A DNA stretch of 64,000 bases from a virus. Its lineage: Duplodnaviria > Heunggongvirae > Uroviricota > Caudoviricetes. The DNA lies in IMG/VR virus record IMGVR_UViG_3300038492_000258, positions 44,995-108,994 of that record; one strand, given 5' to 3'. Made by a program: the position numbers and the translations under genes. This document shows, in pieces, positions 1 through 64,000 of this stretch. The notes beneath the pieces were generated by a model, which was not told the origin of the DNA, made no database searches, and was given only the letters and a program-made list of their open reading frames with translations. Numbering within the stretch: position 1 is the first letter of the stretch; every line of letters begins with the position of its first letter.

Positions 1-3000
1 ACCGTCGCAAATTCAGATCCAATATTACCAACAGCAACAACCTCTACGGGCGTTACACCGGCACCAGCAGCAGTTGTACCATTCAGGAAAACGCCCGTAA
101 GACCAGCACCCGGCTTAACAGATCCGTCTCCCTGGACAGCCAATGTAGTGCGGTCACCAATCTCTACTGTGCCATTTAGAACTTCTAGTCCGAATAGGGC
201 ACGTCCCACTCCACCACCATCAACAATAGTAACGTCATACTTAGAGCTGTCATCGGCATTTCGTCTGCTAACTTCAACAATAGTGCCGTTACCAAACGAT
301 CGACCCTGTGAGAAATAACGGGAGACGACGTTCCCGCCTGGTAGAGAGAAATCATCTGTATGATATAGTGCCTCATCATCAATATTTAAAAAGCCATCGA
401 TACAAATAGCACCTTCCGAAATATCCTTATTTGAAGAACCGATAGATTTCGGTGGCTTAGTATATTTATTGGTATCTAAACCACGATACCGCTCGTCTTC
501 CTCAGAGCCAGGAGTTGAAGATAACGTGAAAACATTATTAACTTCCGTAATCTGTACACGAACCGCACGCTGCTCATCGTCGAAGAACGCAGGCGGAATA
601 AATGTATCACCTGGCAAGCTTGGATCAATTGGAGTCCCCGGTTTATTATTCAATAAATCCAAATCTGTGAAGTCGATCGGATTCAGAATACCATTTAAGA
701 TACCACGAATACGTTCACCTAACGGTGCCTCTTTACCAAACTGCGGGAAATAAGAAACGATCTTATAACGTGTCACAAACCCGGTGTCGCCAAAAGAAAT
801 ATTAACCTCGTTAACTCCATGGGTAATTTCACCAAACTGACCAGACGGACCAATTCCCTGCTCAGCAAAGGCATCAAAAGAAAGTAAAGGAAGGCCAATC
901 TGTGTGAAGTCGCCATAACGCGAAGAACTCTTCGGCACAATTTTACCTTGCACTCTTCGAATGGCTCGATCAGTCATCTGCTGCAACGATGTTTTACTGC
1001 CCTCAGGCGAGAACGCCCACGGCACGAACTGGTCGTCTAGCTGTACATCCTCATCTCGCTCATAATGCAGATTTCCTAAATACCATTCGCTTGGGTAATC
1101 TTGGCCATAACGAGATCTTGCTTGAACGGGAATCGCCACACCAGACATAGCTCGATAAACGTCCAAGTTCATGGCTGGGTTCTGAATATCGAAAATACCC
1201 GAACTTGATAATTTTTGATTAGTCGTCAATAGAGTTGCTAGTGACGCAATCGTTTCATCTTCTACCAATCCCTGACCAGCAGAGATAGGTAACTGACACC
1301 ACAATGTGCCTTCTGGGAAAGACTCAAATCCATACAAGTCATCGTTTCGCGGATCTTTAACTCTTTGGCCAACTACAGTTAAATCTACTGGAATATAGTG
1401 ATCACCATTACCTTGCGGATTGAAAGGTTTAGCGTCCTCTGTCCAATTGCCAAAACTGGCTGGCGTGTCATCCCCCTGCGGACCATATACTGTTCCTTTA
1501 GGTAAAACCGCATGAGCTGCAACCCTAAAGTCGTCAGTCAAGAATGGACTAACAGGACCAAGATCTCGATCAATCTCATAGTCTTGTACAAATACTCCAC
1601 TGACACCAGTTGTACCAGAAGGCGAAAGAGCATAACCCTGAACTTGGTTTTCTACATTCGCCCAAGCTGCATTAATTAACCTAAAGAATCCACGGTCTTG
1701 ATCGAATAGCAACCCTTCTAAAATGAATGAGCGACCATAATGACGCGTCGCATGACTTTGAATTCTATTAAAGAAAGCTAGAACCCAATTATGTTCTTCA
1801 TCTCGACGATTACTAATGACACGAATTCCAGACTCTGCGGCCCCCGTAGCCAAACCAGCCAAAGGCATTAATGGGTCAAACCGGCTTTGGAACGTAGGGT
1901 GTTGTGCTGCAATAGAACCTTCATCGGGATCTTCATCAAATCCAGGAGGATTGTCATTTGCGGCATTTGTTTGATATAGCTTAAAATAAGCCCAAGCCTC
2001 AATGCCCGCCAAAGCCATCTCAAGTTCTTTCTCACATGGTACATACGTTCTGTAGAAACCATCTGCATCAAAGAAGCCAACTGTAATCTGATCCCACACT
2101 TTAGTAAATACTAGATCACCAAACAAGTTGCTGTCCGGGTTAGTACTAGTGTGTCCATCAATACCAGCAGTGTCTAATCCGTCAATAGGACTCAATTGCT
2201 TTGAATTAATAAAGCCCTCTTGGTGGCCACCGAGCACACGGAAACGCGTCGGTTCGGGCACAACATCCTGACCAAATCCCAACTGACGGGTCTCATTGAG
2301 GCCACTAGCACTACCGAACGTAGAAACCAAATCTAAGATCTGTGGCTCGGTAATATCAAATTCAACTTTTTTATTAATCAGATTTAATCTCTGATTATCC
2401 ATGCCCCAATACCAATCATACCCAGCATCTTGAAGCATGCGAGACATGGCTTCGTCTAGTGGCGACAAGTTAAATTGGAATCTGATAGAATCAGATGCAC
2501 CGTCTAGGTTCTTACCAATCTGGATGGCAGTCGGGAAGTCATTGACTGGAAAAGCACATTTACCCTCACTGAAAGAAAAGTCAATGGCAGATAGCACCTG
2601 TTCATACGTGCCACCAAATTGTAAGATACGTTCATATTCTTTAATTAGAGCGTCGTTATTTAAGCCGTTTACTTTACGAAAAGCTCTGGCAATAGAAACA
2701 ATACCGCTCGGAACATCCTCACCTAAATCTTCGGTATGAATTTTAGCTCTACGTAGAGTACGTCTATCGTCTTCAATGGTGACATTTACAATCGTACCAC
2801 CAACAGTTGAAGTATAGTCGGCATGAGTAATATTGCCACGTACAAAAAAGTCTCCAACAAATACCTCAATTGGATGACCGATATTAGGAAGTTGTCCAGA
2901 TGCACCGTGAAAATCACAAGCATTACCACACGGTACCCATTCAGTTTGGAATCTGTGCGGAGTTAAATTGAAACCAAAAGTAGCATTGATAGACGACAAG

Positions 3001-3119
3001 AACGCACACAATTGTGAGCCAGGTTCACTGTCACCAAATTGTCCAGATGGCCAAGCAATGCCATTAAGCGGTACTCCAACACCACTTACAACAATGCCGT
3101 CATTTACTACAATATTCAT
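1..3119 (-). CDS. Large tail-tip/baseplate-hub-like structural protein, partial (>1039 aa, runs off left edge)
   Basis: Not in the ORF track. ATG at 3119 directly follows the TAA of the 1670-aa gene. Manual translation (MNIVVNDGIVVSGVGVPLNG...) showed no stop down to base 1. Function inferred from position only. Confidence 0.72.
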   Translation of the reverse strand, partial: MNIVVNDGIVVSGVGVPLNGIAWPSGQFGDSEPGSQLCAFLSSINATFGFNLTPHRFQTEWVPCGNACDFHGASGQLPNIGHPIEVFVGDFFVRGNITHADYTSTVGGTIVNVTIEDDRRTLRRAKIHTEDLGEDVPSGIVSIARAFRKVNGLNNDALIKEYERILQFGGTYEQVLSAIDFSFSEGKCAFPVNDFPTAIQIGKNLDGASDSIRFQFNLSPLDEAMSRMLQDAGYDWYWGMDNQRLNLINKKVEFDITEPQILDLVSTFGSASGLNETRQLGFGQDVVPEPTRFRVLGGHQEGFINSKQLSPIDGLDTAGIDGHTSTNPDSNLFGDLVFTKVWDQITVGFFDADGFYRTYVPCEKELEMALAGIEAWAYFKLYQTNAANDNPPGFDEDPDEGSIAAQHPTFQSRFDPLMPLAGLATGAAESGIRVISNRRDEEHNWVLAFFNRIQSHATRHYGRSFILEGLLFDQDRGFFRLINAAWANVENQVQGYALSPSGTTGVSGVFVQDYEIDRDLGPVSPFLTDDFRVAAHAVLPKGTVYGPQGDDTPASFGNWTEDAKPFNPQGNGDHYIPVDLTVVGQRVKDPRNDDLYGFESFPEGTLWCQLPISAGQGLVEDETIASLATLLTTNQKLSSSGIFDIQNPAMNLDVYRAMSGVAIPVQARSRYGQDYPSEWYLGNLHYERDEDVQLDDQFVPWAFSPEGSKTSLQQMTDRAIRRVQGKIVPKSSSRYGDFTQIGLPLLSFDAFAEQGIGPSGQFGEITHGVNEVNISFGDTGFVTRYKIVSYFPQFGKEAPLGERIRGILNGILNPIDFTDLDLLNNKPGTPIDPSLPGDTFIPPAFFDDEQRAVRVQITEVNNVFTLSSTPGSEEDERYRGLDTNKYTKPPKSIGSSNKDISEGAICIDGFLNIDDEALYHTDDFSLPGGNVVSRYFSQGRSFGNGTIVEVSRRNADDSSKYDVTIVDGGGVGRALFGLEVLNGTVEIGDRTTLAVQGDGSVKPGAGLTGVFLNGTTAAGAGVTPVEVVAVGNIGSEFAT

Positions 3120-6100
3120 TTAGTTTCCTCCAGACGTTAACAAGTCTGGTCCTGCTTCCAAGCTGTCACACCAGAATACCCCTCGTGAATCTCGCACACA
3201 CCATACTGGTCTGTAAACACCAGGCTCAGTGTATGTATGAGTTGGATTATTTCTAATCGTTGTTTGACCATCATCAAATTGTAATAGCTGTGCTGTTACG
3301 CTTACACCAGCAGGAATTGTTTCTACTTTTGTTTCGAAGTCTACGATAAGTTCAGCCAAGCCAGAGCGTGGAACACCAGACACGGTAATCAATACTGGAT
3401 CAATACCAGAGGCTGCATTTACGATAATAGTATCAGACGAATGTTGACCATCAGAATCAATCGCTTCAAATTTCACCACATAGAAACCACTGCTTGCAAA
3501 GTTATGCTGTACCGGATAACATCCCGCACCACTCTGGGTAACCTCTACAGGCGGCGTTAAATCACCAAAGTTCCATCTCGTTTTCGTAATGCTCTTGCCT
3601 TGCTGACCAGATGCTTTGGCAATAAAGTATTGATTGAATGGTGGAGCCAGGCCACTAACATTCGATTCCGGAATAATGATCTGTGTTAACGGACCAATCT
3701 CGTTTTCAAAAATTACAACCTTAGCGTCAAAATCCGCCGAATCTGTTTGAGCAATTTCAACCAAACTATCGAAGTCTGCCACAGTACGAATATTCACACC
3801 AAACGTTGCATCAAAATCAACTTGTCCAGTGAGACCACCCAGCATAAAGCCACCCAGAATACCACTAGCCTGGTTTACACCAAACATGAAACCACCCATG
3901 ATACCACTGGCGGATTCAGCACCCAGCATTAATCCACCCAAGATTCCTGAGCCAGTTTCTTGACCAGCAATATAACCGGCCACTACGCCCGAAGCAACCT
4001 CACCGCCTCGCATGAGACCGCCAAGAATACCAGACATAGTGCCAAGACCTTGAACATAGCCACCAATTTGTCCGGTAACGAAGACAACGCCAGACACGTA
4101 TCCACCAACAACACCACTAACGGTGATGGCACCAGGCATATATCCACCAAGAATACCAGAAGCAGTATCCTGACCACGTTGATAGCCGCCCATAATACCA
4201 GAACCAGTGTCTTGACCCTGAACATAACCACCAACAATGCCACTGCCAACAGTACCCTGGGCTAGATCAATACCGTTAAAAGCAAGATACCGAACTTCAG
4301 CAGCAGTTAATGCCCGAGAGAAATATGATACCTCTGTAATAACCGAATCAAAATCATTGAGATTAATTGTATTGAAATCCCAGGGATCTTCCTGGTGCTG
4401 CAAGAATGTAATCATTCGAGCAGTTGGATCCTCTGGAATGTTGGGTCCAACCCACTTGTCTGGTTCCTGTCGAATAGTACGCTTATCGACAACATTACCG
4501 TTCATATAGCAAGTTAAACTGTCATCGGTGGGATCAAACACCCAGCACCAATGACTCCAGAAATCTAACTTGTTAGTGTCAAAGTCACCAAGTCTAAACT
4601 GATCCCACAATCTGTTGTCATCTAGGTGACCCAGAACACTACCATTATACGCACCACAAACAGTCTGCCCAGAGTGAGCCGTGTTGCTCACGCCAGTATC
4701 TAAGTACATATTTCCACCATGAGACATGACCATGACCATGTTCTCACTGTCATCCATACCAATGGCCCAACCACGATTGGCATCTAATGATGTATCAGAA
4801 ATACTTGTAGCACCTAAAACACCATATGCCATTAATGTGTCAAAACGGTTGTTAGCAACATCATCACGTTTAGCGTGCATAAACCCAATCGTAAAGCCAG
4901 TCTTCGGATTTAAGCTTGCTCCCGATGCAGCCAAAGGCGGAACTCTGTCTGTAGCAACATTACTAACTTGTCTACTACTATACGTAATACCGCTAGCCTG
5001 GATTGCAATATCTGCTTGTGCCATGGGACCCGGCAAGAAGCGTAAGAATAAAGCACCCTGAGAACCAGCGTCAATATCATCCTCTACAACATTTTGTGCA
5101 ATAGGCGTCAAATGATTTAGTTTCAGACTCAAATCAGTTGTGCCCGAGCCACCACCAGCTTCACCATTAAATCGCCAATATCCTTCTAAATTACTGTCAG
5201 CCAGTGTAAGCTGTGTTGTTGGTAGATTATTAACATAGTTTGCTAGAGTTGGTGTTTGAATACCGCTTGATGCTAACGCTTGAATCTCACCATTATCAAA
5301 CCCACCACGCATCCAGAAGATATTACGCATGTGAATATCTCCCAAACCACCATCCATGCTGAGTTGTGTAGTGATTAAATCAGTAGCAGCTTCGCCGCCA
5401 AACTGAATAAACCAATCATCGGCACTGTCAACAGCATCGTCAGACCACATGTTTGCCGCAGCGGCAGTCGTCTTACGAGCAGCAATTTTCTGACCATCAA
5501 CATAAAGATTAACGGTCATTGGTGCTGTACCAACCGTATCATGGAAGGCATCATACGGATTGTCAAACTTGGTATGGAACAGTACCTTAGTTGGAATACC
5601 AAATGGTAAATTGCCAGACACAAGCGGAACAACATTAGTCGCGGGACTTAATGAGCCATCTCGACCAAGGAATACCACACTAATGCCAGAAGCACCCGTA
5701 CCGGCATCAGCTCCAACCGGATCGGGACCAGCAGCATTCTTGCTCGTCAAGAACGCCTTAAACTCGCCACCGGTCGAACTAGTGCCTAATTTGCCAAATG
5801 TAAACAGCGTTGAATTAAAGTGGGTTTTATTGGCATTGGCAACAATACCGATATCTGTATTCGGAATACTTCCACTAGGTGTAACTTCAAACGCAATAAC
5901 CCATTCGCCTAATGGATTCTGACAAGTTAAATCACTTTCTTCAATAATCGGCTTATATCGCATAACTGGGTTAGCAATAGCCGATCTAGAGTTCGCTAAA
6001 TCGCTGACACCCTCAGGACCCAAACTCGCACCAAAAGGTGCGAAGATACCAGAAGTAATTCCCAAGTTACCAAAACTCGATAACTCTGGAACAGTTGGAC

Positions 6101-8132
6101 GAGGCTTAAAAAGATCTACCGCAGCAGTTCCCAATGGGGTAAATACCGATCCAGCGGCTTCATTATGATCACGATCATACACACGTTCCCATTTAGTGAA
6201 CGAGTCACCACGAACCAAATGACCAGGCGAAATATCTCCCCATACACGAGACTTGTCTGGTACTACAATGTCACTCAGCTTAAAGTCGTCTGCGGGCCAA
6301 TAACCCATAAGTCTCGGATCATGAACCGTCCGCCATACTGGAGCAGTATTGATACCACTAACCGCAAGATAACGAATTTCAGGAGCACTCAGTGGTCGAC
6401 CAAAAACAGTAAACGACGTACCCCAAAGATCTCGACCGCCATCCGCATGGATACCCTTAGATGAAGAATCTACCGGCTGATTGGTCACACCATTGTGGAA
6501 AATGAGCGGATAACCACTGCCAGTCACACGATGCAATTGATCAGTTAAGGAATGAGTAAGTACACCACTACCCTGTAACGCACCATTGACATAGAACGCA
6601 AGACCAGTTGTCTCGTCATCATAAACAACCGCATAATGTGACGCAACATAGTGATGGAAGTCATTCTGACCAGAAGCAAAAATCTCTGTGCGACCATCAA
6701 GATCTCCCAGAGGATAAGCTTCAATAACCATACGTTCAGTTGGAGCAGTACGAATAGTGCAACAAATACCAAACGTAGCCTCACTAACCGCAGTTGGATC
6801 TAAATTGGCGTTAGTTTGCGTGGAAACTGATCCCCACGAAAATAACATATTGTCTTCACGTTCAGCCGAGTTCTCAGGAGCCCAATATCCCGCAATAGTC
6901 CAACTACGCCCCTCAGTGATTTCGTAACATAGTCCACTAACAGCCACCATGGCGTCACTGGCATTCGAAACTTCGTCATTAAGAACAGCTCCCGCCTTGA
7001 ATGGTCCCGAGGTTGGAATATATCCGTCAGCATTATCACCCATATCCTTAGGGCCAATCAATGGCCTGTGTTTATGAGAAGCGTCCTCATACCCCACCGA
7101 CATAAATGGATAATATCCTAGTAATTTAGAATCAGTTAATGAAACTTCTGCTGTAGGCGACAAAAACGCCTCTTCGGGTTGTAGCCCACCACATTCATGT
7201 AATGCAAGAATTTCACCTTCGTGCAGAGGACGACGGAAGAAATATACGCCCGAAACAATATTACTGCCCCATCCTGTGGTACGATCTAACGTATGAACAG
7301 AATCAGCACCATCAGTACTACCACCAATAGTCAAGGTTTCTGCAAGAATATTAGTATCGTTCAACGTGAAATCACGATCGGTCGTACCACTCGCTTCCAC
7401 GCGACCATCTTTGTATAATACTAATTCGTTGCTAGTGCCATTAATATAGCGATAGCTCATAGTAATATGAGTATAGCGACCAGATTCAATCGGAGTAGCC
7501 AATGCTACCGGCGTTCCGGTTTTTTCAACAACAGCAAATGCTTGCAAAGCATGAATCTGAGATGGATTAAATGCATTCCCAGCAGCTCCAGCTCGTTGAC
7601 CAGAGACGCCCAAATACCATCCTACTGAAGTGGACGCACTAGTTGTTGCATTAAACTGACCAACAATCGTATGAGACCTAGCAGCATACGTATCCCAGAA
7701 CGTGTTAACAAAAGAAGCAACATCGTCATCAAATGTTGGATATCCATCGCCAATCGGGAACACCCAATAACCAACGGTAAATCCACTTTGAGCAACATTG
7801 GGCACAAGCGTTTCACGTCGCGTCACATCGTTCGCTTGCCCTAACACAAGATATTTACTAAATGGAGCTGAATCAGTCTCAGCTTCCCAAATGCCAAATG
7901 GACGGAATCCTGTAAAGCGTCCAGACGATTCAAGAATCGTATCCGTTCCAGGCCAAACCGACTGCATCTCTTCTCGACCAGGAGCTTGAGAAACAGCTAC
8001 ATGGAAATCAAAAGAAATGCCACTAGGCTGTTTGGCACGAGCTGGGGAATAGTTCTTGAAAACCGGCGAGCCGCTGGGCTCAAGCATCGGCCAAAGACCA
8101 ATCAATGAGCCATCATTAATTAGATTACTCAT
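3120..8132 (-). CDS. Tail fibre/adhesin with four LamG (ConA-like) domains, 14-aa Gly-rich repeats and C-terminal PKD/Ig-like domains
   Basis: Four units begin D-x-x-L-x-G-[LY]-[WY]-[PR] and end R/G-x-L/F-x3-E-[IV]-x-x-L-x3-G. PKD-like motifs TRWNFGD...QH...GFYVV and QFDDG...PTHTYTEPGVY at the C-terminus. Confidence 0.82.
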   Translation of the reverse strand: MSNLINDGSLIGLWPMLEPSGSPVFKNYSPARAKQPSGISFDFHVAVSQAPGREEMQSVWPGTDTILESSGRFTGFRPFGIWEAETDSAPFSKYLVLGQANDVTRRETLVPNVAQSGFTVGYWVFPIGDGYPTFDDDVASFVNTFWDTYAARSHTIVGQFNATTSASTSVGWYLGVSGQRAGAAGNAFNPSQIHALQAFAVVEKTGTPVALATPIESGRYTHITMSYRYINGTSNELVLYKDGRVEASGTTDRDFTLNDTNILAETLTIGGSTDGADSVHTLDRTTGWGSNIVSGVYFFRRPLHEGEILALHECGGLQPEEAFLSPTAEVSLTDSKLLGYYPFMSVGYEDASHKHRPLIGPKDMGDNADGYIPTSGPFKAGAVLNDEVSNASDAMVAVSGLCYEITEGRSWTIAGYWAPENSAEREDNMLFSWGSVSTQTNANLDPTAVSEATFGICCTIRTAPTERMVIEAYPLGDLDGRTEIFASGQNDFHHYVASHYAVVYDDETTGLAFYVNGALQGSGVLTHSLTDQLHRVTGSGYPLIFHNGVTNQPVDSSSKGIHADGGRDLWGTSFTVFGRPLSAPEIRYLAVSGINTAPVWRTVHDPRLMGYWPADDFKLSDIVVPDKSRVWGDISPGHLVRGDSFTKWERVYDRDHNEAAGSVFTPLGTAAVDLFKPRPTVPELSSFGNLGITSGIFAPFGASLGPEGVSDLANSRSAIANPVMRYKPIIEESDLTCQNPLGEWVIAFEVTPSGSIPNTDIGIVANANKTHFNSTLFTFGKLGTSSTGGEFKAFLTSKNAAGPDPVGADAGTGASGISVVFLGRDGSLSPATNVVPLVSGNLPFGIPTKVLFHTKFDNPYDAFHDTVGTAPMTVNLYVDGQKIAARKTTAAAANMWSDDAVDSADDWFIQFGGEAATDLITTQLSMDGGLGDIHMRNIFWMRGGFDNGEIQALASSGIQTPTLANYVNNLPTTQLTLADSNLEGYWRFNGEAGGGSGTTDLSLKLNHLTPIAQNVVEDDIDAGSQGALFLRFLPGPMAQADIAIQASGITYSSRQVSNVATDRVPPLAASGASLNPKTGFTIGFMHAKRDDVANNRFDTLMAYGVLGATSISDTSLDANRGWAIGMDDSENMVMVMSHGGNMYLDTGVSNTAHSGQTVCGAYNGSVLGHLDDNRLWDQFRLGDFDTNKLDFWSHWCWVFDPTDDSLTCYMNGNVVDKRTIRQEPDKWVGPNIPEDPTARMITFLQHQEDPWDFNTINLNDFDSVITEVSYFSRALTAAEVRYLAFNGIDLAQGTVGSGIVGGYVQGQDTGSGIMGGYQRGQDTASGILGGYMPGAITVSGVVGGYVSGVVFVTGQIGGYVQGLGTMSGILGGLMRGGEVASGVVAGYIAGQETGSGILGGLMLGAESASGIMGGFMFGVNQASGILGGFMLGGLTGQVDFDATFGVNIRTVADFDSLVEIAQTDSADFDAKVVIFENEIGPLTQIIIPESNVSGLAPPFNQYFIAKASGQQGKSITKTRWNFGDLTPPVEVTQSGAGCYPVQHNFASSGFYVVKFEAIDSDGQHSSDTIIVNAASGIDPVLITVSGVPRSGLAELIVDFETKVETIPAGVSVTAQLLQFDDGQTTIRNNPTHTYTEPGVYRPVWCVRDSRGVFWCDSLEAGPDLLTSGGN
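3825..4244 (-). repeat. Ten tandem 42-bp (14-aa) coding repeats, consensus SG[IV][LMV]GG[YFL]xxGxxx
   Basis: SGIVGGYVQGQDTG/SGIMGGYQRGQDTA/SGILGGYMPGAITV/... to SGILGGFMLGGLTG; 420 bp = 10 x 42. Confidence 0.92.
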
Positions 8133-8586
8133 TGTACATCACCTTATAGTCACCAAAAAACGGCGATACCCTGTATCGTTTTATGACATTCTCCCCACCA
8201 TCGAGAACATCTAAATTGAGAAATAAATGGGTAGCATCCACAATCGGCTTACGAGATACAAGCCAGGAGTGCTCTTGGCCCTCCATGTCTAGAGTATAAT
8301 ACTCAGTCACCCAACAGTGACGATCGGCAGGATTTTCCCAACCCTCAGGAGATAAAATGGCTTCGCCTTCAAAGGTGTGCTCAGGATTATAGAATGCTCT
8401 AAATTTTCCATTCTCAGGATCTAATAAAACACCCTCAAAGCAGACTACTTCGTTAATGGCCGTCCCACCCAAACGAAAAATCTCACCGTCAGACTTTTCG
8501 CAACGAATTTTATGTTCCGTTCCAAAATGAGTCTTTACGGTAAGCGTACCGATATTGCCATCGAATTCAAAGTTAGCAGTCACCAT
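8125..8586 (-). CDS. Hypothetical protein (153 aa)
   Basis: ORF track; overlaps the start of the adhesin gene by 8 nt; late motif upstream. Confidence 0.7.
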   Translation of the reverse strand: MVTANFEFDGNIGTLTVKTHFGTEHKIRCEKSDGEIFRLGGTAINEVVCFEGVLLDPENGKFRAFYNPEHTFEGEAILSPEGWENPADRHCWVTEYYTLDMEGQEHSWLVSRKPIVDATHLFLNLDVLDGGENVIKRYRVSPFFGDYKVMYNE

Positions 8587-8640
8587 ATTTACCTTACACC
8601 TTAAAAGCTAAGCCGAAACAGCTACGCCCATGTCTCTGAA

Positions 8641-8649
8641 TACACTAAA
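8641..8649 (-). promoter_or_regulatory. Candidate late promoter core TTTAGTGTA
   Basis: One of seven intergenic copies; overlaps the U-tract of the adjacent terminator. Confidence 0.6.
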
Positions 8650-8676
8650 AAAGGCCCTGCCTTTGCGGGCAGAGCC
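8647..8676 (-). terminator. Rho-independent terminator
   Basis: GGCTCTGCC-loop-GGCAGGGCC hairpin followed by T6 on the minus strand, downstream of the 61-aa gene. Confidence 0.7.
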
Positions 8677-8705
8677 TCATACTATCCAGTCGATAGCAGC
8701 GATAA

Positions 8706-8891
8706 TTAGGTTAGCAGAGTGAACGGATCACCAGCAGAAACCCCAACGCCCAGATTCTCAACAGACTGAACGGCACCGTGGAGGGCAGTCCCCGTTACGG
8801 CACGATCAGTGCGGTACTCAAGCTTAGTGCTCCAGCCCCAGAGAACTTGGTTGACGTTGTTGGTATCACTTGTAGCGTTAAAAGTAGCCAT
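8706..8891 (-). CDS. Small protein (61 aa), apparently monocistronic
   Basis: Strong SD GGAGG upstream, own late motif (8956) and terminator (8647). Confidence 0.75.
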   Translation of the reverse strand: MATFNATSDTNNVNQVLWGWSTKLEYRTDRAVTGTALHGAVQSVENLGVGVSAGDPFTLLT

Positions 8892-8955
8892 AGTAATTAC
8901 CTCCTACAATTAATTCGAACGTTCGATGAAAGGCCCGTAAAGGCCCCAGATAGAA

Positions 8956-8964
8956 TACACTAAA
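8956..8964 (-). promoter_or_regulatory. Candidate late promoter core TTTAGTGTA
   Basis: Exact motif immediately after the stop of the 8966-9616 gene. Confidence 0.6.
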
Positions 8965-8965
8965 A

Positions 8966-9616
8966 TCAATTCGGATCACCAAACTGGATAACGTATTCAT
9001 CATTGTAATAGTTAAAAATTAACCCAAATCTTAATGCACCTGACGAGCACACGCCGTAGTCACCAATAGGAAATCCGAACGGAATGACCAGATTCATATA
9101 AATATACTCAGAAGAGTTTTGATCGTCCTGCTGCAAAATACCAATAGCTCCATCCTGGCGTTTCACATTGATATTGTCAGGCACCGTAGTAGAAAGCCGC
9201 TCGTGAATACCAGACGGCCACACAGCATTAGGCTGCCAAATACCACTAGTCGAAAATTGCACAAATGCCGGATCGGACCCAACACTCTGTGCTGGAATAG
9301 TCAGAGCCGTATCGTCAGAAATGAATAATTTAAGATCAGAAAAAGCAACTCCACTACTACCTAAATTAATAGTAATGGCAGTTACCGTAGACTCCAAAAA
9401 TGGGGGCGGTGTACCAGCTTCGACTGTAAAAGTCGTCCCTGGAAAAATCATAGCTCCAGACGTTCCACCGGGATTGCTAGAATCGTAGTTCCCACAGCCC
9501 AAAGACACATTGCGAAGAAACGCAAATGAGCCTCCTGGGATATGTCGAGTTCCAACAGGATCAGCTACCTCAGCGGTATTCCATTGGAAAAATCGAATTA
9601 CGGGAACATCTACCAT
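8966..9616 (-). CDS. Tail-tip structural protein (paralogue of 10012-10572)
   Basis: Beta-rich; shares N-terminal MVD.P...DP.G.R and C-terminal S[EQ]Y[IV]Y...P[IV]G.YG with 10012-10572. Confidence 0.65.
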   Translation of the reverse strand: MVDVPVIRFFQWNTAEVADPVGTRHIPGGSFAFLRNVSLGCGNYDSSNPGGTSGAMIFPGTTFTVEAGTPPPFLESTVTAITINLGSSGVAFSDLKLFISDDTALTIPAQSVGSDPAFVQFSTSGIWQPNAVWPSGIHERLSTTVPDNINVKRQDGAIGILQQDDQNSSEYIYMNLVIPFGFPIGDYGVCSSGALRFGLIFNYYNDEYVIQFGDPN

Positions 9617-9849
9617 TATACTACGTGCTTACTTCGTAAGACCTCTTGCTCTTCCTCAGGAAGAGGCATCCATAGACCCTGCACCTTATGGACAAATACT
9701 AAATTCTCACCAAACACCATAGCACGAACACCCTTCGGAAGAGTATTCTCTTCTTCCTTAGCACGCACTTCTTCTACAGTATCTAGTTTTATCTCTTTAT
9801 CCATTAGACTTCTGACAAATCTTCCAATCGTCAGCAAAAAGGTCTTCAC
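9616..9849 (-). CDS. Hypothetical protein (77 aa)
   Basis: ORF track; coupled to the downstream gene. Confidence 0.55.
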   Translation of the reverse strand: MKTFLLTIGRFVRSLMDKEIKLDTVEEVRAKEEENTLPKGVRAMVFGENLVFVHKVQGLWMPLPEEEQEVLRSKHVV

Positions 9850-10015
9850 TAACTAAAGAATTATTTTTCTTATCCCACTTTGTAACTCTAACGAGCTGTT
9901 CAAGTTGATCGCCAATATAAACATCAACGAACATACAACGCCCTCTTTTCCAGCTAGCACGTCGGACAGCCAATCCGTCACGCAGCATAAGTCCCATAGC
10001 ATCTTCAAACTTCAT
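9797..10015 (-). CDS. DUF2829/Tad2-like small protein
   Basis: MKFEDAMGLMLRDGLAVRRASW...MF and SEDLFADDWKI match the DUF2829 pattern (F.EA...L..G..V.R..W ... D.LA.DW) by eye. Confidence 0.6.
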   Translation of the reverse strand: MKFEDAMGLMLRDGLAVRRASWKRGRCMFVDVYIGDQLEQLVRVTKWDKKNNSLVSEDLFADDWKICQKSNG

Positions 10016-10572
10016 GAGAAATCATATAATAATCGATATCTAAATGTACCTAATCCAGCTCCTCCATATGTACCAACTGGCACATCGGCCCCGCCAAGAA
10101 ATGCCAGATACACATACTGACTAACGTCGTTATCAAGAACGCCACTCATCCATGGTTGCCCAAGGGAAAATTGTGGTTGTTGGATAGTTCCAGATAAGTT
10201 AGTCGTAGTTGGCACAATCGTCGGAGTGTTATTATCTGCGGGAGTTAGTTCAAGGCTGGGAATAAAATGAAATTCTTTTCTCTCCAGGAAGCGATAAAAT
10301 CCCGGGCCAAAGGCCGAAGCATTGGTTAAAAAGAAACGCATATGGTAGACGCCGCTGGCATCACCAAAATCACTCACTCTGGCGTAAACTAGCTTTGTGT
10401 CGCTGACAGCACCCGACCCAGTGATATTAACATTGCCGAAATCAAGGTCTTGGGCTGCACCGGTACCTAGCTGTTTAAGAAAGCCTGCGGCTCCACTCAA
10501 CAGGTCTCGGCTGCCTGACGGATCAACCGTGGGATCTTGTTGGATCCATTGTACTGTGGGAAAATCAACCAT
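10012..10572 (-). CDS. Tail-tip structural protein (paralogue of 8966-9616)
   Basis: Position after the tape measure/distal tail gene; motif sharing with 8966-9616. Confidence 0.65.
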   Translation of the reverse strand: MVDFPTVQWIQQDPTVDPSGSRDLLSGAAGFLKQLGTGAAQDLDFGNVNITGSGAVSDTKLVYARVSDFGDASGVYHMRFFLTNASAFGPGFYRFLERKEFHFIPSLELTPADNNTPTIVPTTTNLSGTIQQPQFSLGQPWMSGVLDNDVSQYVYLAFLGGADVPVGTYGGAGLGTFRYRLLYDFS

Positions 10573-12095
10573 TATAATGACCTCAGTGTAATATCGGACG
10601 TTACGCTCTGGACGTTTGCTAAGTCCACGGTAAATGTGAAGTCCACTGTCGCACTACATGTTAAATCTGTGTCGCTAATAGTTTGAGCAACATTTGAAAC
10701 ACGAATGTCAACATAATTCGCCGGGTTCGCATGAACTGCCTTTAGTCTATTAAGTTCATCCTCCACAAAAGAGATAGCACGGTTTGTGTCCAAAGTAGCA
10801 TCGCCAGTATTCTTAGCCTGTGCCTGACACTGGATAGAAACAGATCCCTCGGTAGTTGTCTTGATATCTTGAATTACATTACCAAGTCGCCTAAACGGAA
10901 TGGCATGGCTTGCGAATAGTCGCACGCCATCTGTAACATTAACCGAACAGGTTCTGCTGACTAGTCCACTAGGCAGGTTGGCCGATGGATCGTCAGTATA
11001 GCTAATATTGAAATCAACCGTGCCGCGACATGTATTCTGTGTAATAGAAGTGCTTGTTACACTGAGTACATCATTCGTGGCAGACGCACCATCTTTATAC
11101 TTTAGATATACTCCAGAAGCGTCATCTGGCAATTGTGGCTTAACTTGATTTAACCAACCAGAACAAGCTCGATCAAATCCAACTCCACCTTGAGCACCAA
11201 AGCTCGGTGACAATGTACGACCCAACCCCTGTACAGTACCAGCGATTGTAATTGTTGCAATACCATTTGCGTCTTCACTAAATGTTTCTTGTCTATTATT
11301 AAAGAAGAATGGCACGCCGCTGACAATGACGAATTGCTCAGTTACAGAGTATGTACCATTCGCAACGTCCGCTACCTCCTCTCTTGTAACAGAAACTTCA
11401 AAGACTGGTCCGCCAGCGGGATTTGATGGATGAATTAAATTGTACAATCCAGACGCATTTGGTTCTGCAAAACACGGCAACTGAATTGGTAGATTTTCAA
11501 TACCCAGTAATGGCTTAACTGCCGCCAACGCTTGATCAAACTTGTCAGCCTCACCATCTGGACCCTCGGCACTCACGTTGTGAGTGACATTAAGTGTACA
11601 GCTATCTTGGTCTTCCTGGAACGTCCACTGGTTTGACAAACTAGAAGTTACACCACTAACGCCAGAAGCCGCAGTAAGGTCTTCTAATTCAACAGTATAA
11701 TCAATTCTGTTAAATTGAAGGTCTGGAGCAATGTTCAGAGAAATTACTTTCGGCGTCAATCCAGAGCAGATCGGTACGCCCTGATTCAGAGTCTTATTTC
11801 CTTCACCAGCCTGAATGACAAAATCTTTATTGTCAACTGAGAATGCTTGACGAAGAGCCTCTTGCTTTTCGTACATTTGCTCATAGCTACCAGACGGCAC
11901 AATGAGCACACTGCCCGTAAGAGTTAGTCGAGTACGCAGACTGGTTCTATTACCGCTATCGTCAAATTGCGGCTCTTCAGTAAAGTCAACCAGCGGGGCG
12001 GGTAATAATCTACACCCGTCCTCTGTCGGCTTACCGTAGTAAACCTCAACCGCTGATAGCGGAGCATTATTAACTTCTGATAAAACGTCGCTCAT
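10572..12095 (-). CDS. Distal tail/hub-like protein (507 aa)
   Basis: Immediately follows the tape measure; beta-rich composition; function by synteny. Confidence 0.6.
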   Translation of the reverse strand: MSDVLSEVNNAPLSAVEVYYGKPTEDGCRLLPAPLVDFTEEPQFDDSGNRTSLRTRLTLTGSVLIVPSGSYEQMYEKQEALRQAFSVDNKDFVIQAGEGNKTLNQGVPICSGLTPKVISLNIAPDLQFNRIDYTVELEDLTAASGVSGVTSSLSNQWTFQEDQDSCTLNVTHNVSAEGPDGEADKFDQALAAVKPLLGIENLPIQLPCFAEPNASGLYNLIHPSNPAGGPVFEVSVTREEVADVANGTYSVTEQFVIVSGVPFFFNNRQETFSEDANGIATITIAGTVQGLGRTLSPSFGAQGGVGFDRACSGWLNQVKPQLPDDASGVYLKYKDGASATNDVLSVTSTSITQNTCRGTVDFNISYTDDPSANLPSGLVSRTCSVNVTDGVRLFASHAIPFRRLGNVIQDIKTTTEGSVSIQCQAQAKNTGDATLDTNRAISFVEDELNRLKAVHANPANYVDIRVSNVAQTISDTDLTCSATVDFTFTVDLANVQSVTSDITLRSL

Positions 12096-12098
12096 CGA

Positions 12099-15000
12099 TT
12101 ACCCCGGTTGTCCAAAGGAACTCAGTAGTCCACGTTCACGTAATACAGTAAAGACCGCTTCTAACTGCTCAGTAATAGCATCCAGTTGCGAAGTCGTTTG
12201 TTCATCAGCAGATGCCGAGATAGTATCTCTAATTTCATCAACCAGGCTATCTAGACCAGTAACAGTAATGGTCTGGTTTTGATTGGTGTCAAGTTGAATG
12301 CTAACATTCTCACCTGTTGTCGGGCTCGAAGCAGCAGTATCAGTATCGGTCAACGATGCGGTTTGGGTTTGAATTGCCGTATTGCTTAGGGCGATGTCAT
12401 TCAATTCACCACGCACACTTTCCAGTGTATTCACGACACGTTCCAGAATTTCGTCCGTACTCTCTGAGCCACCAGTTTCCAGTTGCGAAAGAGCCTGAGT
12501 AACAGAACGAGCAATAGCGGCAACAACAGTTTCGTTAATGCCACGAACTGCATCGATACCTGCGGCAATCGGACTACCGTCTTGGAAGTTAGGAACAAAA
12601 CCAAATTTACGCATCGGAATAATGGCTTCACTCGTATTTGCCACTGCTAATCCAGCACCAGCAGGCATTGCGTTCTTTTCACGCTGAGCCGCACGTAATA
12701 AACCAGCCGCCTCACTAGGTGTTAAATTACCTCCAGCAAAGTTAGGAATGTAACCAGCGTACAACGAACCAACCGCTGCCGCAGCTTCTAGTTGAGATAA
12801 ACGTGCTCCAATCACACTAGTAATACCATCAACAATGCTCTTACCAACGTCTCCGAACACCTTATTCTGTTCTGCAAACAGCTTAGCTTCACGCTCAATT
12901 TGCTTAAGTGTGTTTCTATCATCCGCAGCAATCACACGATTAGTCAACTCAATACGTTCTTGATTGGCTGCCTCAAGTACCGCAATTTCTTCGGCAATAC
13001 CTTCACGCACTAAACCAAGCTCTTCTCGTGCTCGCTCTTCTAGAATCTTAGCGGCCTCTAATTGCTCTTCAGCAATAGCAACCTGTTCTTGAGCTTGTTT
13101 AACTTGCTCAAAAGCAAGAGCAGCTTCCTGTTGAGACAAGCTTTGTAGAATCTGTAACTGTTCAACTTGTTGCGTTGTTAACTCTTCGAGCGAAGGCAGA
13201 CCAACCTCCGGAGCAACACCAGCACCAATCTGACCAATTGCTTTTTCTAACTGTTCAACGCTGAAACCACCAATGCTGGCAGAGTCAGGCAAGAACGATA
13301 AAGCGTCCAGAATCTGTTGACGGAACTCAAGTGGTAAATTCAGTAACTCCTTACTAAGAGAATCAAGCTCACCGCCACTCAAGCCCAAGAAGTTCTCAAA
13401 CGAACCACCGAGCTTCTCTGCAATAAATGCCAGGCCATCAATACCTTGCTGAAGAGCCGCGTTCTCTTCGGCACTCTGTCCAAAGATACCTAAGCCAGCC
13501 TGCGTGATTTGAGACTCAGCCTCCTGCAAGAAAGCTAATGTTTCGTTAGCAAGTTGTCGCTCAAGTGCAATGCGTTGTTCTAAACTAATATTAGCGTCGC
13601 CGAGTGCATCCGTGAAAGCAGCTTCTAAGCTCGCCAATCTTCCAGAAAAGGTAGAAATACCACCTGTTAAAATAGCAATATCTCTATTGATAAGATTAGT
13701 AGTAATCTCAGCTTCGGTTACGGCACCATTGAAGTCAAGAATCGCACCTTGCAAGTTCGCAAATGCGTTCGCCAGATTCTCTGTAGCGTCTAGAGTTTCC
13801 TGCTGAGCACTCTTCAAATTACTCTGTGCGTCTGCCTCTAAATCCGCTAAGTCTGCACGACGACTATCTGCAAACTCTTCAAAGCTTTGCTTACTTTCTT
13901 CTAGAGCGTCATTAAGAGAATCTGTTGCGTCTTCCAATTCTTGCAGCAGTTTTAGTCGCTTCTCTTCTGCTTTACGAGCCTCTTCAGCAGCTTTAGCTTC
14001 TTCTTGAGCAACCTTGATGCGTCCCTTAATAGTATTGATCACACCTTCTCGCTGGAGGTTTTCAATCTCTAGTTGTTTAGCACTCATCTTGAGCTGAAGC
14101 TCATTACGTACAAAAGCACCCTCAGTGCCTTCTGCTGCATTCTCAACCTTAGAGAATTCGTCTTGCAAATTAAATAACTCGTCGCGTAGTCTTTCAACGC
14201 GTACTGCTGTTTCTACAGAAGATTGTTGAAGGGCAATCTGTGCTTTCTCAACTTCCGTTAGATTAGCCAGCTTCTCAATGCTACTTAACGCATTTTCAGC
14301 GTTACCACCAAATTCAATAAGAGCAATCGCAAAATCGTCAGCAGCACGTCCAGCTTCTAAGCTAGCCGCCTGCTGTGCTTGAGCTAATTCTTTTTCTCTA
14401 TCAAGAATACTTTGACGTAATGTCTGTGTAGCAGTCAAACGATCAATCTCAGCCTGCTTAGCGTCCCCCTCAATAGCGATAACTTTACTTACAAAATCAC
14501 GCTCAGATGCCAACACACTATTATTGATACGCTCTAGTTCTTGAACAAGGGCATCACCTTCTTTGGCGAATGCAGAACGCACTTCGCCTAGTAAGGAAAT
14601 TGCACGACCCGGACCAATACCCGCCTCAGGAGCTTCGCTTTCCAGTAACGACTGACGTAAGTCATTGAAGCCCTTTTGTGCAACTAAGAAAGCTTGATCA
14701 GCACGCTCAGCCTCTACTCGTAAACGATCAATACCTTGAGCAAGATTCTCTGGTAACGTACGTGCATCCGCCAACGAAGCGTTCAGCGTAGTAAATCGAC
14801 TAGCTGCTTCAGCAAAATTCTTGATGTCTTCGAAAGCAGGAGCAAACGTTTCTTTCAGCAGACCAGTCGTTTCATCGATCTGCTTATCAACAACACCGAA
14901 GGCACGCAACAAGATTCTACTGCGTTCCGCAAGACTTAGTGTGCTATCACCATTCTCATCATAAGCGTCTTTCAATTCCTGAGCGGCTTCTGCGTTAGCA

Positions 15001-17192
15001 AACAATTCATTGTTAAGTTTAGCAATATTGCGGTTACCCTCATCACTAAACAACGCACGCTGTAACTTGCCAGTGTCTAAACCAGTAGCACCCAAGCTCT
15101 CAAAATCTTCAAGTAGTTTATCAAATGCCCCAGTAACATCTACGTCACCAAACTCTTGTTCGTTAAGGCTGCTTGATAGGTTTTCGGCAATAATTTGTCC
15201 TAACGAACCCGAGAGATCAGTAATTGCACCCTGAATCTTGGCTTCATCAAATTCAAGACCAACAAGCTCTTTGATGGCATCCGACTGTTCTTTCTGACGA
15301 TCAACCGTATCACTAATGACACTACCCAATGTGGCTAACGTACCAGCCACTAATCCAGCTTTAGCACCCAAGATACCAAATTGTAAACCAGTCTGAAGGC
15401 CAAAACCAGCCGCCTTACGGAAGTTGTCACCAATTTCAAATGCGGCAGGCACGATTGAATCAAACGCACTGGTCAGACCATTAAGTACTGGCACAGCCGC
15501 GATAGAAGCAGCAGTAAATGCTAACAACTGAACTCGGCTATCTCCAATAGCAGCTTGCCACTTATTGTTAGCTTGAATCGACTTTTCAACCGAAAGACGT
15601 TGACGTGTACGATCCTTGAAGTCATCTCGACCAACAGCGGTCTGCAAACGACGTGCAGACGGACGATCCTCTAGTACACGAACACCATTCTTTCTGATAA
15701 GTAATTGCTGATTGAATAATTGAAGTCCACGAGTCGCTTGATCCGTAGCCGTCTGCATTTGGATAAGCTCTTGAGAAGTCTTCTGAACACCAGGAATTGC
15801 CGGGAGCCCACCCTTACCGCCTTTGCCTCCAGCACCGCCACCACCGACGCCGCCAAATCCACCAAGACCAAACACAGCTCTACCTAACCGAATACCACCA
15901 ATAGCAAGTAGTGGAGCAACCGAAACACCAATCTTATCAAAGATCTGTACTAGTTTAGTAGCAACGCCAACAAGCACTCTAGCGGAACCAACGGCACCCT
16001 TAAGAACATCACCAATACCAGCATCACCAATCGCTTGAGCAAGTCCTTGAGAAGCCGTTGTTAATTGTGTAAGCTGGAACTCAAGCGACTCAGCAATGAC
16101 CGCCTGCTTAGCTTTTGCAGCACCATCTGCATTAGAGGCAGCAGCGGATAATTCTGTTGCACGATCAAAAGACTTGATAACACCAAGGAAAGATTCAAAC
16201 TGACGAACACCAGCAATAGACTTAGCCGCATTAGCCTGTTCTGCTTCCGTTAAGTTATTGAACGCATTTTCTAGGTCGCCCAAAACATCGATAAGGGGAC
16301 GAAGGCTACCATCTAAATTTTTGACTTCAACACCCAATGCACGAACAGCCTGCTGTGGCTCACCAGCAGCAGTGATTCGAGTGGACAGAGTTTTGAAGAA
16401 CGTACCAACTTCTCGACCAGACTTACGTGTCTGCTCTCTAAGGGCAGCAATCAAACCAATAGTGTCATCCACACTTTTTGTAGCGAAAGCAAGAGCGTTA
16501 CCACCAGTACGGAAAGCTTCAGCAATATCCTGGGCACCAGCCGCAGCAAGGTCTTCTACTTTTACAACCTTATCGAGAGCAGACTCAAGGTCACCAGCTT
16601 GATCACCGAAAATCTGTGTTAATGCAACAACAAACTCTTGCGACTCAGCAAGATCAAGTGTCGAAGTTCTAGCAGCAAGCGTGGACACACGAGCCTGTTC
16701 GAACGCCTCTTCAATCGTAGCACCAGCTTGCTTGAATAGACGAATACCTTGAACAACCTCAGTGGCAGTAGAACCAAATTCAGTACCAATCTTAAGAGCC
16801 TGATCAGCAATCGCACCAAACGAATCCGCAAGACCATCAATATCAAGAGCCTGAATTTTACGAATCTCTGCTTCAAAATCAACTAAGAATCTAACACCAC
16901 CCTGCAAAGCTCTATTTAGGGTAGCGAACGTCGGCAGCAAGATAGCAAACTGTGCCATACGCTGCAAGAATTGACGTGCAGCACGTTCACCATTTGTCAG
17001 TTCAGTCTTAACGTCACGTACACCACGACCAAGCCTACGCATACCTGTGTTAGCTTTGGTAGCTGCACGTCCTGTGTCAGCCAAAGCTCCGGGCAGACCG
17101 GCAGTAGCACGACTAATCTGAGTAAACACACTCCGATCAATCTGTACACCAGTAAGCTTTAAAATAGCTTCTAATTGAACTGTATTAGCCAT
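12099..17192 (-). CDS. Tape measure protein (TP901/PhageMin_Tail-type core)
   Basis: 1697 aa, Ala/Leu/Glu-rich helical; core DFEAEIRKI...FGSTATEV...LDKVVKV...DIAEAF...IGLIAAL...GREVGTFFKTL; C-terminal GYIPNFAGG. Confidence 0.93.
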   Translation of the reverse strand: MANTVQLEAILKLTGVQIDRSVFTQISRATAGLPGALADTGRAATKANTGMRRLGRGVRDVKTELTNGERAARQFLQRMAQFAILLPTFATLNRALQGGVRFLVDFEAEIRKIQALDIDGLADSFGAIADQALKIGTEFGSTATEVVQGIRLFKQAGATIEEAFEQARVSTLAARTSTLDLAESQEFVVALTQIFGDQAGDLESALDKVVKVEDLAAAGAQDIAEAFRTGGNALAFATKSVDDTIGLIAALREQTRKSGREVGTFFKTLSTRITAAGEPQQAVRALGVEVKNLDGSLRPLIDVLGDLENAFNNLTEAEQANAAKSIAGVRQFESFLGVIKSFDRATELSAAASNADGAAKAKQAVIAESLEFQLTQLTTASQGLAQAIGDAGIGDVLKGAVGSARVLVGVATKLVQIFDKIGVSVAPLLAIGGIRLGRAVFGLGGFGGVGGGGAGGKGGKGGLPAIPGVQKTSQELIQMQTATDQATRGLQLFNQQLLIRKNGVRVLEDRPSARRLQTAVGRDDFKDRTRQRLSVEKSIQANNKWQAAIGDSRVQLLAFTAASIAAVPVLNGLTSAFDSIVPAAFEIGDNFRKAAGFGLQTGLQFGILGAKAGLVAGTLATLGSVISDTVDRQKEQSDAIKELVGLEFDEAKIQGAITDLSGSLGQIIAENLSSSLNEQEFGDVDVTGAFDKLLEDFESLGATGLDTGKLQRALFSDEGNRNIAKLNNELFANAEAAQELKDAYDENGDSTLSLAERSRILLRAFGVVDKQIDETTGLLKETFAPAFEDIKNFAEAASRFTTLNASLADARTLPENLAQGIDRLRVEAERADQAFLVAQKGFNDLRQSLLESEAPEAGIGPGRAISLLGEVRSAFAKEGDALVQELERINNSVLASERDFVSKVIAIEGDAKQAEIDRLTATQTLRQSILDREKELAQAQQAASLEAGRAADDFAIALIEFGGNAENALSSIEKLANLTEVEKAQIALQQSSVETAVRVERLRDELFNLQDEFSKVENAAEGTEGAFVRNELQLKMSAKQLEIENLQREGVINTIKGRIKVAQEEAKAAEEARKAEEKRLKLLQELEDATDSLNDALEESKQSFEEFADSRRADLADLEADAQSNLKSAQQETLDATENLANAFANLQGAILDFNGAVTEAEITTNLINRDIAILTGGISTFSGRLASLEAAFTDALGDANISLEQRIALERQLANETLAFLQEAESQITQAGLGIFGQSAEENAALQQGIDGLAFIAEKLGGSFENFLGLSGGELDSLSKELLNLPLEFRQQILDALSFLPDSASIGGFSVEQLEKAIGQIGAGVAPEVGLPSLEELTTQQVEQLQILQSLSQQEAALAFEQVKQAQEQVAIAEEQLEAAKILEERAREELGLVREGIAEEIAVLEAANQERIELTNRVIAADDRNTLKQIEREAKLFAEQNKVFGDVGKSIVDGITSVIGARLSQLEAAAAVGSLYAGYIPNFAGGNLTPSEAAGLLRAAQREKNAMPAGAGLAVANTSEAIIPMRKFGFVPNFQDGSPIAAGIDAVRGINETVVAAIARSVTQALSQLETGGSESTDEILERVVNTLESVRGELNDIALSNTAIQTQTASLTDTDTAASSPTTGENVSIQLDTNQNQTITVTGLDSLVDEIRDTISASADEQTTSQLDAITEQLEAVFTVLRERGLLSSFGQPG

Positions 17193-17838
17193 TTAGATTC
17201 TTTTTAAATAGGTCCGTGATCTTCTCTGTAATTAATCTTTGAACAATAGCGGAATTCGATCGAAACCAAGCATCTTCATAGTTTTGCAATCTGCTAGGAA
17301 ATCTCCACAGCCCAGTACTACCTTGTACCCCACGAGGAAGCATCAAACCACCAAGAGGTTGACCAAGCCGAATGTTCTTTTGCATACTAGGATCAATATC
17401 GCTACGAGGAACATAGCCTCTACCGGCTTCAGTACCATCCAAAACCCATTCGAGCCAAGATCTAATATTGAGATGTCCTTGACCCTTAGCGGGGTGCTGC
17501 GTAGCTACTTTCAATTGTGCGACATTTCCAAACTTTAGTCTGATGACTCGCTTTCTTCTTTCAACCTTGAATGCCTTTGTCTCATACGCTTTAAGTAATT
17601 TCGGAGGCTCTGTAGCCTCGATACCCAACTGACTCAAACCCTCTCGACTACTTACAAATTTATAAAATTCAGTCTGTGCAATACCCTGAAGACCCATTCC
17701 GCCAAACACTAAAGCTCTAACAAGTGTGGTTTCTAACCAAACCTGCAACTCTACCAGGCTCTTTTCCCAGGCTGTGCCAATATGGCCCCTAAGAATTCTC
17801 GCCGGATTTACTAGCTTTAGTTGCCACTTTGCGGCCAC
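17185..17838 (-). CDS. Hypothetical virion-assembly protein; probable GTG start at 17838
   Basis: ORF track 17185-17877; GAGG SD precedes the GTG at 17838. Confidence 0.65.
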   Translation of the reverse strand: MAAKWQLKLVNPARILRGHIGTAWEKSLVELQVWLETTLVRALVFGGMGLQGIAQTEFYKFVSSREGLSQLGIEATEPPKLLKAYETKAFKVERRKRVIRLKFGNVAQLKVATQHPAKGQGHLNIRSWLEWVLDGTEAGRGYVPRSDIDPSMQKNIRLGQPLGGLMLPRGVQGSTGLWRFPSRLQNYEDAWFRSNSAIVQRLITEKITDLFKKNLNG

Positions 17839-18586
17839 GAGTCTTCCTCTTTCTCTTAGGCTTCGCGGGGGCGTCATCCTCTTCCATCTCAGCAGCGGCT
17901 CCTTTAGCCCTGTTCATTAGTTCTTCTTGTACCTTTTCTTCCACTTCACGATCGAGCATACTTTCCCGAACATCCTTGATATATTTAGTCTCAGGATAAG
18001 CACCCTCAATCGCCTGCGTATTCGCTTTTAACAAAGCAGAGTGAACTCCAACTACCTGCATATAAACAGTAGACTTCAGATTCTCGTCACGCTCTGTGAC
18101 AAACTCTGAATAGTCCTTCCAATATCTCTGCCCAGTAGCTTTCACGCGAGTACATGCCGCCATAATCACTTCTGACTTAACGGTCTCAGCCATACCTTCG
18201 GCGGAATTCATATAGACGGTGTGCTGCATTAGAAATAGCTCAAACATACGATCTCGTGTAGACGCCATCTTCGTGGCAATCTCAACACACTTCTCGTCAT
18301 CGCCCTGAGTTTGGGCTTTATCAAGATCGATCTGGAGCTTAGCCAGCTCACCAAGGACACGACGGGTTTCCTTCTCATCCTCATCTGTCCACATTTGGAA
18401 TTGCTGCATTCTCTGGCGAAGAACTTCTTTCGGGAAAATGCCATTCGCGAGAGCCTGGCTATAGGCGATCTTGTAATGCCGCTCGCCTTCATTCTGAATA
18501 GCCAGATTTGGCTCAATCAGCTCAAATTCCATTTCGGCCCCATGGCGATCAGCCGCCCTGAAGTCTCTCTTAACGGTTTCGTTCAT
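17789..18586 (-). CDS. Putative tail assembly chaperone
   Basis: Between tube and tape measure; helical; shares WT[DE]ED and [ST]AE..A motifs with 19143-20336. Confidence 0.55.
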   Translation of the reverse strand: MNETVKRDFRAADRHGAEMEFELIEPNLAIQNEGERHYKIAYSQALANGIFPKEVLRQRMQQFQMWTDEDEKETRRVLGELAKLQIDLDKAQTQGDDEKCVEIATKMASTRDRMFELFLMQHTVYMNSAEGMAETVKSEVIMAACTRVKATGQRYWKDYSEFVTERDENLKSTVYMQVVGVHSALLKANTQAIEGAYPETKYIKDVRESMLDREVEEKVQEELMNRAKGAAAEMEEDDAPAKPKRKRKTRGRKVATKASKSGENS

Positions 18587-18588
18587 TC

Positions 18589-19146
18589 CTAACTCCTATA
18601 TAATTTAACAATCTTCTGACGCCACTCTTTGTACTTTTCCCTGACCCCGGCATGCAAACGATACCTGTCCATTATAGTTAGTACACAATTTACGCAAGAA
18701 TCGAGACCAACAATTTCTAATACTAGCGAAGGAAATTGAGCATCATTATCTTCGTATAAAACGCCTGCCTCAAACTCATTTCGGACAGCACCCATTACCT
18801 TAGTTTTATCTTTCCCAGCATATATCTTAATGTAGGGCACATTGTCAATCGTCCACCCAAAATCTACTTTTTGAACAGTCTCCAGGAACGTTCTAGTCAT
18901 CTCCAGAGTATTGTCTGGATTTGATCTAAGAGGACGATATTCAACATGGTAATCGTGCAGCTCATCTCTTTGAGCACGAATTACATCGTTACAGGCGGTT
19001 TTCAAATCAGACTTGAAGAGCTGACTATCTCGCGATCCCTCAAGGTCTGAAAACTTATTTTCAAAATTTTGCAGCATCTGAACCATCAAGTGTTTCAGTC
19101 TGCGTTCCGTGCTCCTTAGGAGCTGATCTCGGGAGGTGTGTTTCAT
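18589..19146 (-). CDS. Hypothetical protein (185 aa)
   Basis: ORF track; coupled to both neighbours. Confidence 0.7.
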   Translation of the reverse strand: MKHTSRDQLLRSTERRLKHLMVQMLQNFENKFSDLEGSRDSQLFKSDLKTACNDVIRAQRDELHDYHVEYRPLRSNPDNTLEMTRTFLETVQKVDFGWTIDNVPYIKIYAGKDKTKVMGAVRNEFEAGVLYEDNDAQFPSLVLEIVGLDSCVNCVLTIMDRYRLHAGVREKYKEWRQKIVKLYRS

Positions 19147-20336
19147 CTATCCATCCTTATAATCTTCTCTTGTGGCGACATAAATTTACGGAAGCCACTT
19201 TTTTGATGACGAAGATGATGTTCTTCAACAGTGCCAACGCCATGTACGCTTTCTTGTTCGCGATCCATTATCTCACGAACTCTCTTAGAATTTCTGCCAT
19301 AAACTTGTCTTGCCATAGCCTCCTTTTCAGTCGGAGTATATGCTTTCCATTGACCAAACAAACAATCACCAGCATGGCGTGGTTTCTCACCAAGCCCCTT
19401 AGGTTTAGCAGTACCTACACCACATGTACATGTTTCAACATAATAACCATCTAAAATCTTCATCTGTTCTTGGTGACCCGAAACCTTATCCATCTTTGTA
19501 TCCTCAGATTTCTCAAGGTCCCTATTGGCTAACCATTCATCCAACTTTTCATCATCTTCAATGATATCTGGATCTGGACGCTTGGGATCCTCATAGACAG
19601 AATCATAAACTCTACTCCAATAAATCAATAGTTTCTGATTCATTGAAAGATCACTAATTGGCTTACTAAATAAAGCGTCCAAACGTTCTTTACTGAGTGT
19701 CCAAATTAAACGCCAGTCTCCAGAACGAGCTACCTCACGAATTTCAGATGTTTCCCAAACTTGCTCAGATAAACAATTATGAGCTAGAAAGATAACAAAT
19801 GGAAAGAACCGTTCACGACAACGTAGGAATTCTTGCTCAGTGGGCCAAAGAGGAGTCTCATCAAACTTGAGCACCACTCTTTGTAATAGTTCTAAAGCGG
19901 CAATTTCATGAGCGTGATATTCAGCCGTTTGAGTCTTAAGGTTCTCAGACTTACGAAATGTATCTTCATAAGCTTTCTTAGCCTGTTTAATCTGATGCTC
20001 CAAACTCTTCTTTCTAGCCAGATGTTTTTGACGAGCTAACTCACTTCTTAAGAACTTGAGATGTTCGTCTGATTTCTCAAGAATCACTTTATCTTCTTCT
20101 GTCCAATATTCAGCCCGTTCAGCATTCTTGAAAATTTCGGCTTCAGATGGAACGCTCGCTCTACGAGCCGCAACCAATTCTGACTCGCGTTTATGAATAT
20201 AATAGTTACGATCCTGAATCGTAGCATCACGCACAATAACGTGCCTAATGTCATCAGGACCGTCAATCTCATCGGGAATTAGCAGATAACGCCTATCCCA
20301 CATTAGTAATTGAATCTTCTCAGAGATAGTCAACAT
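19143..20336 (-). CDS. Putative tail assembly chaperone-like protein; start revised to ATG 20336
   Basis: The ORF-track N-terminus (20337-20384) crosses a terminator hairpin. The C-terminal part (IYWSRVYDSVYE...PDPDIIEDDEKLDEWL) resembles pre-tape-measure chaperones by position and composition. Confidence 0.6.
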   Translation of the reverse strand: MLTISEKIQLLMWDRRYLLIPDEIDGPDDIRHVIVRDATIQDRNYYIHKRESELVAARRASVPSEAEIFKNAERAEYWTEEDKVILEKSDEHLKFLRSELARQKHLARKKSLEHQIKQAKKAYEDTFRKSENLKTQTAEYHAHEIAALELLQRVVLKFDETPLWPTEQEFLRCRERFFPFVIFLAHNCLSEQVWETSEIREVARSGDWRLIWTLSKERLDALFSKPISDLSMNQKLLIYWSRVYDSVYEDPKRPDPDIIEDDEKLDEWLANRDLEKSEDTKMDKVSGHQEQMKILDGYYVETCTCGVGTAKPKGLGEKPRHAGDCLFGQWKAYTPTEKEAMARQVYGRNSKRVREIMDREQESVHGVGTVEEHHLRHQKSGFRKFMSPQEKIIRMDR

Positions 20337-20340
20337 AATA

Positions 20341-20363
20341 AAAAAGCACCGCATACGCGGTGC
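20341..20363 (-). terminator. Rho-independent terminator
   Basis: GCACCGC-GTAT-GCGGTGC plus T-run on the minus strand. Confidence 0.75.
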
Positions 20364-20416
20364 TAGGCAGATGACACAAATCATCCGTGTTCGAGAAGTC
20401 TAATTATCCTAGCACC

Positions 20417-20466
20417 AAAAACGAAAGACTCCGGTCAGGCCACCCCCCGACAACCCAACCAGAGTC
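20417..20466 (-). terminator. Second hairpin/terminator after the tail tube gene
   Basis: GACTCTGGT...ACCGGAGTC stem followed by TTTCGTTTTT. Confidence 0.5.
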
Positions 20467-20479
20467 CTCCGACGTTATC

Positions 20480-21895
20480 TTAGAACAATCCTAGGTCGCT
20501 TCGTAAGAACGAAGGTGCCCCAACATTGAATCTACTATTACCAGTTGCAAATACCACAATACGGTGGTTCGGCTGGAAGAAATCGTGCGAAACGTTGAAC
20601 GTATTGAACGAACTGTAGTTGTAAGTGATAGTCATATTATCACCACCAGCTTCACCGCCGCCTTGCTCAACACCCGTCAGACGGTTAGCACTACCAAGGT
20701 CAACCTGCATACCATCACAAGTACGAATGATGATCGTGTTAGATTCCGAAGTGTTATCCGGACCACAATCAATATCCGATCTCGCATCAACAAAGTCACC
20801 CTGAGATGTAATCACCTCAATGGCACACGTTGCCTCAAGCGGGAAGGCAGGAGTCTTGGTGAACGGACGCTTCGAACCCAGCTCAAAAATATCGTCTCGG
20901 GCAACCGAGAACGAAACAGTAATCGTCGAGATGTGCTCAATAATGTTATCCGTATTAGCATCACCGATGAGCTGAGTACTAGCAGAAGCCGTGCCCGGAC
21001 CCTCAGAACCAAAGCCACCATTCACAAAGGCAGCGTTAATACCTGAAGATTGGAAACGAACAACACCAGGAACGTCTTCCGGCAGAACCGAGCGACGAAT
21101 ATCAACCTCTTCACGACGCTGCACACCAGAACCAACAATGATAACACCGAATCGATCGGTACCACCAGCAAGCTCAGATGCACCACCTTCAACAAGAGCC
21201 GACGTTAGACCGTCATTACCAAATACACCAGACGGCAAACCTTCAGGAGCATTCGGGTTATTACCCAATGCATCATCAGGCCAAATAACTAGCGGCTCAC
21301 CACCACCGAGACCATTGTTGTGACCAGCAGTCACACCAGAAACAGCCTCCATAGCACCCCAGATCTTATCGTTACCAACAAGGGTAATGTCTTCAGTTAC
21401 CGCACCATCAATCGGGTAAGTGTACGAAACACTTGACAGGAACATACCCGAAGCCGTTACGATAGAAAGCGGACGCCCGGTAGCACGGAACTGTGTATCC
21501 GGGAAAATCTGCAAGGCAATATCTACACTATAATTAGCAGTACGAGCAACAATGTCGTTAGCCTGAGTGGGGTCAGTACACATAAAGAACAGCGGCTTCG
21601 TGCCATCAATTACTTTAGATAGTGTAACTTCCACATCCGGCTGACGCTCAGAGTATTCATACAATTCAACCTGACCGAGCTGGAAAGTCTGCTCAAGGTT
21701 GAATGTCGTGCTCATACCCGCACTCTGCATTCCGCGAGGTACCTCCCACAGCCCCAACACCTCGTCAACACCAGATGCAAGCGGCCCTGTGATGTACTCA
21801 CGCGAATTCAGAGGGGCAACAGAGCTAGTAGCAGCAGCTCCATTGTCCTTAATGGCCACCTGTTGGATGGCCCAGAATACGCGATTGTTAGTCAT
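20480..21895 (-). CDS. Major tail tube protein (two tandem tube-like domains)
   Basis: MTNNRVFWAIQQV start; repeated motif FQLGQVELY...PDVEVTLSKVI / FELGSKRPF...PLEATCAIEVI; own late motif, SD and terminators. Confidence 0.75.
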   Translation of the reverse strand: MTNNRVFWAIQQVAIKDNGAAATSSVAPLNSREYITGPLASGVDEVLGLWEVPRGMQSAGMSTTFNLEQTFQLGQVELYEYSERQPDVEVTLSKVIDGTKPLFFMCTDPTQANDIVARTANYSVDIALQIFPDTQFRATGRPLSIVTASGMFLSSVSYTYPIDGAVTEDITLVGNDKIWGAMEAVSGVTAGHNNGLGGGEPLVIWPDDALGNNPNAPEGLPSGVFGNDGLTSALVEGGASELAGGTDRFGVIIVGSGVQRREEVDIRRSVLPEDVPGVVRFQSSGINAAFVNGGFGSEGPGTASASTQLIGDANTDNIIEHISTITVSFSVARDDIFELGSKRPFTKTPAFPLEATCAIEVITSQGDFVDARSDIDCGPDNTSESNTIIIRTCDGMQVDLGSANRLTGVEQGGGEAGGDNMTITYNYSSFNTFNVSHDFFQPNHRIVVFATGNSRFNVGAPSFLRSDLGLF

Positions 21896-21960
21896 GACAG
21901 AAAAACTCCTTCAATTAAACTTTGCAAAGTTTGAGGCCGTTCGGTTACCTCAGTGAATAT

Positions 21961-21969
21961 TACACTAAA
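21961..21969 (-). promoter_or_regulatory. Candidate late promoter core TTTAGTGTA
   Basis: Exact motif ~65 nt upstream of the tail tube ATG. Confidence 0.6.
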
Positions 21970-21975
21970 GGTTAC

Positions 21976-23001
21976 TTAAAGACCCGTATCTCCAATGGTT
22001 GGAATGTTTGTGATAGGACCAAATAAGTGACCAAGAGGCGTAGTTGGAGCATTTAAATATACTTTTACTTTATAATCTACAATAGATCGCTCAAATTCCT
22101 CTTGAGGTGGAATATTCTGAGCGGTTACCTCTTCAATAAAAGCTGTGTATCTCACAGGAGCACCAGAACCAACTGTAGTAATTAGTACATTATTTCTAAG
22201 CATGTCCTGATACGGAACATACTCAGGGGATAGAGTATTCAGGATGCCTGACAACGGCAAAGGTGCTCTATTAAAATCAATCACGGGCACAGTCTTTCTA
22301 GTCTGAGCAGTTAAAATATCAACGATATTATCACGCTCTAAATCATTAAGTGCCCAAATATGAAAACGTAAATTGTCCTGAATAATAAGACTTCTGTTGC
22401 CCAGTTCATACGCCTCGAACTCTCTATCAGTTAACTCAAGGAATACCGCTGGGAAAGGAAAAGCATTACCACTAGGGTATACCATCTGATATGATGTTTC
22501 CGGATTTGTCCAATATTTAGACTCCAGAACACCATCGTTGTGCTGCTGATTAAACTTATGCTCAAAGTCAGTTCTTACTTGTCTCGCCGTGAAAGCTGCT
22601 TGAACTTTGAGACCGAGCGGCTGAGGGGAATTGAATATGATTCGACCGTTAATGTAGTCAATAGTATGGCCAAACTCGCTATCATCAGGAGTCCTGAGAG
22701 CACCCTCAATGTAAACGCCACTGGCAGTAAGAGGAGGCGAAGCAACATTTGTCCCATCAAGCGGAACCCCTGACTCATAGACCCACTCTCGGAACGCTGA
22801 CTGCCAAACTTGACCATCCCCTACTCCTGTGAAATAATTGTCCGCATTGGTATCTGGCAGCAAAACACTCATGTCGCTACCGTCGTAAAATTGTTGACCG
22901 CTAGCAATATTGACGAAAGCACCCTCACGCAACATATGCATGTCCGTGAAGAATTTGAAGTTTAGCTTCAGTAATGCTCGTAATTTAAAGTCAAGTGCCA
23001 T
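21976..23001 (-). CDS. Tail terminator/completion-like protein
   Basis: Directly upstream of the tube gene; C-terminal FPFPAVFLE...RFHIWA...ERDNIVDIL resembles tail terminators. Confidence 0.55.
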   Translation of the reverse strand: MALDFKLRALLKLNFKFFTDMHMLREGAFVNIASGQQFYDGSDMSVLLPDTNADNYFTGVGDGQVWQSAFREWVYESGVPLDGTNVASPPLTASGVYIEGALRTPDDSEFGHTIDYINGRIIFNSPQPLGLKVQAAFTARQVRTDFEHKFNQQHNDGVLESKYWTNPETSYQMVYPSGNAFPFPAVFLELTDREFEAYELGNRSLIIQDNLRFHIWALNDLERDNIVDILTAQTRKTVPVIDFNRAPLPLSGILNTLSPEYVPYQDMLRNNVLITTVGSGAPVRYTAFIEEVTAQNIPPQEEFERSIVDYKVKVYLNAPTTPLGHLFGPITNIPTIGDTGL

Positions 23002-23534
23002 TAGCCGTCATTCACTCCACCAGTATTTGCCTGCTCTTCAATTTCCTCGCCCTTAACCATTAAGTATCTACGCACACTAAATCCAATCGGTCGCGTTTCT
23101 TTTATGTTGTAACGACGACCTTCAATACTCATACTTAATGCTTCTTTTACGTGAGGCAATGCTTCAACCACCACAGTAATCATCACCTCATTGTCTTTTA
23201 AATCACCAATACCATCTGTGTCGTCTGCTCCCATTGGACCAACACGAATGTGGGCTAAATACTCAACCTCCCGAGTAGTAATCTTAGTCCCTCGTCCACG
23301 AGTATTCGTATTAGGAGTAGCCACACCACCAAAGAATGGGTTAAATTGGCCAGCTTGCGGTTGCCCTTGGGTAGATACATCTTGTTCAACGCTCGGCTCC
23401 AGGTGGAAAGTTACGGTGCGACCTAGAGACGCTAATGCATCATCCATACAGCTATGATAAATCTGTTCAAAAGCCGCAACGTCAATAACACCGCTAGCCT
23501 GTGATAGATCCTGATTGTTAGGTACCAACACCAT
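23001..23534 (-). CDS. Head closure/neck protein
   Basis: Synteny; C-terminal IEGRRYNIKETRPIG...YL typical of head-tail joining beta-barrels. Confidence 0.55.
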   Translation of the reverse strand: MVLVPNNQDLSQASGVIDVAAFEQIYHSCMDDALASLGRTVTFHLEPSVEQDVSTQGQPQAGQFNPFFGGVATPNTNTRGRGTKITTREVEYLAHIRVGPMGADDTDGIGDLKDNEVMITVVVEALPHVKEALSMSIEGRRYNIKETRPIGFSVRRYLMVKGEEIEEQANTGGVNDG

Positions 23535-24108
23535 TGTCTAACTGCGACCTCTGAATTACTTCGGGTAAAATACGAACTTTAATATATCCATCAACCAATA
23601 CTAGAGTACGATCATCAGGATTGTTTTCCCATACTGGAAGTTTCGTGACAGGATCAATAAATTCCCCTGAAAAACCAAAGCCTCTAAAGGTCACTTGGTG
23701 GGGGTCAGATGTCAATCCACTCAAAAATCTTCCTACACGAATTCCTCCAAACGAAGATGAGTTCGTGAGAGTACCACTAGGACCAGCATATGCATGATCT
23801 CCGCTTTGCACGGTTCCTACGATATGAACCCAGTCTGTCTCAAAATCACCTTGTGTCGCAATACCAACAGTCCCCCAAGCGACATCAGTATTGCGAATTC
23901 TTTGTGGGTGAAACTCGCGAGCAAAATTGATATGTTCAATATCGTTAAGCTGCAAGCCCACCGGAATCATCCCGCTTGGGTCATGCTTATACTCAACGAT
24001 TGTACAACCAGATGCTGAGCCCCAACAGACTAAGCCGCCCCTCTCTTGTGTATAAGGGGTGACATAATCGTTGTTTACTTGCTGTGTTTGTCTAATCGGC
24101 CTTAACAT
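23518..24108 (-). CDS. Capsid cement/decoration-like protein, paralogue of 26463-26948
   Basis: Shared motifs M.LR..RQ, ERGG, P.GL.L.D[IV]E..N, VG[IL]AT.G[DE]F.TD[WF]V. Confidence 0.65.
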   Translation of the reverse strand: MLRPIRQTQQVNNDYVTPYTQERGGLVCWGSASGCTIVEYKHDPSGMIPVGLQLNDIEHINFAREFHPQRIRNTDVAWGTVGIATQGDFETDWVHIVGTVQSGDHAYAGPSGTLTNSSSFGGIRVGRFLSGLTSDPHQVTFRGFGFSGEFIDPVTKLPVWENNPDDRTLVLVDGYIKVRILPEVIQRSQLDNGVGT

Positions 24109-24436
24109 TGCGGAGAGCCCATTGGATCACTTGGATCTTGCGTTGTTTTGGCCAAGCTGCACAATACTTGACTTTGCACATTCTAACGCCAAGCTTGTCT
24201 AGTGTGTCTTCAGGGAGATGCCTTAATTCAGAATACGAGAAGCCGATCTCCGGAAAAGGTACACCAAACAGTTTTTGCAAAATATCTTCACGATATGTAG
24301 CGTCTTTAACTGCTCCTCTAATTTCCTTGTAAACTTCAAACGGCACGTCCACAGGATTTCTGCCAGTAGCTTGTCCGTAAATACGATAACCAGCTACATG
24401 CAAAACGCCTTTTGGATTTGCCGCATAGACTAACAT
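24092..24436 (-). CDS. Hypothetical protein (114 aa)
   Basis: ORF track; coupled in the operon. Confidence 0.65.
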   Translation of the reverse strand: MLVYAANPKGVLHVAGYRIYGQATGRNPVDVPFEVYKEIRGAVKDATYREDILQKLFGVPFPEIGFSYSELRHLPEDTLDKLGVRMCKVKYCAAWPKQRKIQVIQWALRNVKAD

Positions 24437-25308
24437 TAGTACACCATCTTACCGTAGTTACCAGTCTGTCTATTAAGGAAAGCACGCACAGCCATTTCGA
24501 GTTCTTTCTCACGAGTTGCCACATCTAATTTATGCAGATTAACTCGACTAGAAAGTCGGCCAGCAGATACTTGCACAACAGTACCATCTGGGTTTTTCAC
24601 CATCTTACCATCATTATCAGTTCCACTGGTTGTGACAGCAAACGGTCCAGACTTAGCAGTTGCAGCAAGTCGCTTGAGAGCACTGGTTTCCGCAGTAATG
24701 ATAATATATTCCATTTGCAGAATTACCAGATCACACAGCTCGTCATTGTTGGGCGTAATAGTCCCCGCCTCAACATCAACAGTAAGTTGACCTACCTGTA
24801 ATCTAGGTCCACCAAACGCTCCAGGAATACCCTGTGGTCTAGCAACTTTAGATAAACCTAATTTACCATTTAGGCGTCTCACTGCCTTCACAAGCACTCG
24901 TTTTAAGAAATCGTCATCAAAGACTTGCCCGTCTGGGTCTCCAATGTCAATACGAACTGCTTCATAAATTGTACCAGTTTTATCTGTGGCTGGCACAAAG
25001 CCGACTTGAATGTCAACTTCATTTACACAAAACGACTCAGATGCTTCCGCGAATGAGCCGCCTGTAGTAATTACGTCCCAATTAATTTTCCAGGTACCTA
25101 ACTGATACCCAGCGGGAATAACGCCAGAGCCAGTATATTTACCGACTGACGGATTGACCGCTACTCCACTAAAAGCAACGTTGTTAGCTGCATCAAGCAG
25201 CTCATATCCTACAAAGAAAGCATTGACCGGCGAACCGCCAGCTTGTAAATAAATATCAAGTGCCGAAGCTTCGGCCCCTACTGTCAGTGTTTTGGTTTCA
25301 CCAGACAT
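24436..25308 (-). CDS. Head-tail adaptor-like protein with N-terminal Ig-like domain
   Basis: First gene after the MCP terminator; beta-rich first ~95 aa, then helical AVRIDIGD...DDDFLKRVL. Confidence 0.55.
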   Translation of the reverse strand: MSGETKTLTVGAEASALDIYLQAGGSPVNAFFVGYELLDAANNVAFSGVAVNPSVGKYTGSGVIPAGYQLGTWKINWDVITTGGSFAEASESFCVNEVDIQVGFVPATDKTGTIYEAVRIDIGDPDGQVFDDDFLKRVLVKAVRRLNGKLGLSKVARPQGIPGAFGGPRLQVGQLTVDVEAGTITPNNDELCDLVILQMEYIIITAETSALKRLAATAKSGPFAVTTSGTDNDGKMVKNPDGTVVQVSAGRLSSRVNLHKLDVATREKELEMAVRAFLNRQTGNYGKMVY

Positions 25309-25337
25309 CTTTGCCTCCTCTTGGATCCAATGAAAAG

Positions 25338-25346
25338 TACACTAAA
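25338..25346 (-). promoter_or_regulatory. Candidate late promoter core TTTAGTGTA
   Basis: Exact motif overlapping the U-tract of the MCP terminator. Confidence 0.6.
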
Positions 25347-25380
25347 GAAAAGCGGCGGGCCACGTTTTGTAGCCCGCCGC
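25344..25380 (-). terminator. Rho-independent terminator after major capsid gene
   Basis: 9-bp stem GCGGCGGGC/GCCCGCCGC followed by TTTTCTTT on the minus strand. Confidence 0.85.
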
Positions 25381-25413
25381 CCATTCTAGCAACTCAACCT
25401 TATAAAATAAGAT

Positions 25414-26445
25414 TTAGAATTCGCCGATAAGAACACGACGAGGATCAAGAACGGCGAAGCCGTGCTCCATCCAGCCGTAGATACCAGCACGTTGCTGACG
25501 GTACAGAGCCGGATCTTCGTAGGTTTCAAGTTCCTTACGAATTGGCATGACAAAGCTGTCCATCGTGGACAGGTCCAGGCCGATGCAGAATTCCTGGAGA
25601 GCCACAGACGAAACCGTGCGGTGCGAGCGGTTAAGAGTAGTTTCGAGGAATTCCTCGTACTCCTGACCAACGCCCCACTCAGTCATTTCGTGCAGAACAA
25701 CACCGTAGATCTGGGCGAGACCATAATCACGGCTAACGAAGATCTCACGACGAGTGAACTCGTCGATCTCATCAACGTCCCAAGCACGAATGTCTTCCAT
25801 AGCTTCCAGTGACAGGTAGACATCGGTCAGACGACCGGCGTTACCGTTACCACCCGCACCACGCGTCATCGCCGTCTTCATACGAGAGATAAGTTCTTTA
25901 GTGAACTGACCACCCGCAGGAGTCGGAGCAAGCGTAGAGCCGGTGAACGCACCACCACCAACAGCAGAAACGACCAGACCACGACCGTCAGCAGCACCGA
26001 TCAGGGTACGCCAACCGTCAGAGTTGATCTTACGAACAAAACCAGCTTCGTAAACACGGATCGCACGCATAATAACGTCGAAACGAGCTTCTTCAGCGTA
26101 CTTAATCGACCAATCGATCGAGTTAGCAATGTTGAAGGTCGGGACCCACAACTCGTCGCCTTCTACGTGACGCTCAGGGACTCTACCCTGCTTCGGCAGC
26201 GTGAAAGCGATGAAATTGTCTTCCTCACCGGGCTTGACGAAATCTAGCGGGTAATTAGCTTGGGCACCCGGTGCAAGCACCTGACGCTCAAAAATACCAC
26301 CTAGATTGTCACGGTCAAAGACACCCTCGCGGAGCGGTTTCTGAAGCTCAGCGGCGAAAGCACGCTGTGCTTGCGTACGAATACGCTCGTCAGGGTGAAC
26401 CGTTGCCTGGAGAGCTTCAACAGCAGCTTGAGAATAATTCTTCAT
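25414..26445 (-). CDS. Major capsid protein (HK97 fold)
   Basis: 343 aa; follows protease and cement genes; strong SD AGGAGG; biased codon use; terminator downstream; motifs GRVPER...VPTF.I...IDW. Confidence 0.88.
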   Translation of the reverse strand: MKNYSQAAVEALQATVHPDERIRTQAQRAFAAELQKPLREGVFDRDNLGGIFERQVLAPGAQANYPLDFVKPGEEDNFIAFTLPKQGRVPERHVEGDELWVPTFNIANSIDWSIKYAEEARFDVIMRAIRVYEAGFVRKINSDGWRTLIGAADGRGLVVSAVGGGAFTGSTLAPTPAGGQFTKELISRMKTAMTRGAGGNGNAGRLTDVYLSLEAMEDIRAWDVDEIDEFTRREIFVSRDYGLAQIYGVVLHEMTEWGVGQEYEEFLETTLNRSHRTVSSVALQEFCIGLDLSTMDSFVMPIRKELETYEDPALYRQQRAGIYGWMEHGFAVLDPRRVLIGEF

Positions 26446-26462
26446 TGCGTTAGCCTCCTAAC

Positions 26463-26948
26463 TTAAATGTCCAGCCTGATCTTCAGGAAACCATCCGAGG
26501 TCAGCGAAGACAGAGCACGTCCAATTTGCGGACGCAGGGCAGTACCAGTGTTATTGAAGGTACCGTTGTTACGCGATACCTGCCCGTTGTCGGCGAGATA
26601 CAGTAGATCTCCAGGTGCATATGTGCCTACAGAAATTGCTCCAGGACCGGTTTGCTCCACAAAATCAGTGTGGAATTCACCTTCCGTAGCAAGACCAACG
26701 ACACTACCTTGCGGAGAAACATTGCGTTGACGATACTCAGGGTGACGCATGTAGTTTAACGCTTCAACATCATCCAGGAGTAGACCAGCAGGCAACGCAA
26801 GTGTACCAGATACCGCAGTAGCATCTGCATAAGCACACAGACCTTCGACACCGGGAACATAAGACATGATGCCACCACGCTCTGCAACGCCAGAACTAGT
26901 ACAATCGATAAGCGTATCGAATACTTGACGCGATTCTCTTAGAGCCAT
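26463..26948 (-). CDS. Capsid cement/decoration protein
   Basis: 161 aa between scaffold and MCP; YAPGDLLYLADNGQVS...IGRAL motif; SD AAGGAGG. Confidence 0.75.
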   Translation of the reverse strand: MALRESRQVFDTLIDCTSSGVAERGGIMSYVPGVEGLCAYADATAVSGTLALPAGLLLDDVEALNYMRHPEYRQRNVSPQGSVVGLATEGEFHTDFVEQTGPGAISVGTYAPGDLLYLADNGQVSRNNGTFNNTGTALRPQIGRALSSLTSDGFLKIRLDI

Positions 26949-26959
26949 AGTTAGCCTCC

Positions 26960-28792
26960 TTATTCAACGGGATCAAAACCCGGACGCTTGTCCGCAGCTT
27001 CTTCACCCGCATCTTCCTCAGTTTCAGTGATCGCTGCTGCCAGGGCAGCAAACGGATTCACACCATTACCATTGTCACCAGCCTGCGAAGCACCGGCAAG
27101 GTCCACGTTGCTCTCTTCCTCGACATTGTCAAGTTCGCCAGCAAGGTCGTCACCATCGGCAGCACTTCCAGCGATCTTATGACGCTGGGTTCTCAGAGTC
27201 CCAGGGTTCACACCAGACTTAACATCCTCACCACCGGGGTGATTAGTAAGTCCTTCGGATCCCTGAAGACGTTCCCTAAGAAGGTCGAAGACATCAGCTT
27301 TCGCCTCGTCTTTTTCTTTCCCCTTCTTAAGGTTTTTCATTTTATCTTCTTTTTTGGCTTTGTCGTCAGCCGCTTCCGTCTGACCAGCCATATCCATAAG
27401 TACCAGAGAGTGTTCGGCCAGCCACTCGTCATACGCTTCTTCGTCTAGATCCGCAGCACGGCTGACAAGTACTTCAACCGTATCCTCGGGTAGACCTTTA
27501 AACGTTGCACGAACTTGTTCTTCACGAACAATCTGTGCGGCCTTAGCAAGTTCTGCTTCTAGTTCGTCAGCACGAGCTGCCTTCGTACGAAGTTCAGCCA
27601 TCGACTGTTCGAGCCAAGCAAGTTTCGCCTTCCAAACAGCGTCACCAGAATCACCGGCTGCATCAATAGCTGCAATTTCCGATGGGGTGCTGTCCGTAGC
27701 ACCAGCTTCAGTCTGAACAAGAGTATCGACAGCTTCGTTAAAAGCTTCAATTTCCTTATTGAGAGCATCCACTTCCTGGCCCTTATTTTCTCCAGCCTCG
27801 TTGAGCGTGTTAATCTCAGCCTCAAGCTCTTCATTCTTGCTCTCCGCAGCGGTTACCCGTGCTTTGAGATCTTCGAGTTCAGCCTTTTGAGCCTGAGCCT
27901 TTTCACGCTCGTCGAGCAAGTTTTGAATGTCCGCCTTAGTTAGATTAGCGGCGTCATCCTTTTTATCTGCTTGAGCATTCATTAGGACTTCCTCCTTAAC
28001 GAGATTATTAACATTAGCTTCGACCTCTGCTAGTCGTTCCAACAGAAGCCTAATCTGTTCTTCCTCTGACGAGGCAACAGTATCAAACTGATGAACGTCA
28101 GTAATGAAAGAACGCTTGTTAGCGGGACGGTCAACGAAACCACAACCACCGAACGTAATAGAACTTAATACACGACCGATCCGCTTACCTTCATACAATC
28201 CGTCTCCTCGGTTAGCACGTAAATGCTCATCCAAGAAAGCGGTGCTTTTATTGCGTGCGATAGTTTGACACAGAGTTCCGTCTTTCTCAAAAAGACCATA
28301 CTGATAGTTATCAAACCATGCCTCCATAGAGACAAAAAGATCGCCAGCCTTCACTCGGGCTTCGATCTCATTGGCACGTTCTTGGTGGATTAATCTAAAA
28401 ACAACCGCCTCTGTCCATAGATCAAAATCGACAGAAGGCGGTGTATCATCATCAAAATCAAGAATATTACCGTCCAGGTCACGAGCCTGGACAGAATACA
28501 TTACGCCCACAATGTCTTTGTCTTGATGTTGCCAATTTAATGGCTTGAGGGCAGGAGTGTGGCGGGCAGCCCATGCCTCCTCGCGAGTAAAGATATCATC
28601 ATTATCATTTACACCCGCTCTGAGCCCCGCCGACACTAGGCATGATTCGACATAAAGCAAATCCATCTGAGGCATAACTTTAAACCCGTAGCGTTCAACT
28701 GCCGCCGCAACAGTCTTAAAGCGGTCCGATTCCGGATTGACGGACTCGGCTTTTGCTACGCAAAAAGTCTTGAAATTACCTAAAGTGTTCAT
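26960..28792 (-). CDS. Prohead protease-scaffold fusion
   Basis: N-terminal NDNDDIF...KPLNWQH...IVG...VSME...FGGCGFVDRPAN protease-like motifs; C-terminal acidic coiled coil. Confidence 0.8.
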   Translation of the reverse strand: MNTLGNFKTFCVAKAESVNPESDRFKTVAAAVERYGFKVMPQMDLLYVESCLVSAGLRAGVNDNDDIFTREEAWAARHTPALKPLNWQHQDKDIVGVMYSVQARDLDGNILDFDDDTPPSVDFDLWTEAVVFRLIHQERANEIEARVKAGDLFVSMEAWFDNYQYGLFEKDGTLCQTIARNKSTAFLDEHLRANRGDGLYEGKRIGRVLSSITFGGCGFVDRPANKRSFITDVHQFDTVASSEEEQIRLLLERLAEVEANVNNLVKEEVLMNAQADKKDDAANLTKADIQNLLDEREKAQAQKAELEDLKARVTAAESKNEELEAEINTLNEAGENKGQEVDALNKEIEAFNEAVDTLVQTEAGATDSTPSEIAAIDAAGDSGDAVWKAKLAWLEQSMAELRTKAARADELEAELAKAAQIVREEQVRATFKGLPEDTVEVLVSRAADLDEEAYDEWLAEHSLVLMDMAGQTEAADDKAKKEDKMKNLKKGKEKDEAKADVFDLLRERLQGSEGLTNHPGGEDVKSGVNPGTLRTQRHKIAGSAADGDDLAGELDNVEEESNVDLAGASQAGDNGNGVNPFAALAAAITETEEDAGEEAADKRPGFDPVE

Positions 28793-28826
28793 GCCTAAAC
28801 CGTTAATAAACTAACTTTCTACGAAA

Positions 28827-29315
28827 TTAGCCAAAATTTTCTGGAGCGTGGTCATGTTTTCCATCGGGGTAATTAACCCCACCGTGCTCGTGCTCACCAT
28901 CTAACTGCACCATACCACCAGGGGCAGATTTGTGATGATGTGCTCCGAAACGGTTTTGTGGACCATGGTTATGACCACCACCCTGAGTTCCACCAGGAAC
29001 GTGTGAATGTAAACCTAGCGGATTAGATTCAGAATGAATATGTGTCCCATAATATAACGCCTCTTCGGCAGGCGTGGCAGGAGCGTGATCCCAAACCGGA
29101 ACACCGGCAGGTTTCTTCCCAGCTCCATACGGGTCATCCTTTGGTGTACCATTTTTATGATACCCAGGCTGCACATATAGTTTATCCATTTCTTGCGGAT
29201 CTTCGCTGGCACCGGCACGATCCATCGCATCACCAAACATATCTTTATTTAGTCCACGATTTTCTTCCTTGCCGATCCAATGATCACGCTTTAGAAATCT
29301 CTCAATGTTATTCAT
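28827..29315 (-). CDS. His-rich protein with HxH repeats
   Basis: HIH, HSH, HNH, HHH, HEH, HDH in the C-terminal half. Confidence 0.7.
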   Translation of the reverse strand: MNNIERFLKRDHWIGKEENRGLNKDMFGDAMDRAGASEDPQEMDKLYVQPGYHKNGTPKDDPYGAGKKPAGVPVWDHAPATPAEEALYYGTHIHSESNPLGLHSHVPGGTQGGGHNHGPQNRFGAHHHKSAPGGMVQLDGEHEHGGVNYPDGKHDHAPENFG

Positions 29316-29632
29316 TACTCAACGCCTTCCGTAAACTCTTCACCTGTCGTGTTTACACCAAGATCAGTTTCAGTGACCTCTTGTACAACCGACCGAGCAA
29401 CACCAGCGTTATCTCCACCCAAAAGACTGCCAGTTTCACCACTAACAGTTGCAGGCGGATTGAATTTATTACCACCGGCAGGAACGCCGGGAGTTAAAGT
29501 AACAACTTCCTTGTTACCATCACCATCAAAATCAATAGCACGATCTGTTACACGCTGCATCGAAGAACCAGACGTGCGAATCTGCATGATATTAATGTTA
29601 TTTGTAAATCCGGGTTGAAGATCACCAGCCAT
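29315..29632 (-). CDS. Hypothetical (possible virion) protein, 105 aa
   Basis: ORF track; coupled; Gly/Thr-rich. Confidence 0.65.
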   Translation of the reverse strand: MAGDLQPGFTNNINIMQIRTSGSSMQRVTDRAIDFDGDGNKEVVTLTPGVPAGGNKFNPPATVSGETGSLLGGDNAGVARSVVQEVTETDLGVNTTGEEFTEGVE

Positions 29633-29856
29633 TATTCATTCTCCTTCTTAAAACGCTTTGCCGCTTCACGTAATTCCCTTAAGGTTAACGGTCTCGACTT
29701 TACGCGTTTCTTTTTCTTCTTATCACCATCAGTTGGTTTTTGTGGATGGCGAAATGGATTGTTCCCCTGTTGTGCTGCTTTCTCCGCTCTACGAGCACGA
29801 ACCATCTCTAACAAGACTTCAATATCGTACTCGTTAATACCCTTTCTTTTCTTCAT
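29632..29856 (-). CDS. Small basic hypothetical protein (74 aa)
   Basis: ORF track; Lys/Arg-rich; coupled. Confidence 0.55.
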   Translation of the reverse strand: MKKRKGINEYDIEVLLEMVRARRAEKAAQQGNNPFRHPQKPTDGDKKKKKRVKSRPLTLRELREAAKRFKKENE

Positions 29857-30640
29857 CTTTAGCCTTTTTCTTTTTATCGTCCTTCTTTGCTGTTAGACGA
29901 TCAAGTAAGGCTTGGCGACGATCAGCGTTTTCAGCCGTAGCACCTTTCATTAACAGCTCATGAAGAACATCTTCCTGTAGGAAACTAATCATGCCAGCAA
30001 ACTCTTCACCGGTAAGACCGTCCTTCATAAGACGAGTCGCTACCTTCTTAGCGGCTTTGATGGCATCCTCTTTCGCTTTCAGCATCTCCATGAGATCCCC
30101 AGCGATAGTCCTACGTTTTTCTTCCGTATCAATAAGATGGGAAGCAATACTAGGACGAGGTTTCTGAGGCACCTTCTTTTGCACCCCATCCTCAGGATTA
30201 ATTAAATCACCCTTTTGAGTTTCCGAAGTCTCCTGACCATCGGAAAGAGCAACAACGTCGGCGGCTAATACCGACACTTTAAACTCAGTCCCCGGATGCG
30301 TTGCAGTTGCACCCAGGTATACTTCCTGTCTCAGTTCGTCAAGCGAGCCATTGTACCACGCGGGAACTTCCTGCAATTGCATTGCCCGACTCAAAGACGA
30401 CTGAGCTTGTGTAGCAGTCAAAACCGGGAAGTGATCACGATGATCAATAACCGCTTCAGAATCGCGACCAGCAACCGTCCCCTTGGGGTTCAGTTCCACT
30501 ACCTGCTCACCAACTGGCTGTCGGCTTAAACTAACGGCACGAGGAGCTTCAGAGCTAGGTTGATTGCTTGGACGCCCTTCCATAGGTTCTGGCTTTAAAT
30601 CACCAACCGAAAGGTTGTCGAAAACATCTCCGTAATTCAT
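29834..30640 (-). CDS. Hypothetical head-module protein (268 aa)
   Basis: ORF track; late motif and SD upstream. Confidence 0.7.
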   Translation of the reverse strand: MNYGDVFDNLSVGDLKPEPMEGRPSNQPSSEAPRAVSLSRQPVGEQVVELNPKGTVAGRDSEAVIDHRDHFPVLTATQAQSSLSRAMQLQEVPAWYNGSLDELRQEVYLGATATHPGTEFKVSVLAADVVALSDGQETSETQKGDLINPEDGVQKKVPQKPRPSIASHLIDTEEKRRTIAGDLMEMLKAKEDAIKAAKKVATRLMKDGLTGEEFAGMISFLQEDVLHELLMKGATAENADRRQALLDRLTAKKDDKKKKAKDEEKKGY

Positions 30641-30704
30641 ATTCTGTCCTTTATTTTTAATTTTTTAGTAAAATAGCCACAACAGCTTTGTCCATAACAG
30701 GTAA

Positions 30705-30713
30705 TACTCTAAA
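30705..30713 (-). promoter_or_regulatory. Candidate late promoter core TTTAGAGTA
   Basis: One-mismatch variant just after the portal stop. Confidence 0.5.
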
Positions 30714-30717
30714 ATTA

Positions 30718-33117
30718 TCAAATTCCTACACCAAGATTCATAATCGCTTGCTGGGTCCAGCAAGAAACAATGAACTGACGACGCATTTCTCGTGTAGGCT
30801 GCTTGCCATGTTGGGCACTATACTGAGCAATTTTATCGGTATAAAGCCCTAGAACGTCAGCTTTAATGGCCGAAGTAGTATCGTCATCTTTAAGCATATT
30901 GACAATAAAATCATCTTGCAGAGGCTCTGCATATGAAGCGGGCATGTGACTAAAGACATTATAAATTAAATTCTCAAGTCGATCTCGCTCTTCTTGTTTT
31001 AACTGCTTCAAATGTTTCAAACCAGCATCCTGTAACGCCAAAGCTTTTAACGCTCTCTTATTACAGAACTCTTCAATTCGATCAAGCCAAGCACGACCCT
31101 TTGTTTGCAACTCTTCATTGAGCTGCAAGATTTCTGCAACGTTTTGTCCCTTCGGACCACGCGGATTAGCCTGCTTGCCGGTCGGGCCAGTAGACGATCC
31201 ACCAGGGCGACCATTAGGTGTCTTCTTCTGCGAACCACCATTCGGTTTTGCAGCGGGTTTGCCGTTCGGTCCCATCGGAGGTTCTTTTGGCTCATAAGGA
31301 CCACGACGTTCCATAAGACCATTCTTCTTAGTATGTGTCTTCTCTTCAGTCTTCTTATTGACTTGAGTATCAAAGTCAGTGTCAAGCTCTTTGAGAGCTT
31401 CATCCGCAGAAAGAATATTACGATCAATAAGTGCCAAGATCATTTGGTGACGAGCTTTCTCATCCTTCAGGCTCGTGCGGGTGAACTTCACCTCAGGTAA
31501 TTTGCGGAAGCCCATGGCGTCCGAAATAACCTTCAGTTCCCCCATCAACCAATTTTTGACGACCTCGCGATACGACTCCAGTTTTTCAAGAACACCGGCA
31601 ACCGCGATAAATGAGTTGGAGAAGTTACCGCCCTTACCACCGACAAGCACTTCGGGAATACCAAGTGCAGTCATAATGTCCTTATCGGCAGATTCGTGCT
31701 TCTTAGAATCAAAGATACCTGCAACATTCGGCTGGAGAACCTGAGCTTCAATCGCCTCGTTCCAGATGATATTCATCATATTGCCAGGCATTTGCAACAT
31801 ATCGGCAAAACGCTCGAAATGCTCATCTTCGGCAGGCATACCTTTATCAATGTTACCCAGCTTAAATAAGAAAATAGAGTTAATGACGGCATCGCAGGCA
31901 CGTCGCTCCATATCTCTCAAACAATCCTTATAAGAAATTGCTCGTAAAGAAGGAAAGATAAAGGGCACAGCCCAGGTGAACCAATCGAACTTGCCTGGAC
32001 GCTGTACTACACCTAATTCTTCTTTTGACAGTCTTACTTCGGCGACGTAACCTGCACCCGGACCGGTATATTTCTCTACCTTGTTGACAAAGTCTTTTGG
32101 CAGATTAATTTCCGTTTTACCGATATCGACTGTCGTGTTGAGTCCATAGCCCTTAGCAAGATCGAAAGTATCTTTCTTGTCAATGGCCATAATCCATCGC
32201 TGTTGTCCCTGGAGACGACTGCCCCGAGGTTCCATCTGTAGAGGATTCAAAAATGTATAGCCCCACGGGATCCTCTTGTCGGGATTTTCGGGCAATTTCT
32301 CTTCCTCCGGAGTCGGCGGTGCTTTGGCCGTAGCCTGATTTTCGCCAACAATAGATTCGCGTTGAGAGACAAACCAATCCGCGAATCCAGCAGGATCATC
32401 CTGTCCCACCTCAGCGTCTTTTGTTTTGTAACGCATAGTAAGCTTGCCATTAATTACCTCAGAGGCATCGGCTCGCTTCATATTACGTTTATCATTAGTT
32501 GACAGTTTCGCCCAGCGACGGTGTACAAATACATTCGCATAAATGAACAGGTTTAAGAACATACTGCGAATACGTTCGTCCAACTTAACTTTATTGGCCC
32601 ACGCATTAAAGAAGTTGCGAACACTTTTATCGGGGTGATAAAGTTCAATGCCTTCGGAAGCAAAGTCGGCATATAGATCGACAATATTTTGAACCACACC
32701 GTAACCGTGATAGGCCATATGGCAGGCCGCCATGATTGAGTGGTTAACTGTCGAGTTGCTCGAAAGTCGTCTTAAATATTGATAGCCACCGAATCCCTGG
32801 TTGTGTGCCCCAGAAAACATTCGGCCCATGCCATTCAATAATCCCGTGCCGAAATAATTACCCGGGCCATTCGCCATGTAAGAACTGTTAGGTCCATGGG
32901 CACCCTGGAAATAATCGTTTCCGCCACCTAAAAAACTACTGTCGTAGCCACCGGGCATCCTGCGTTCGATGCTATCGCCCAGGTTTCCGTAGTAATATGC
33001 AGACGTACGCGTATTACTGCGAGCTGTAGCTCGACTCATGGTATCGGCAGAGGCACGACTAATGTTAGTCTCTGTCGGTACAGCGTTTACGTCAGTTTCG
33101 GGCTCTTGATCAGACAT
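30718..33117 (-). CDS. Portal protein (799 aa, with long terminal extensions)
   Basis: Follows TerL; CHMAY...VVQNIVDLYADF, DIMTALGIP, IDRNILS.DEALKEL portal-like motifs. Confidence 0.85.
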   Translation of the reverse strand: MSDQEPETDVNAVPTETNISRASADTMSRATARSNTRTSAYYYGNLGDSIERRMPGGYDSSFLGGGNDYFQGAHGPNSSYMANGPGNYFGTGLLNGMGRMFSGAHNQGFGGYQYLRRLSSNSTVNHSIMAACHMAYHGYGVVQNIVDLYADFASEGIELYHPDKSVRNFFNAWANKVKLDERIRSMFLNLFIYANVFVHRRWAKLSTNDKRNMKRADASEVINGKLTMRYKTKDAEVGQDDPAGFADWFVSQRESIVGENQATAKAPPTPEEEKLPENPDKRIPWGYTFLNPLQMEPRGSRLQGQQRWIMAIDKKDTFDLAKGYGLNTTVDIGKTEINLPKDFVNKVEKYTGPGAGYVAEVRLSKEELGVVQRPGKFDWFTWAVPFIFPSLRAISYKDCLRDMERRACDAVINSIFLFKLGNIDKGMPAEDEHFERFADMLQMPGNMMNIIWNEAIEAQVLQPNVAGIFDSKKHESADKDIMTALGIPEVLVGGKGGNFSNSFIAVAGVLEKLESYREVVKNWLMGELKVISDAMGFRKLPEVKFTRTSLKDEKARHQMILALIDRNILSADEALKELDTDFDTQVNKKTEEKTHTKKNGLMERRGPYEPKEPPMGPNGKPAAKPNGGSQKKTPNGRPGGSSTGPTGKQANPRGPKGQNVAEILQLNEELQTKGRAWLDRIEEFCNKRALKALALQDAGLKHLKQLKQEERDRLENLIYNVFSHMPASYAEPLQDDFIVNMLKDDDTTSAIKADVLGLYTDKIAQYSAQHGKQPTREMRRQFIVSCWTQQAIMNLGVGI

Positions 33118-33163
33118 GTTAGCTTCCTAATTAGATTGCAATGTAATTAGCTCCATCCAGGAG

Positions 33164-33172
33164 TACACTAAT
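33164..33172 (-). promoter_or_regulatory. Candidate late promoter core ATTAGTGTA
   Basis: Variant whose TAG is the TerL stop codon; ~47 nt upstream of the portal ATG. Confidence 0.5.
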
Positions 33173-35201
33173 TAGGGTTATACCAAGAAGAGTTCCCACG
33201 ACGACCTACGCGATTCGAGGTGTACGAGCCTTTATCGGACTTTTTCTGGCCAGGAATGCTTGTATTCGGTCTGTGACCATGACCAGTCACAACTTTAGCG
33301 GCATAATTTGCCAACATGAGTGCGGACCAACGGTCACGGCGTCTCATGTCTAAACCCTCGCTTTGCTCGGCTAAACGAGGCAGCTCAAAACGCTCAGTAC
33401 CATTCGGTGTTACGTCCCGGATGATAGCACAGGTCTCGTTAATACATTCATCAATATGCTGCATCACGCCAAGACGCGGTTTGCCGTCTACAAGATCGGC
33501 CTCCCAATCGTCCACACCCCAAATGTCTTCCTGAAGTTTGATTTTAATTGACTCAGTTAAATCATGTTCCTGGAAGTGTCTTAGATACTGTCCGTAGACT
33601 TCTTCGGCAAGAGCTTTATATGGGAACAGAATATATGCCTGTTCAATAGCAGAGGCCACACCGTGAGCAGCAGTCGAAATCCACGTCGGAGCAAAGTTGA
33701 CGATCTCAAGTACGTTTCGGCCTGGAGCGGCAAGATCAGCCTTTTCACCGTACTTATCGATCTGGTCAGGGATAACCCAAATAAGATCTTCATCACGGAC
33801 ATGATCCTGCTTTTTGCAAAGCCATTCGTAAATCGCTTCACCACCGCCACCATGGTCCATACAGATGTACTCGATATTAAATCTGTTGTAAATTTCCCTA
33901 ATCTTTTCCGAGCTTGTTTCATACTTGGTAGCGTCCCAAGCTTCGCAATAGACTAGCTCTCGTCCACGATCAGTCAGCTTGAGAACTACAACAGCAATAT
34001 TGTCATTATATCTCGCAGGGTCAATTCCCATAACATATGTTGCTCGTGGGTCGCCATACAGCTCTACATGTACTGAATCATGGTCGGGTGGGCGAGGAGT
34101 AGCTCGTTCAATCCATGAGCGTTTAATGAAACCATCCGAATCATCAGGGAATTTAGCTTCATATTCCATCTCGAAACGATATCGAGGGAACGCAGCACGG
34201 TCAGAACGAATCTGATCTTCATCCAGGAAGTCTTCTGGTAGACCGTAATACGGCAATTGGAAAATTGAATACTGATTCCAAATACGAGACATAGCCTCAA
34301 CGTCTCGTTTGTCTACAGTATCCACGCGTCCCGTTGTATGCAGAGCACGTTCCTCTAATGCTCGTTTCAGTTTTCTGGGATCACCACCAGACCCCAGGAA
34401 CATTTTGTAAACTTCGTATCTCTTGTAGAAATGGTTTTGTTTATGAGATGGCGTACCAGAAAGCACAATCTGGTTACCGAAGTCTTGTGTGCTTTCGATA
34501 GAGTCAATGAGGGCGGGGTCCGCCCCTAACTCCTTCAGCTTATTAATGAACTTTCTCGTACGAGCACGTTGAGCCGGATTGGCGTGTACAGCCGTGAACG
34601 GAGCAATAACGATATCGAAGATGTCTTCAGGAATAGACGCGAACTCGTCAGCGATTAGAACGGTAGCACGAAGACCACGAATCTTCTCGCCATCCCCGAT
34701 GGGGATAGCAGTAATGGTGGATAAACCCACCGTCAGAGTAGCTGCGTCAGATCCATACTTAGGACGTTCACCAGGACCAACCGCTTCCTGAATAAGTGGG
34801 CTAGCGTTATATAAATCTTCAATGTACTTGAACACAAGCTTCGCTTGACGGAAACCGGCACCAACAATAACTACTTTTGACCCGGGAATCAGTAGTGCTT
34901 TCAGTAAAGAGTATAGTGCCAACATGAAGGTCTTGCCAGCACCACGAGAAGCGATAACCATAGGAAACTTACGTGTCCACAACATGTCAAGCATGACAGA
35001 CTGAAACGGCATAAGCTCCAATGGGAAACCATCCTTGGTTCGGAAAACTTGTTTTACAAACCAAGTTAACGAGAACTGAGCCGCGTAGAAAATACCATAC
35101 GATGGCCCCAAGTCTCTAAACACATCACAAACATCATTGGCGGTAAAAGTAGTCTCCCACTTTCTACCTCTCTTTTTCCTTACTTGCGTAGCATTAATCA
35201 T
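33168..35201 (-). CDS. terL: Terminase large subunit
   Basis: Q-motif LMPFQ, Walker A ASRGAGKT, Walker B LIADE, coupling SGTP, nuclease GIDPAR...DHGGGG...DRWSAL. Confidence 0.95.
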   Translation of the reverse strand: MINATQVRKKRGRKWETTFTANDVCDVFRDLGPSYGIFYAAQFSLTWFVKQVFRTKDGFPLELMPFQSVMLDMLWTRKFPMVIASRGAGKTFMLALYSLLKALLIPGSKVVIVGAGFRQAKLVFKYIEDLYNASPLIQEAVGPGERPKYGSDAATLTVGLSTITAIPIGDGEKIRGLRATVLIADEFASIPEDIFDIVIAPFTAVHANPAQRARTRKFINKLKELGADPALIDSIESTQDFGNQIVLSGTPSHKQNHFYKRYEVYKMFLGSGGDPRKLKRALEERALHTTGRVDTVDKRDVEAMSRIWNQYSIFQLPYYGLPEDFLDEDQIRSDRAAFPRYRFEMEYEAKFPDDSDGFIKRSWIERATPRPPDHDSVHVELYGDPRATYVMGIDPARYNDNIAVVVLKLTDRGRELVYCEAWDATKYETSSEKIREIYNRFNIEYICMDHGGGGEAIYEWLCKKQDHVRDEDLIWVIPDQIDKYGEKADLAAPGRNVLEIVNFAPTWISTAAHGVASAIEQAYILFPYKALAEEVYGQYLRHFQEHDLTESIKIKLQEDIWGVDDWEADLVDGKPRLGVMQHIDECINETCAIIRDVTPNGTERFELPRLAEQSEGLDMRRRDRWSALMLANYAAKVVTGHGHRPNTSIPGQKKSDKGSYTSNRVGRRGNSSWYNPN

Positions 35202-35680
35202 AGCTTGCCTTTCTGGTGCATTTCATATGCTTTCAGTAAAAGGCCACTACTAATTTTCTGAGCCTTGTCGCCAGCGAAGATCACATGAATATCATACTCA
35301 AGCATAAATTCTACTAGATTAGACATGACAACAGCAACTGGCATAGTAGCCGCTCTCTTGTTTAGTCCTTTTTTATTGACATAATATTGTCGCGGATTCA
35401 TTAGGTCTTCAAGAGACTGCTCAATCACAATGAACTTACGCTTGTAATGCTTCATACGCTCAGCTTCGGCAACTAAACGTTTTCTGTTCTTAATGAAATT
35501 ATTGTACAGCTCATTACAGTCGAGCTTACGCTCAATCACGCACAGATCTTCGTGACCCTCAATGGCATAATCACCAGTATCCAGTTTTTGATAGACTACT
35601 TCTGCAAAGCGAGTATCGCCCTCGAAATCCCACGGAGTTTTCTCCCGGGTGTCTACGATAATATTTGGTCTAGAACTCAT
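35198..35680 (-). CDS. ERCC4 (XPF/Mus81-like) domain nuclease
   Basis: IIVDTRE, LDTGDY, IERK, FIVIE signature; start revised to MSSRP. Confidence 0.88.
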   Translation of the reverse strand: MSSRPNIIVDTREKTPWDFEGDTRFAEVVYQKLDTGDYAIEGHEDLCVIERKLDCNELYNNFIKNRKRLVAEAERMKHYKRKFIVIEQSLEDLMNPRQYYVNKKGLNKRAATMPVAVVMSNLVEFMLEYDIHVIFAGDKAQKISSGLLLKAYEMHQKGKL

Positions 35681-36230
35681 ATTCAAACTCTTCAATAAAG
35701 TCAGCAAACCGCTCCCTAACAATCTCTCTAGTCTCCATCGTATAGTGAGTTTGATAAGGGGGACGCTGTGATGACTTTTGCATATGATGCAGCTTTACAT
35801 TATGACGATTGAGATGATCTCTACAAATTGTCTGAAAGTCACCATGTAGATTTTCAAAACGACCAATGAAGTCAACTAAACTGTTTCCATCGAGGTCGCA
35901 AAAAAACGTTTTTTGATCCAAAGAATTATTGGGATGTCCTTCTAAGAACCACGGCTTTTCTTCACACGGCAAGCCACGCCTGACCCATCGTTCAAACGTA
36001 CTGTACTTCATATAATATCTATGCCAGAAAAACCAAGATACTGCTCTATCCCAAGGGTTACGAATGAACGTAAATTTAAAGCGATCATCCCAGTTATCTT
36101 CATAGAGCTGACGCCTTAAGCCGCAATCGTGACCATTTGGGATAGCAATCCCCAAAGCGTGATGAATACTCGTTCCACCAGTTTTGGGGATATGTAAAAA
36201 GATCGGATCGTTAGTCGACCTGATCATCAC
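35670..36230 (-). CDS. Sulfotransferase (Sulfotransfer_2-like)
   Basis: FLHIPKTGGTS (5'-PSB loop), FTFIRNPWDRAVS (3'-PB), DFIGRFENL. Confidence 0.92.
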   Translation of the reverse strand: MMIRSTNDPIFLHIPKTGGTSIHHALGIAIPNGHDCGLRRQLYEDNWDDRFKFTFIRNPWDRAVSWFFWHRYYMKYSTFERWVRRGLPCEEKPWFLEGHPNNSLDQKTFFCDLDGNSLVDFIGRFENLHGDFQTICRDHLNRHNVKLHHMQKSSQRPPYQTHYTMETREIVRERFADFIEEFEYEF

Positions 36231-36522
36231 GCATACTTAGATCCCAATCCCGACCACGACGTGGCGTGTCGTCATGTGTAGTTTCGTCTCTAAGACGTTC
36301 TACTGTTTTCCGAAACTCTTCAGGTGTTGCAATAATCTCTTCAGCGACAGGATCGCTAGGCTCTTCTACAACTGCGTCACCAGAGCCTTCAAGTTCCGGC
36401 AAATCATACACAGTTCTACCATCACTAAGACGATAGACAGTATGCTTACCCTGTCCCCAATGTCCTACGACCGTTGCCGAACGACCATCAATAGTTACAC
36501 GCGTTCCCTTAGGTACTGCCAT
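36211..36522 (-). CDS. Hypothetical protein (103 aa)
   Basis: ORF track; coupled. Confidence 0.65.
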   Translation of the reverse strand: MAVPKGTRVTIDGRSATVVGHWGQGKHTVYRLSDGRTVYDLPELEGSGDAVVEEPSDPVAEEIIATPEEFRKTVERLRDETTHDDTPRRGRDWDLSMRDDQVD

Positions 36523-36524
36523 GA

Positions 36525-37334
36525 TTAAATCCTTTTAGTTGACTGTTGCCCAATATGAAAATATAGAGGCATACAAATATGAGCTGTCATAGCTCCCGAT
36601 TTTCCAACACGAACCTGCATGGCCGTTTCACCATGCCTAGGATCGCAACCCAACTCAGCCTCATCTAGAGGCCCACACTCACGATATAGTGATTTTCTGA
36701 TTAGATTCGGATTATTGTTCCAACCATAGGGCAAATCCGACATTGCAAACGGGTGCCCATTTGCAGTGTGTTCTTGCCAGAGCTTAACGGGGGATCCCGC
36801 GAGCTGTCCAGGATTACAGCTCCAGGGGCTAAACTCTGGCTTTCCACGACCCCAGTTTTCGCGAGGATCGTCGATACTGCGTAGTTGCACTACGCCAATG
36901 TCAGTTGAGTGCTTCATGATATCTTTGGCTATCGCCAAAAAGTCCACGCTTAATCTACACTCAAAATCGTTCTCATGTACCATGCAAAATTCGCCACGAG
37001 ACAATGCCCACATTTGATTAAAGGCTTCGTTGATCCCATAATTTTCCTGTCTAATAATAACCTTGCGGGATAGACTTAGCTCTTTAAACAATGCGAAGTT
37101 TTCGTCGCAACCGCCATTCTCCATGAAAATCCACTCGATCTCACCCTCATGGAATCGTAGAGCATCGACGGTAGACAACAGAGAACGCTTCGTAACATCC
37201 GGACGATTACACGCCAAGAATAAGACGGACACTAAATCCTCTTCGCAGAACACATCTGGCAGATCTTTATATCTCTGCACAGAATAGTCCCACTTATCTT
37301 GGTGCGGGCCGAGGTGCTTTTTGCTACTAGTCAT
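36525..37334 (-). CDS. GT2-family glycosyltransferase; start revised to ATG 37334
   Basis: VSVLFLACNRP...EWIFMENG...NYGINEAFN...GEFCMVHEND (END at the DxD position). Confidence 0.8.
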   Translation of the reverse strand: MTSSKKHLGPHQDKWDYSVQRYKDLPDVFCEEDLVSVLFLACNRPDVTKRSLLSTVDALRFHEGEIEWIFMENGGCDENFALFKELSLSRKVIIRQENYGINEAFNQMWALSRGEFCMVHENDFECRLSVDFLAIAKDIMKHSTDIGVVQLRSIDDPRENWGRGKPEFSPWSCNPGQLAGSPVKLWQEHTANGHPFAMSDLPYGWNNNPNLIRKSLYRECGPLDEAELGCDPRHGETAMQVRVGKSGAMTAHICMPLYFHIGQQSTKRI

Positions 37335-37617
37335 TACTTTTGCAAACAATATCGTTACCACGAACGACATACAGACGCTCATCTTCGTCTAACTCGGTCG
37401 CAGCAAATTTGTTAAAAAAGATGCGATCACCTTTCTTTAGGTCTTCCACAGTAATTAGAATTCCCATTTCAGTCATACGTCCAGGACCAACAGAAATGAC
37501 AGTTGCACGAGCCCGATCTTCCTTCGCGGAATCAGGAAGCAAAATACCTCTGTCAGATTTCTCTTCAGGGGCATCCATTTGGACTAAAACAAAATCAAGC
37601 CGGGGTGTGAATTTCAT
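37327..37617 (-). CDS. groES: GroES-like co-chaperonin
   Basis: FTPRLDFVLV, mobile loop EEKSDRGILLPDSAKE, VISVGPG, GDRIFFNKF. Confidence 0.93.
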   Translation of the reverse strand: MKFTPRLDFVLVQMDAPEEKSDRGILLPDSAKEDRARATVISVGPGRMTEMGILITVEDLKKGDRIFFNKFAATELDEDERLYVVRGNDIVCKSND

Positions 37618-37991
37618 TGTTCAATTCTTTCTACAAATTTATTTAACTCTTCGCTGTTTCGAGCTTTTAAATAAGCTTCTTTTTGACTCTCAAAACGCTT
37701 GCAGTCATCCTGATTAGTTGAACTTAAAGCAGCGAGCACTAAGTGATCAAAACTCTCAATGACCTTATTTCTCAACTCTTCCAAATCATTTGAAGCTAAT
37801 ACAAAATCAGGCACATGAATCGTTAATTTATTATCAATGGATTGATTGTCCAAGTTTTCATCATGCTCAATGGGCGTCATACAGTTGCCATTACGATACA
37901 CCCAAACGGGTTTTGCCGGATAACCTCTAAGATCATCAATATCGGTTTTAGCTCTAAATAATTTAGATAGATTTAAAAATTTAACATTCAT
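37614..37991 (-). CDS. Hypothetical protein (125 aa)
   Basis: ORF track; ATGA-type coupling on both sides. Confidence 0.65.
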   Translation of the reverse strand: MNVKFLNLSKLFRAKTDIDDLRGYPAKPVWVYRNGNCMTPIEHDENLDNQSIDNKLTIHVPDFVLASNDLEELRNKVIESFDHLVLAALSSTNQDDCKRFESQKEAYLKARNSEELNKFVERIEQ

Positions 37992-38917
37992 ACAGATACT
38001 CCGTTAACTTTCGCAATTACAGACTCTAATTGATCAACTCGTTTAGTAACACTATGATTCTCTAGCACCTTTAAGAAGCCATTCTGAGCAATACGCTGAC
38101 GCTCTTCGTCATGCGTAGCATAATACTTAATCTTCTCAATCGCGTCTTTAGCATTATCATAGTAAACAATATCACGACCATCCTGGAACAGATCCTCTAT
38201 ACGGGTCTCTGCTGGAAGACGATCGGTAATCACCATTTTACCACAGGCCATGCCCTCAAATACCCTGCGAGTAATCTCTCCATGTTGAGAGCATTGGAAA
38301 ACCATCTTGCCCATATTTAGACGACGAGCATGATCTTCGCCGAAGAAATAGCGTTTATTATTAAAGGCTTCGCCTAATGCTTTCTGTACTTCAGCAGTGA
38401 CACGCCTACCACCACAAGTGGTAACACAATCAAATTCTTCTTGCACATCTGCATACGGCTTGAATACGTATTCATCAGCATGATGAGTCCACCACTCTGC
38501 ATAAATACCTGCGGCGTTATAACGTTCAACACAGGGATAATCAGGTGTTAAAACAGCATGAAACTTATGTGCCTTTTGCCAATTCATTCGATGAGACTGA
38601 GGCTCATCGCCAGCTTCCATGATCCAAGTTGTACCAGGAAACCACTGTTTGTCCAATTGGGGTGCATCAAACATTCCATAGTCCATTTGAAAAACTACAT
38701 CTGGCTTGTAAAAGCCATTTTTCATTTGATGATTAAGTTGATTCAGACAATCGGCAGAATAGATTCGTGCATTCTTACCCGGCATGATTTCGCCGTTATT
38801 ATGGTACAGGTTGAATAGTTCAACCTCGTGACCGCGACGAATAAGTTCACGATGCACTCCGATAGGAGTTGACCAACCTTCGCCATCCCAGGCGGCATAC
38901 AACATTGCAATTTTCAT
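37988..38917 (-). CDS. GT-B glycosyltransferase (CgeB/Glyco_trans_1_2-like)
   Basis: RRVFEGMACGKMVITD...LFQDGRDIVYY...IKYY..HDEERQRIA.NG..KV..NH. Confidence 0.9.
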   Translation of the reverse strand: MKIAMLYAAWDGEGWSTPIGVHRELIRRGHEVELFNLYHNNGEIMPGKNARIYSADCLNQLNHQMKNGFYKPDVVFQMDYGMFDAPQLDKQWFPGTTWIMEAGDEPQSHRMNWQKAHKFHAVLTPDYPCVERYNAAGIYAEWWTHHADEYVFKPYADVQEEFDCVTTCGGRRVTAEVQKALGEAFNNKRYFFGEDHARRLNMGKMVFQCSQHGEITRRVFEGMACGKMVITDRLPAETRIEDLFQDGRDIVYYDNAKDAIEKIKYYATHDEERQRIAQNGFLKVLENHSVTKRVDQLESVIAKVNGVSV

Positions 38918-39696
38918 TCGTCAAACTTTCCGTGAATATAGCCATTTTCAAGCATCACCTTGAGTTCCTCATCTCGTTTGCGTGAGAGTTCCTCAATTTC
39001 TTTAGCGGCATCAGCCTGAGCAGTTTTAGTTGATAATTCTTCAGCGAGATCAACAAGAGTACGACGTTCGGTTCGCACGTCCTTTAGACGATCGCGTCTC
39101 GCCATTTTTAGTTGCTCCATGCCCTTTTGGTAGAGCTTCATATGCTGATCATATTCTTTTTGATATTTATCGTTAACATAAGTACGATAACGAGGCGAAG
39201 CTTCATCAATATTGCCCTGCATAGACTCTTCGTAGAGATGCTCTTCCATCTCTTTACGCCTAAGAGCCTGTAAAGACAATACGAACTCAAGAATAGCAGC
39301 AAAAAGAGCCTGTTCTTCAGCTTCAGTAATAGTATCCGTAGATCTGATAATCTTGAGATACTCATCTAAGAATACGTCTTTATCTCGCTGTTGAAAACCT
39401 TCAAACGTCATGCGGAAACGAGGCGTAGACTCAATCCTGACCTTGATATAGGCGAAACGTTCTTCGCGAGACATCTCATCAAGTGTCTTAATTTCAGTAG
39501 CTTTAATTTGCTCCTGTGGTCCGGCTTCTCGCATCTCCTTCACGATACGCTGCACAGTCCGATCTCCTGACTTAAGGTCTTTCCAATTGTCAGGAAAATC
39601 TAATGCCATACGAGCTGCAACCTCAGCGTAGGGTTTACCCTCGCCAGTCAGTCGCATAATCATGTCTTTTTCGATTTGAGAAAAGATCTTAGGCAT
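38914..39696 (-). CDS. Probable terminase small subunit (N-terminal HTH + helical body)
   Basis: N-terminal helix-turn-helix-like segment (PYAEVAARM...RTVQRI); helices ending QLKMARRDR resemble the TerS L-x-x-x-x-x-x-R tail; upstream of TerL. Confidence 0.45.
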   Translation of the reverse strand: MPKIFSQIEKDMIMRLTGEGKPYAEVAARMALDFPDNWKDLKSGDRTVQRIVKEMREAGPQEQIKATEIKTLDEMSREERFAYIKVRIESTPRFRMTFEGFQQRDKDVFLDEYLKIIRSTDTITEAEEQALFAAILEFVLSLQALRRKEMEEHLYEESMQGNIDEASPRYRTYVNDKYQKEYDQHMKLYQKGMEQLKMARRDRLKDVRTERRTLVDLAEELSTKTAQADAAKEIEELSRKRDEELKVMLENGYIHGKFDE

Positions 39697-40279
39697 CCAA
39701 AATTCCTCTCACTATAAGGCGAATCTGTCGTTTAATCCGCGATGGCACCTTACTACCATGACCAGCCTTCATTTTCTCATAATAAGGAATAAGGTTAGGT
39801 GGTAAACTAGATAAGATACTCTCATCTAAAAGTAAGACTTCAATATCTACTGCTAAATTGTTGTCAATAATATCGCTTTCAAGAGAGGCGGGAGCCTTGA
39901 GGGCTGCCTTAGTCGCCATGTTCTTACGATACTGGACAATTTTCTCACAACCAATTTCGTCAATAACGCAGGTACGACGCACCTTATCCCACAGTGGACA
40001 TCTCGAACACGGGGGGTTATTTGGTACGTAAATACCTCTCTTTAAGTTATAAAGAAAGTTCTTGACACATGATTGAAAGAACTTGTAAGGAGAGGGACCA
40101 ATTCGAGAATTATCAAAGGCGGGGATGAGCCTTACGCACTCGGCCCTAATCTCCTGGGCAATGTCCTCATGAGACATCCCAGGGATTGGGTACTTGCGTC
40201 CCTCTGTGTTTACTAATACTTCAACAATGTCGCTAATGCTCTCGTAACTTAAAAGACCACTTGCGGCGACTTCAGTCAT
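39689..40279 (-). CDS. Phage sigma70/ECF-like factor with a Cys4 insert
   Basis: Region 2-like SHEDIAQEIRAECVRLIPAFD...YKFFQSCVKNFLYNLKR, then C-x2-C-x9-C-x6-C; start at ATG 40279 gives an 8-nt overlap. Confidence 0.72.
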   Translation of the reverse strand: MTEVAASGLLSYESISDIVEVLVNTEGRKYPIPGMSHEDIAQEIRAECVRLIPAFDNSRIGPSPYKFFQSCVKNFLYNLKRGIYVPNNPPCSRCPLWDKVRRTCVIDEIGCEKIVQYRKNMATKAALKAPASLESDIIDNNLAVDIEVLLLDESILSSLPPNLIPYYEKMKAGHGSKVPSRIKRQIRLIVRGILDA

Positions 40280-40553
40280 TCTTGGTAGGCGTAGATCCAA
40301 ACGGCTTTAGGTTATTTTCGACATCAACTGTATTTTCGGCTACAGACTTCTTGCGTTCTTCGTCAGTCTGTTCCTTTGATTCTACTTCTTTAAATTTCGG
40401 GCTGGCTTTTGCCAAGCCCTTTTGCGGCTCTTCGGGTGCCTCACCCGTTGCCTTCTGCAAACCTTCAACAGCGGTTTCTTTGCTGTTTACGTTATGACGA
40501 AGACTGTTGCCACCAGTCGCCATATTGGCGATATCTAAATTGTTATCGTTCAT
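40272..40553 (-). CDS. Hypothetical protein (93 aa)
   Basis: ORF track; coupled. Confidence 0.55.
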   Translation of the reverse strand: MNDNNLDIANMATGGNSLRHNVNSKETAVEGLQKATGEAPEEPQKGLAKASPKFKEVESKEQTDEERKKSVAENTVDVENNLKPFGSTPTKND

Positions 40554-40894
40554 AGCTTCTCCACAATATCACAAAATTTATCAGCCAGCTCGTGTAAACT
40601 CTTCCTGAGATCATCCACGTTATCGGCTACAATATAATGACCCGGCTGCCTATCTGCAATAGCCACAATTCTTCCGGCCTCGTTTTTGCAAGAGGCGATC
40701 GTGTTGGGACCGATGTTGACGAGCTTAAAAAGTACGAGCGACTTGTCCGCTGGCACGTTATTTTTTAAGTCTTCGAACTGGTCTTGCGTTAATCTTCGAG
40801 GCTCCATCAGATTTTTTCCAGATTGGGTTGACAAACAGGGTGTCACGGTGTCATAATAGCCCTGTCCAGGCTTGGCCACGACCGCACAGCACAA
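40550..40894 (-). CDS. Hypothetical protein (start uncertain)
   Basis: ORF track TTG start; a later ATG (MEPRRL) is possible. Confidence 0.5.
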   Translation of the reverse strand: MCCAVVAKPGQGYYDTVTPCLSTQSGKNLMEPRRLTQDQFEDLKNNVPADKSLVLFKLVNIGPNTIASCKNEAGRIVAIADRQPGHYIVADNVDDLRKSLHELADKFCDIVEKL

Positions 40895-40988
40895 GGCTTG
40901 ACGGCTTTGGACCCTCTCACTTGGCGGGCCTAATACACGGTACTATAAGGCATTTATGTTCTCTTTTCTTTCTTTTTCAGCCTTTTCT

Positions 40989-40997
40989 TTTAGAGTA
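40989..40997 (+). promoter_or_regulatory. Candidate late promoter core TTTAGAGTA (plus strand)
   Basis: In the divergent intergenic gap, ~40 nt upstream of the metzincin ATG; context TTTTAGAGTACTTTT resembles CTTTAGTGTACTTTT at 25338. Confidence 0.5.
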
Positions 40998-41035
40998 CTT
41001 TTGTTAGGTTGTGCTGTAAGAGTAAGGAGTTCTGA

Positions 41036-41710
41036 ATGAAGAAAGCGTTTATTGCCCTCTGTTTGCTGGTCGCCTCATGCTGTGCCCCGCCTGAGGTGGG
41101 AACCGAAGTGGCAACGCCTGTTGCACCTGATGAGGTTGCATCTGGCCCGAATTCTCTTCCGATGGAAGATGAATTTATGGTACGCGTGAATATGGCAGTG
41201 CTAGATTCGTATGAAGATGACTATCCTGTTATGTATCAGGCTCTTATGGATGCCATTCAAGAATGGAGCGGCTATCTACCGGTAGAGTTTGGCGTGTATA
41301 AAATTGGTCCGAAGTCGGGTGCTTTTATGCCACTGGGAACTACACGCGTCCAAATGTTTGATTTTCATGATGAACCAGACGACAACAAAATCGATTACGT
41401 CGGTCTTTTTAGTTTTGCTGAGAATGCGTTACGATTAGATGTCGCCGACCTTCAGGGAGATTATGACAGATCTCGTGCAGTAATTTTACACGAGATGGGT
41501 CACATGTTTGGACTGTCGCATGTTTACGGTCAAAATGATAGAATGGCAAGAACTGGCGATATTCGGCTTGACATTCCGACCGCAAAGGGGTATATAATGT
41601 TTTACTCCTCTGCCGATGGTGTAGATCCAGGTCAGAAAAAATTGTCCGAGCTTGAGATTAAGCTAGCCAGAGATTACATTTTAAACATCCTAAGGACACC
41701 GAACCATTAA
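41036..41710 (+). CDS. Lipoprotein-like Zn metalloprotease (metzincin/matrixin)
   Basis: Signal MKKAFIALCLLVASC; HEMGHMFGLSH (HExxHxxGxxH); Met-turn YIMF; SD AAGGAG. Confidence 0.88.
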   Translation: MKKAFIALCLLVASCCAPPEVGTEVATPVAPDEVASGPNSLPMEDEFMVRVNMAVLDSYEDDYPVMYQALMDAIQEWSGYLPVEFGVYKIGPKSGAFMPLGTTRVQMFDFHDEPDDNKIDYVGLFSFAENALRLDVADLQGDYDRSRAVILHEMGHMFGLSHVYGQNDRMARTGDIRLDIPTAKGYIMFYSSADGVDPGQKKLSELEIKLARDYILNILRTPNH

Positions 41711-41711
41711 A

Positions 41712-42008
41712 ATGACGAACAAGCTAGAATATGTGACTGCTGTCAGGGTAGTTGGCGGTAAGGTGCGAGGTTCTGAAGTTAATACGTTGACAGAACTGAC
41801 TGAACCCATGAAGCAAGCTGTGGCAGCTCTCAAACCGCAAGTGAACAGTTTTGTGCGTGATTGTGTCGTTGGCCGATATGGATTAGACAAAGGTGTCGTG
41901 CAAGTGAAAGTCAAATTTCGCGAAAGCAATGTGTCTCGCGAACAGTCGTTTAAAATTCAGGGGGTAACGCGAGATGACGAATCCACTTCGCGGGGAGACC
42001 CTCGGTGA
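41712..42008 (+). CDS. Hypothetical protein (98 aa)
   Basis: ORF track; follows the upstream stop directly. Confidence 0.6.
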   Translation: MTNKLEYVTAVRVVGGKVRGSEVNTLTELTEPMKQAVAALKPQVNSFVRDCVVGRYGLDKGVVQVKVKFRESNVSREQSFKIQGVTRDDESTSRGDPR

Positions 42009-42183
42009 TATCGAACAAGAGGGCTTTACCACAGAAATCCTAGCCTGGTTACAGGCTAGGATTGATGCATATAGAGCTAACTATGGAACTGGTGAACATT
42101 TACACTTAGATACTCGTGTTTCTGAGCTAGAAGCCGTAAAACGATATATAAAAACAGGAGACGGTGATGAAACGGAGCTTTAA
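41974..42183 (+). CDS. Hypothetical protein (69 aa)
   Basis: ORF track; overlapping chain. Confidence 0.55.
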   Translation: MTNPLRGETLGDIEQEGFTTEILAWLQARIDAYRANYGTGEHLHLDTRVSELEAVKRYIKTGDGDETEL

Positions 42184-42802
42184 AGAGATCTTGGCTGACG
42201 CCAAAAGAGACGTTCAAGAGAAAGTGACACAGCCAGTTGCTGAGCCACCGGAGATGCGACCAAGCGTTCCGCGAGCCGAAACAGAACGAGACAATGAAGA
42301 ATTGTTGGGTACAATTCATAATTTACTAAAACAAAGATTAGCTGACGCAAGGTCAGATGAAACTGTAGAAGTTTTAGAGGGTCTATTAGATCTACTTGAA
42401 ACAGAAACGTTTGAGCCAATTGAAACGACTGGACCACAACACGTTGTCTTAAAAGATCGTCTCGGCAACGTTGGCAATTTGTGGATTGTGGGCGGCCGAC
42501 TAAAGCTAAATGATGTGGTGCTACGCCGTAAAGGCGTGGAAGAACTGCGTTCTCGTTTGACGCATTTTTTAAATGCGGGCTATTTTTCTTATCGGTCTCC
42601 TGAAGACGAAGATGTTCCCGTAGGAAACGATCTCAATATGCCCGATGATATTTATCGTAGCTTACAGCCACATTTTACGGGTGATGAACAAATGAGAGCA
42701 TGGTGGAATTCTCCAAATGAAATATTTGAAGGCCGTAGACCATTCCAAGTGTCCGATGACCGTCTTAGAACGTACATCCGTGAAAGATTCGGAGAACAGT
42801 AA
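42164..42802 (+). CDS. Hypothetical protein with C-terminal Xre/MbcA/ParS-like motif
   Basis: FTGDEQMRAWWNSPNEIFEGRRPFQV resembles the W-x3-PN-x3-G-x-x-P antitoxin C-terminal motif. Confidence 0.55.
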   Translation: MMKRSFKEILADAKRDVQEKVTQPVAEPPEMRPSVPRAETERDNEELLGTIHNLLKQRLADARSDETVEVLEGLLDLLETETFEPIETTGPQHVVLKDRLGNVGNLWIVGGRLKLNDVVLRRKGVEELRSRLTHFLNAGYFSYRSPEDEDVPVGNDLNMPDDIYRSLQPHFTGDEQMRAWWNSPNEIFEGRRPFQVSDDRLRTYIRERFGEQ

Positions 42803-43073
42803 TTGGTTTACTAAATGGCGTAATAACGTCGCCTTGCGACGTAAGCTATTTAAAGAAACCAAACAACAACAAGACTTGTTGCAAGCTCGTATTGATGCTT
42901 GTAATATGGAACTGCGTAAGATTGAAGGGCACTCTCATTTTGGATCGTTTCCATATCGTCTACAGTATCGTCAGTTAGTAGACTTTACGCAAGAGAAGAT
43001 GTTGGTGGATGCATTCTTACGAAATAAGGGAATTCTATGGGTTTGGTTTAAGTTACCTGGGACATTCCTATGA
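42717..43073 (+). CDS. Hypothetical protein (start uncertain)
   Basis: ORF track; ATGA overlap with iscA. Confidence 0.55.
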   Translation: MKYLKAVDHSKCPMTVLERTSVKDSENSNWFTKWRNNVALRRKLFKETKQQQDLLQARIDACNMELRKIEGHSHFGSFPYRLQYRQLVDFTQEKMLVDAFLRNKGILWVWFKLPGTFL

Positions 43074-43396
43074 TCACTCTTACCGAGACCGCACGGAAAG
43101 AAATTCAACGTATCGTTTGCGAGCAAGGTCTCGGTACGGTATATTTGCGTGTTGGCGTTAAGGGAGGCGGCTGTAGTGGCTTCTCTTATACACTGGGTTT
43201 CGACGATGCTCAACCCAGTGAAGTTGATCAGGTCTTCGACCTAGAAGACATCAGAGTGGTGTGTGATCCAAAAAGCTTTCTTTATTTGAACGGACTTGAA
43301 ATTGATTTTGAAGAAAGTTTGATGGGTCGTGGTTTCAAATTCAATAATCCAAACGCGAGCAAGAGTTGCGGATGTGGGGAGTCATTTAGTGCATGA
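43070..43396 (+). CDS. iscA: A-type Fe-S cluster carrier (IscA/HesB family)
   Basis: ITLTETA, LRVGVKGGGCSGFSY, GFKFNNPNA..SCGCGESF with all three Cys. Confidence 0.96.
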   Translation: MITLTETARKEIQRIVCEQGLGTVYLRVGVKGGGCSGFSYTLGFDDAQPSEVDQVFDLEDIRVVCDPKSFLYLNGLEIDFEESLMGRGFKFNNPNASKSCGCGESFSA

Positions 43397-43887
43397 CAGT
43401 TTATTACGTTTATACAGATAAAGACACCAAGGATCCTAACGCTCAAGTATACCTTGTTCCCGATCCTGTGCTATACGCAAAGACGAATTACAATCCTGCT
43501 TTACATAAGTTTACCGGAGCACGAATTGACGCAAATAGTCCTGGTGAAGCTCTAAAGGCATACGCCAATCCAGGTGCAGCAAAATGTGAAATTGCATTTG
43601 TGGACGAACCCGAGGCAACCGCTAAGGCCCCACAAAAACGAGATGTAGCTCAGATTAAACGGGAACTGCAAGGTACCTTCGAAGACGTATGTCTTCGCAA
43701 ATTAGATGAATTGCATCATAATGTAGAACTGGTTTTTAAAGCCTTGGTCGGTCTACATCTACAATTAAGACCAGAGACAACGGAGACTAAAAAGCAACTC
43801 CTACAAAACCTAAGACTAAAATTTGCAAAGGCAATTATCAGGGGGCGGGGAGATGAAGGTCAAAGTAACACAGATATCACTGCATAG
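43393..43887 (+). CDS. Hypothetical protein (164 aa)
   Basis: ORF track; coupled. Confidence 0.65.
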   Translation: MTVYYVYTDKDTKDPNAQVYLVPDPVLYAKTNYNPALHKFTGARIDANSPGEALKAYANPGAAKCEIAFVDEPEATAKAPQKRDVAQIKRELQGTFEDVCLRKLDELHHNVELVFKALVGLHLQLRPETTETKKQLLQNLRLKFAKAIIRGRGDEGQSNTDITA

Positions 43888-44140
43888 TAAGGAAGAGATT
43901 GAGATAGATTTCGATTACGAAATCAGTGGCAAGGTTATTAGTTTTAGCTTTTGCGGGCTAGCTATGATCAACACGAAACAGTGCCCGATTAAACAACTCA
44001 AACGTGAAGGATGGAAATTTAATACGTTTGAGCATCAATACTATATTAGTCCTGAAGAGATTACAAGAATCATAGATGAATGTCAAGCTAAATCTCGGGG
44101 AACCGACACCGATCGCTTCCTCGATCCTCACGGAACGTGA
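43853..44140 (+). CDS. Hypothetical protein (95 aa)
   Basis: ATG 43853 with GGGGAG SD. Confidence 0.6.
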   Translation: MKVKVTQISLHSKEEIEIDFDYEISGKVISFSFCGLAMINTKQCPIKQLKREGWKFNTFEHQYYISPEEITRIIDECQAKSRGTDTDRFLDPHGT

Positions 44141-44627
44141 CGTAGAATTACACAAGATTTACCTAGAAATGGCGGCGGTGCAATCAAAGGCGTCGCGATG
44201 CCAGAGGGGTAAAGTAGGAGCCTTGCTCCTAGATAAACGTGGGCAAGTTCGTTCCGCAGGATTCAATGGTCATCCAGTAAAAACCGGATGTGATCATATC
44301 TGTTTTAGGGAAGGTATTCCCTCTGGTGAACAGGAAGAAGTACGGTGTTGCGAACACGCTGAGGCTAACTGTCTCCTCTTTGCACGCTCTGAGGATGCTA
44401 TCGGTGGCACTTTGTATACTATTACTAGACCGTGTACGGTCTGTGCCAATATCATTATGCAAAGTCGGGTTTATCAGTTAGTAACTCCATTCCATTCAAA
44501 TTATCGTATGGAAGGTCTTGAGCACATCAGGCGTCTTACGGAAACCTACGATTTACAGCCTGGTGGACCAAACAGTCGTCTCAATATTATCGAGATTGAT
44601 CTTGACGATCCCAGTGGACTGGGATAG
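44076..44627 (+). CDS. dCMP deaminase-like protein
   Basis: SRC..GKVGALL, GFNG, EHAEAN, PCTVC Zn motifs. Confidence 0.9.
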   Translation: MNVKLNLGEPTPIASSILTERDVELHKIYLEMAAVQSKASRCQRGKVGALLLDKRGQVRSAGFNGHPVKTGCDHICFREGIPSGEQEEVRCCEHAEANCLLFARSEDAIGGTLYTITRPCTVCANIIMQSRVYQLVTPFHSNYRMEGLEHIRRLTETYDLQPGGPNSRLNIIEIDLDDPSGLG

Positions 44628-44630
44628 TAT
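44602..44630 (+). promoter_or_regulatory. Sigma70-like leaderless promoter TTGACG-N17-TAGTAT with 8-bp inverted repeat in spacer
   Basis: ATCCCAGT-GG-ACTGGGAT; ATG 6 nt after the -10 box. Confidence 0.6.
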
Positions 44631-44636
44631 AGGGCT

Positions 44637-45239
44637 ATGCAGAGAACTTGGTACGAATGGCTAACGGCTCGCTTAGCGGCGATGAACGACGGCAAGGGCT
44701 ACAGACTGTTTGGTGGACTCATCAAATGGGGTGGCCAGCGTATGATTCGTCGGGAACTAGATGAGGAAGAAGTAGATTATCTGGAAAGATTTTACATTCT
44801 TTCTACGCCATTTTTAGGGATCTACATTCATCGTTTCTGGTGCGATGATGACGATGGTCTTCATGATCATCCGTGGCATTCTCTTGGTGTTGTTTTGGAG
44901 GGTGCGTATAATGAAGAGATGCCAGAACGACAAGGCGTGCCTTATGGTCCTACAATTACCAAGCTACGTCAGCCATGGAGCCTAATGCGGCCATGGCGGA
45001 TTTTTGGTCGTTCAAAGTATTCGGCTCATCGTGTGACTGTACCTAATTGGGTAGCGAGTCCGCCATGGACGCTGTTTATTCGATTTGGTTTCAAAAGGCG
45101 TCCTTGGGGATTCTATCGTGATCGTGGTTGGGAAGCTGCCGAAGTGCAGTCTCGTGAAGAGGAGCTTGCTATTACAAAATGGGAAACACAAGAACATCAA
45201 CAGCCACGGAAGACCCGTGGCCATCAGACGAGTTGTTAA
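44637..45239 (+). CDS. Cupin-fold phage protein
   Basis: IYIHRF...LHDHPW.SLGVVLEGAYNE...AHRV...WTLF metal-binding cupin pattern. Confidence 0.75.
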   Translation: MQRTWYEWLTARLAAMNDGKGYRLFGGLIKWGGQRMIRRELDEEEVDYLERFYILSTPFLGIYIHRFWCDDDDGLHDHPWHSLGVVLEGAYNEEMPERQGVPYGPTITKLRQPWSLMRPWRIFGRSKYSAHRVTVPNWVASPPWTLFIRFGFKRRPWGFYRDRGWEAAEVQSREEELAITKWETQEHQQPRKTRGHQTSC

Positions 45240-45367
45240 CCGAGTTGCTATTCAAACTAACGCAGGTGCTAGATGGTAAAAAACAAATCGATGTTAAGCC
45301 TATGCATGGCGATAATTTTGGCCATGGTTTCACTATCCGAATCGTCCCACGCCCAGAGAGACGCTAG
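45179..45367 (+). CDS. Hypothetical protein (start uncertain)
   Basis: ORF track; competes with the overlapping 45273-45596 frame. Confidence 0.35.
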   Translation: MGNTRTSTATEDPWPSDELLTELLFKLTQVLDGKKQIDVKPMHGDNFGHGFTIRIVPRPERR

Positions 45368-45447
45368 GACGCGACGTGTAGTCGTTCTTAATACCAATAA
45401 GACACAAATTGTGAGGCGTCGCCCACCTGTGCGACGGGTAGTACTCA

Positions 45448-45660
45448 ATGAAAGAGTGCCGAGAAGAACATACGTGGGTTTCACCCGAGTTTACACACGA
45501 GAAACGCCGGTTTTGCGTAGAGTGCGGACGTGTCGAACTGTACAGCGGCCTCGAACAGAGGTACGTCGGACAAGGGTTCTTTTACGACGACGCTGAAGTA
45601 ATTGCAGGATTTATGCCAGATGACCTCAAAGAAAACAACATGGAAAATTGCGGTCGATAA
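45448..45660 (+). CDS. Small protein with H/CxxC motif (70 aa)
   Basis: C.EEHTW...FCVECG; preferred over the Arg-rich overlapping frame. Confidence 0.45.
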   Translation: MKECREEHTWVSPEFTHEKRRFCVECGRVELYSGLEQRYVGQGFFYDDAEVIAGFMPDDLKENNMENCGR

Positions 45661-45970
45661 AGACGGCAATCATTATCATTACGACGACCCGTGGCGACTT
45701 CGCAATGGCGACATTTCGATGGTCGAACCATTTGAGTTCGAAGATCGTCTATATTACTTAGACTATGAAAAGGGCCGCAGTCGGGTAACTATTCGATTTA
45801 AGTCACTGTCTAACGATCGCACTTATGATACGACTCTTGGAGAGTATCTTACTAATATTTTGCCAAACGGCGAAATTGAGAATGGTGTTTTTTCTATCAA
45901 GGGACGCTTTGGTTTTAAGAAACAAGGAACCTCAACGGCAATTGTCCTGTTAGACGGAGTCTATAAATGA
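45620..45970 (+). CDS. Hypothetical protein
   Basis: ORF track 45602-45970; ATG at 45620. Confidence 0.65.
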   Translation: MTSKKTTWKIAVDKDGNHYHYDDPWRLRNGDISMVEPFEFEDRLYYLDYEKGRSRVTIRFKSLSNDRTYDTTLGEYLTNILPNGEIENGVFSIKGRFGFKKQGTSTAIVLLDGVYK

Positions 45971-46446
45971 GGATCGCCGTGACGGGGCATCGTCCCGATA
46001 AACTCGGTGGTTATAGAGCCGACCTCAATTTTCGTAAGGTTCGTCGTCACATGCGACAATTTTTGTGGGATGCTCCCGAGGGGGAGTTAACGCTCCTTTC
46101 TGGAGGAGCCCTAGGAATTGATCAGTTTTGGATACAGGTCGGTCTATATCTAGACCTCCCTGTAGTTGCTGCGTTGCCGTTTGAAGGTTACGACGCAAAA
46201 TGGCCAGCGGCAAGTCGTCAAGAATACGAAAAACTACTTGACCGATGTCAAGAGGTCAGGTATGTTTGTGAGCCTGGTTACTCACCTACGAAGCTACAAA
46301 CTCGGAACGAGTGGCTCGTAGATAACTGCGATACGTTAGTAGCCTATTGGACAGGTCAGCCTGGAGGCACGTCCAATTGTATTGATTACGCTGGGTCGCA
46401 GGGCAGACGTACTGTTATTTTTGATCTAAACGAGATTTTGTCATGA
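45967..46446 (+). CDS. SLOG superfamily, YspA/DUF1273-like protein
   Basis: IAVTGHRP, SGGALGIDQ, AALPFEG...KW, RNEWLVD, AYW.G..GGTSNC. Confidence 0.9.
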   Translation: MRIAVTGHRPDKLGGYRADLNFRKVRRHMRQFLWDAPEGELTLLSGGALGIDQFWIQVGLYLDLPVVAALPFEGYDAKWPAASRQEYEKLLDRCQEVRYVCEPGYSPTKLQTRNEWLVDNCDTLVAYWTGQPGGTSNCIDYAGSQGRRTVIFDLNEILS

Positions 46447-46853
46447 AGCTAGACATTACCTTTTTGTTCGTGATTCTGGTTTTGATTACTGGAGCATTTG
46501 TTATTGGGGCTACTCAGGATGAAGTCGCTCCTCCAATCACATTTGATGTTATGTTCGATGCTGTTTATAAGCAGTCTGCTACTGAAGCCGAAATGATTGA
46601 AATGGCAGAGGCTCTTGGTATTGAAAATACATTTATCTACGATGCTGACATGACAAGGTCATTAGCGGCCTATGATGTAGATACACGAATCATTTTTGGT
46701 GCTCAACATATTATCACCGAACTGGTTACTGCCAAGACAAAAATTGGTTCATCTTACATGCGTCGTCCTGGTGAAGATTCACGTTGGCAAACATTATATG
46801 TAGAGCCACTCCATGAAGACGGTGTTCACAAAAATAAGTATTTCGCAGAATGA
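46443..46853 (+). CDS. Membrane-anchored/secreted hypothetical protein
   Basis: N-terminal hydrophobic stretch. Confidence 0.65.
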   Translation: MKLDITFLFVILVLITGAFVIGATQDEVAPPITFDVMFDAVYKQSATEAEMIEMAEALGIENTFIYDADMTRSLAAYDVDTRIIFGAQHIITELVTAKTKIGSSYMRRPGEDSRWQTLYVEPLHEDGVHKNKYFAE

Positions 46854-47461
46854 GCTACTACTTTATTAATGCTGACGAGAAGGTCTGGTGTGGATCAGAT
46901 CGAGACTATGCTCTAGAACATAGTCATACTGTTTGGCAACAGGGGGCTGTTATTGGTAAAGATTCTCATGGCGACGATATTTATGAATGGCTTTTGTTAA
47001 AAACAAAATGGCCTGGATACGAAGAATATGCTTGGTGGGAACCAAATAGAGAATCTAAGCCGTGGACGCTTTGGAACGGTCTGGTTGTTGATGTGACGGA
47101 AATTAGGGGCATTGATGCTGGACCTCCGCATAACATGCAGGGGCCAATCCTGTTAGGGGCTATCGAACCTAAAGAAGAATCTCCTTTTAACCTCAATGAA
47201 ATCGAAAACTTAGTCAAGCAAAAACAGCAAGCGTTTAATTACAAAGATCAATTAGAAAAAGAAATTGCTAACCAGAACCCCCTCAGGGGTTATGCGTTGG
47301 AGCCCTCTGAAATAGAAAAAAGAATAGAGGCGGCTCAGGCGAAAGCAGAACGAACGGCGGCTCGCGAAAAAGCGTTATACGAGAATTTAATTAAAAGTCA
47401 CGCAGACAAAGAATCGATTCAAAAAGCAATTATGGATCATTTGAATAGTCTCGAATATTAA
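46850..47461 (+). CDS. Hypothetical protein (203 aa, C-terminal coiled coil)
   Basis: ORF track; coupled. Confidence 0.65.
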   Translation: MSYYFINADEKVWCGSDRDYALEHSHTVWQQGAVIGKDSHGDDIYEWLLLKTKWPGYEEYAWWEPNRESKPWTLWNGLVVDVTEIRGIDAGPPHNMQGPILLGAIEPKEESPFNLNEIENLVKQKQQAFNYKDQLEKEIANQNPLRGYALEPSEIEKRIEAAQAKAERTAAREKALYENLIKSHADKESIQKAIMDHLNSLEY

Positions 47462-47463
47462 TA

Positions 47464-48378
47464 ATGAAAACTTTAGTTCGCACAGTATTTGGTTCGGAAC
47501 TATATGGCACCAGCACGCCCGCAAGTGACCGTGACGAAAAAGGGGTGTTCATGCCAGATACTCGCGATATTTTACTTGGCAGAATCCCCAAAACGGCCAA
47601 TTTGTCGGTGAAGGATGACACTCGACGCAACTCCCCCGGCGAACTGGACGGCGACATGTACAGTCTCCATCATTTTGTTAAATTGGCGTGCCAGGGGCAA
47701 ACGGTCGCCATCGACATGCTCTGGACTCCAAGGGAAATGATCTTGGAAGATTCAGAGACTTGGAATGAGCTAATTTCTCTACGAGAAAAGTTTTTGTCTA
47801 AAAACATGAAGGCGTTCGTGGGTTATGCACGGGCACAGGCTGCGAAGTATAGCTTAAAGGGCGATCGTCTAACTAAATTGCGAGAGTTTTTAGCTGTGCT
47901 AAAAAATAGCGATCCTAGTGACTGCCTTGCACATGTTTGGGATAAGTTGCCCCAAGACGACGAGCGTGAAGGACCGCATTGTACAGAACTACAAATTGCG
48001 GGTAAGTGGTTTGGTAGAACCACACGTATCGATCACGTCAAAGAATCTGTAGAAAGCTTGATTGCACGATACGGCAAGCGTGCTAATGCTGCGGCTACGG
48101 CCGATGGTCGTGATTGGAAAGCACTAAGTCATGCTTTGCGGGTGAGTCTAGAACTTAAGGAGCTTTTGCAAACAAAACGCTTACGATTCCCGCTGTATGA
48201 TGCTGATACCTTAACTGCAATTAAAACAGGCGTATACGAGCTATCGGAAGTACAGCGGCTCATCGATCATACGCTTGAAGAAATTGAGACACTTATGGAG
48301 TCCAGTAATTTGCCCGAAAAGGTAGATTACAAATTCTGGGATGACTGGTTGTTTGAAAAAACAAAAAGAATGCTATAA
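47464..48378 (+). CDS. Pol-beta superfamily nucleotidyltransferase (T4 NrdC.11-like)
   Basis: FGSELYGTSTPASDRDEKGVFMP (GS..G...SD.D); helical C-terminus WKALSHALR. Confidence 0.85.
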   Translation: MKTLVRTVFGSELYGTSTPASDRDEKGVFMPDTRDILLGRIPKTANLSVKDDTRRNSPGELDGDMYSLHHFVKLACQGQTVAIDMLWTPREMILEDSETWNELISLREKFLSKNMKAFVGYARAQAAKYSLKGDRLTKLREFLAVLKNSDPSDCLAHVWDKLPQDDEREGPHCTELQIAGKWFGRTTRIDHVKESVESLIARYGKRANAAATADGRDWKALSHALRVSLELKELLQTKRLRFPLYDADTLTAIKTGVYELSEVQRLIDHTLEEIETLMESSNLPEKVDYKFWDDWLFEKTKRML

Positions 48379-48589
48379 TATTCTGCTAAAGTGGGAACGC
48401 CAAGCGATTCTAAAAACACTGCATATTACTTGGGAAGCCATCCCGAGTTGGATGGACTGGGAGTGGTGCAATACTCTTCCTATGACATGGGATAATCCGT
48501 GGCACTTGCTTTATAGTGTACTAAATGGATATCCACCTCCCGGTTATCGACCCATTTTTATTGGTATAAAGGCAAATCATGAAGAATAA
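48341..48589 (+). CDS. Trp-rich hypothetical protein (start uncertain)
   Basis: ORF track fills the gap. Confidence 0.4.
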   Translation: MTGCLKKQKECYNILLKWERQAILKTLHITWEAIPSWMDWEWCNTLPMTWDNPWHLLYSVLNGYPPPGYRPIFIGIKANHEE

Positions 48590-49148
48590 TGTACAATTGC
48601 AGCCTGGGGATATCTTCTTGACCAGAGGTCAAGGTTGGCTTAGCAAAGCTATTCGTCGCTTCACAACGACTTTCGGCGAGAGCCGAAGTAAAGTTAATCA
48701 CGTCGGTATTATTACGACCGAAGGCGACCTTTCGACGGCTGCTGCTGTCGAAGCGTTGCATACAGTTAAGCGACATACACTTATGGAAGAGTATGGTGGA
48801 ACTAACCAGGAAGTAGCCATTTATCGGCCAGTCAACTTGACGCCTGCGGAATTAGAGGCTATTGTTAAACGTGCTGAAGGATACGTAGGACAGAGCTACG
48901 GTTATCTCAAGATCTTTACGCATCTCATGGATTGGTGTCTTTGTGGAGCTTATCTGTTTAGACGACTGACTGCGTCAGATCGATATCCGATCTGTTCTTG
49001 GTTAGTTGCACACGCATATCTCGCGGCAGGAAAAGATTTCGGGGTTGATGCGGGAGCAGCAAGCCCTGATGATATTTGGGATTTTGTAACGCACAGAGGA
49101 CACAGAAGGTATTACCGATGCGTAAGACGACTATCAAAACTATCTTGA
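48579..49148 (+). CDS. Permuted papain-like amidase (YaeF/YiiX, NlpC/P60 superfamily)
   Basis: LQPGDIFL, NHVGI (His) before GQSY and ICSWLVAHAY (Cys), SPDDI. Confidence 0.85.
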   Translation: MKNNVQLQPGDIFLTRGQGWLSKAIRRFTTTFGESRSKVNHVGIITTEGDLSTAAAVEALHTVKRHTLMEEYGGTNQEVAIYRPVNLTPAELEAIVKRAEGYVGQSYGYLKIFTHLMDWCLCGAYLFRRLTASDRYPICSWLVAHAYLAAGKDFGVDAGAASPDDIWDFVTHRGHRRYYRCVRRLSKLS

Positions 49149-49227
49149 ATGCATATCGCATTATATATGCAATTTCCCCAAAAGGACGTTCGGCTCAATA
49201 TTACATTGAAGGGGCAAAAAGCTTACT

Positions 49228-49596
49228 ATGAAGCTTGTTGATATCTTAGCATCGTTTCGCGAACAGGTTAGTGAAGCTCTCACTGACAATCATAATGCGT
49301 TTGGATATATTGCAAGTAATAATCCAGACACTCGTATCGTGCTCTTCGATGTAAACGATCGTAAAACCTTTGCGATTTGCGATATTGTGATTACAAAAGA
49401 ATGTCGTGTTGTTAAGAATCGTTGGGGTGTTATTGATCACAACGAACCATTGCCGCTAAAACAAGGTGACGGTAGCAGCGACTATGGTGGATATTACAGT
49501 ATTCCACAAGAGGTTCTAGAAGGCAAAGAGTGGAAGCCTGTTCACAAAGGCAAAAGATGGATTTCGAGATCTAATGTCCAAATACTACATAAGTAG
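49228..49596 (+). CDS. KGxRWI-array ORF 1 (122 aa)
   Basis: Ends ...HKGKRWISRSNVQILHK. Confidence 0.75.
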   Translation: MKLVDILASFREQVSEALTDNHNAFGYIASNNPDTRIVLFDVNDRKTFAICDIVITKECRVVKNRWGVIDHNEPLPLKQGDGSSDYGGYYSIPQEVLEGKEWKPVHKGKRWISRSNVQILHK

Positions 49597-49825
49597 ACAA
49601 ATGGGAAAACCTGAACCGAACATGGGACCCGGAGAATGGCACTCGGCTTCGAAGGGTATCCTGAAGATTAAAGATATGGCTCAACACCATATTCTTAATG
49701 CTATTAAGAAGATCAAACGTGAGGGTTGGCGGGAAGACAAGTTACTAGAACTAGAAAACGAGTTGCGGCTTCGCCGCAAACCTGATGTTACTAAAGGACA
49801 ACGGTGGATCAGAAAACGTTCGTAG
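49574..49825 (+). CDS. KGxRWI-array ORF 2 (83 aa)
   Basis: Ends ...TKGQRWIRKRS. Confidence 0.75.
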   Translation: MSKYYISRQMGKPEPNMGPGEWHSASKGILKIKDMAQHHILNAIKKIKREGWREDKLLELENELRLRRKPDVTKGQRWIRKRS

Positions 49826-49971
49826 ACAGCTTCTCTAAACTCGGACATTTTATCGACTTTACTACACAAAGTGTAAAGACACTTAATGAAACTATTAAGG
49901 TCACCGTCTCGCATATCAGCAAATTCCGCCACCGGAAGGGAAGACGATGGATAACGAAGAAGACAGATTAA
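49804..49971 (+). CDS. KGxRWI-array ORF 3 (55 aa, not in ORF track)
   Basis: GTG start inside the previous motif; MDQKTFVDSF...HRKGRRWITKKTD. Confidence 0.7.
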   Translation: MDQKTFVDSFSKLGHFIDFTTQSVKTLNETIKVTVSHISKFRHRKGRRWITKKTD

Positions 49972-50147
49972 TTGGTATGGATAATGTCGTTATTCCATAT
50001 GAGGGCCAGTCTTTGTGGGGTGATCTGGAAGATATCATTAAGAAAAATTTTGTTCCCAAAATCGACACTGCTCCCGAGCAATTCATTAAAGGAATAGTGA
50101 AACACAAGAAAGGTCGGAGATGGATCGAGAAGAGGACTTCACAATAG
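49947..50147 (+). CDS. KGxRWI-array ORF 4 (66 aa)
   Basis: Starts MD inside the previous motif; ends KKGRRWIEKRTSQ. Confidence 0.7.
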   Translation: MDNEEDRLIGMDNVVIPYEGQSLWGDLEDIIKKNFVPKIDTAPEQFIKGIVKHKKGRRWIEKRTSQ

Positions 50148-50323
50148 ACGACATATCAACCAGCGGATCATTTTCATATGGCGGTGCTGTTCAAGACGCT
50201 CATGGTATGTGGAACTTTCCTATTCAGGCAAGCGGCATGATCATGATTAATGACATGTATATGCCTCCTCAGCACACTAAAGGACGACGTTGGATTACGA
50301 AAGATGAAACTGAAAGAAGCTAG
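50120..50323 (+). CDS. KGxRWI-array ORF 5 (67 aa)
   Basis: Starts MD inside the previous motif; ends TKGRRWITKDETERS. Confidence 0.7.
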   Translation: MDREEDFTIDDISTSGSFSYGGAVQDAHGMWNFPIQASGMIMINDMYMPPQHTKGRRWITKDETERS

Positions 50324-50582
50324 AGTTTTATCGATCTATGATACACACAAAGTTGTCTATGGCGAAATAGTAGATGATTTAATTAGAGCCGACAGGCTCT
50401 ATCATCATGTACCAGATAGCCTAAACACGCCCGAGGATTACGACACACTCGCGGAAGCGATGTCTATATATAAGAAATATGAAATCCACCAAAAGATTTG
50501 GGGCGAAACAGTTGACCCAAAACAATTTGTGATCAAAGGCAAACGATGGATACCCTTGAACCCAGAAATTACGACGGCGTAG
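50304..50582 (+). CDS. KGxRWI-array ORF 6 (92 aa)
   Basis: ATG 50304 (MKLKEAR); ends IKGKRWIPLNPEITTA. Confidence 0.7.
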   Translation: MKLKEARVLSIYDTHKVVYGEIVDDLIRADRLYHHVPDSLNTPEDYDTLAEAMSIYKKYEIHQKIWGETVDPKQFVIKGKRWIPLNPEITTA

Positions 50583-50917
50583 GATATCGAGCAATCACTG
50601 ATATTGACGCTTTAATATTACTGGCGGTTGATCCAAGAGTAGTGTCTTTCTTAACGGAAGGAGTTAGGTCCAGCACGGCCCTTAATGAATCGCGTGTTCT
50701 GGCTAGCAGGTTTTACAAAGCAGGATACGACCCCAACGATTTTGTGCAATTATTGCGTGCTTTACACCGCATAGTGAGCGAAAGCGATGACGCTGTGCCT
50801 GCGGGACAAATTGTTACTATGATGAAACGCTTTGCTAGATATTATCATCATAACACAGTTATGAAGGGTAGGCGATGGATTTATGCATCGCAAGGAACTT
50901 GCGATGCAGAAGTATAA
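50546..50917 (+). CDS. KGxRWI-array ORF 7 (123 aa)
   Basis: Starts MD inside the previous motif; ends MKGRRWIYASQGTCDAEV. Confidence 0.75.
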   Translation: MDTLEPRNYDGVGYRAITDIDALILLAVDPRVVSFLTEGVRSSTALNESRVLASRFYKAGYDPNDFVQLLRALHRIVSESDDAVPAGQIVTMMKRFARYYHHNTVMKGRRWIYASQGTCDAEV

Positions 50918-51227
50918 CGGTTACCACAATCCGAACGATCTAACTCCGTTTGACACGGAAATAACGGAAGATGACCTGAATAGACTGAAGCATGCGAAAA
51001 ATGATCCTATGGGAGGTATCAGAGTTACTCTAGACTTCTTAGAAAGAGTAAATTACGACCCGAATGACTATTTAGATGTCGTACGCAATCTACTTAAACG
51101 AGAAACGGGTTCAAGTGACATTGCGGAAGAGACGAAGAGATTTATTCTGAAAAGAACTTTGGATGTAAAAGCTAGGGGCTACGCCCCTAGGAAGGGTCGT
51201 CGATGGATCTTGAAAAGTTCGCAATAA
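50883..51227 (+). CDS. KGxRWI-array ORF 8 (start 50883 or 50904)
   Basis: Ends RKGRRWILKSSQ; shares YDPND with ORF 7. Confidence 0.75.
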   Translation: MHRKELAMQKYNGYHNPNDLTPFDTEITEDDLNRLKHAKNDPMGGIRVTLDFLERVNYDPNDYLDVVRNLLKRETGSSDIAEETKRFILKRTLDVKARGYAPRKGRRWILKSSQ

Positions 51228-51430
51228 CACCAGATGCAGACGATGACACGGGTCATAGGGTATATTATCAAACTACAGGCGGCCAATGGCGATGGTTAAT
51301 CCTCACACATAGAGGAGTATGGACTGCATTAATGGCCCTATTATCAAGCGAATTCTCGCAAGAGAGTGTACACCCCATTTATATAGAATTCCGAAATGAA
51401 GACTTCGAACTCAAAGATATTTGTCGCTAG
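51203..51430 (+). CDS. Small W-x-A-[ILV] family paralogue 1
   Basis: Starts MD inside the last KGxRWI; contains GVWTALMALL...IYIEF. Confidence 0.65.
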   Translation: MDLEKFAITPDADDDTGHRVYYQTTGGQWRWLILTHRGVWTALMALLSSEFSQESVHPIYIEFRNEDFELKDICR

Positions 51431-52043
51431 CGATACCCATTTTGGGCACGCCAATATTATTAAGTATTGCGAAAGGCCGTTTGCAGACGCCCGCAAGATG
51501 GACGACGCACTTCTTAATTCTTTTTCCCAGCGGCTTGATAGCGAAGCTATCCTTTATTTCCTAGGAGATCTTACCTTCGCCCCCGATTGGCGAGAGCAAG
51601 AGATCTTGCGAGAACTTTCTGGCATGTGCCGGAAAATCTTCATCCTAAAGGGAAACCATGATACTCCAAGCAAATGGGGCAAGGGTGTCGAAGAAAACGT
51701 TCGCGTTGCGAACACTGAGAATATTAAAGTAATAGATAAGGACATTCACGCTATTCAGCATGAAGGCAAGAAAATTGTGATGTGCCATTATGCGATCACA
51801 GATTGGGATGGCAAATTCCATGGGAGCATTCACCTTCACGGCCATTCCCATGGCCGTGTTGTGAAGGAAGTTCCGACAGAGAAAGATGTTCACTGGGCCA
51901 CTTACGCCAACGGAATTATGGGGCGATCGACCGTTCCTTTTATTGATAATCGTTATGACGTTGGCGTCGATATGTACGGTGGTCCTGTTCTTCTGACGGG
52001 AGATTTGCGGTATATCAATAATCCGAAGGGTTGGGATGTATGA
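51396..52043 (+). CDS. Calcineurin-like metallophosphoesterase
   Basis: SDTHFGH, LGDL, GNHD, CHY, HLHGHSH, DVGVD. Confidence 0.93.
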   Translation: MKTSNSKIFVASDTHFGHANIIKYCERPFADARKMDDALLNSFSQRLDSEAILYFLGDLTFAPDWREQEILRELSGMCRKIFILKGNHDTPSKWGKGVEENVRVANTENIKVIDKDIHAIQHEGKKIVMCHYAITDWDGKFHGSIHLHGHSHGRVVKEVPTEKDVHWATYANGIMGRSTVPFIDNRYDVGVDMYGGPVLLTGDLRYINNPKGWDV

Positions 52044-52251
52044 GTTGAAAATCATCGAAGATAGAGAATTGGATCTTGGTGGTCATCGCTATCTGTATAG
52101 TGCGGTTATTAAAACGCCGTGTTTGAAATATCAATCTACTATGTGTTATAGTTGGTGGGACGCTGTCTTACTTGCTCTTCGAGATGAGGTTCTTCTGGAG
52201 GAACTGGGCTCTCGTCCAGTTAGTGTCAGATTTGAATACTTTGATGCTTAA
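52036..52251 (+). CDS. Small W-x-A-[ILV] family paralogue 2
   Basis: SWWDAVLLAL...PVSVRF. Confidence 0.65.
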   Translation: MYELKIIEDRELDLGGHRYLYSAVIKTPCLKYQSTMCYSWWDAVLLALRDEVLLEELGSRPVSVRFEYFDA

Positions 52252-52438
52252 CGCTACACGTTACACGAAGAGTGACGGTACACCATATTATTACACTCGT
52301 GTTGAGGCCCCTGAAGGCCATTCTTATGGCGGCAATTCGTTTGGTAACGTGTGGGAGTCAATTGGCGAGCTAATTGATGACATTTTACCACTGACATATT
52401 CAGACTATGTAATATATGTATCCTTTAACGCTTGTTAG
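52244..52438 (+). CDS. Small W-x-A-[ILV] family paralogue 3 (ATG 52244)
   Basis: NVWESIGELI...VIYVSF. Confidence 0.65.
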   Translation: MLNATRYTKSDGTPYYYTRVEAPEGHSYGGNSFGNVWESIGELIDDILPLTYSDYVIYVSFNAC

Positions 52439-52619
52439 ACAATATACAGAAAACTTTGCTGGTTCTCTTGCGACAGCGTTCGTTGTCTCTCACGAGGCAG
52501 GAATCAGTCCACGTTTTCTATCACCATGGACTGCGATAGGTGAAGTCTTGCGGAATTATGAATGGCAAATTGGCGATACGCCTTGTGTTATTAAAGAAAC
52601 TGAGTGTCATGTGGCGTAA
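52416..52619 (+). CDS. Small W-x-A-[ILV] family paralogue 4
   Basis: SPWTAIGEVLRNY...CVI. Confidence 0.65.
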   Translation: MYPLTLVRQYTENFAGSLATAFVVSHEAGISPRFLSPWTAIGEVLRNYEWQIGDTPCVIKETECHVA

Positions 52620-52849
52620 TGATTGAATACGATTGCCCGGTCGTCCTGATGGACGACGAATTGTTTGGAATGTACCATTTTATAGCGTTGCCCCCGTTGG
52701 GTTCAACGCTAAAACTGATGAATACGACTGGTAATGGTGTTTGTGCTGAGTTAAAGGTGCGAGATATCATTTTCTCTGGTGGTCACAGAACAAAACTGAG
52801 AATAAAAGTAGAATTAGTTAAGTATATTGACAAAAAGGAAACGGAATGA
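52604..52849 (+). CDS. Hypothetical protein (81 aa)
   Basis: ORF track; coupled. Confidence 0.55.
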   Translation: MSCGVMIEYDCPVVLMDDELFGMYHFIALPPLGSTLKLMNTTGNGVCAELKVRDIIFSGGHRTKLRIKVELVKYIDKKETE

Positions 52850-53064
52850 AGAATCCTGACAGTAAGCCGCTTCGTATTGTGCGGCATGGTAGATCGTGGT
52901 CGCAAGACCCTAAAGTCTATACAGATGCTTTGGCACAACTGGCGACAGCCGAAGCGATTTTGGTGCGGGCAGGTAAATCATCTGCGATGCCACACTTTAT
53001 TGCAATCGTGAAAGAATTAGAGAACGTTCTAGGCTTCAAATTCGAACAAATTCCGGAGGAATAG
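52846..53064 (+). CDS. Hypothetical protein (72 aa)
   Basis: ATGA overlap; SD AAGGA. Confidence 0.6.
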   Translation: MKNPDSKPLRIVRHGRSWSQDPKVYTDALAQLATAEAILVRAGKSSAMPHFIAIVKELENVLGFKFEQIPEE

Positions 53065-53066
53065 CA

Positions 53067-53285
53067 TTGGAAGTTGAAATTACTAATCCAAAATTCAAGT
53101 TTGTTCTCGAAGAGAACGAGATTTTCGAAGCACTCCGATTATACTTGGTAACTAAGGGGCAGGCTGTTCCTAAAGAAGCTATCAATCTTACGTTCTCTGC
53201 TGGTGGCGGCCGAAAGTTAACTGGCGTGTTTATGTTTGAACTTCCGTTGACGACTTCGAAAGAGGAAGACGATTGCCCGTTTTAA
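53067..53285 (+). CDS. Hypothetical protein (72 aa)
   Basis: TTG start with GGAGG SD. Confidence 0.6.
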   Translation: MEVEITNPKFKFVLEENEIFEALRLYLVTKGQAVPKEAINLTFSAGGGRKLTGVFMFELPLTTSKEEDDCPF

Positions 53286-53461
53286 TCGTATTTCATAATT
53301 TTGCGTGTGGTAATTATTGGGTGGCGTACGAAGATGGTGATTTTAAAGGGTCTATGGAAACGACCGCCGGTGATTTTTGGGATGCCGTTCATATCGGCTT
53401 ACTAGAGTTCGACCACCTTTTGGGAGACGTAATTTATGTCAACGACGACTGTCGTGATTAG
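53273..53461 (+). CDS. Small W-x-A-[ILV] family paralogue 5
   Basis: DFWDAVHIGL...GDVIYV. Confidence 0.65.
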   Translation: MPVLIVFHNFACGNYWVAYEDGDFKGSMETTAGDFWDAVHIGLLEFDHLLGDVIYVNDDCRD

Positions 53462-53624
53462 CAAGGATTTTACGGAATGGCGAGCGGCTATTCTTGATTG
53501 GAATGGGGTGGAATCACATCGTTCTGGGCGTCGGATAGATGGGCCGTGGCAGGCCGTCAGTCATTTAATGACATTGTATCCTTTGTATCTAAAAGACGTC
53601 ATTCAGTTGCGATTCAAAAAATGA
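53436..53624 (+). CDS. Small W-x-A-[ILV] family paralogue 6
   Basis: GPWQAVSHLMTLY...DVIQLRF. Confidence 0.65.
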   Translation: MSTTTVVISKDFTEWRAAILDWNGVESHRSGRRIDGPWQAVSHLMTLYPLYLKDVIQLRFKK

Positions 53625-53827
53625 CGACTCTTACGATAGGCCGCGATGCAGATAATAAGTGGGTTTTGTCTTTTCCGGCTCCAGAATACGCTATAGATCC
53701 AAAAGAAAATTGGACCACAAGTAGCTATGAACTTTGGCGATGTATTGGATTCGCTACTCAATTATACGGCGAACATATGGATAGAGTTGTGCATATTAAG
53801 CTTGAAGATGACAATCATAACCCTTAA
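53621..53827 (+). CDS. Small W-x-A-[ILV] family paralogue 7 (ATG 53621)
   Basis: ELWRCIGFATQLY...RVVHIKL. Confidence 0.65.
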   Translation: MTTLTIGRDADNKWVLSFPAPEYAIDPKENWTTSSYELWRCIGFATQLYGEHMDRVVHIKLEDDNHNP

Positions 53828-54014
53828 ACGCGAAGAATTATGGTGGAACGCATCCATTGATGGACCACAAAATAGTGTTTTTGATGCATGGGGAGCAAGT
53901 GCTCAGGAACCCTGGAAAGCAATTGGGAATGTGTTATCCTTATATTGCACGCATCTAGGTGGTGTTGTTAGCATTCAGTTGGACAGCAAAGCTGCTGAGG
54001 AAGAGGGCGTCTGA
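53808..54014 (+). CDS. Small W-x-A-[ILV] family paralogue 8 (ATG 53808)
   Basis: EPWKAIGNVLSLY...GVVSIQL. Confidence 0.65.
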   Translation: MTIITLKREELWWNASIDGPQNSVFDAWGASAQEPWKAIGNVLSLYCTHLGGVVSIQLDSKAAEEEGV

Positions 54015-54081
54015 AAATGGGTCCCGTGTGGTTTTACACCACCTGGCAACATTTCTCTTACATAACGGTACCTTTACAATG

Positions 54082-54122
54082 AAAAAACCCCCACCCCGGG
54101 AAGATTTTTCCCGAAGCGGAGG
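54082..54122 (-). terminator. Rho-independent terminator ending the minus-strand early block
   Basis: CCTCCGCTTCGGGAA-AAATC-TTCCCGGGGTGGGGG plus T6 (G-U pairs favour the minus strand); at the convergent junction. Confidence 0.75.
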
Positions 54123-54171
54123 CTATGTAAATATCTCGTATGAAAGCGTCTTTTACAATTCTTTTACTTGA

Positions 54172-54462
54172 CTAATCTTCCTCTCTCAATTCTCCTGTGA
54201 AAAGTTTTCGTCCCTTGCTCTCTTCCATGGGTGAATATCCTTCGCATACATGTGTTGCGTCTTTGTATGCTAGGGTAATTGTTTCCCTATACTCACCCTG
54301 TACATAGGTGGCACTACGTAGCACCCCTTCCCCTACATGGGAATTTTCTTCATGCCCTGCCCTACAGCGTGCATCGAAAAAACTTTCCGCATCAGTGTAC
54401 AGGGAAAATTCTTCCAGTACGTGCGTACCGCTGTCGGTTGTGTGTCGTGTTACTTGGAACAT
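54172..54462 (-). CDS. Hypothetical early protein (96 aa)
   Basis: ORF track; leaderless promoter upstream. Confidence 0.65.
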   Translation of the reverse strand: MFQVTRHTTDSGTHVLEEFSLYTDAESFFDARCRAGHEENSHVGEGVLRSATYVQGEYRETITLAYKDATHVCEGYSPMEESKGRKLFTGELREED

Positions 54463-54467
54463 GGTAC

Positions 54468-54496
54468 ACTATACCCTAGTGGCCTAGATTTGTCAA
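54468..54496 (-). promoter_or_regulatory. Sigma70 promoter TTGACA-N17-TATAGT, leaderless
   Basis: ATG 5 nt after the -10 box. Confidence 0.7.
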
Positions 54497-54499
54497 TTC

Positions 54500-55030
54500 C
54501 TATTTGCAGAAAATCGCATCCATCTCGGCCAGGGAGCGGGCACGCTTGCTAGCCTTGCTCTCCCCCTCTAGCTCTAGCTCATGCGTAGGCTCACCCTGTA
54601 GGCGAAGGGTGCGGGGATCGTAGCTCGCCAGTTTGACACGGCGGGAAAGAGCGGCTTGGGCATTCTGGCGGGCTTGGTATTCGTGGCGTTCCATCTTAGT
54701 AGGCTCCCTTTGGGTTCGCCTACTAGAGCGGGGAATTTCGTAGATCCGAACGTTTGGTTTTGTAAATTCGTATTTACGTTCGTTCGCCTCTAGCAACCAG
54801 GAAAAAATTTCCTGTTGAAATTCGCAGTCTAGGGGATAGACTTTATGCGGAACATATTTCCAGAATTCATTTCCACCTAGGGCTAGCCTACGGCCTACGT
54901 ATGGGGTGGATTGTGCCACTACGTACCCATAGGAAATTCTTACCCAATCTGTCCCTATGTAGATTGTTCCACATAGAGAGGGACACTGTAGCAGGGAAAC
55001 TAGTTCCTCTAGATTGTCTCCCCGAATCAT
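54500..55030 (-). CDS. Hypothetical early protein (176 aa)
   Basis: ORF track; ATGA coupling to the upstream mini-ORF. Confidence 0.65.
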   Translation of the reverse strand: MIRGDNLEELVSLLQCPSLCGTIYIGTDWVRISYGYVVAQSTPYVGRRLALGGNEFWKYVPHKVYPLDCEFQQEIFSWLLEANERKYEFTKPNVRIYEIPRSSRRTQREPTKMERHEYQARQNAQAALSRRVKLASYDPRTLRLQGEPTHELELEGESKASKRARSLAEMDAIFCK

Positions 55031-55176
55031 GCCTTAGGGAAAATCTTTCCTACTAAGTAGCCTACGTGCCAGGCAATAGCCCCTAGTGTATGCGTAGCGT
55101 AGCAATTGCGGGCCCATCCTGGGGCGTATGCATCGCCCCTACCGAACCCGTACCAGCGTACTAGCGTTTCCCTCAC
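55027..55176 (-). CDS. Small hypothetical protein (49 aa, not in track)
   Basis: GTG start overlapping the upstream TGA and TGA overlapping the downstream ATG; MRETLVRWYGF...GKIFPKA. Confidence 0.55.
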   Translation of the reverse strand: MRETLVRWYGFGRGDAYAPGWARNCYATHTLGAIAWHVGYLVGKIFPKA

Positions 55177-55316
55177 TTGCTAAGCCCCACGGACGCGTAG
55201 GCGGCGTTATGGTTCGCTTGGAAGTCCTGGAAGGCCGAAGCGGCTTTCGGAATCGCGACACAAGCGACGGCCAGGGCGATCGAAGCGAGGATGAGGTACG
55301 TTTTTCCGTTCTTCAT
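55173..55316 (-). CDS. Small signal-peptide/membrane protein (47 aa, not in track)
   Basis: MKNGKTYLILASIALAVACVAIPKAASA...; ATG 8 nt after a TATACT. Confidence 0.6.
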   Translation of the reverse strand: MKNGKTYLILASIALAVACVAIPKAASAFQDFQANHNAAYASVGLSK

Positions 55317-55324
55317 TATGTCCT

Positions 55325-55352
55325 AGTATACCCCATTTCGCCCGAGATGCAA
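55325..55352 (-). promoter_or_regulatory. Sigma70 promoter TTGCAT-N16-TATACT, leaderless
   Basis: Direct sequence match. Confidence 0.65.
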
Positions 55353-55368
55353 ACGGAAATTCGATTTT

Positions 55369-55587
55369 CTAGGCTCGAATTGTTTTCGCTACGATTTTGT
55401 AGCTACCTTCGCCCGTGCGAAGAATTAGCCGCGAAGAATCTTCATGGACCACGTCAGGATTTTCCGTGTCGGAATCTTCTTCGCAGTGTACGCAAATTTC
55501 ATCCCCCTTGGGAATTAATTCGCAGCAGAAAACGCACTGTGAATAATCTTCGAGGCCCGGAAAAATATCATCGTAATCAGGATTCAT
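55369..55587 (-). CDS. Small Cys-rich (CxxC...CxxC) acidic protein
   Basis: CVFCCE...CVHC. Confidence 0.6.
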   Translation of the reverse strand: MNPDYDDIFPGLEDYSQCVFCCELIPKGDEICVHCEEDSDTENPDVVHEDSSRLILRTGEGSYKIVAKTIRA

Positions 55588-55786
55588 GGAAAATTCCTCG
55601 CCGTGTCATTTCTTCCCGGGCCGCCGCCGCATCGTCTGCCGCTTCCCTGCCCGTTACAGTATCGTTACCGTATCGCTCGGCCCGGTCGGATTCTCGCTCG
55701 TAAATATTTCGTAGCTGGGAATCCGTTGCCCCATGCACGAAATTCGCGAAATCAGGATCGCCGGAAAAATTTAACCGGAAATTCAT
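55577..55786 (-). CDS. Hypothetical protein (69 aa)
   Basis: ATGA coupling; GGAG SD. Confidence 0.6.
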   Translation of the reverse strand: MNFRLNFSGDPDFANFVHGATDSQLRNIYERESDRAERYGNDTVTGREAADDAAAAREEMTRRGIFHES

Positions 55787-56085
55787 TTCTCCTCCGGAGT
55801 AAATCTTTCCAGGTCATCCATAAGGCGAGCCATCGCGGCATCGTCTAGGCGGATCGGGTGCCGTTGCCCCTTTGCTTGGGGGCGTAGTTCTTTGGTCGGC
55901 TCGTTTTCGCGTTCCATGCCCCAAGATACCCCGCCCAGGGAGAAAGGCAAACGGAAACCGGGATTTCTCTTTTTGAAATGTTTTCGCTTGCCCGCAAACG
56001 TGCAATCGGCTAGTTTTTGCATGTCACATGGGCAGGAAATCTTTTCTTCTTTTTTACTCAGTCCTGACGTGGAACTTGCTTCCAC
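55783..56085 (-). CDS. Hypothetical protein (start uncertain)
   Basis: ORF track. Confidence 0.45.
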   Translation of the reverse strand: MEASSTSGLSKKEEKISCPCDMQKLADCTFAGKRKHFKKRNPGFRLPFSLGGVSWGMERENEPTKELRPQAKGQRHPIRLDDAAMARLMDDLERFTPEEK

Positions 56086-56280
56086 GTAGAAATTTTTTCC
56101 ACCTCGCCCACGCCCGCCCGCATACGTGTTAATTACACTGTAATAGCGTTTTAGGTGGCTCTAGCCATTTTTATGGCCCATTTTGGGCCATTTTTGCATT
56201 TTATACCACGAAAAGCCGCGAAATACCTCGAAAGTACATAGTTATGCCAAAATTCCGCTAATTTTGACCCTCCCCCATGT

Positions 56281-56517
56281 TTACCACGATTCTTGATCGT
56301 TGGTAAAATCAAACCCCGCAATATTTGCCAGAAAGAATGTCGTGGCGGAAGATTTTGGTTCCTTAGGGACAACCTGAATAAAGGTAATCTTTTCTTTATC
56401 CAGAACTACCGAATCCTCTTCCACATGGAAAAGAGTTTCCACACCAGAAACAAAGAAGATTTTAACACGGGTAGCCCGTTCGATCGTTCTACTTTTCGTG
56501 CCGTCGCGAAATTCCAT
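56281..56517 (-). CDS. Hypothetical protein (78 aa)
   Basis: ATG 8 nt after TATACT. Confidence 0.6.
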   Translation of the reverse strand: MEFRDGTKSRTIERATRVKIFFVSGVETLFHVEEDSVVLDKEKITFIQVVPKEPKSSATTFFLANIAGFDFTNDQESW

Positions 56518-56525
56518 AGTGCCTA

Positions 56526-56553
56526 AGTATACTAGATTCTACAGAGAATGCAA
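56526..56553 (-). promoter_or_regulatory. Sigma70 promoter TTGCAT-N16-TATACT, leaderless
   Basis: Spacer contains ATTCT-N4-AGAAT. Confidence 0.65.
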
Positions 56554-56746
56554 GTTAAATATAGGTTAACTTTTAACGGCTGTGTTTGGGGCAGTCCTAG
56601 AACGTTTTTCGCCCTCTCACAAGCTCTAGGATCGCCGCAAATAACGCCAATCGCTCTAACACACTGATACCAAACCACTTAGCAAAACGTCGCACTATAG
56701 CCCCTCTATAGGTCTCCTATTAGTCTGCTATAGGGTAGGATAGCTA

Positions 56747-57001
56747 TTATTGCTGGAAAAGGGTTCTATCGGGTTCGTTATCCTGTAGGCTTACAGGTAG
56801 CCTAGAATATCTTTCTGGTAGGAGATTGATTCGCAGTCGCTCCCTAATATCTTGGCCGAGCGTAAGAATTTCGATCATGATGGCCCCTAACATTACCATA
56901 ACATAGAAGTTTGGCAAGGGAAATCCGATAGAAAGATTCGCGGCGATCACCCCAATAAAAACGAGAAACCCTAGCCCCGTGCCACGGTTAACTTTAGCCA
57001 T
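56747..57001 (-). CDS. Small two-TM membrane protein (84 aa)
   Basis: Two hydrophobic segments at the N-terminus. Confidence 0.6.
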   Translation of the reverse strand: MAKVNRGTGLGFLVFIGVIAANLSIGFPLPNFYVMVMLGAIMIEILTLGQDIRERLRINLLPERYSRLPVSLQDNEPDRTLFQQ

Positions 57002-57386
57002 TGTCTTTTATTTTCTGTCCTTTTCGGATCCTCTCATATCGCCGATTGATTTCGCCCCAGTCGATATTTTTGAGCATTTTCTCTTGCTCGGGCGTCAACT
57101 TAAAATCGTATTGATCTTTTAAAGAATAGTGCGGATCGTTTAAAATTGGCTGGTTAAAACGTTCTTTTTCGATATAATCAAAAGCGGTTTTCTTGATTTT
57201 ATACGGATCGCGAAAGCTTTTCTCGATAAGCTCGGAACGCTCACGGATAACGTATTCGTCCGCTTCAAACGAAATCGGTAGGGGCTCAGGATGTCCCACG
57301 CTACAGCGATCCATGGCCCGCGAGAGCCTACGCCCGTCGTCGGGCTCTCGCCCCTCAGCTTGCCAGCGATCCCAAAAATATTTCAC
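56994..57386 (-). CDS. Hypothetical protein (130 aa)
   Basis: ORF track; GTGA coupling. Confidence 0.65.
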   Translation of the reverse strand: MKYFWDRWQAEGREPDDGRRLSRAMDRCSVGHPEPLPISFEADEYVIRERSELIEKSFRDPYKIKKTAFDYIEKERFNQPILNDPHYSLKDQYDFKLTPEQEKMLKNIDWGEINRRYERIRKGQKIKDNG

Positions 57387-57538
57387 GGCAGGGTAATTAC
57401 TTCCGCTTGTTCGATTTGCGAACGTTTTTCCGGATGTTGCTCGGTTGCTAGAGCAATAATTTCGCTATACAATAGACCGTCCGCACCCTTGACAACGGCA
57501 ATAGTTTCGCCGTTAAATTTAAGATAATAGCAGACCAT
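57383..57538 (-). CDS. Small hypothetical protein (51 aa, not in track)
   Basis: MVCYYLKFNGETIAVV...EVITLP; fills the gap, TGA overlaps the next GTG. Confidence 0.6.
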   Translation of the reverse strand: MVCYYLKFNGETIAVVKGADGLLYSEIIALATEQHPEKRSQIEQAEVITLP

Positions 57539-57540
57539 TT

Positions 57541-57882
57541 CTACGCATGTGCCAAAACGGCAGCCAGGTAATTTTTAGCAGCCCGAACAATACAGCGAGG
57601 AAATTGTTTCGCATCGTCCAAGATTTCGCCAGCAACCCTGGCACACATTTTATCGGAAGATTCTACTAGGTCGGTAAATACTTCCTCGGCCGCTTCCATG
57701 CTGCCGAATACGGCGGGCCCGGCCGCTTGGTCCCCGAAAATAATAACCCAAATCCGCAATTTTACGTCAGTTTGGAAAGTCCAAAGGTTAATATGTTCCC
57801 AGCAAAAAAGAGCACTCGCCCGAGGATGCTTGCCAAACTCTTTGTAATCGAATTGTTGCCGTTCCGTCCCTGCGGTGGTCAT
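57541..57882 (-). CDS. Hypothetical protein (113 aa)
   Basis: SD AAGGA; preceded by a GC hairpin at ~57901-57928. Confidence 0.65.
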   Translation of the reverse strand: MTTAGTERQQFDYKEFGKHPRASALFCWEHINLWTFQTDVKLRIWVIIFGDQAAGPAVFGSMEAAEEVFTDLVESSDKMCARVAGEILDDAKQFPRCIVRAAKNYLAAVLAHA

Positions 57883-57941
57883 GTTTTTCCTTTAAATTTA
57901 GGGGCGGCGGGCTCGTCCCGCCAGCCCCTTAGTATATCCGA

Positions 57942-58520
57942 CTAGCCCCAGGGAAGCCCGTACTTTTTCGCACAAACCGGCCCATAGCCCGCGTCCAAGC
58001 TCTCGACCGTGGTAAGCTCTTTCGAGCAATAGACGCAAGAGCCCATTTCCTTACCGCTCGCGGCAGAGACGCCAGCGGGATCGGCTTCGAACCGCTGAAT
58101 AAAGGCCAACGTTTCGGGCGTCATAGGTTGCCGCTCATTCGGGTAGAATTTTCCGTCCAGGCGAATCCTACCATAAAACTTGTTCTCACCGTAAGGCTTT
58201 CCATCGGTAACATTTACCGTTCCAGGTTCGCGGGACGCGTCACCCGCCAGCGAAAACTTTACTTCTTCCTTTTGGAAAAGAATTCGCACCCGCTTGGCTC
58301 CGTGCTCTTTGGCGTGCTCAAAAAGCTGGAAGATATTTGCCAGTGAAATAGTTTCCGGCTTGACGCTAGGGGTAGCCGCATCGGTGGCAAGTTTTTTCAG
58401 CCACCATTCCTGTTTAGGAGAGAGAAAACCTTGCCGGTCAAGTTGCGTTAGCAGACTTTCCGCAAAATCGTTACGGGTCGGTTGCTGGGAAAGAATGTCG
58501 CGGGCTTCGATAACGTTCAT
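57942..58520 (-). CDS. DUF6011-like Zn-ribbon protein
   Basis: C-terminal CVYCSKELT..ES...GYGPVCA. Confidence 0.75.
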   Translation of the reverse strand: MNVIEARDILSQQPTRNDFAESLLTQLDRQGFLSPKQEWWLKKLATDAATPSVKPETISLANIFQLFEHAKEHGAKRVRILFQKEEVKFSLAGDASREPGTVNVTDGKPYGENKFYGRIRLDGKFYPNERQPMTPETLAFIQRFEADPAGVSAASGKEMGSCVYCSKELTTVESLDAGYGPVCAKKYGLPWG

Positions 58521-58556
58521 CGTTCGTTCCTGTATTGGGTTACTGAATACGCATAC

Positions 58557-58584
58557 AGTATACCCGCTCCGCGAGCGAATGCAA
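58557..58584 (-). promoter_or_regulatory. Sigma70 promoter TTGCAT-N16-TATACT (leadered, SD AGGA)
   Basis: Spacer hairpin CGCTC-N3-GAGCG; 36-nt leader. Confidence 0.65.
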
Positions 58585-58585
58585 A

Positions 58586-58813
58586 CTAATTTTCTTTTTT
58601 TCTATTCTCTTTGCCCCGCTTGATTCCCTCACGGAAGGCAGTATCCGCAATATTTTCCCAACGTCTAGTTTCTCGAATAAATGCGTCAGTTATTTCCGCA
58701 TCGACAAAATTTACAGCCGCTTCCATTTCCGCTATTACTTTCGCCCGTTCCGCTTGCATTGCGGCAAGGTCAGCGGCGATTGTCTCGAAAATGTTTTGCG
58801 GCTTATTTTTCAC
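58586..58813 (-). CDS. Small helical hypothetical protein (75 aa)
   Basis: ORF track. Confidence 0.6.
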   Translation of the reverse strand: MKNKPQNIFETIAADLAAMQAERAKVIAEMEAAVNFVDAEITDAFIRETRRWENIADTAFREGIKRGKENRKKEN

Positions 58814-59079
58814 AGATTAAGCGATTTTGACGTATGCTTAAAGAATTCGGGCCATCCTAGGCTAGCGGCTTCCGGGCCGCTATGATGGACAATATTACCG
58901 TCCCGATCGGTTAGCATCATCCAAAACCCTTGGCCTAGCCCGTCTAGGTTTCGGATTACTTCCATCTTGAATCCGTTTGGGAATTGAAACTTTCGAATCT
59001 GTACCCTACGAATTCTTCCGTCAGGAGTATGCTTGGTAATATTTTCCTGCTCGCCTACTTGTAGTTGTCGAAGTCCCAT
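58810..59079 (-). CDS. Hypothetical protein (89 aa)
   Basis: ATG 8 nt after TATACT. Confidence 0.65.
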   Translation of the reverse strand: MGLRQLQVGEQENITKHTPDGRIRRVQIRKFQFPNGFKMEVIRNLDGLGQGFWMMLTDRDGNIVHHSGPEAASLGWPEFFKHTSKSLNL

Positions 59080-59087
59080 AGTGTTCT

Positions 59088-59115
59088 AGTATATCACGCT
59101 ATCGCGAATTGTCAA
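59088..59115 (-). promoter_or_regulatory. Sigma70 promoter TTGACA-N16-TATACT, leaderless
   Basis: Direct sequence match. Confidence 0.72.
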
Positions 59116-59133
59116 GTTAGCTCCGCTAAATTC

Positions 59134-59316
59134 CTATTCCGCGTCCGGATTGAATTCGGGCCGATTGTATTCCCTAGCCCAGTCGTCTAGTTCCGCATCC
59201 GTGATAGGAGCCCGCTCCGGGGCTTGCCAGTTAGCTTCCTCGCGTTCCCGCTCGTGTCCAGGACAAGGGCCGTAGGGCCCGCAGTGAGGACACGAAATAT
59301 CTTCCCACCAATTCAT
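59134..59316 (-). CDS. Small Cys/His protein (60 aa)
   Basis: CPHC...CPGH. Confidence 0.6.
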   Translation of the reverse strand: MNWWEDISCPHCGPYGPCPGHEREREEANWQAPERAPITDAELDDWAREYNRPEFNPDAE

Positions 59317-59318
59317 TG

Positions 59319-59600
59319 TTAAGCGTGCGTTACGGTAACTAAGAACCCATCGCCCCTATGATGGGGACCGAGAAAATTTTGTGCCCCTTCCTCAAACCAA
59401 AATTCCCAGTGAATTTCTTGCCCGTTTTGTTCGATCATATCGAAGAAAGTATTTCCTTCGAAATGTTCCGGAACCCACATTAGGAAATCCACGTCATCCC
59501 CATTAAACGCGGCTTTTTGTTTGACTACGTCCGGGGCTAGGTGATAGTCCCAAACCGTGATAGGGGCGGCTAGGTCTTTGCTTTCTTTTGCGTGACTCAT
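59319..59600 (-). CDS. Hypothetical protein (93 aa)
   Basis: ATG 8 nt after TATACT. Confidence 0.65.
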   Translation of the reverse strand: MSHAKESKDLAAPITVWDYHLAPDVVKQKAAFNGDDVDFLMWVPEHFEGNTFFDMIEQNGQEIHWEFWFEEGAQNFLGPHHRGDGFLVTVTHA

Positions 59601-59608
59601 TACGCTAC

Positions 59609-59637
59609 AGTATAGCCCATGGGTGGGCTATTGTCAA
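59609..59637 (-). promoter_or_regulatory. Sigma70 promoter TTGACA-N17-TATACT, leaderless, with 8-bp inverted repeat
   Basis: ATAGCCCA-N4-TGGGCTAT spans the spacer. Confidence 0.75.
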
Positions 59638-59844
59638 CTACTTTTCGTGTTCTTTACAAAACCCCTGAAAATAGGGAGGATTTTCGCATCCGGGCTCGAT
59701 ACAGTCGCTAGAATCGTGGCCACACTCGCCGCAAACAAGATGCACCGGGCTATAATGTCTACATTTGTAACAAATGCGTAAATTAAGCCTTTCTACAACA
59801 GAAACTAATTTCTCCATTGTAGTAGGAAAATTATTCTTCTTCAT
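59638..59844 (-). CDS. Small Cys-rich Zn-binding protein (68 aa)
   Basis: CYKC...CGEC...C...C...CKEH. Confidence 0.6.
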   Translation of the reverse strand: MKKNNFPTTMEKLVSVVERLNLRICYKCRHYSPVHLVCGECGHDSSDCIEPGCENPPYFQGFCKEHEK

Positions 59845-60571
59845 TAGCCTCTGTACAATCCTCGCAAAGCCATTCGTCTACGTCCACCATAGCCATACAT
59901 TCGCCACAATGTTTAAGAATTGAAAAGGTAAGCTCTCCAGTTTCTAGATCCAGAGTTACGGAAAGTTCTTCCTCTCCGAAAAATTCGTGCTTTTGAATAG
60001 AAGAAGAAAATAGTTCTGTCAGGTCTTGGAAAATACCCGTCAGGCGATTGCGGCCAATTTTACCGTATTTTTCGATTCCGCGTCGATATCCGCGACGGAA
60101 CCAATCGGCATAATTTTCTAGGATGGATTCGGCAATTTCTTCCTCGTAAAATCCTTCCTCGATATCAGTCGAAAATTCTTCTCGCAGGGCTTTTCTTCCC
60201 GCTGAAATAATTTCCGCTAGATCCTCTTCGATTTCTTCGATTTCGGGCTCGGGAGTAGGGCACGCGTAAACCGTTTCCAACGCCCGATAATGGTTAATAA
60301 ATTCTGACCCGATATCGTCGAGCGTCATAGGCCGCCCGTACGGCTCGCTAGCGGGATAGTATCCCGTGCCATAACGAAGCCAATACATTACGGCAATAGC
60401 TTCGATTTCGTCCGCTACAGTACCTAGCTCGAAATGCTCTAGAACGTCGTGGGCGAGGCCCGGAGCGTAGTTACTGGGATCGTATGCATCCCCGCACCCC
60501 TTTAGCTCCCAGCCCATTTCCCCGGTCGCTTCCCATTCGGTCCAGCGAAATTCTTTAGTTAGTAGTGCCAT
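59831..60571 (-). CDS. Acidic protein with HDxxEH motif and C-terminal Zn ribbon (246 aa)
   Basis: GLAHDVLEH...DEIEA; CGEC...CEDC. Confidence 0.7.
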   Translation of the reverse strand: MALLTKEFRWTEWEATGEMGWELKGCGDAYDPSNYAPGLAHDVLEHFELGTVADEIEAIAVMYWLRYGTGYYPASEPYGRPMTLDDIGSEFINHYRALETVYACPTPEPEIEEIEEDLAEIISAGRKALREEFSTDIEEGFYEEEIAESILENYADWFRRGYRRGIEKYGKIGRNRLTGIFQDLTELFSSSIQKHEFFGEEELSVTLDLETGELTFSILKHCGECMAMVDVDEWLCEDCTEANEEE

Positions 60572-60580
60572 AACGCCACT

Positions 60581-60608
60581 AGTATAGCCGCTTTTGGCGT
60601 CTAGTCAA
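60581..60608 (-). promoter_or_regulatory. Sigma70 promoter TTGACT-N16-TATACT, leaderless
   Basis: ATG 9 nt after the -10 box. Confidence 0.7.
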
Positions 60609-60794
60609 TTACTTTTCAGAAATTACCGAGTCTGATTTATACCATTTCCAGCTATCGCCGCCGAAAATATTTTTGTCAAACAATTCTTCCGCTTTACTAA
60701 AAGCTTGCTCTTTATTTTCGGCTTCTACTTGACAAACCCAACAGACAGAACCATTTGCTAGGTGTGCATTTAGTTCTACTGTAAAAGTTTTCAC
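60609..60794 (-). CDS. Hypothetical protein (61 aa)
   Basis: ORF track; MKTFTVEL...VEAENKEQA. Confidence 0.6.
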   Translation of the reverse strand: MKTFTVELNAHLANGSVCWVCQVEAENKEQAFSKAEELFDKNIFGGDSWKWYKSDSVISEK

Positions 60795-60979
60795 GAATAA
60801 ATTCCGCCGTCTTGCTCGAATCCCGCTAGAATGTCGGGCAGGTAACGTGGTTCGATTACATAACCGTCACCCCACCGCATAACGTCACTGGCAAGATTTT
60901 CTCGGAGCCATTCATCGGCGGGGCCGTCCATAGGTTCAAGAATTGTAATAGAACCTTCGTCGCGAATTTCGATTTGCAT
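60791..60979 (-). CDS. Hypothetical protein (62 aa)
   Basis: ORF track; coupled. Confidence 0.65.
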   Translation of the reverse strand: MQIEIRDEGSITILEPMDGPADEWLRENLASDVMRWGDGYVIEPRYLPDILAGFEQDGGIYS

Positions 60980-60987
60980 AACTTGCG

Positions 60988-61176
60988 TTAACGCTGTTCA
61001 GTAGTCGGAAAAACTTGGATATCGGCAGGGTATCCGTCGTGTTCGATAAGGTCCGCTTTTACGTCGTCGGCAGACATGCTAGGAATATAGTACAGGGTTT
61101 TAAACTTGCGATTGTTTCTGTAAATATCCCAGCCCTTATTAGCTCGCATGGGTTCCCTTTCGTTTTCATTTCCCAT
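60988..61176 (-). CDS. Hypothetical protein (62 aa)
   Basis: ATG 9 nt after TATATT. Confidence 0.6.
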   Translation of the reverse strand: MGNENEREPMRANKGWDIYRNNRKFKTLYYIPSMSADDVKADLIEHDGYPADIQVFPTTEQR

Positions 61177-61185
61177 TACGCTAAT

Positions 61186-61213
61186 AATATATCCTATTTC
61201 AGGAACGACGCAA
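61186..61213 (-). promoter_or_regulatory. Sigma70-like promoter TTGCGT-N16-TATATT, leaderless
   Basis: Spacer TCCT-N5-AGGA. Confidence 0.55.
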
Positions 61214-61333
61214 GGCTTTTTTGCCTAAAAGCCAGAGACCGTATCCAGCCCAGGCAATAGCGGCCGGGGTAGCCATTACCATAAATCCGAACAAAATTGC
61301 TTGTACGTGTGGGTTAAGAGCCAGTATCAGCAT
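61199..61333 (-). CDS. Small membrane peptide (44 aa, not in track)
   Basis: MLILALNPHVQAILFGFMVMATPAAIAWAGYGLWLLGKKALRRS. Confidence 0.5.
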   Translation of the reverse strand: MLILALNPHVQAILFGFMVMATPAAIAWAGYGLWLLGKKALRRS

Positions 61334-61541
61334 TGTGCAGCCTTTGTAAAGCTTCAATAACTAGCGGCAATTGCTCCGGAGTTAGAGTAATGGTCGCCGC
61401 TGGCTTTTGGTCGTCGGTATACGTACGAATTTCCGTAAGCCCAAGCCCATCCCGATCGGGACCAATATCGATACGTTCGCCAGTTTGGTTATTCCACACC
61501 TGGAACAATTGTTCTAGCTCATATTCGGGCGTTTCACTCAT
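61314..61541 (-). CDS. Hypothetical protein (75 aa)
   Basis: ORF track. Confidence 0.65.
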   Translation of the reverse strand: MSETPEYELEQLFQVWNNQTGERIDIGPDRDGLGLTEIRTYTDDQKPAATITLTPEQLPLVIEALQRLHNADTGS

Positions 61542-61778
61542 CGTAAATTTCCTGTCATTGTACTAAGTAGGTATTTCCTCGTCTCCCCGCCCAGTACGGC
61601 TATAGCCTTGCCGCGGTTCAATGACTTGGAAATTTATGCTGGTGAGTTTTGATTCATTCGGGGTACACAAACCCCTAGCCGATTTCCCCGGGCCCGGCAC
61701 GCAAATTAAAAATTGGGTTTCCTATTTAGGTGTCGGCCTCCGGCGAAACCCGTTCCTTCGACCGCATTCTATTATACC

Positions 61779-62426
61779 CTAGTGTAGGGCGTAGTCAACC
61801 GATTTAACCCTTTTATCCCAGCATGCCCGACAGTCTAGGCACGCGTTCCCTTGCGTCGGGGCGGGGCATCGGCGGCCCGTGCGGCTCTCTACCGTGCTCG
61901 CAACGGTTCCCGGGAGAGGGTTCGCCCTTTGGTGAATCATGGCGGCAGAGACGCGTACAACCAAGTTAGCAGGAAATTTAGTTCCGTTAGCCTTTTGCCA
62001 ATCTTGAACCATTTTCCGCTCTTTGGTGGGCAGCCAAAATTTCACACTAGGAATTTGTTTCGCAATCCACACGATGGCGGAAAGATGTTCCAGGCTTTGT
62101 AGGTCGCCCGAATCGTGCCAGCGAAATACCCTATCTTTACTTTCTTTTTTACTAAGCTTGCGGGCGATCAATTCGGCCATATTTTCGGCCCACGTATCCA
62201 TATCGCCCAGCAAAATTTGCCGCCGTTTGGCTTGGGCCTCACGGACAACCGGAAAAACGTACATACCCTTATGGGCGTAACATTTTCCGCACACACTACC
62301 GCGTTTCTGTCGGAGATATTTTCCTAGCAGACAATCCGCCGCCGGAATCCCATACGCAAGGCCCGGCATTTTTGAGGGGCTACTAAGCCCGCCTACCAAT
62401 TCGGTTAGCTCTTTGATTGTTCGCAT
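61779..62426 (-). CDS. Gp88-like (radical-SAM-related, Cys-rich) protein
   Basis: SKMPG...C...CGKCYA, FRWHDSGDL, FWLPT, PANLVVRVS, CPA...C.DCRACW. Confidence 0.8.
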   Translation of the reverse strand: MRTIKELTELVGGLSSPSKMPGLAYGIPAADCLLGKYLRQKRGSVCGKCYAHKGMYVFPVVREAQAKRRQILLGDMDTWAENMAELIARKLSKKESKDRVFRWHDSGDLQSLEHLSAIVWIAKQIPSVKFWLPTKERKMVQDWQKANGTKFPANLVVRVSAAMIHQRANPLPGTVASTVESRTGRRCPAPTQGNACLDCRACWDKRVKSVDYALH

Positions 62427-62435
62427 TACAGGGAT

Positions 62436-62463
62436 AGTATACCCCGCTTTGCGGGTTAGTCAA
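62436..62463 (-). promoter_or_regulatory. Sigma70 promoter TTGACT-N16-TATACT, leaderless
   Basis: Spacer hairpin CCCGC-N3-GCGGG; ATG 9 nt after the -10 box. Confidence 0.72.
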
Positions 62464-62632
62464 GTTTATATCCGCTATTTTCCGTATTCGCGATTAGCCA
62501 ATCTCGTTCCCGTTCTGTTAATTGTGTTTGTGCTACAATTTTTAGACGTAGGGAATAAGCTTCGCACCAAGCCTCATAGGAACAATTTCCCCAAAAATTA
62601 TTCCACAATTCGCGATCGGTTTTCTGTGTCAT
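62456..62632 (-). CDS. Small hypothetical protein (58 aa, not in track)
   Basis: MTQKTDRELWNNFWG...SGYKLD; ATG 8 nt after TATAAT. Confidence 0.6.
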   Translation of the reverse strand: MTQKTDRELWNNFWGNCSYEAWCEAYSLRLKIVAQTQLTERERDWLIANTENSGYKLD

Positions 62633-62640
62633 CTCTTGCC

Positions 62641-62668
62641 ATTATAGTCTAGGGTTTGCCACGTCCAA
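62641..62668 (-). promoter_or_regulatory. Sigma70-like promoter TTGGAC-N16-TATAAT, leaderless
   Basis: Direct sequence match. Confidence 0.6.
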
Positions 62669-62760
62669 ACCGCTAGAACTACAACCCAAGCGGGACAACC
62701 GAGAAGCCAAGCAATAAACCCAACAAAACTGTTTATCGCAAGATTTACAAGTAGTTGCAT

Positions 62761-63240
62761 TTAACCCAACCTTTGCATAAGGGCTTCGCGGGGATCCAAG
62801 CGGGCAGCGGTTTCCGCACTAGTACGCTTGAAACGCTTTCCACCCGTAATCCGAAGGTAAGTTTTTACCGGATCGGCAGATTCTTTCACTTCGGAAATTT
62901 GTTCAGGCGAAAGCCCGTGCTCTACAGTCGTAGAACTTTTTTCCGGCAGATTGAGCCTAACGGAAGCTTTTTCCACCGCTGCTAGCACGCGTTCGGTAGC
63001 GGCTTCGATTGCGGCGATAGCATCGGCCCCCGTCCACCCCTCGCCTAGCTCTTCGTCGAGCAAACGAGCGGCAGCGAATTTAAACTGGGAAAAATATCCC
63101 GTGATTTTCCAAACATCTTCTTTACGAAGAGTGCCAGCGGCGGGGCCTTGGGTAATTTCTTCGCCAGCAGGGCAAAGTTTTTCGATGCACCAATTGTTCT
63201 CATCGTGACGAACAATCCGATAGCTAGGTTTCGTTTCCAT
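62761..63240 (-). CDS. Hypothetical protein (159 aa)
   Basis: ATG 6 nt after TATACT. Confidence 0.7.
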   Translation of the reverse strand: METKPSYRIVRHDENNWCIEKLCPAGEEITQGPAAGTLRKEDVWKITGYFSQFKFAAARLLDEELGEGWTGADAIAAIEAATERVLAAVEKASVRLNLPEKSSTTVEHGLSPEQISEVKESADPVKTYLRITGGKRFKRTSAETAARLDPREALMQRLG

Positions 63241-63246
63241 GTCTAC

Positions 63247-63274
63247 AGTATACCCGCCTAGCGGATATTGTCAA
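63247..63274 (-). promoter_or_regulatory. Sigma70 promoter TTGACA-N16-TATACT, leaderless
   Basis: Spacer hairpin CCGC-N3-GCGG. Confidence 0.72.
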
Positions 63275-63533
63275 GCACAAACCACCCGGAACATTCCGGA
63301 AAGTTTTTCAGCTCTGTAGTCTGTGCAACGTGGGGATTTTCGTGATTCGAACAATTCCAAGAAGATTGGAAAGATGTTCCCTGTACAATATATCCAGCAT
63401 CTTGCAACGCTAGAAATGCACCCCAAAAAGACAGCAAAAGTAGTGTTATTTTAATAACGAAATTAGTTCCGTTGTTGCGGTTCCACATACAACCCAACGT
63501 AAACAACACAATTGCAGAAATAATTACGTACAC
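63258..63533 (-). CDS. Two-TM membrane protein; probable GTG start 63533
   Basis: Hydrophobic part of track ORF 63258-63653; the upstream part shadows 63524-63745. Confidence 0.5.
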   Translation of the reverse strand: MYVIISAIVLFTLGCMWNRNNGTNFVIKITLLLLSFWGAFLALQDAGYIVQGTSFQSSWNCSNHENPHVAQTTELKNFPECSGWFVLDNIR

Positions 63534-63745
63534 AGTATTTGTTTTCTGTCTGTAATCCAGACGTTGGTAAAATCTTCCTCGTGCGTATTGGGATCTTTTT
63601 CTGTCACTGCATAATATTCCCAGTGTACGGATTTGTCCCACAAGGCGAGACAAGCCCGAAAGACTTGCTCGCTTTGGAAATATGTTTCTACTGTGCCAGT
63701 ACCGCCATACTTAAGCGATACCCACCGGTAGAGAAACTTTTTCAC
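63524..63745 (-). CDS. Hypothetical protein (73 aa)
   Basis: ORF track; ATGA coupling. Confidence 0.6.
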   Translation of the reverse strand: MKKFLYRWVSLKYGGTGTVETYFQSEQVFRACLALWDKSVHWEYYAVTEKDPNTHEEDFTNVWITDRKQILCT

Positions 63746-63939
63746 CCGCAGACCCGGTAACGCTTTCCGTTAATGTGCAATTGGTAAATAGATTCCTTCG
63801 GGATAACCCGGAATTGGGTTCGCTTGGTACGATTTCCGTTCAAAACCGTTTCGTGAACCCCAAGCAAATCCCGCTCGCTTGCGTCATAGGGTCGCCCGAC
63901 TCCTTCGACACCCTTACGGACGCCAATACGGCAGGTCAT
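63742..63939 (-). CDS. Hypothetical protein (65 aa)
   Basis: ORF track. Confidence 0.55.
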   Translation of the reverse strand: MTCRIGVRKGVEGVGRPYDASERDLLGVHETVLNGNRTKRTQFRVIPKESIYQLHINGKRYRVCG

Positions 63940-64000
63940 CCGCCGATGCTGGCCGTTCTGTCGCTTGACAAAGAAAACGGTAAAGTAGCGGCTCCCGTGC

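What the first reader, a model, noticed from the sequence alone, without database searches (positions are those of the whole stretch)
49228..51227. Eight consecutive, mostly unrelated small proteins all ending in a KG[RKQ]RWI tag
Seen: KGKRWI, KGQRWI, KGRRWI (x5) and KGKRWI lie 4-11 residues from the C-terminus of eight adjacent ORFs (55-123 aa), including a 55-aa ORF missed by the track. The motif was not seen in any other ORF in the window. Codons vary synonymously (K AAA/AAG; G GGC/GGA/GGT; R AGA/AGG/CGA/CGG/CGT; I ATT/ATC/ATA), which points to selection on the peptide. Inference: a shared C-terminal address/docking tag that delivers diverse cargo domains to one partner (capsid loading/ejection, membrane, nucleic acid, or a host hub protein). 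RWIx[KR] loosely resembles the APIM clamp-binding consensus [KR][FYW][LIVA][LIVA][KR], but position 4 mostly deviates. I know no described system like this; it is the top candidate in the window.
Basis: partly seen in the sequence, partly recalled or inferred. Interest (0 to 1): 0.92.

Follow-up and report, generated by a model that had tools for sequence, protein, structure and literature searches.

The report
Shared C-terminal tag on phage proteins
Eleven otherwise unrelated small proteins of a large uncultured aquatic phage carry the same short peptide (K-G-K/R/Q-R-W-I) near their ends, its codons also serve as the ribosome site and start of the next gene, and a sister phage puts a different end-peptide on the matching genes, which points to an exchangeable "address label" whose reader is still unknown.

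Summary
KG[KRQ]RWI occurs 8 times in the window (0 expected by chance) and 3 more times elsewhere in the 182-kb phage record, always in the same frame and 2-11 residues before a stop.

Variation falls on wobble positions, including AGR/CGN arginine switches, so the peptide is under selection. The same 17 nt also form AAGG, 6-7 nt and [A/G/T]TG-GAT. In 6-7 of 11 cases this is the start of the next gene; in 4 cases it opens only 2-22 codons, yet the peptide is kept.

The closest relative (TerL 73% identical) has no KGRRWI. There, about 25-30 genes end exactly in F-x-[LI]-x-G-A-L. Both G000 tagged genes that have an orthologue there pair with such a gene. A third genome keeps that tag in 10 of 10 orthologues. 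Seven further relatives, fully scanned for recurrent C-terminal peptides, show none.

Best reading (about 0.5): a lineage-specific, portable C-terminal docking peptide read by one common partner, double-coded with the next gene's initiation site. My leading guess is head loading (about 0.2), then degron or clamp-type docking.

This scan has noted similar shared tails in other phages before. I found no published description.

The parts
49546..49563 (+). tag 1, KGKRWI, in g1. The embedded ATG (49557) opens only MDFEI-stop, and its TAA overlaps the ATG of g2 (TAATG).
49793..49810 (+). tag 2, KGQRWI, in g2. The embedded GTG (49804) is the start of g3.
49936..49953 (+). tag 3, KGRRWI, in g3. The embedded ATG (49947) is the start of g4.
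50109..50126 (+). tag 4, KGRRWI, in g4. The embedded ATG (50120) is the start of g5.
50279..50296 (+). tag 5, KGRRWI, in g5. The embedded TTG (50290) opens only 5 codons, and its TGA overlaps the ATG of g6 (ATGA, 50304).
50535..50552 (+). tag 6, KGKRWI, in g6. The embedded ATG (50546) is the start of g7.
50864..50881 (+). tag 7, KGRRWI, in g7. The embedded ATG (50875) opens only 22 codons. g8 starts at 50883 or 50904 in another frame.
51192..51209 (+). tag 8, KGRRWI, in g8. The embedded ATG (51203) is the start of g9.
49228..49596 (+). g1, 122 aa. No family and no homologue other than itself.
49574..49825 (+). g2, 83 aa, no family hit
49804..49971 (+). g3, 55 aa, GTG start, no family hit
49947..50147 (+). 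g4, 66 aa, no family hit
50120..50323 (+). g5, 67 aa, no family hit
50304..50582 (+). g6, 92 aa when counted from the ATG that overlaps the mini-ORF stop; no family hit
50546..50917 (+). g7, 123 aa, paralogue of g8
50883..51227 (+). g8, 114 aa (107 aa if it starts at 50904, as in the public gene call), paralogue of g7
51203..51430 (+). g9, 75 aa. It starts inside tag 8 and carries no tag itself, so it ends the chain.
48579..49148 (+). Peptidase_C92 (YiiX-like permuted papain) gene directly upstream of the array. It lies in the same stretch between RlaP and the phosphoesterase. It was tested as a candidate reader and is not supported.
47464..48378 (+). RlaP-type nucleotidyltransferase, left flank. 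In relative L133 it abuts the phosphoesterase directly.
51396..52043 (+). metallophosphoesterase-like gene, right flank of the stretch that is extra relative to L133. No family scan was run on this gene itself.
   Evidence: its G001 and G002 best hits differ from the Metallophos gene scanned

Best explanation
KG[KRQ]RWI-x-[KR] is a lineage-specific short linear peptide placed on the flexible C-terminal tail of otherwise unrelated small accessory proteins. It is kept by selection on the amino acids.

Inferred role: it acts as a common docking handle, so that one reader protein can handle all carriers as a group.

Its 17 nucleotides are used twice. AARGG is the Shine-Dalgarno box, and the wobble base of the second Arg codon plus TG is the start codon of the downstream gene, which therefore begins M-D. 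As a result, 'tag plus junction' is a portable cassette boundary. Any ORF placed behind it is translated, and any ORF placed before it is tagged. This explains the head-to-tail chain of eight genes that sits in a variable gap between RlaP and the phosphoesterase.

The sister lineage uses a different handle (F-x-[LI]-x-G-A-L-COOH) on the orthologous genes, so the handle and its reader appear to have been exchanged together.

What is shown: peptide-level selection, double coding, portability and lineage specificity. What is inferred: that a single reader exists.

My leading guess for the job is loading into the procapsid for delivery with the DNA, by analogy with the T4 capsid targeting sequence (about 0.2). 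Next come a degradation signal (about 0.12) and replisome or clamp-type docking (about 0.06).
For: 1. There are 11 copies in 182 kb against about 0 expected. All are in one frame relative to the embedded start and all lie 2-11 residues from a stop.

2. Information content per base is 2.0 2.0 1.1 | 2.0 2.0 0.1 | 1.1 1.1 0.9 | 1.0 2.0 0.8 | 2.0 2.0 2.0 | 2.0 2.0 0.6. Variation sits on wobble bases. Arg is written AGA, AGG, CGA, CGG and CGT. Flanks carry below 1 bit.

3. The peptide, including the basic residue at I+2, is kept at g1, g5 and A, where the embedded start opens only 5, 5 and 2 codons. At g7 (22 codons) the core hexapeptide is kept but I+2 is Ala.

4. The nucleotide motif never occurs in the genome outside these 11 sites.

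5. Both G000 tagged genes that have a G001 orthologue in the same syntenic slot pair with a G001 gene ending in F-x-L-x-G-A-L. Fisher p is about 2e-4 over about 110 orthologue pairs; one of the two pairs was found by a targeted search.

6. The G001-type tag sits on about 25-30 of 282 genes. It is retained in 10 of 10 orthologue pairs with a third genome at 46-77% body identity. Over the nine pairs compared codon by codon, the seven tag codons show 24 synonymous and 11 non-synonymous differences, the latter mostly at the x positions.

7. Seven further clade members (G002-G007, G009), fully fetched and scanned for recurrent C-terminal peptides, show none. Ten relatives (G004-G013) have 0 hits to the DNA motif, as do G002 and G003.

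8. In an AF2 model of carrier B, the tail is unstructured at pLDDT about 30, against about 50-72 for the body. The model is weak overall.

9. Double coding: AAGG at 6-7 nt from the start fits the genome's SD spacing. The Arg wobble base is A in 7, G in 3, T in 1 and C in 0 copies, against 34% A-ending Arg codons genome-wide.
Against: No reader was found. No clamp or PDZ family hit appeared. The ClpP-like protease also occurs in tag-less G002. Genes exclusive to G000 and G001 are a glycosyltransferase, methyltransferases, a phosphoesterase and small unknowns.

For the G000-type tag itself there are no orthologues from close relatives, so conservation through time is shown only for the sister tag.

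The tag lies at a variable distance from the end, unlike most C-terminal recognition signals.

The array sits in a plus-strand block of small genes. It is not among the head genes, which does not favour head loading.

Only two orthologue pairs support functional equivalence of the two tags.

Part of the motif (K-G from the SD, W-I from ATG-GAT) could be held by the overlapping initiation site alone.
Confidence: 0.5

Rival explanations
1. By-product of a conserved translation-initiation and junction cassette. The selected object is the RNA (SD AAGG, 6-7 nt, ATG-GAT), spread by tandem duplication and recombination. The peptide is merely what this RNA encodes in the upstream frame and has no function.
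For: Every copy contains an SD-like AAGG at the genome's usual spacing from an [A/G/T]TG. In 6-7 of 11 copies the embedded start opens the next gene. The Arg wobble base is biased towards start-forming A or G. The resulting 22-37-nt gene overlaps are unusual for this genome. g7 and g8 are paralogues, and the array fills a gap that relative L133 lacks.
Against: The six spacer bases are not free. They always read [K/R/Q] plus the first two bases of Arg, with AGR/CGN switches. All 11 copies use one of the two possible upstream frames. Four copies keep the core hexapeptide although the embedded start is dead, and three of them also keep the basic residue at I+2. No gene start in the genome has this cassette without the upstream frame. 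In the sister lineage the tag is conserved between orthologues through synonymous change, and its SD-like GG is replaceable.
Confidence: 0.15
2. Degradation signal. The tails are degrons read by a host or phage AAA+ protease or adaptor, which gives the carriers a short, programmed lifetime. The G000 tail would be of the basic MuA-like kind (RRKKAI-COOH). The G001 tail would be of the non-polar ssrA-like kind (..LAA-COOH). One protease could then read both, without any change of reader.
For: ClpX reads C-terminal degrons of both kinds: ssrA (...YALAA) and MuA (RRKKAI), as listed in Table 1 of PMC8138137. Carriers A and B end KGKRWIKK and KGRRWIRR. The G001 tag sits at the extreme C-terminus and ends in small non-polar residues. 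Many carriers are small genes in blocks that, in the third genome, also hold anti-defence families.
Against: Eight of 11 G000 tags are followed by 4-11 further residues, often acidic or polar, whereas these degrons act at the very end. The conserved positions (F at -7 and L at -5; K-G and W) have no counterpart in known degrons. The host is unknown. Nothing was measured.
Confidence: 0.12
3. Clamp-type docking. R-W-I-x-[KR] is an APIM-like peptide and F-x-L-x-G-A-L-COOH a clamp-binding-motif-like peptide. Both would plug the hydrophobic pocket of the host beta-clamp or another replisome hub.
For: The APIM consensus is [KR]-[FYW]-[LIVA]-[LIVA]-[KR]. APIM peptides such as RWLVK bind the beta-clamp pocket, which is described as promiscuous (PMC7261172). 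g8 reads RWILK, a full match. Carriers in the sister lineage include a ParB-domain protein and a weak OB-fold protein.
Against: Position 4 fits in only 1 of 11 copies. K-G and the first basic residue, which are as conserved as R-W-I, are not part of APIM. No Gln of the QL-x-LF type is present in the G001 tag. No phage clamp family hit was found. It is hard to see why 4-10% of the genes would dock on a clamp.
Confidence: 0.06
4. One fast-diverging paralogue family. The shared tail is the last structural element of a common fold (for folding or oligomerisation), left recognisable after the bodies diverged. No external reader is needed.
For: g7 and g8 are still recognisable paralogues. g3 and g4 share 13 residues around the tag. 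Tandem arrays commonly arise by duplication.
Against: Carriers B and C belong to families whose members in G001 and G003 have other tails. Carrier lengths range from 55 to 123 aa with no shared body pattern. Profile and family searches link none of them. The tail of B is modelled as disordered.
Confidence: 0.07
5. Substrate mark for the neighbouring papain-like C92 enzyme, which would trim or modify the tails.
For: The C92 gene lies directly upstream, in the same orientation, in the same stretch that relative L133 lacks. His and Cys in the family's usual sequence contexts can be read in its sequence.
Against: Sixteen homologous C92 loci in other phages have no tagged array nearby. Three carriers lie far from the gene. 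G001 has tags but no detected C92 homologue by BLAST; the family scan also missed G000's own copy, so it is not informative.
Confidence: 0.03

Closest known systems
T4 capsid targeting sequence (CTS) on internal proteins IPI-III, Alt and others (reviews PMC3012670 and PMC9026906, listed by title and abstract but not opened; the polymorphic IP loci of T-even phages are from my own knowledge)
   Same: A short terminal peptide shared by otherwise unrelated, fast-evolving small phage proteins that sit in tandem in a hypervariable locus. It works as an address to one phage structure.
   Different: The CTS is N-terminal and is cut off by the prohead protease. It has another sequence, and its reader (the scaffolding core) is known. 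Here the tag is C-terminal, 2-11 residues from the end. There is no evidence of cleavage or of presence in virions.
APIM and clamp-binding motifs (PMC7261172)
   Same: R-W-I-x-[KR] fits four of the five APIM positions. These are short peptides on disordered tails shared by many clients of one hub.
   Different: Position 4 fails in 10 of 11 copies. The conserved K-G-[KRQ] prefix is foreign to APIM. No clamp gene was found in the phage and no binding was tested.
C-terminal ClpX degrons: ssrA (..LAA) and MuA (RRKKAI) (PMC8138137)
   Same: A basic-plus-hydrophobic tail (G000) and a small non-polar tail (G001) on the C-terminus, read by one machine.
   Different: Most G000 tags are not terminal. 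The conserved anchor residues differ. No stability data exist.
Encapsulin cargo-loading peptides (own knowledge)
   Same: C-terminal peptides that load unrelated cargo into an HK97-fold shell. The G001 tag (hydrophobic-x-hydrophobic-x-G-small-L) has a similar flavour.
   Different: The consensus is different. No encapsulin is involved, the G000 tag is basic, and loading is untested.
Earlier notes of this scan on other phages (e1-831089, e1-4772764, e1-173140, e1-1616325, e1-3433680)
   Same: Many unrelated small phage proteins end in one peptide that is uniform within a genome and differs between related genomes.
   Different: These are other sequences, other phage groups and mostly extreme C-terminal positions. 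Here the tag is in addition the RBS and start codon of the next gene, and the switch of tag is seen on orthologous genes.

Membership tests
APIM (PCNA and beta-clamp interacting motif) | Pentapeptide [KR]-[FYW]-[LIVA]-[LIVA]-[KR] | tested here: not met
   Positions 1-3 (R-W-I) fit in 11 of 11 copies and position 5 in 9 of 11. Position 4 is S, R, T, E, T, P, Y, L, K, R or G, so it fits only in g8 (consensus from PMC7261172).
APIM (PCNA and beta-clamp interacting motif) | Binds the hydrophobic pocket of a sliding clamp | not tested
   No clamp family hit in G000, G001 or G002 (PF02768 and PF09116). The host is unknown. The single complex-prediction job was not spent on a stand-in clamp.
T4-type capsid targeting sequence | N-terminal peptide removed by the prohead protease at an L/I-x-E site | tested here: not met
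   The tag is C-terminal and no such site is conserved next to it.
T4-type capsid targeting sequence | Shared by unrelated small proteins encoded in tandem in a hypervariable locus | tested here: met
   Eight consecutive carriers sit in a stretch that relative L133 lacks. They have no homologues.
T4-type capsid targeting sequence | Carriers are found inside proheads or virions | not testable with these tools
   The phage is uncultured (aquatic metagenome), so no proteome exists.
ClpX C-terminal degron, MuA class | Basic cluster plus hydrophobic residue at the very C-terminus (RRKKAI-COOH) | tested here: inconclusive
   Carriers A and B end 2 residues after the tag (KGKRWIKK, KGRRWIRR). The other nine have 4-11 further residues.
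Twin-arginine (Tat) signal | N-terminal S/T-R-R-x-F-L-K followed by a hydrophobic stretch | tested here: not met
   The R-R-W-I is C-terminal, has no spacer residue and has no hydrophobic segment after it.
Programmed -1 frameshift site joining the genes into a polyprotein | Slippery heptamer X-XXY-YYZ at the junction | tested here: not met
   The sequences of the 11 sites share no slippery heptamer. Each downstream frame has its own SD and start codon.

The most novel reading that the evidence does not exclude
A subclade of large aquatic phages runs a switchable address system. Between 4 and 10% of the genes genome-wide, and more than a quarter of the genes in one 20-kb stretch, carry a genome-specific C-terminal peptide read by one phage-encoded receptor, for example the procapsid interior, so that a changing arsenal of small effectors is packed and delivered with the DNA. 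Because the tag's codons are also the ribosome site and start of the next gene, the tag is a plug-and-play cassette joint: newly captured ORFs are expressed and addressed automatically. The tag and its receptor were swapped as a pair between sister lineages.
Probability: 0.18. Interest if true: 0.85.

Novelty: new variant of a known kind. Interest (0 to 1): 0.62.

Why it matters
Most small early and accessory genes of large phages are unannotatable. A shared terminal peptide groups them by what handles them, and it gives a direct experimental hook: a peptide pull-down, or a tag-GFP fusion.

This locus adds two things to the principle of terminal address peptides. First, the tag is written in the same nucleotides as the next gene's initiation site, which suggests how arrays of novel genes can grow while staying both expressed and addressed. 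Second, orthologous genes in sister phages carry different tags, which is the signature expected if a tag and its reader co-evolve.

If it is a host hub or a protease, it would show a general way for phages to control dozens of proteins at once.

Tried and rejected
- BLAST, near and distant, of the locus against 50,697 phage records: no match.
- Pfam and PHROG scans on g1-g9 and on carriers A, B and C: nothing above noise.
- Relatives of g7 in IMG/VR: none.
- Homologue searches: g1 and C find only themselves among 5.8 billion proteins. The g7/g8 profile against 1.84 billion representatives finds only the two genes plus two giant adhesins, whose score is a sum of many sub-threshold repeat matches and is spurious.
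- Loci around RlaP homologues in metagenomes: no tagged arrays.
- C92 enzyme as reader: 16 homologous loci have no tagged genes.
- Hunt for a reader. Genes exclusive to G000 and G001, or to G000 alone, are a dUTPase, methyltransferases, a ligase, a phosphoesterase, a GT-B glycosyltransferase, a primase, an alpha/beta hydrolase and unknowns. Net charges of the exclusive orthologue pairs gave no hint. The 642-aa gene inside the G001 tagged cluster is RIIA-like. There were no clamp or PDZ hits. The ClpP-like protease is present in the tag-less G002 too. The family scan for PF05708 missed the window's own C92 gene, so blanks from that tool are weak.
- The G001 tag pattern in IMG/VR finds only G001 plus two chance hits.
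- The 'SPMVT' endings in G007 are low-complexity repeats, not a tag.
- Sequencing runs: no RNA holder is listed. Only contigs were available, and they show no variant inside the array.
- Promoter and terminator scan: nothing decisive inside the array.
- Frameshift polyprotein and Tat signal were rejected from the sequence.
- The complex-prediction job was not used. No candidate pair had a prior high enough for a pass to be decisive.
Full report
WHAT IS THERE

The window is part of a 182-kb, about 86% complete, uncultured phage record (G000) from an aquatic metagenome. Between an RlaP-type nucleotidyltransferase (47464-48378) and a phosphoesterase-like gene (51396-52043) lie three things: a C92 papain-like gene, eight consecutive small ORFs (g1-g8, 55-123 aa), and g9.

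Each of g1-g8 carries KG[KRQ]RWI 4-11 residues before its stop, and no other six-frame copy exists in the window. The degenerate DNA pattern matched 8 times against 0.00 in 100 shuffles.

Three more carriers lie elsewhere in the genome: A at 151458(+), B at 25922(-) and C at 14291(-). Each tag is 2-5 residues from a stop. In 9 of 11 copies a basic residue follows at I+2.

None of the carriers has a Pfam or PHROG family. Those searched against the large protein collections (g1, C, and g7/g8 as a profile) find only themselves. g7 and g8 are paralogues.

TWO CODES IN ONE STRETCH

At the nucleotide level every copy reads AAR GGN MRN MGD TGG ATH. AAGG lies 6-7 nt from an [A/G/T]TG formed by the Arg wobble base plus the TG of Trp. 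This matches the SD spacing of the genome's long genes.

That embedded start opens the next gene at five junctions in the array (g2/g3, g3/g4, g4/g5, g6/g7, g8/g9) and at carrier C. At carrier B it lies in frame four codons upstream of the conserved ATG. At g1, g5, g7 and A it opens only 5, 5, 22 and 2 codons.

The Arg wobble base is A in 7 copies, G in 3, T in 1 and C in 0. Genome-wide, 34% of Arg codons end in A. The nucleotide layer is therefore real.

It does not explain the peptide, for four reasons:
- Information per base is 3-periodic. The six 'spacer' bases always spell K/R/Q plus the first two bases of Arg, with AGR/CGN switches.
- All 11 copies use the same upstream frame.
- The core hexapeptide persists at all four sites where the start is unused.
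- The motif never occurs at a gene start without the upstream frame.

At least ten independent codon changes at K, G, R and I are all synonymous. As a rough estimate, that has a chance of about 1e-6 if about a quarter of changes were synonymous.

RELATIVES

The terminase gene finds two relatives: G001 (73% identity) and G002 (64%). Neither has the tag.

G001 has its own tag. About 25-30 of 282 genes end exactly in F-x-[LI]-x-G-[AS]-L-stop, again with wobble variation and with the stop overlapping the next start.

The two G000 carriers that have a G001 orthologue both pair with a gene carrying the G001 tag, in the same syntenic slot:
- B pairs with G001 111089-111499 (29% over 65 aa).
- C pairs with G001 100389-100664 (28% over 80 aa).

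Over about 110 orthologue pairs this gives Fisher p of about 2e-4. One of the two pairs came from a targeted look.

In the B family, the G003 orthologue has FELSLVM internally at the place of G001's FDLGGAL. G000's B has a degenerate remnant there, followed by an added tail that carries KGRRWI. This suggests replacement by extension.

A third genome (L227) keeps the G001-type tag in 10 of 10 orthologue pairs at 46-77% body identity. Over the nine pairs compared codon by codon, the tag codons show 24 synonymous and 11 non-synonymous differences. At least 11 of 41 genes in that 20-kb stretch end in the tag or a close variant, and they lie among Gad2- and Acb5-family genes.

Ten further clade members (G004-G013) have no KGRRWI DNA motif. 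Six that were fetched whole (G003-G007, G009) show no recurrent end-peptide, and neither does G002.

In relative L133 RlaP abuts the phosphoesterase, so the C92 gene and the array fill a gap that this relative lacks. G002, which has an RlaP orthologue, has other small untagged genes at that place.

INTERPRETATION

The data show a portable, lineage-specific C-terminal peptide under purifying selection. It sits on a tail that an AF2 model leaves unstructured, although that model is weak overall. It is written in the same bases as the next gene's initiation site.

The simplest reason for dozens of unrelated proteins to keep one peptide, and for orthologues to carry the local version, is a common reader. 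This is inference.

- There were no clamp or PDZ family hits.
- A ClpP-like protease is present in the tag-less G002 as well.
- Genes exclusive to the tagged lineages are glycan, methyl and nucleotide enzymes or unknowns.
- The neighbouring C92 enzyme is not linked to tagged arrays in 16 other phage loci.

By analogy with the T4 capsid targeting sequence on tandem, hypervariable internal-protein genes, I rank head loading first (about 0.2). A degron comes next (about 0.12; ClpX reads both basic and non-polar C-terminal signals, PMC8138137). Clamp docking follows (about 0.06; APIM fails at position 4 in 10 of 11 copies, PMC7261172).

The main non-reader rival is that the peptide is a by-product of the junction cassette (about 0.15).

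COMPARISON AND NOVELTY

Terminal address peptides are a known kind: the T4 CTS, encapsulin loading peptides, clamp motifs and degrons. This tag meets none of their sequence definitions.

The scan has recorded similar genome-uniform, lineage-variable tails in other phages. My literature searches found no description.

What is specific to this locus is the double coding with the next gene's start, and the tag switch on orthologous genes.

Noticed in passing
window 49594-51430 (stops of g1, g2, g4, g5, g6 and g9): Six of the nine array genes end in TAG, against 21% of genes genome-wide (binomial p about 0.0045). Read-through would add 5-30 residues.
   Followed up: partly
window 49677-49706 and 51226-51255: In run X2 the assembly breaks at these two points. 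Other sequence joins on, and contig depth steps from 244 to 112 to 72. This suggests co-existing strains that differ in what flanks the middle of the array.
   Followed up: no
L227:14275-15036 and L227:17838-18041: Gad2 (anti-Gabija) and Acb5 (anti-CBASS) family genes lie among the F-x-L-x-G-A-L-tagged genes of the third genome. This hints that the tagged blocks are anti-defence or host-takeover regions.
   Followed up: no
L098:5221-7146 (G001 45221-47149): An RIIA-like GHKL-ATPase gene sits in the middle of the G001 tagged cluster.
   Followed up: partly
L141-L161, about 11000-12300; G000 24027-24887(-): A conserved GT2-like protein of about 280 aa next to the B slot ends in ..M-Q-[AK]-G-K-K-W-K in most relatives. 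This native basic-Trp tail superficially resembles the tag. I did not establish whether it is meaningful.
   Followed up: no
L124:7224-8757 (G000 147224-148760); G001 53598-54982: A GT-B glycosyltransferase plus methyltransferase-like gene pair occurs in G000 and G001, and orthologues of both lie in the third genome L227, but not in the seven other relatives fetched whole. In G001 it directly follows two tagged genes.
   Followed up: partly
G007 contig ends (481-5724 and 134550-140364): Several ORFs end in tandem S-P-M-V-T-type repeats. This is low-complexity repeat DNA near both contig ends.
   Followed up: no
None of them carries the tag. I did not study this run.
   Followed up: no

Follow-up and report, generated by a model that had tools for sequence, protein, structure and literature searches.

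Why is one short sequence kept at the junctions of a row of small, overlapping phage genes: because of its role as DNA, its role in translation or the peptide that it encodes? The question is raised by a 182-kb uncultivated phage, represented by a record that is 86% complete, of which a stretch of 64,000 nucleotides (the window) was analysed here. The degenerate motif AARGGNNNNMGNTGGAT has eight exact matches in the window, all on the + strand, with starts at 49546, 49793, 49936, 50109, 50279, 50535, 50864 and 51192. Dinucleotide-preserving shuffles (n = 100) contained 0.03 matches on average, and none of them reached eight. Three additional copies were detected beyond this array, at genome coordinates +151458, -25922 and -14291, all of them at ORF ends. 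A sequence-only reading of the stretch had described eight copies spaced by 143-329 bp, each with Met-Asp in the -1 frame and AAAGG or AAGGG 6 nt upstream, and had explained them as an 18-bp recombination junction for gene cassettes. The description is confirmed by the sequence in all these points, but the explanation is not. The region is organised as follows:

48579..49148, + strand: amidase of the permuted papain-like type, 189 aa (Pfam Peptidase_C92, score 27.6 bits, cut-off 27)
49228..49596, + strand: g1, 122 aa, tagged, without Pfam or PHROG family
49546..49563, + strand: tag 1, AAA GGC AAA AGA TGG ATT = KGKRWI, end of g1
49574..49825, + strand: g2, 83 aa, tagged
49793..49810, + strand: tag 2, KGQRWI, near the stop of g2; g3 starts at the embedded GTG (49804)
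49804..49971, + strand: g3, 55 aa, tagged, with its GTG start within tag 2
49936..49953, + strand: tag 3, KGRRWI, near the stop of g3; g4 starts at the embedded ATG (49947)
49947..50147, + strand: g4, 66 aa, tagged
50109..50126, + strand: tag 4, KGRRWI, near the stop of g4; g5 starts at the embedded ATG (50120)
50120..50323, + strand: g5, 67 aa, tagged
50279..50296, + strand: tag 5, KGRRWI, end of g5
50304..50582, + strand: g6, 92 aa, tagged
50535..50552, + strand: tag 6, KGKRWI, near the stop of g6; g7 starts at the embedded ATG (50546)
50546..50917, + strand: g7, 123 aa, tagged
50864..50881, + strand: tag 7, KGRRWI, near the stop of g7; g8 does not start at the embedded ATG (50875)
50883..51227, + strand: g8, 114 aa, tagged
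51192..51209, + strand: tag 8, KGRRWI, near the stop of g8; an untagged 75-aa gene starts at the embedded ATG (51203)
51203..51430, + strand: untagged 75-aa gene, starting at the ATG within tag 8 and closing the chain

All eleven copies in the genome are read in frame as K-G-[KRQ]-R-W-I, and a stop codon follows 2-11 residues further on. These last residues are mostly basic and vary in length and sequence; the limitation of the tails to 11 codons or fewer beyond the tag in all eleven cases corresponds to P ~0.003. The eight variable columns among the 18 of the motif are exactly the eight that are degenerate for K-G-x-R-W-I, an agreement expected by placement once in 43,758. The tag draws on all four Gly codons, on five Arg codons and on three Ile codons, at about the frequencies of the genome, and a genome search in which the MG of the Arg codon was relaxed to NN gave no additional site. 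Since variation is found only at bases left free by the code, selection is likely to act on the peptide, and the variation of the tag DNA is, in its distribution along the codons, the signature of peptide-level selection. The bodies of the KGRRWI carriers were unrelated in an all-against-all BLASTP comparison except for g7 and g8, which are paralogues with 27% identity over 66 aa. The tagged proteins matched no Pfam or PHROG family, and no homologue of g7 was found among 5.8 billion proteins except in its own genome. We consider it probable that the conserved 'junction repeat' is here the coding sequence of a C-terminal peptide tag on eleven small proteins.

The same bases can be read in a second frame. 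In the -1 frame of all eight array copies an ATG, GTG or TTG is followed by GAT, with AARGG 6 nt upstream, and at five of the eight junctions (49804, 49947, 50120, 50546 and 51203) the embedded codon is the start of the next ORF. As had been proposed from the sequence, the tag codons double at these five junctions as ribosome binding site and start of the next gene, with exact coincidence of the ORF starts, and the tail after R-W-I is the next gene read out of frame. Only 0.6% of the off-frame start codons within the genes of this genome open at least 55 codons, so that embedded starts at five of eight junctions are far from chance. On a Logan contig of this phage, genes called independently had the same starts in four of the five cases; the 55-aa ORF at 49804 was left uncalled. 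At the solitary copy at genome -14291, the conserved 242-aa gene downstream starts at the embedded codon, and the N-terminus of its product (MDWTFGIIT) aligns with MKWTFGIIT and MRWSFGIIT of relatives. The idea that Asp at position 2 of this protein is forced by the tag was discarded: across the wider family this position can be D, K, E or N. Pairing with the anti-SD sequence has a mean of -5.2 kcal/mol for the embedded sites, compared with a median of -4.7 kcal/mol for conserved genes and a mean of -1.55 kcal/mol for random sites. The third base of the Arg codon before Trp is a purine in 10 of the 11 copies vs 51% expected (binomial estimate, p ~0.007). It had been stressed earlier that this base is never C, which is true in the eight array copies; with CGC making up 13% of Arg codons, the absence of C is not significant alone, whereas the purine bias is. 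At the variable position of the tag, Arg codons end in a purine in 6/7 cases too, and the third-base bias may thus be due in part to local composition.

These patterns show that, under spacer-free gene packing, the tag codons overlie the translation-initiation region of the next gene. Here, AAR-GGN provides the AAGG of a Shine-Dalgarno sequence, and the third base of Arg together with the TG of Trp provides ATG or GTG. The next gene begins within the tag, ahead of the upstream stop, and would be coupled translationally to the upstream gene. Overlapping stop and start codons (ATGA, TAATG) mediate translational coupling in bacterial and phage operons. The arrangement described here is similar, as the downstream gene starts before the upstream one has ended and takes its SD from upstream codons. 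It differs in that the start lies 22-37 nt before the stop and at a fixed place in a conserved peptide motif, whereby one sequence is constrained in two frames. As far as codon choice tells, the synonymous sites of the tag are tuned to this second reading (SD and start).

The embedded ATG of tag 1 (49557) opens a mini-ORF of 5 codons only, whose TAA overlaps the ATG of g2 (TAATG), and the TTG embedded in tag 5 (50290) opens another one of 5 codons, whose TGA overlaps the ATG of g6 at 50304 (ATGA). For g8 the start is at 50883, in a different frame from the ATG embedded in tag 7. With their ends on the true starts of g2 and g6, the two mini-ORFs hint at relay re-initiation; the estimated chance of such an ending is ~0.2-0.3 each and the observation is statistically not compelling. 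Programmed -1 frameshifting to join the ORFs was rejected, as no slippery heptamer X XXY YYZ is conserved (AAAGGC, AAAGGA, AAGGGA and others).

A comparison with related phages revealed a second tag. The closest relative, G006 (TerL 74% identical), is without the KGRRWI tag, and 31 of its ORFs end in F-x-[LI]-x-G-[ASP]-L-stop, with saturated synonymous variation and with differences confined to synonymous or conservative positions. This tag is always located at the extreme C-terminus, and its G-A-L-COOH end is often preceded by an acidic run. At 21 of the 31 tagged junctions in G006 the genes overlap by ATGA, TAATG or GTGA, Gly(-3) is encoded by GGA or GGG in 23/31 vs 27% expected, the codon of the final Leu ends in A in 17/31 (p 0.003), and TGA is enriched. 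Judged by these counts, the G006 tag is likewise tuned for the start of the next gene. Such a C-terminal motif was detected in two of ten related records, namely in this genome and in G006 only. In two syntenic orthologous pairs the protein carries KGRRWI here vs FDLGGAL or FNLDGAL in G006. A further phage, L314, whose core proteins are 80-89% identical to those of G006, keeps the F-x-[LI]-x-G-A-L tag on slot orthologues that are merely 48-54% identical to those of G006. KGRRWI itself is known from a single genome, and the conservation of a tag on diverging orthologues is seen only for the sister tag. The two tags are chemically opposite, basic-aromatic for KGRRWI and acidic-hydrophobic for G006, a contrast that sits uneasily with one co-evolving receptor and may point to different partners or functions.

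No close relatives of this array were found in the collections searched. A blastn search of the array against cultured phages gave no match, and TerL relatives among cultured phages are distant only (at most 28%). In 80 IMG/VR contigs, the surroundings of the neighbouring phosphoesterase gene were devoid of the tag, and the DNA motif was absent from five large relatives. A metagenome scan with a 39-mer of the left array flank gave no exact match, and the 242-aa family in IMG/VR contains no more tagged upstream genes. The DNA pattern for FE[LI]GGAL matched only G006 and two small contigs in IMG/VR.

Could the peptide be incidental and the motif a conserved translation-initiation element (SD, spacer, start and GAU), selected as RNA? 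Its SD strength and spacing are typical of the genome and its synonymous sites are biased to start and SD function. However, the Arg codon is always MGN and the Ile codon always begins with AT, though neither constraint has a role in initiation, and the motif is retained where the embedded start leads to a dead end, i.e. at genome 151469 (GTG-GAT-TAA) and at array junctions 1, 5 and 7. Asp does not belong to the eight commonest second residues of this genome's genes, and the sister tag keeps F, L, A and L, again residues without a role in initiation. This explanation appears already contradicted by the variation pattern and is in our opinion scarcely credible. The proposal that genes were inserted or shuffled by recombination at the 18-bp unit, each gaining a start signal and a C-terminal tag, is very improbable, too. 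In its favour, the tags lie exactly at gene junctions and carry SD and start of the next gene. Pre-existing conserved proteins gained lineage-specific tags, for which the copying of a junction patch is an easier explanation than 11-31 independent paths of point mutation. The assembly X2 has breaks with depth steps at ~49706 and ~51226, flanking most of the array, and shuffling at repeated regulatory motifs has a precedent in the PeSL cassettes of T4-type phages (PMC2839356). The X2 breaks, though, fall inside g2 and past the g8 stop and thus outside the motif. Variation follows the synonymous positions, the copies differing at every one of them, and similarity ends after ~17-21 nt, with none in the DNA beyond the tag; given this scant identity, the present copies cannot support homologous exchange. 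A recombinase, which the sequence-only reading had proposed to look for, was not detected in the 86%-complete record: tyrosine (PF00589) and serine (PF00239) recombinase profiles had no match there and matched in control genomes. The junctions show no recurring inverted repeats, hairpins or attC-like repeats, and promoter- and terminator-like sites are not above shuffles, with none at the junctions. Three tagged genes are solitary, in a conserved glycosyltransferase module and a tRNA region; three tagged genes of one slot follow each other in identical order in G006 and L314, and the sole indel between both in this slot has no tags at its borders. In three contig sets of DNA from a single aquatic study the array contained no indel or joint, and no RNA set was listed. 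An integron-type cassette array was rejected because neither a tyrosine recombinase (IntI) nor attC-like imperfect inverted repeats were found. PeSLs are intergenic units of promoter and stem-loop terminator, conserved as DNA, which recombine and form mini-circles (PMC2839356, PMC4122927). By analogy, they may be regarded as the closest precedent for a shuffling model, with short repeated motifs that border small non-essential genes of variable regions, but the motif described here is coding, synonymously variable and without promoter or terminator. Mobile cassettes of this type were rejected on the lack of a promoter with stem-loop terminator at the boundaries and on the short reach of the similarity.

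For the peptide itself, other functions have to be weighed. The basic K-G-R-R-W-I with its K/R tail might be an arginine-rich motif for RNA or DNA binding, a functional module rather than an address. Tag and tail have a net charge of +1 to +5 in all eleven proteins, and the tail RGKGRRWIRR of the solitary protein at genome -25922 resembles the TAR-binding patch of BIV Tat, RGTRGKGRRIRR (PMC4822317). This likeness spans only a few residues in one copy, the orthologues in the sister phage bear the acidic-hydrophobic tag, and no repeated RNA element or Rfam family was found in or near the array, which makes nucleic-acid binding unlikely. Doubtful, if somewhat less so, is a role of the tags as C-terminal degrons for timed proteolysis or as cleavage signals for a dedicated peptidase, e.g. 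the C92-type amidase encoded upstream. The terminal position and the small, hydrophobic end of the G006 tag, often behind acidic residues, are in favour of this; G-A-L-COOH resembles an ssrA-type signal for ClpX. The variability of the residues past R-W-I fits a piece that is removed, and the gene of the lineage-specific papain-like amidase adjoins the array. KGRRWI, however, is located away from the free C-terminus, and a ClpX-type degron (ssrA- or MuA-like) was rejected, since the feature of a free C-terminal carboxylate is found only in the G006 tag. Furthermore, tmRNA is absent in both tagged phages, no G006-specific peptidase lies near the G006 arrays, and a metallopeptidase-like gene (41036-41710) is conserved in untagged relatives as well. 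The C92-like amidase gene, directly upstream of the array, is absent from nine related phage records, and its product is a candidate tag reader by position only. The predicted complex of this amidase with g3 had a score of 0.00, which weighs neither way.

We thus return to the tag as an address. In the mechanism that we propose, the peptide K-G-[K/R/Q]-R-W-I and its tail would be kept by purifying selection at the amino acid level on eight proteins of a head-to-tail operon and on three solitary ones. It is probably a dual-coding tag which serves as a lineage-private address or docking label, with a putative reader: one partner would handle the tagged proteins as a group, with a hub of phage or host origin, a processing enzyme or an assembly as candidates. 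The sister lineage would use the unrelated F-x-[L/I]-x-G-A-L-COOH for the same purpose. That sister phages run private, interchangeable tag systems, each with 11-31 proteins, its own peptide and its own putative partner, is a tentative extension of this view. In it, since the tag DNA carries ribosome binding site and start of the next gene, the tag could be acquired together with a gene junction, and this would explain its sharing by unrelated genes. The genes private to the two tagged phages encode methyltransferases, a glycosyltransferase-like protein, a phosphoesterase and small unknowns, with no obvious peptide-binding hub among them; some tagged proteins are encoded inside the glycosyltransferase module.

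Docking through short terminal peptides is known from phage replication proteins, with clamp-binding tails in T4 and acidic tails ending in Phe in T7. There, too, several unlike proteins share an end peptide that is read by one hub and varies between lineages, but it is a handful of known DNA-handling proteins vs the 11-31 mostly unknown small proteins here. Literature searches for C-terminal tags shared by small phage proteins gave nothing specific. The internal proteins of T-even phages are highly diverse small proteins which share only one short conserved peptide, the capsid targeting sequence (CTS), as an address for a common destination (PMC3012670). As in our case, their genes are clustered and polymorphic. 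In contrast, the CTS lies at the N-terminus and its carriers are directed into the scaffolding core, whereas the tag described here is C-terminal and unrelated in sequence; the major capsid protein of this phage was not identifiable by sequence.

For annotators, the lesson is that conserved 'junction repeats' may be peptide motifs, and the overlap of tag and start is a clean natural case of a single sequence selected in two frames. Small early or accessory phage genes are mostly of no known function. A shared tag implies one common partner or destination, and about a dozen unknowns are hereby reduced to one tractable question, the tag reader. The tag is, moreover, a portable handle for pull-downs or for the targeting of foreign proteins. 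The replacement of one tag by another on orthologues of sister phages is unusual and suggests fast-evolving, lineage-private systems of protein addressing.

The uncultivated phage record of which the window is part comprises 182,158 bp with 44.7% G+C. On the minus strand, window 1-40300 holds the terminase, portal and other structural genes, and a block of small plus-strand genes runs from window 41036 onward. The motif AARGGNNNNMGNTGGAT is matched eight times at window 49546-51208, always on the plus strand, where 0.03 matches would be expected by chance. Eight consecutive ORFs (g1 to g8, 55-123 aa, window 49228-51227) each carry one copy close to the end; every copy reads K-G-[K/R/Q]-R-W-I, here called the tag. 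The sequence-only reading had described the spacing of these copies, an AARGG six bases upstream and ATG, GTG or TTG followed by GAT in the -1 frame, and all of this was found again at the array copies. With the exception of g7 and g8, the bodies of the tagged proteins are unrelated, and none of them has a match in Pfam or PHROGs; for g7 and a solitary 95-aa protein, no homologue beyond their own genome was detected among 5.8 billion proteins. The N-termini of g4 and g5 are alike (MDNEED and MDREED, window 49947-49964 and 50120-50137) and g7 and g8 have a common Y-D-P-N-D-[FY] core; therefore, parts of the array arose by duplication. A search of the whole genome delivered three further copies of the tag:

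Genome 151458, plus strand: tag copy, in frame at the end of an ORF
Genome 25922, minus strand: tag copy, in frame at the end of an ORF
Genome 14291, minus strand: tag copy, in frame at the end of an ORF

These are placed 2-5 residues from the stop of ORFs of about 100 aa. Two of the solitary tagged genes are part of a conserved gene module for glycosyltransferases and methyltransferases, and the third is found among tRNA genes. Outside the window, an 87-codon ORF at genome 135732 (plus strand) ends K-K-Q-E-R-W-I-stop and may represent a degenerate twelfth tag.

The distribution of variable bases indicates that selection acts on the peptide encoded by the motif. Wherever Lys, Gly, Arg, Trp or Ile dictates the base, all 11 copies agree, and they vary at exactly the eight positions left free by the genetic code (a chance of 1 in 43,758 by placement alone). 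Every Gly codon (four) and every Ile codon (three) is used, as are five of the six for Arg, at roughly their genome-wide frequencies. The alternative that the peptide is an incidental by-product of an RNA element is contradicted by this pattern of variation. When the Arg codon was relaxed from MG to NN, no additional site was found in the genome and, therefore, every such element of Shine-Dalgarno (SD) sequence, spacer, start codon and GAT in this genome also encodes Arg. In every copy the tag is at most 11 codons away from the stop (P ~0.003, given the speed of +1-frame closure at the 5′ ends of the genome's genes).

To judge from the sequence, the second reading of the motif as start signal of the next gene is likewise real. 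As had been noted before, the embedded codon, formed by the third base of the Arg codon and the TG of the Trp codon, is the exact ORF start at 49804, 49947, 50120, 50546 and 51203. Genes called independently on a Logan contig of this phage have the same start in four of these five cases; the starts of the three array genes that begin elsewhere than at the embedded codon were placed at 49574, 50304 and 50883. Among this genome's off-frame start codons, just 0.6% open at least 55 codons. Following the copy at genome 14291, a conserved 242-aa gene likewise uses the embedded ATG as its start, and its N-terminus MDWTFGIIT aligns to MKWTFGIIT and MRWSFGIIT of relatives. For the gene that follows the copy at 25922, a start four codons further on, in an ATGA overlap, is more likely; its N-terminus would then read MNNVQQ, as compared to MNQQQ in relatives. 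At 151458, the embedded GTG runs into a stop after one further codon (GTG-GAT-TAA). The predicted pairing of the embedded SD sequence with the anti-SD has a mean of -5.2 kcal/mol, compared to a median of -4.7 for conserved genes and a random mean of -1.55. A purine occupies the third base of the Arg codon in 10 of the 11 copies against 51% expected (p ~0.007), a bias that supports some selection for ATG or GTG; the earlier statement that this base is never C is correct for the array but alone not significant. Mini-ORFs of five codons run from the embedded start at 49557-49576 and 50290-50307. Their stops overlap the true starts of g2 (TAATG) and g6 (ATGA), both in the +1 frame; this may be a re-initiation relay or chance.

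No close cultured phage was found. A terminase search in IMG/VR yielded a small clade of 137-183 kb records and one 91-kb fragment, and nine records were taken whole. ORF tails of these genomes and of the window's own were screened for enriched words without a preset motif, and only two genomes gave a signal: K..RWI in the window's genome (12 tails, none internal) and F.L.GA in its closest relative G006 (IMGVR_UViG_3300032272_000002; 22 tails, none internal), whose TerL is 74% identical to that of the window's phage and which lacks KGRRWI. In G006, 31 ORFs end exactly F-x-[L/I]-x-G-[A/S/P]-L-stop, with saturated synonymous variation. This second tag also overlaps the initiation region of the next gene: stop and start overlap (ATGA, TAATG or GTGA) at 21 of the 31 tagged junctions, the invariant Gly is GGA or GGG in 23 (27% expected), creating GGAG, A is the third base of the final Leu codon in 17 (p 0.003), and TGA stops are enriched. 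Examples are located at 3750-5107, a head-to-tail chain of four or five tagged ORFs, at 47128-56740 and at 111089-111882. The tagged set takes in a ParB-like 286-aa protein and a weak OB-fold protein, and many of its ORFs sit between phage tRNA genes.

Two syntenic slots are common to the window's genome and G006:

Slot 1: between a 418-aa glycosyltransferase gene and a 349-aa gene
Slot 2: between a 227-aa methyltransferase gene and the 242-aa gene

Slot 1 holds a 100-aa gene ending GKGRRWIRR in the window's genome and, in G006, a homologue (29% identity over 65 aa) ending FDLGGAL together with two more tagged genes. Slot 2 is occupied by a 95-aa gene ending KGRRWIGRLGS and by a G006 homologue (27% over 81 aa, E 5e-6) ending FNLDGAL. 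In more distant relatives, any gene present in one of these slots is untagged. The homologue of the 100-aa protein in the untagged relative G001 (L200:18937-19278) has an internal N-E-F-E-L-S-L-V where the G006 orthologue ends N-S-F-D-L-G-G-A-L, and the second tag may derive from such an older internal sequence. A profile search with the slot-1 family over 1.8 billion representatives revealed one more homologue, ending FDLRGAL, on a 22-kb contig of a third phage, L314, with core proteins 80-89% identical to G006. Its three slot genes follow the G006 order and keep their tags (FILEGAL, FELGGAL, FDLRGAL) with bodies merely 48-54% identical; therefore, the second tag is under strong purifying selection in fast-evolving proteins. 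L314 is a Logan contig of SRR4039777, a third member of the clade from the window's own study. It encodes a bacterial-type DNA polymerase III alpha, a sigma-70 region 2 and the glycosyltransferase module, and has extra genes relative to G006 at 12848-13634 and 14712-15415, one of them tagged.

The main proposal of the sequence-only reading, an 18-bp unit serving as recombination junction for gene cassettes, is unsupported. DNA similarity between copies stops after about 17-21 nt, neither promoter- or terminator-like sites above chance in the array nor hairpins at its junctions were found, the array has no Rfam match, and no tyrosine or serine recombinase was found in the phage record, which is 86% complete. 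Contig sets of one aquatic study are the only sequencing runs in which the array occurs; they match the window exactly, and neither indel nor joint interrupts the array. In run X2, Logan contigs break at about 49677-49706 (inside g2), 51226-51255 (the g8 stop) and 52541-52570, with depth stepping down from 244 to 112, 72 and 60; in run X1, a single contig spans the whole region at depth 112. The X2 breaks may mark a co-occurring variant, possibly a related phage with the same left flank that differs from inside g2 onward, but they are outside the motif, and the indel of one tagged and one untagged gene between G006 and L314 is not bounded by tags either. Cassette recombination may have been the historical origin of the tags, but nothing measured here supports it.

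We infer that the tag would be a peptide for addressing or docking that a single partner reads, because many unlike proteins carry one peptide, which is uniform per genome, differs between sisters and is kept on diverging orthologues. Docking peptides have precedents in the tails by which T4 and T7 proteins bind the clamp or the polymerase. For a shared address peptide, a precedent is the capsid targeting sequence on internal proteins of T-even phages (PMC3012670). Rival readings are a degron or processing site and an arginine-rich nucleic-acid-binding tail; for the latter speak the charge of tag plus tail, +1 to +5 in all copies, and one tail resembling the BIV Tat patch RGTRGKGRRIRR (PMC4822317). 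Genes private to the two tagged phages comprise methyltransferases, a glycosyltransferase-like gene, a phosphoesterase and small unknowns. Directly upstream of the array (window 48579-49148, plus strand), a 189-aa permuted papain-like amidase is encoded (Peptidase_C92, 27.6 bits against a Pfam cut-off of 27), with the His and Cys motifs VNHVGI and ICSWLV recognized by eye and no counterpart in the nine related phage records. The first gene of the plus-strand block (window 41036-41710, plus strand) has weak zinc-metallopeptidase matches of HExxH type, under Pfam's cut-offs, and is conserved in eight of nine related records, tagged and untagged alike.

Devices of this kind, in which unlike proteins share a terminal peptide, are known. 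In the literature searched, no description of shared C-terminal tags on small phage proteins was found. This case adds two new tag sequences, a documented swap of one tag for an unrelated one on syntenic orthologues, and clear evidence of a tag sequence that is co-selected as ribosome-binding site and start of the next gene.
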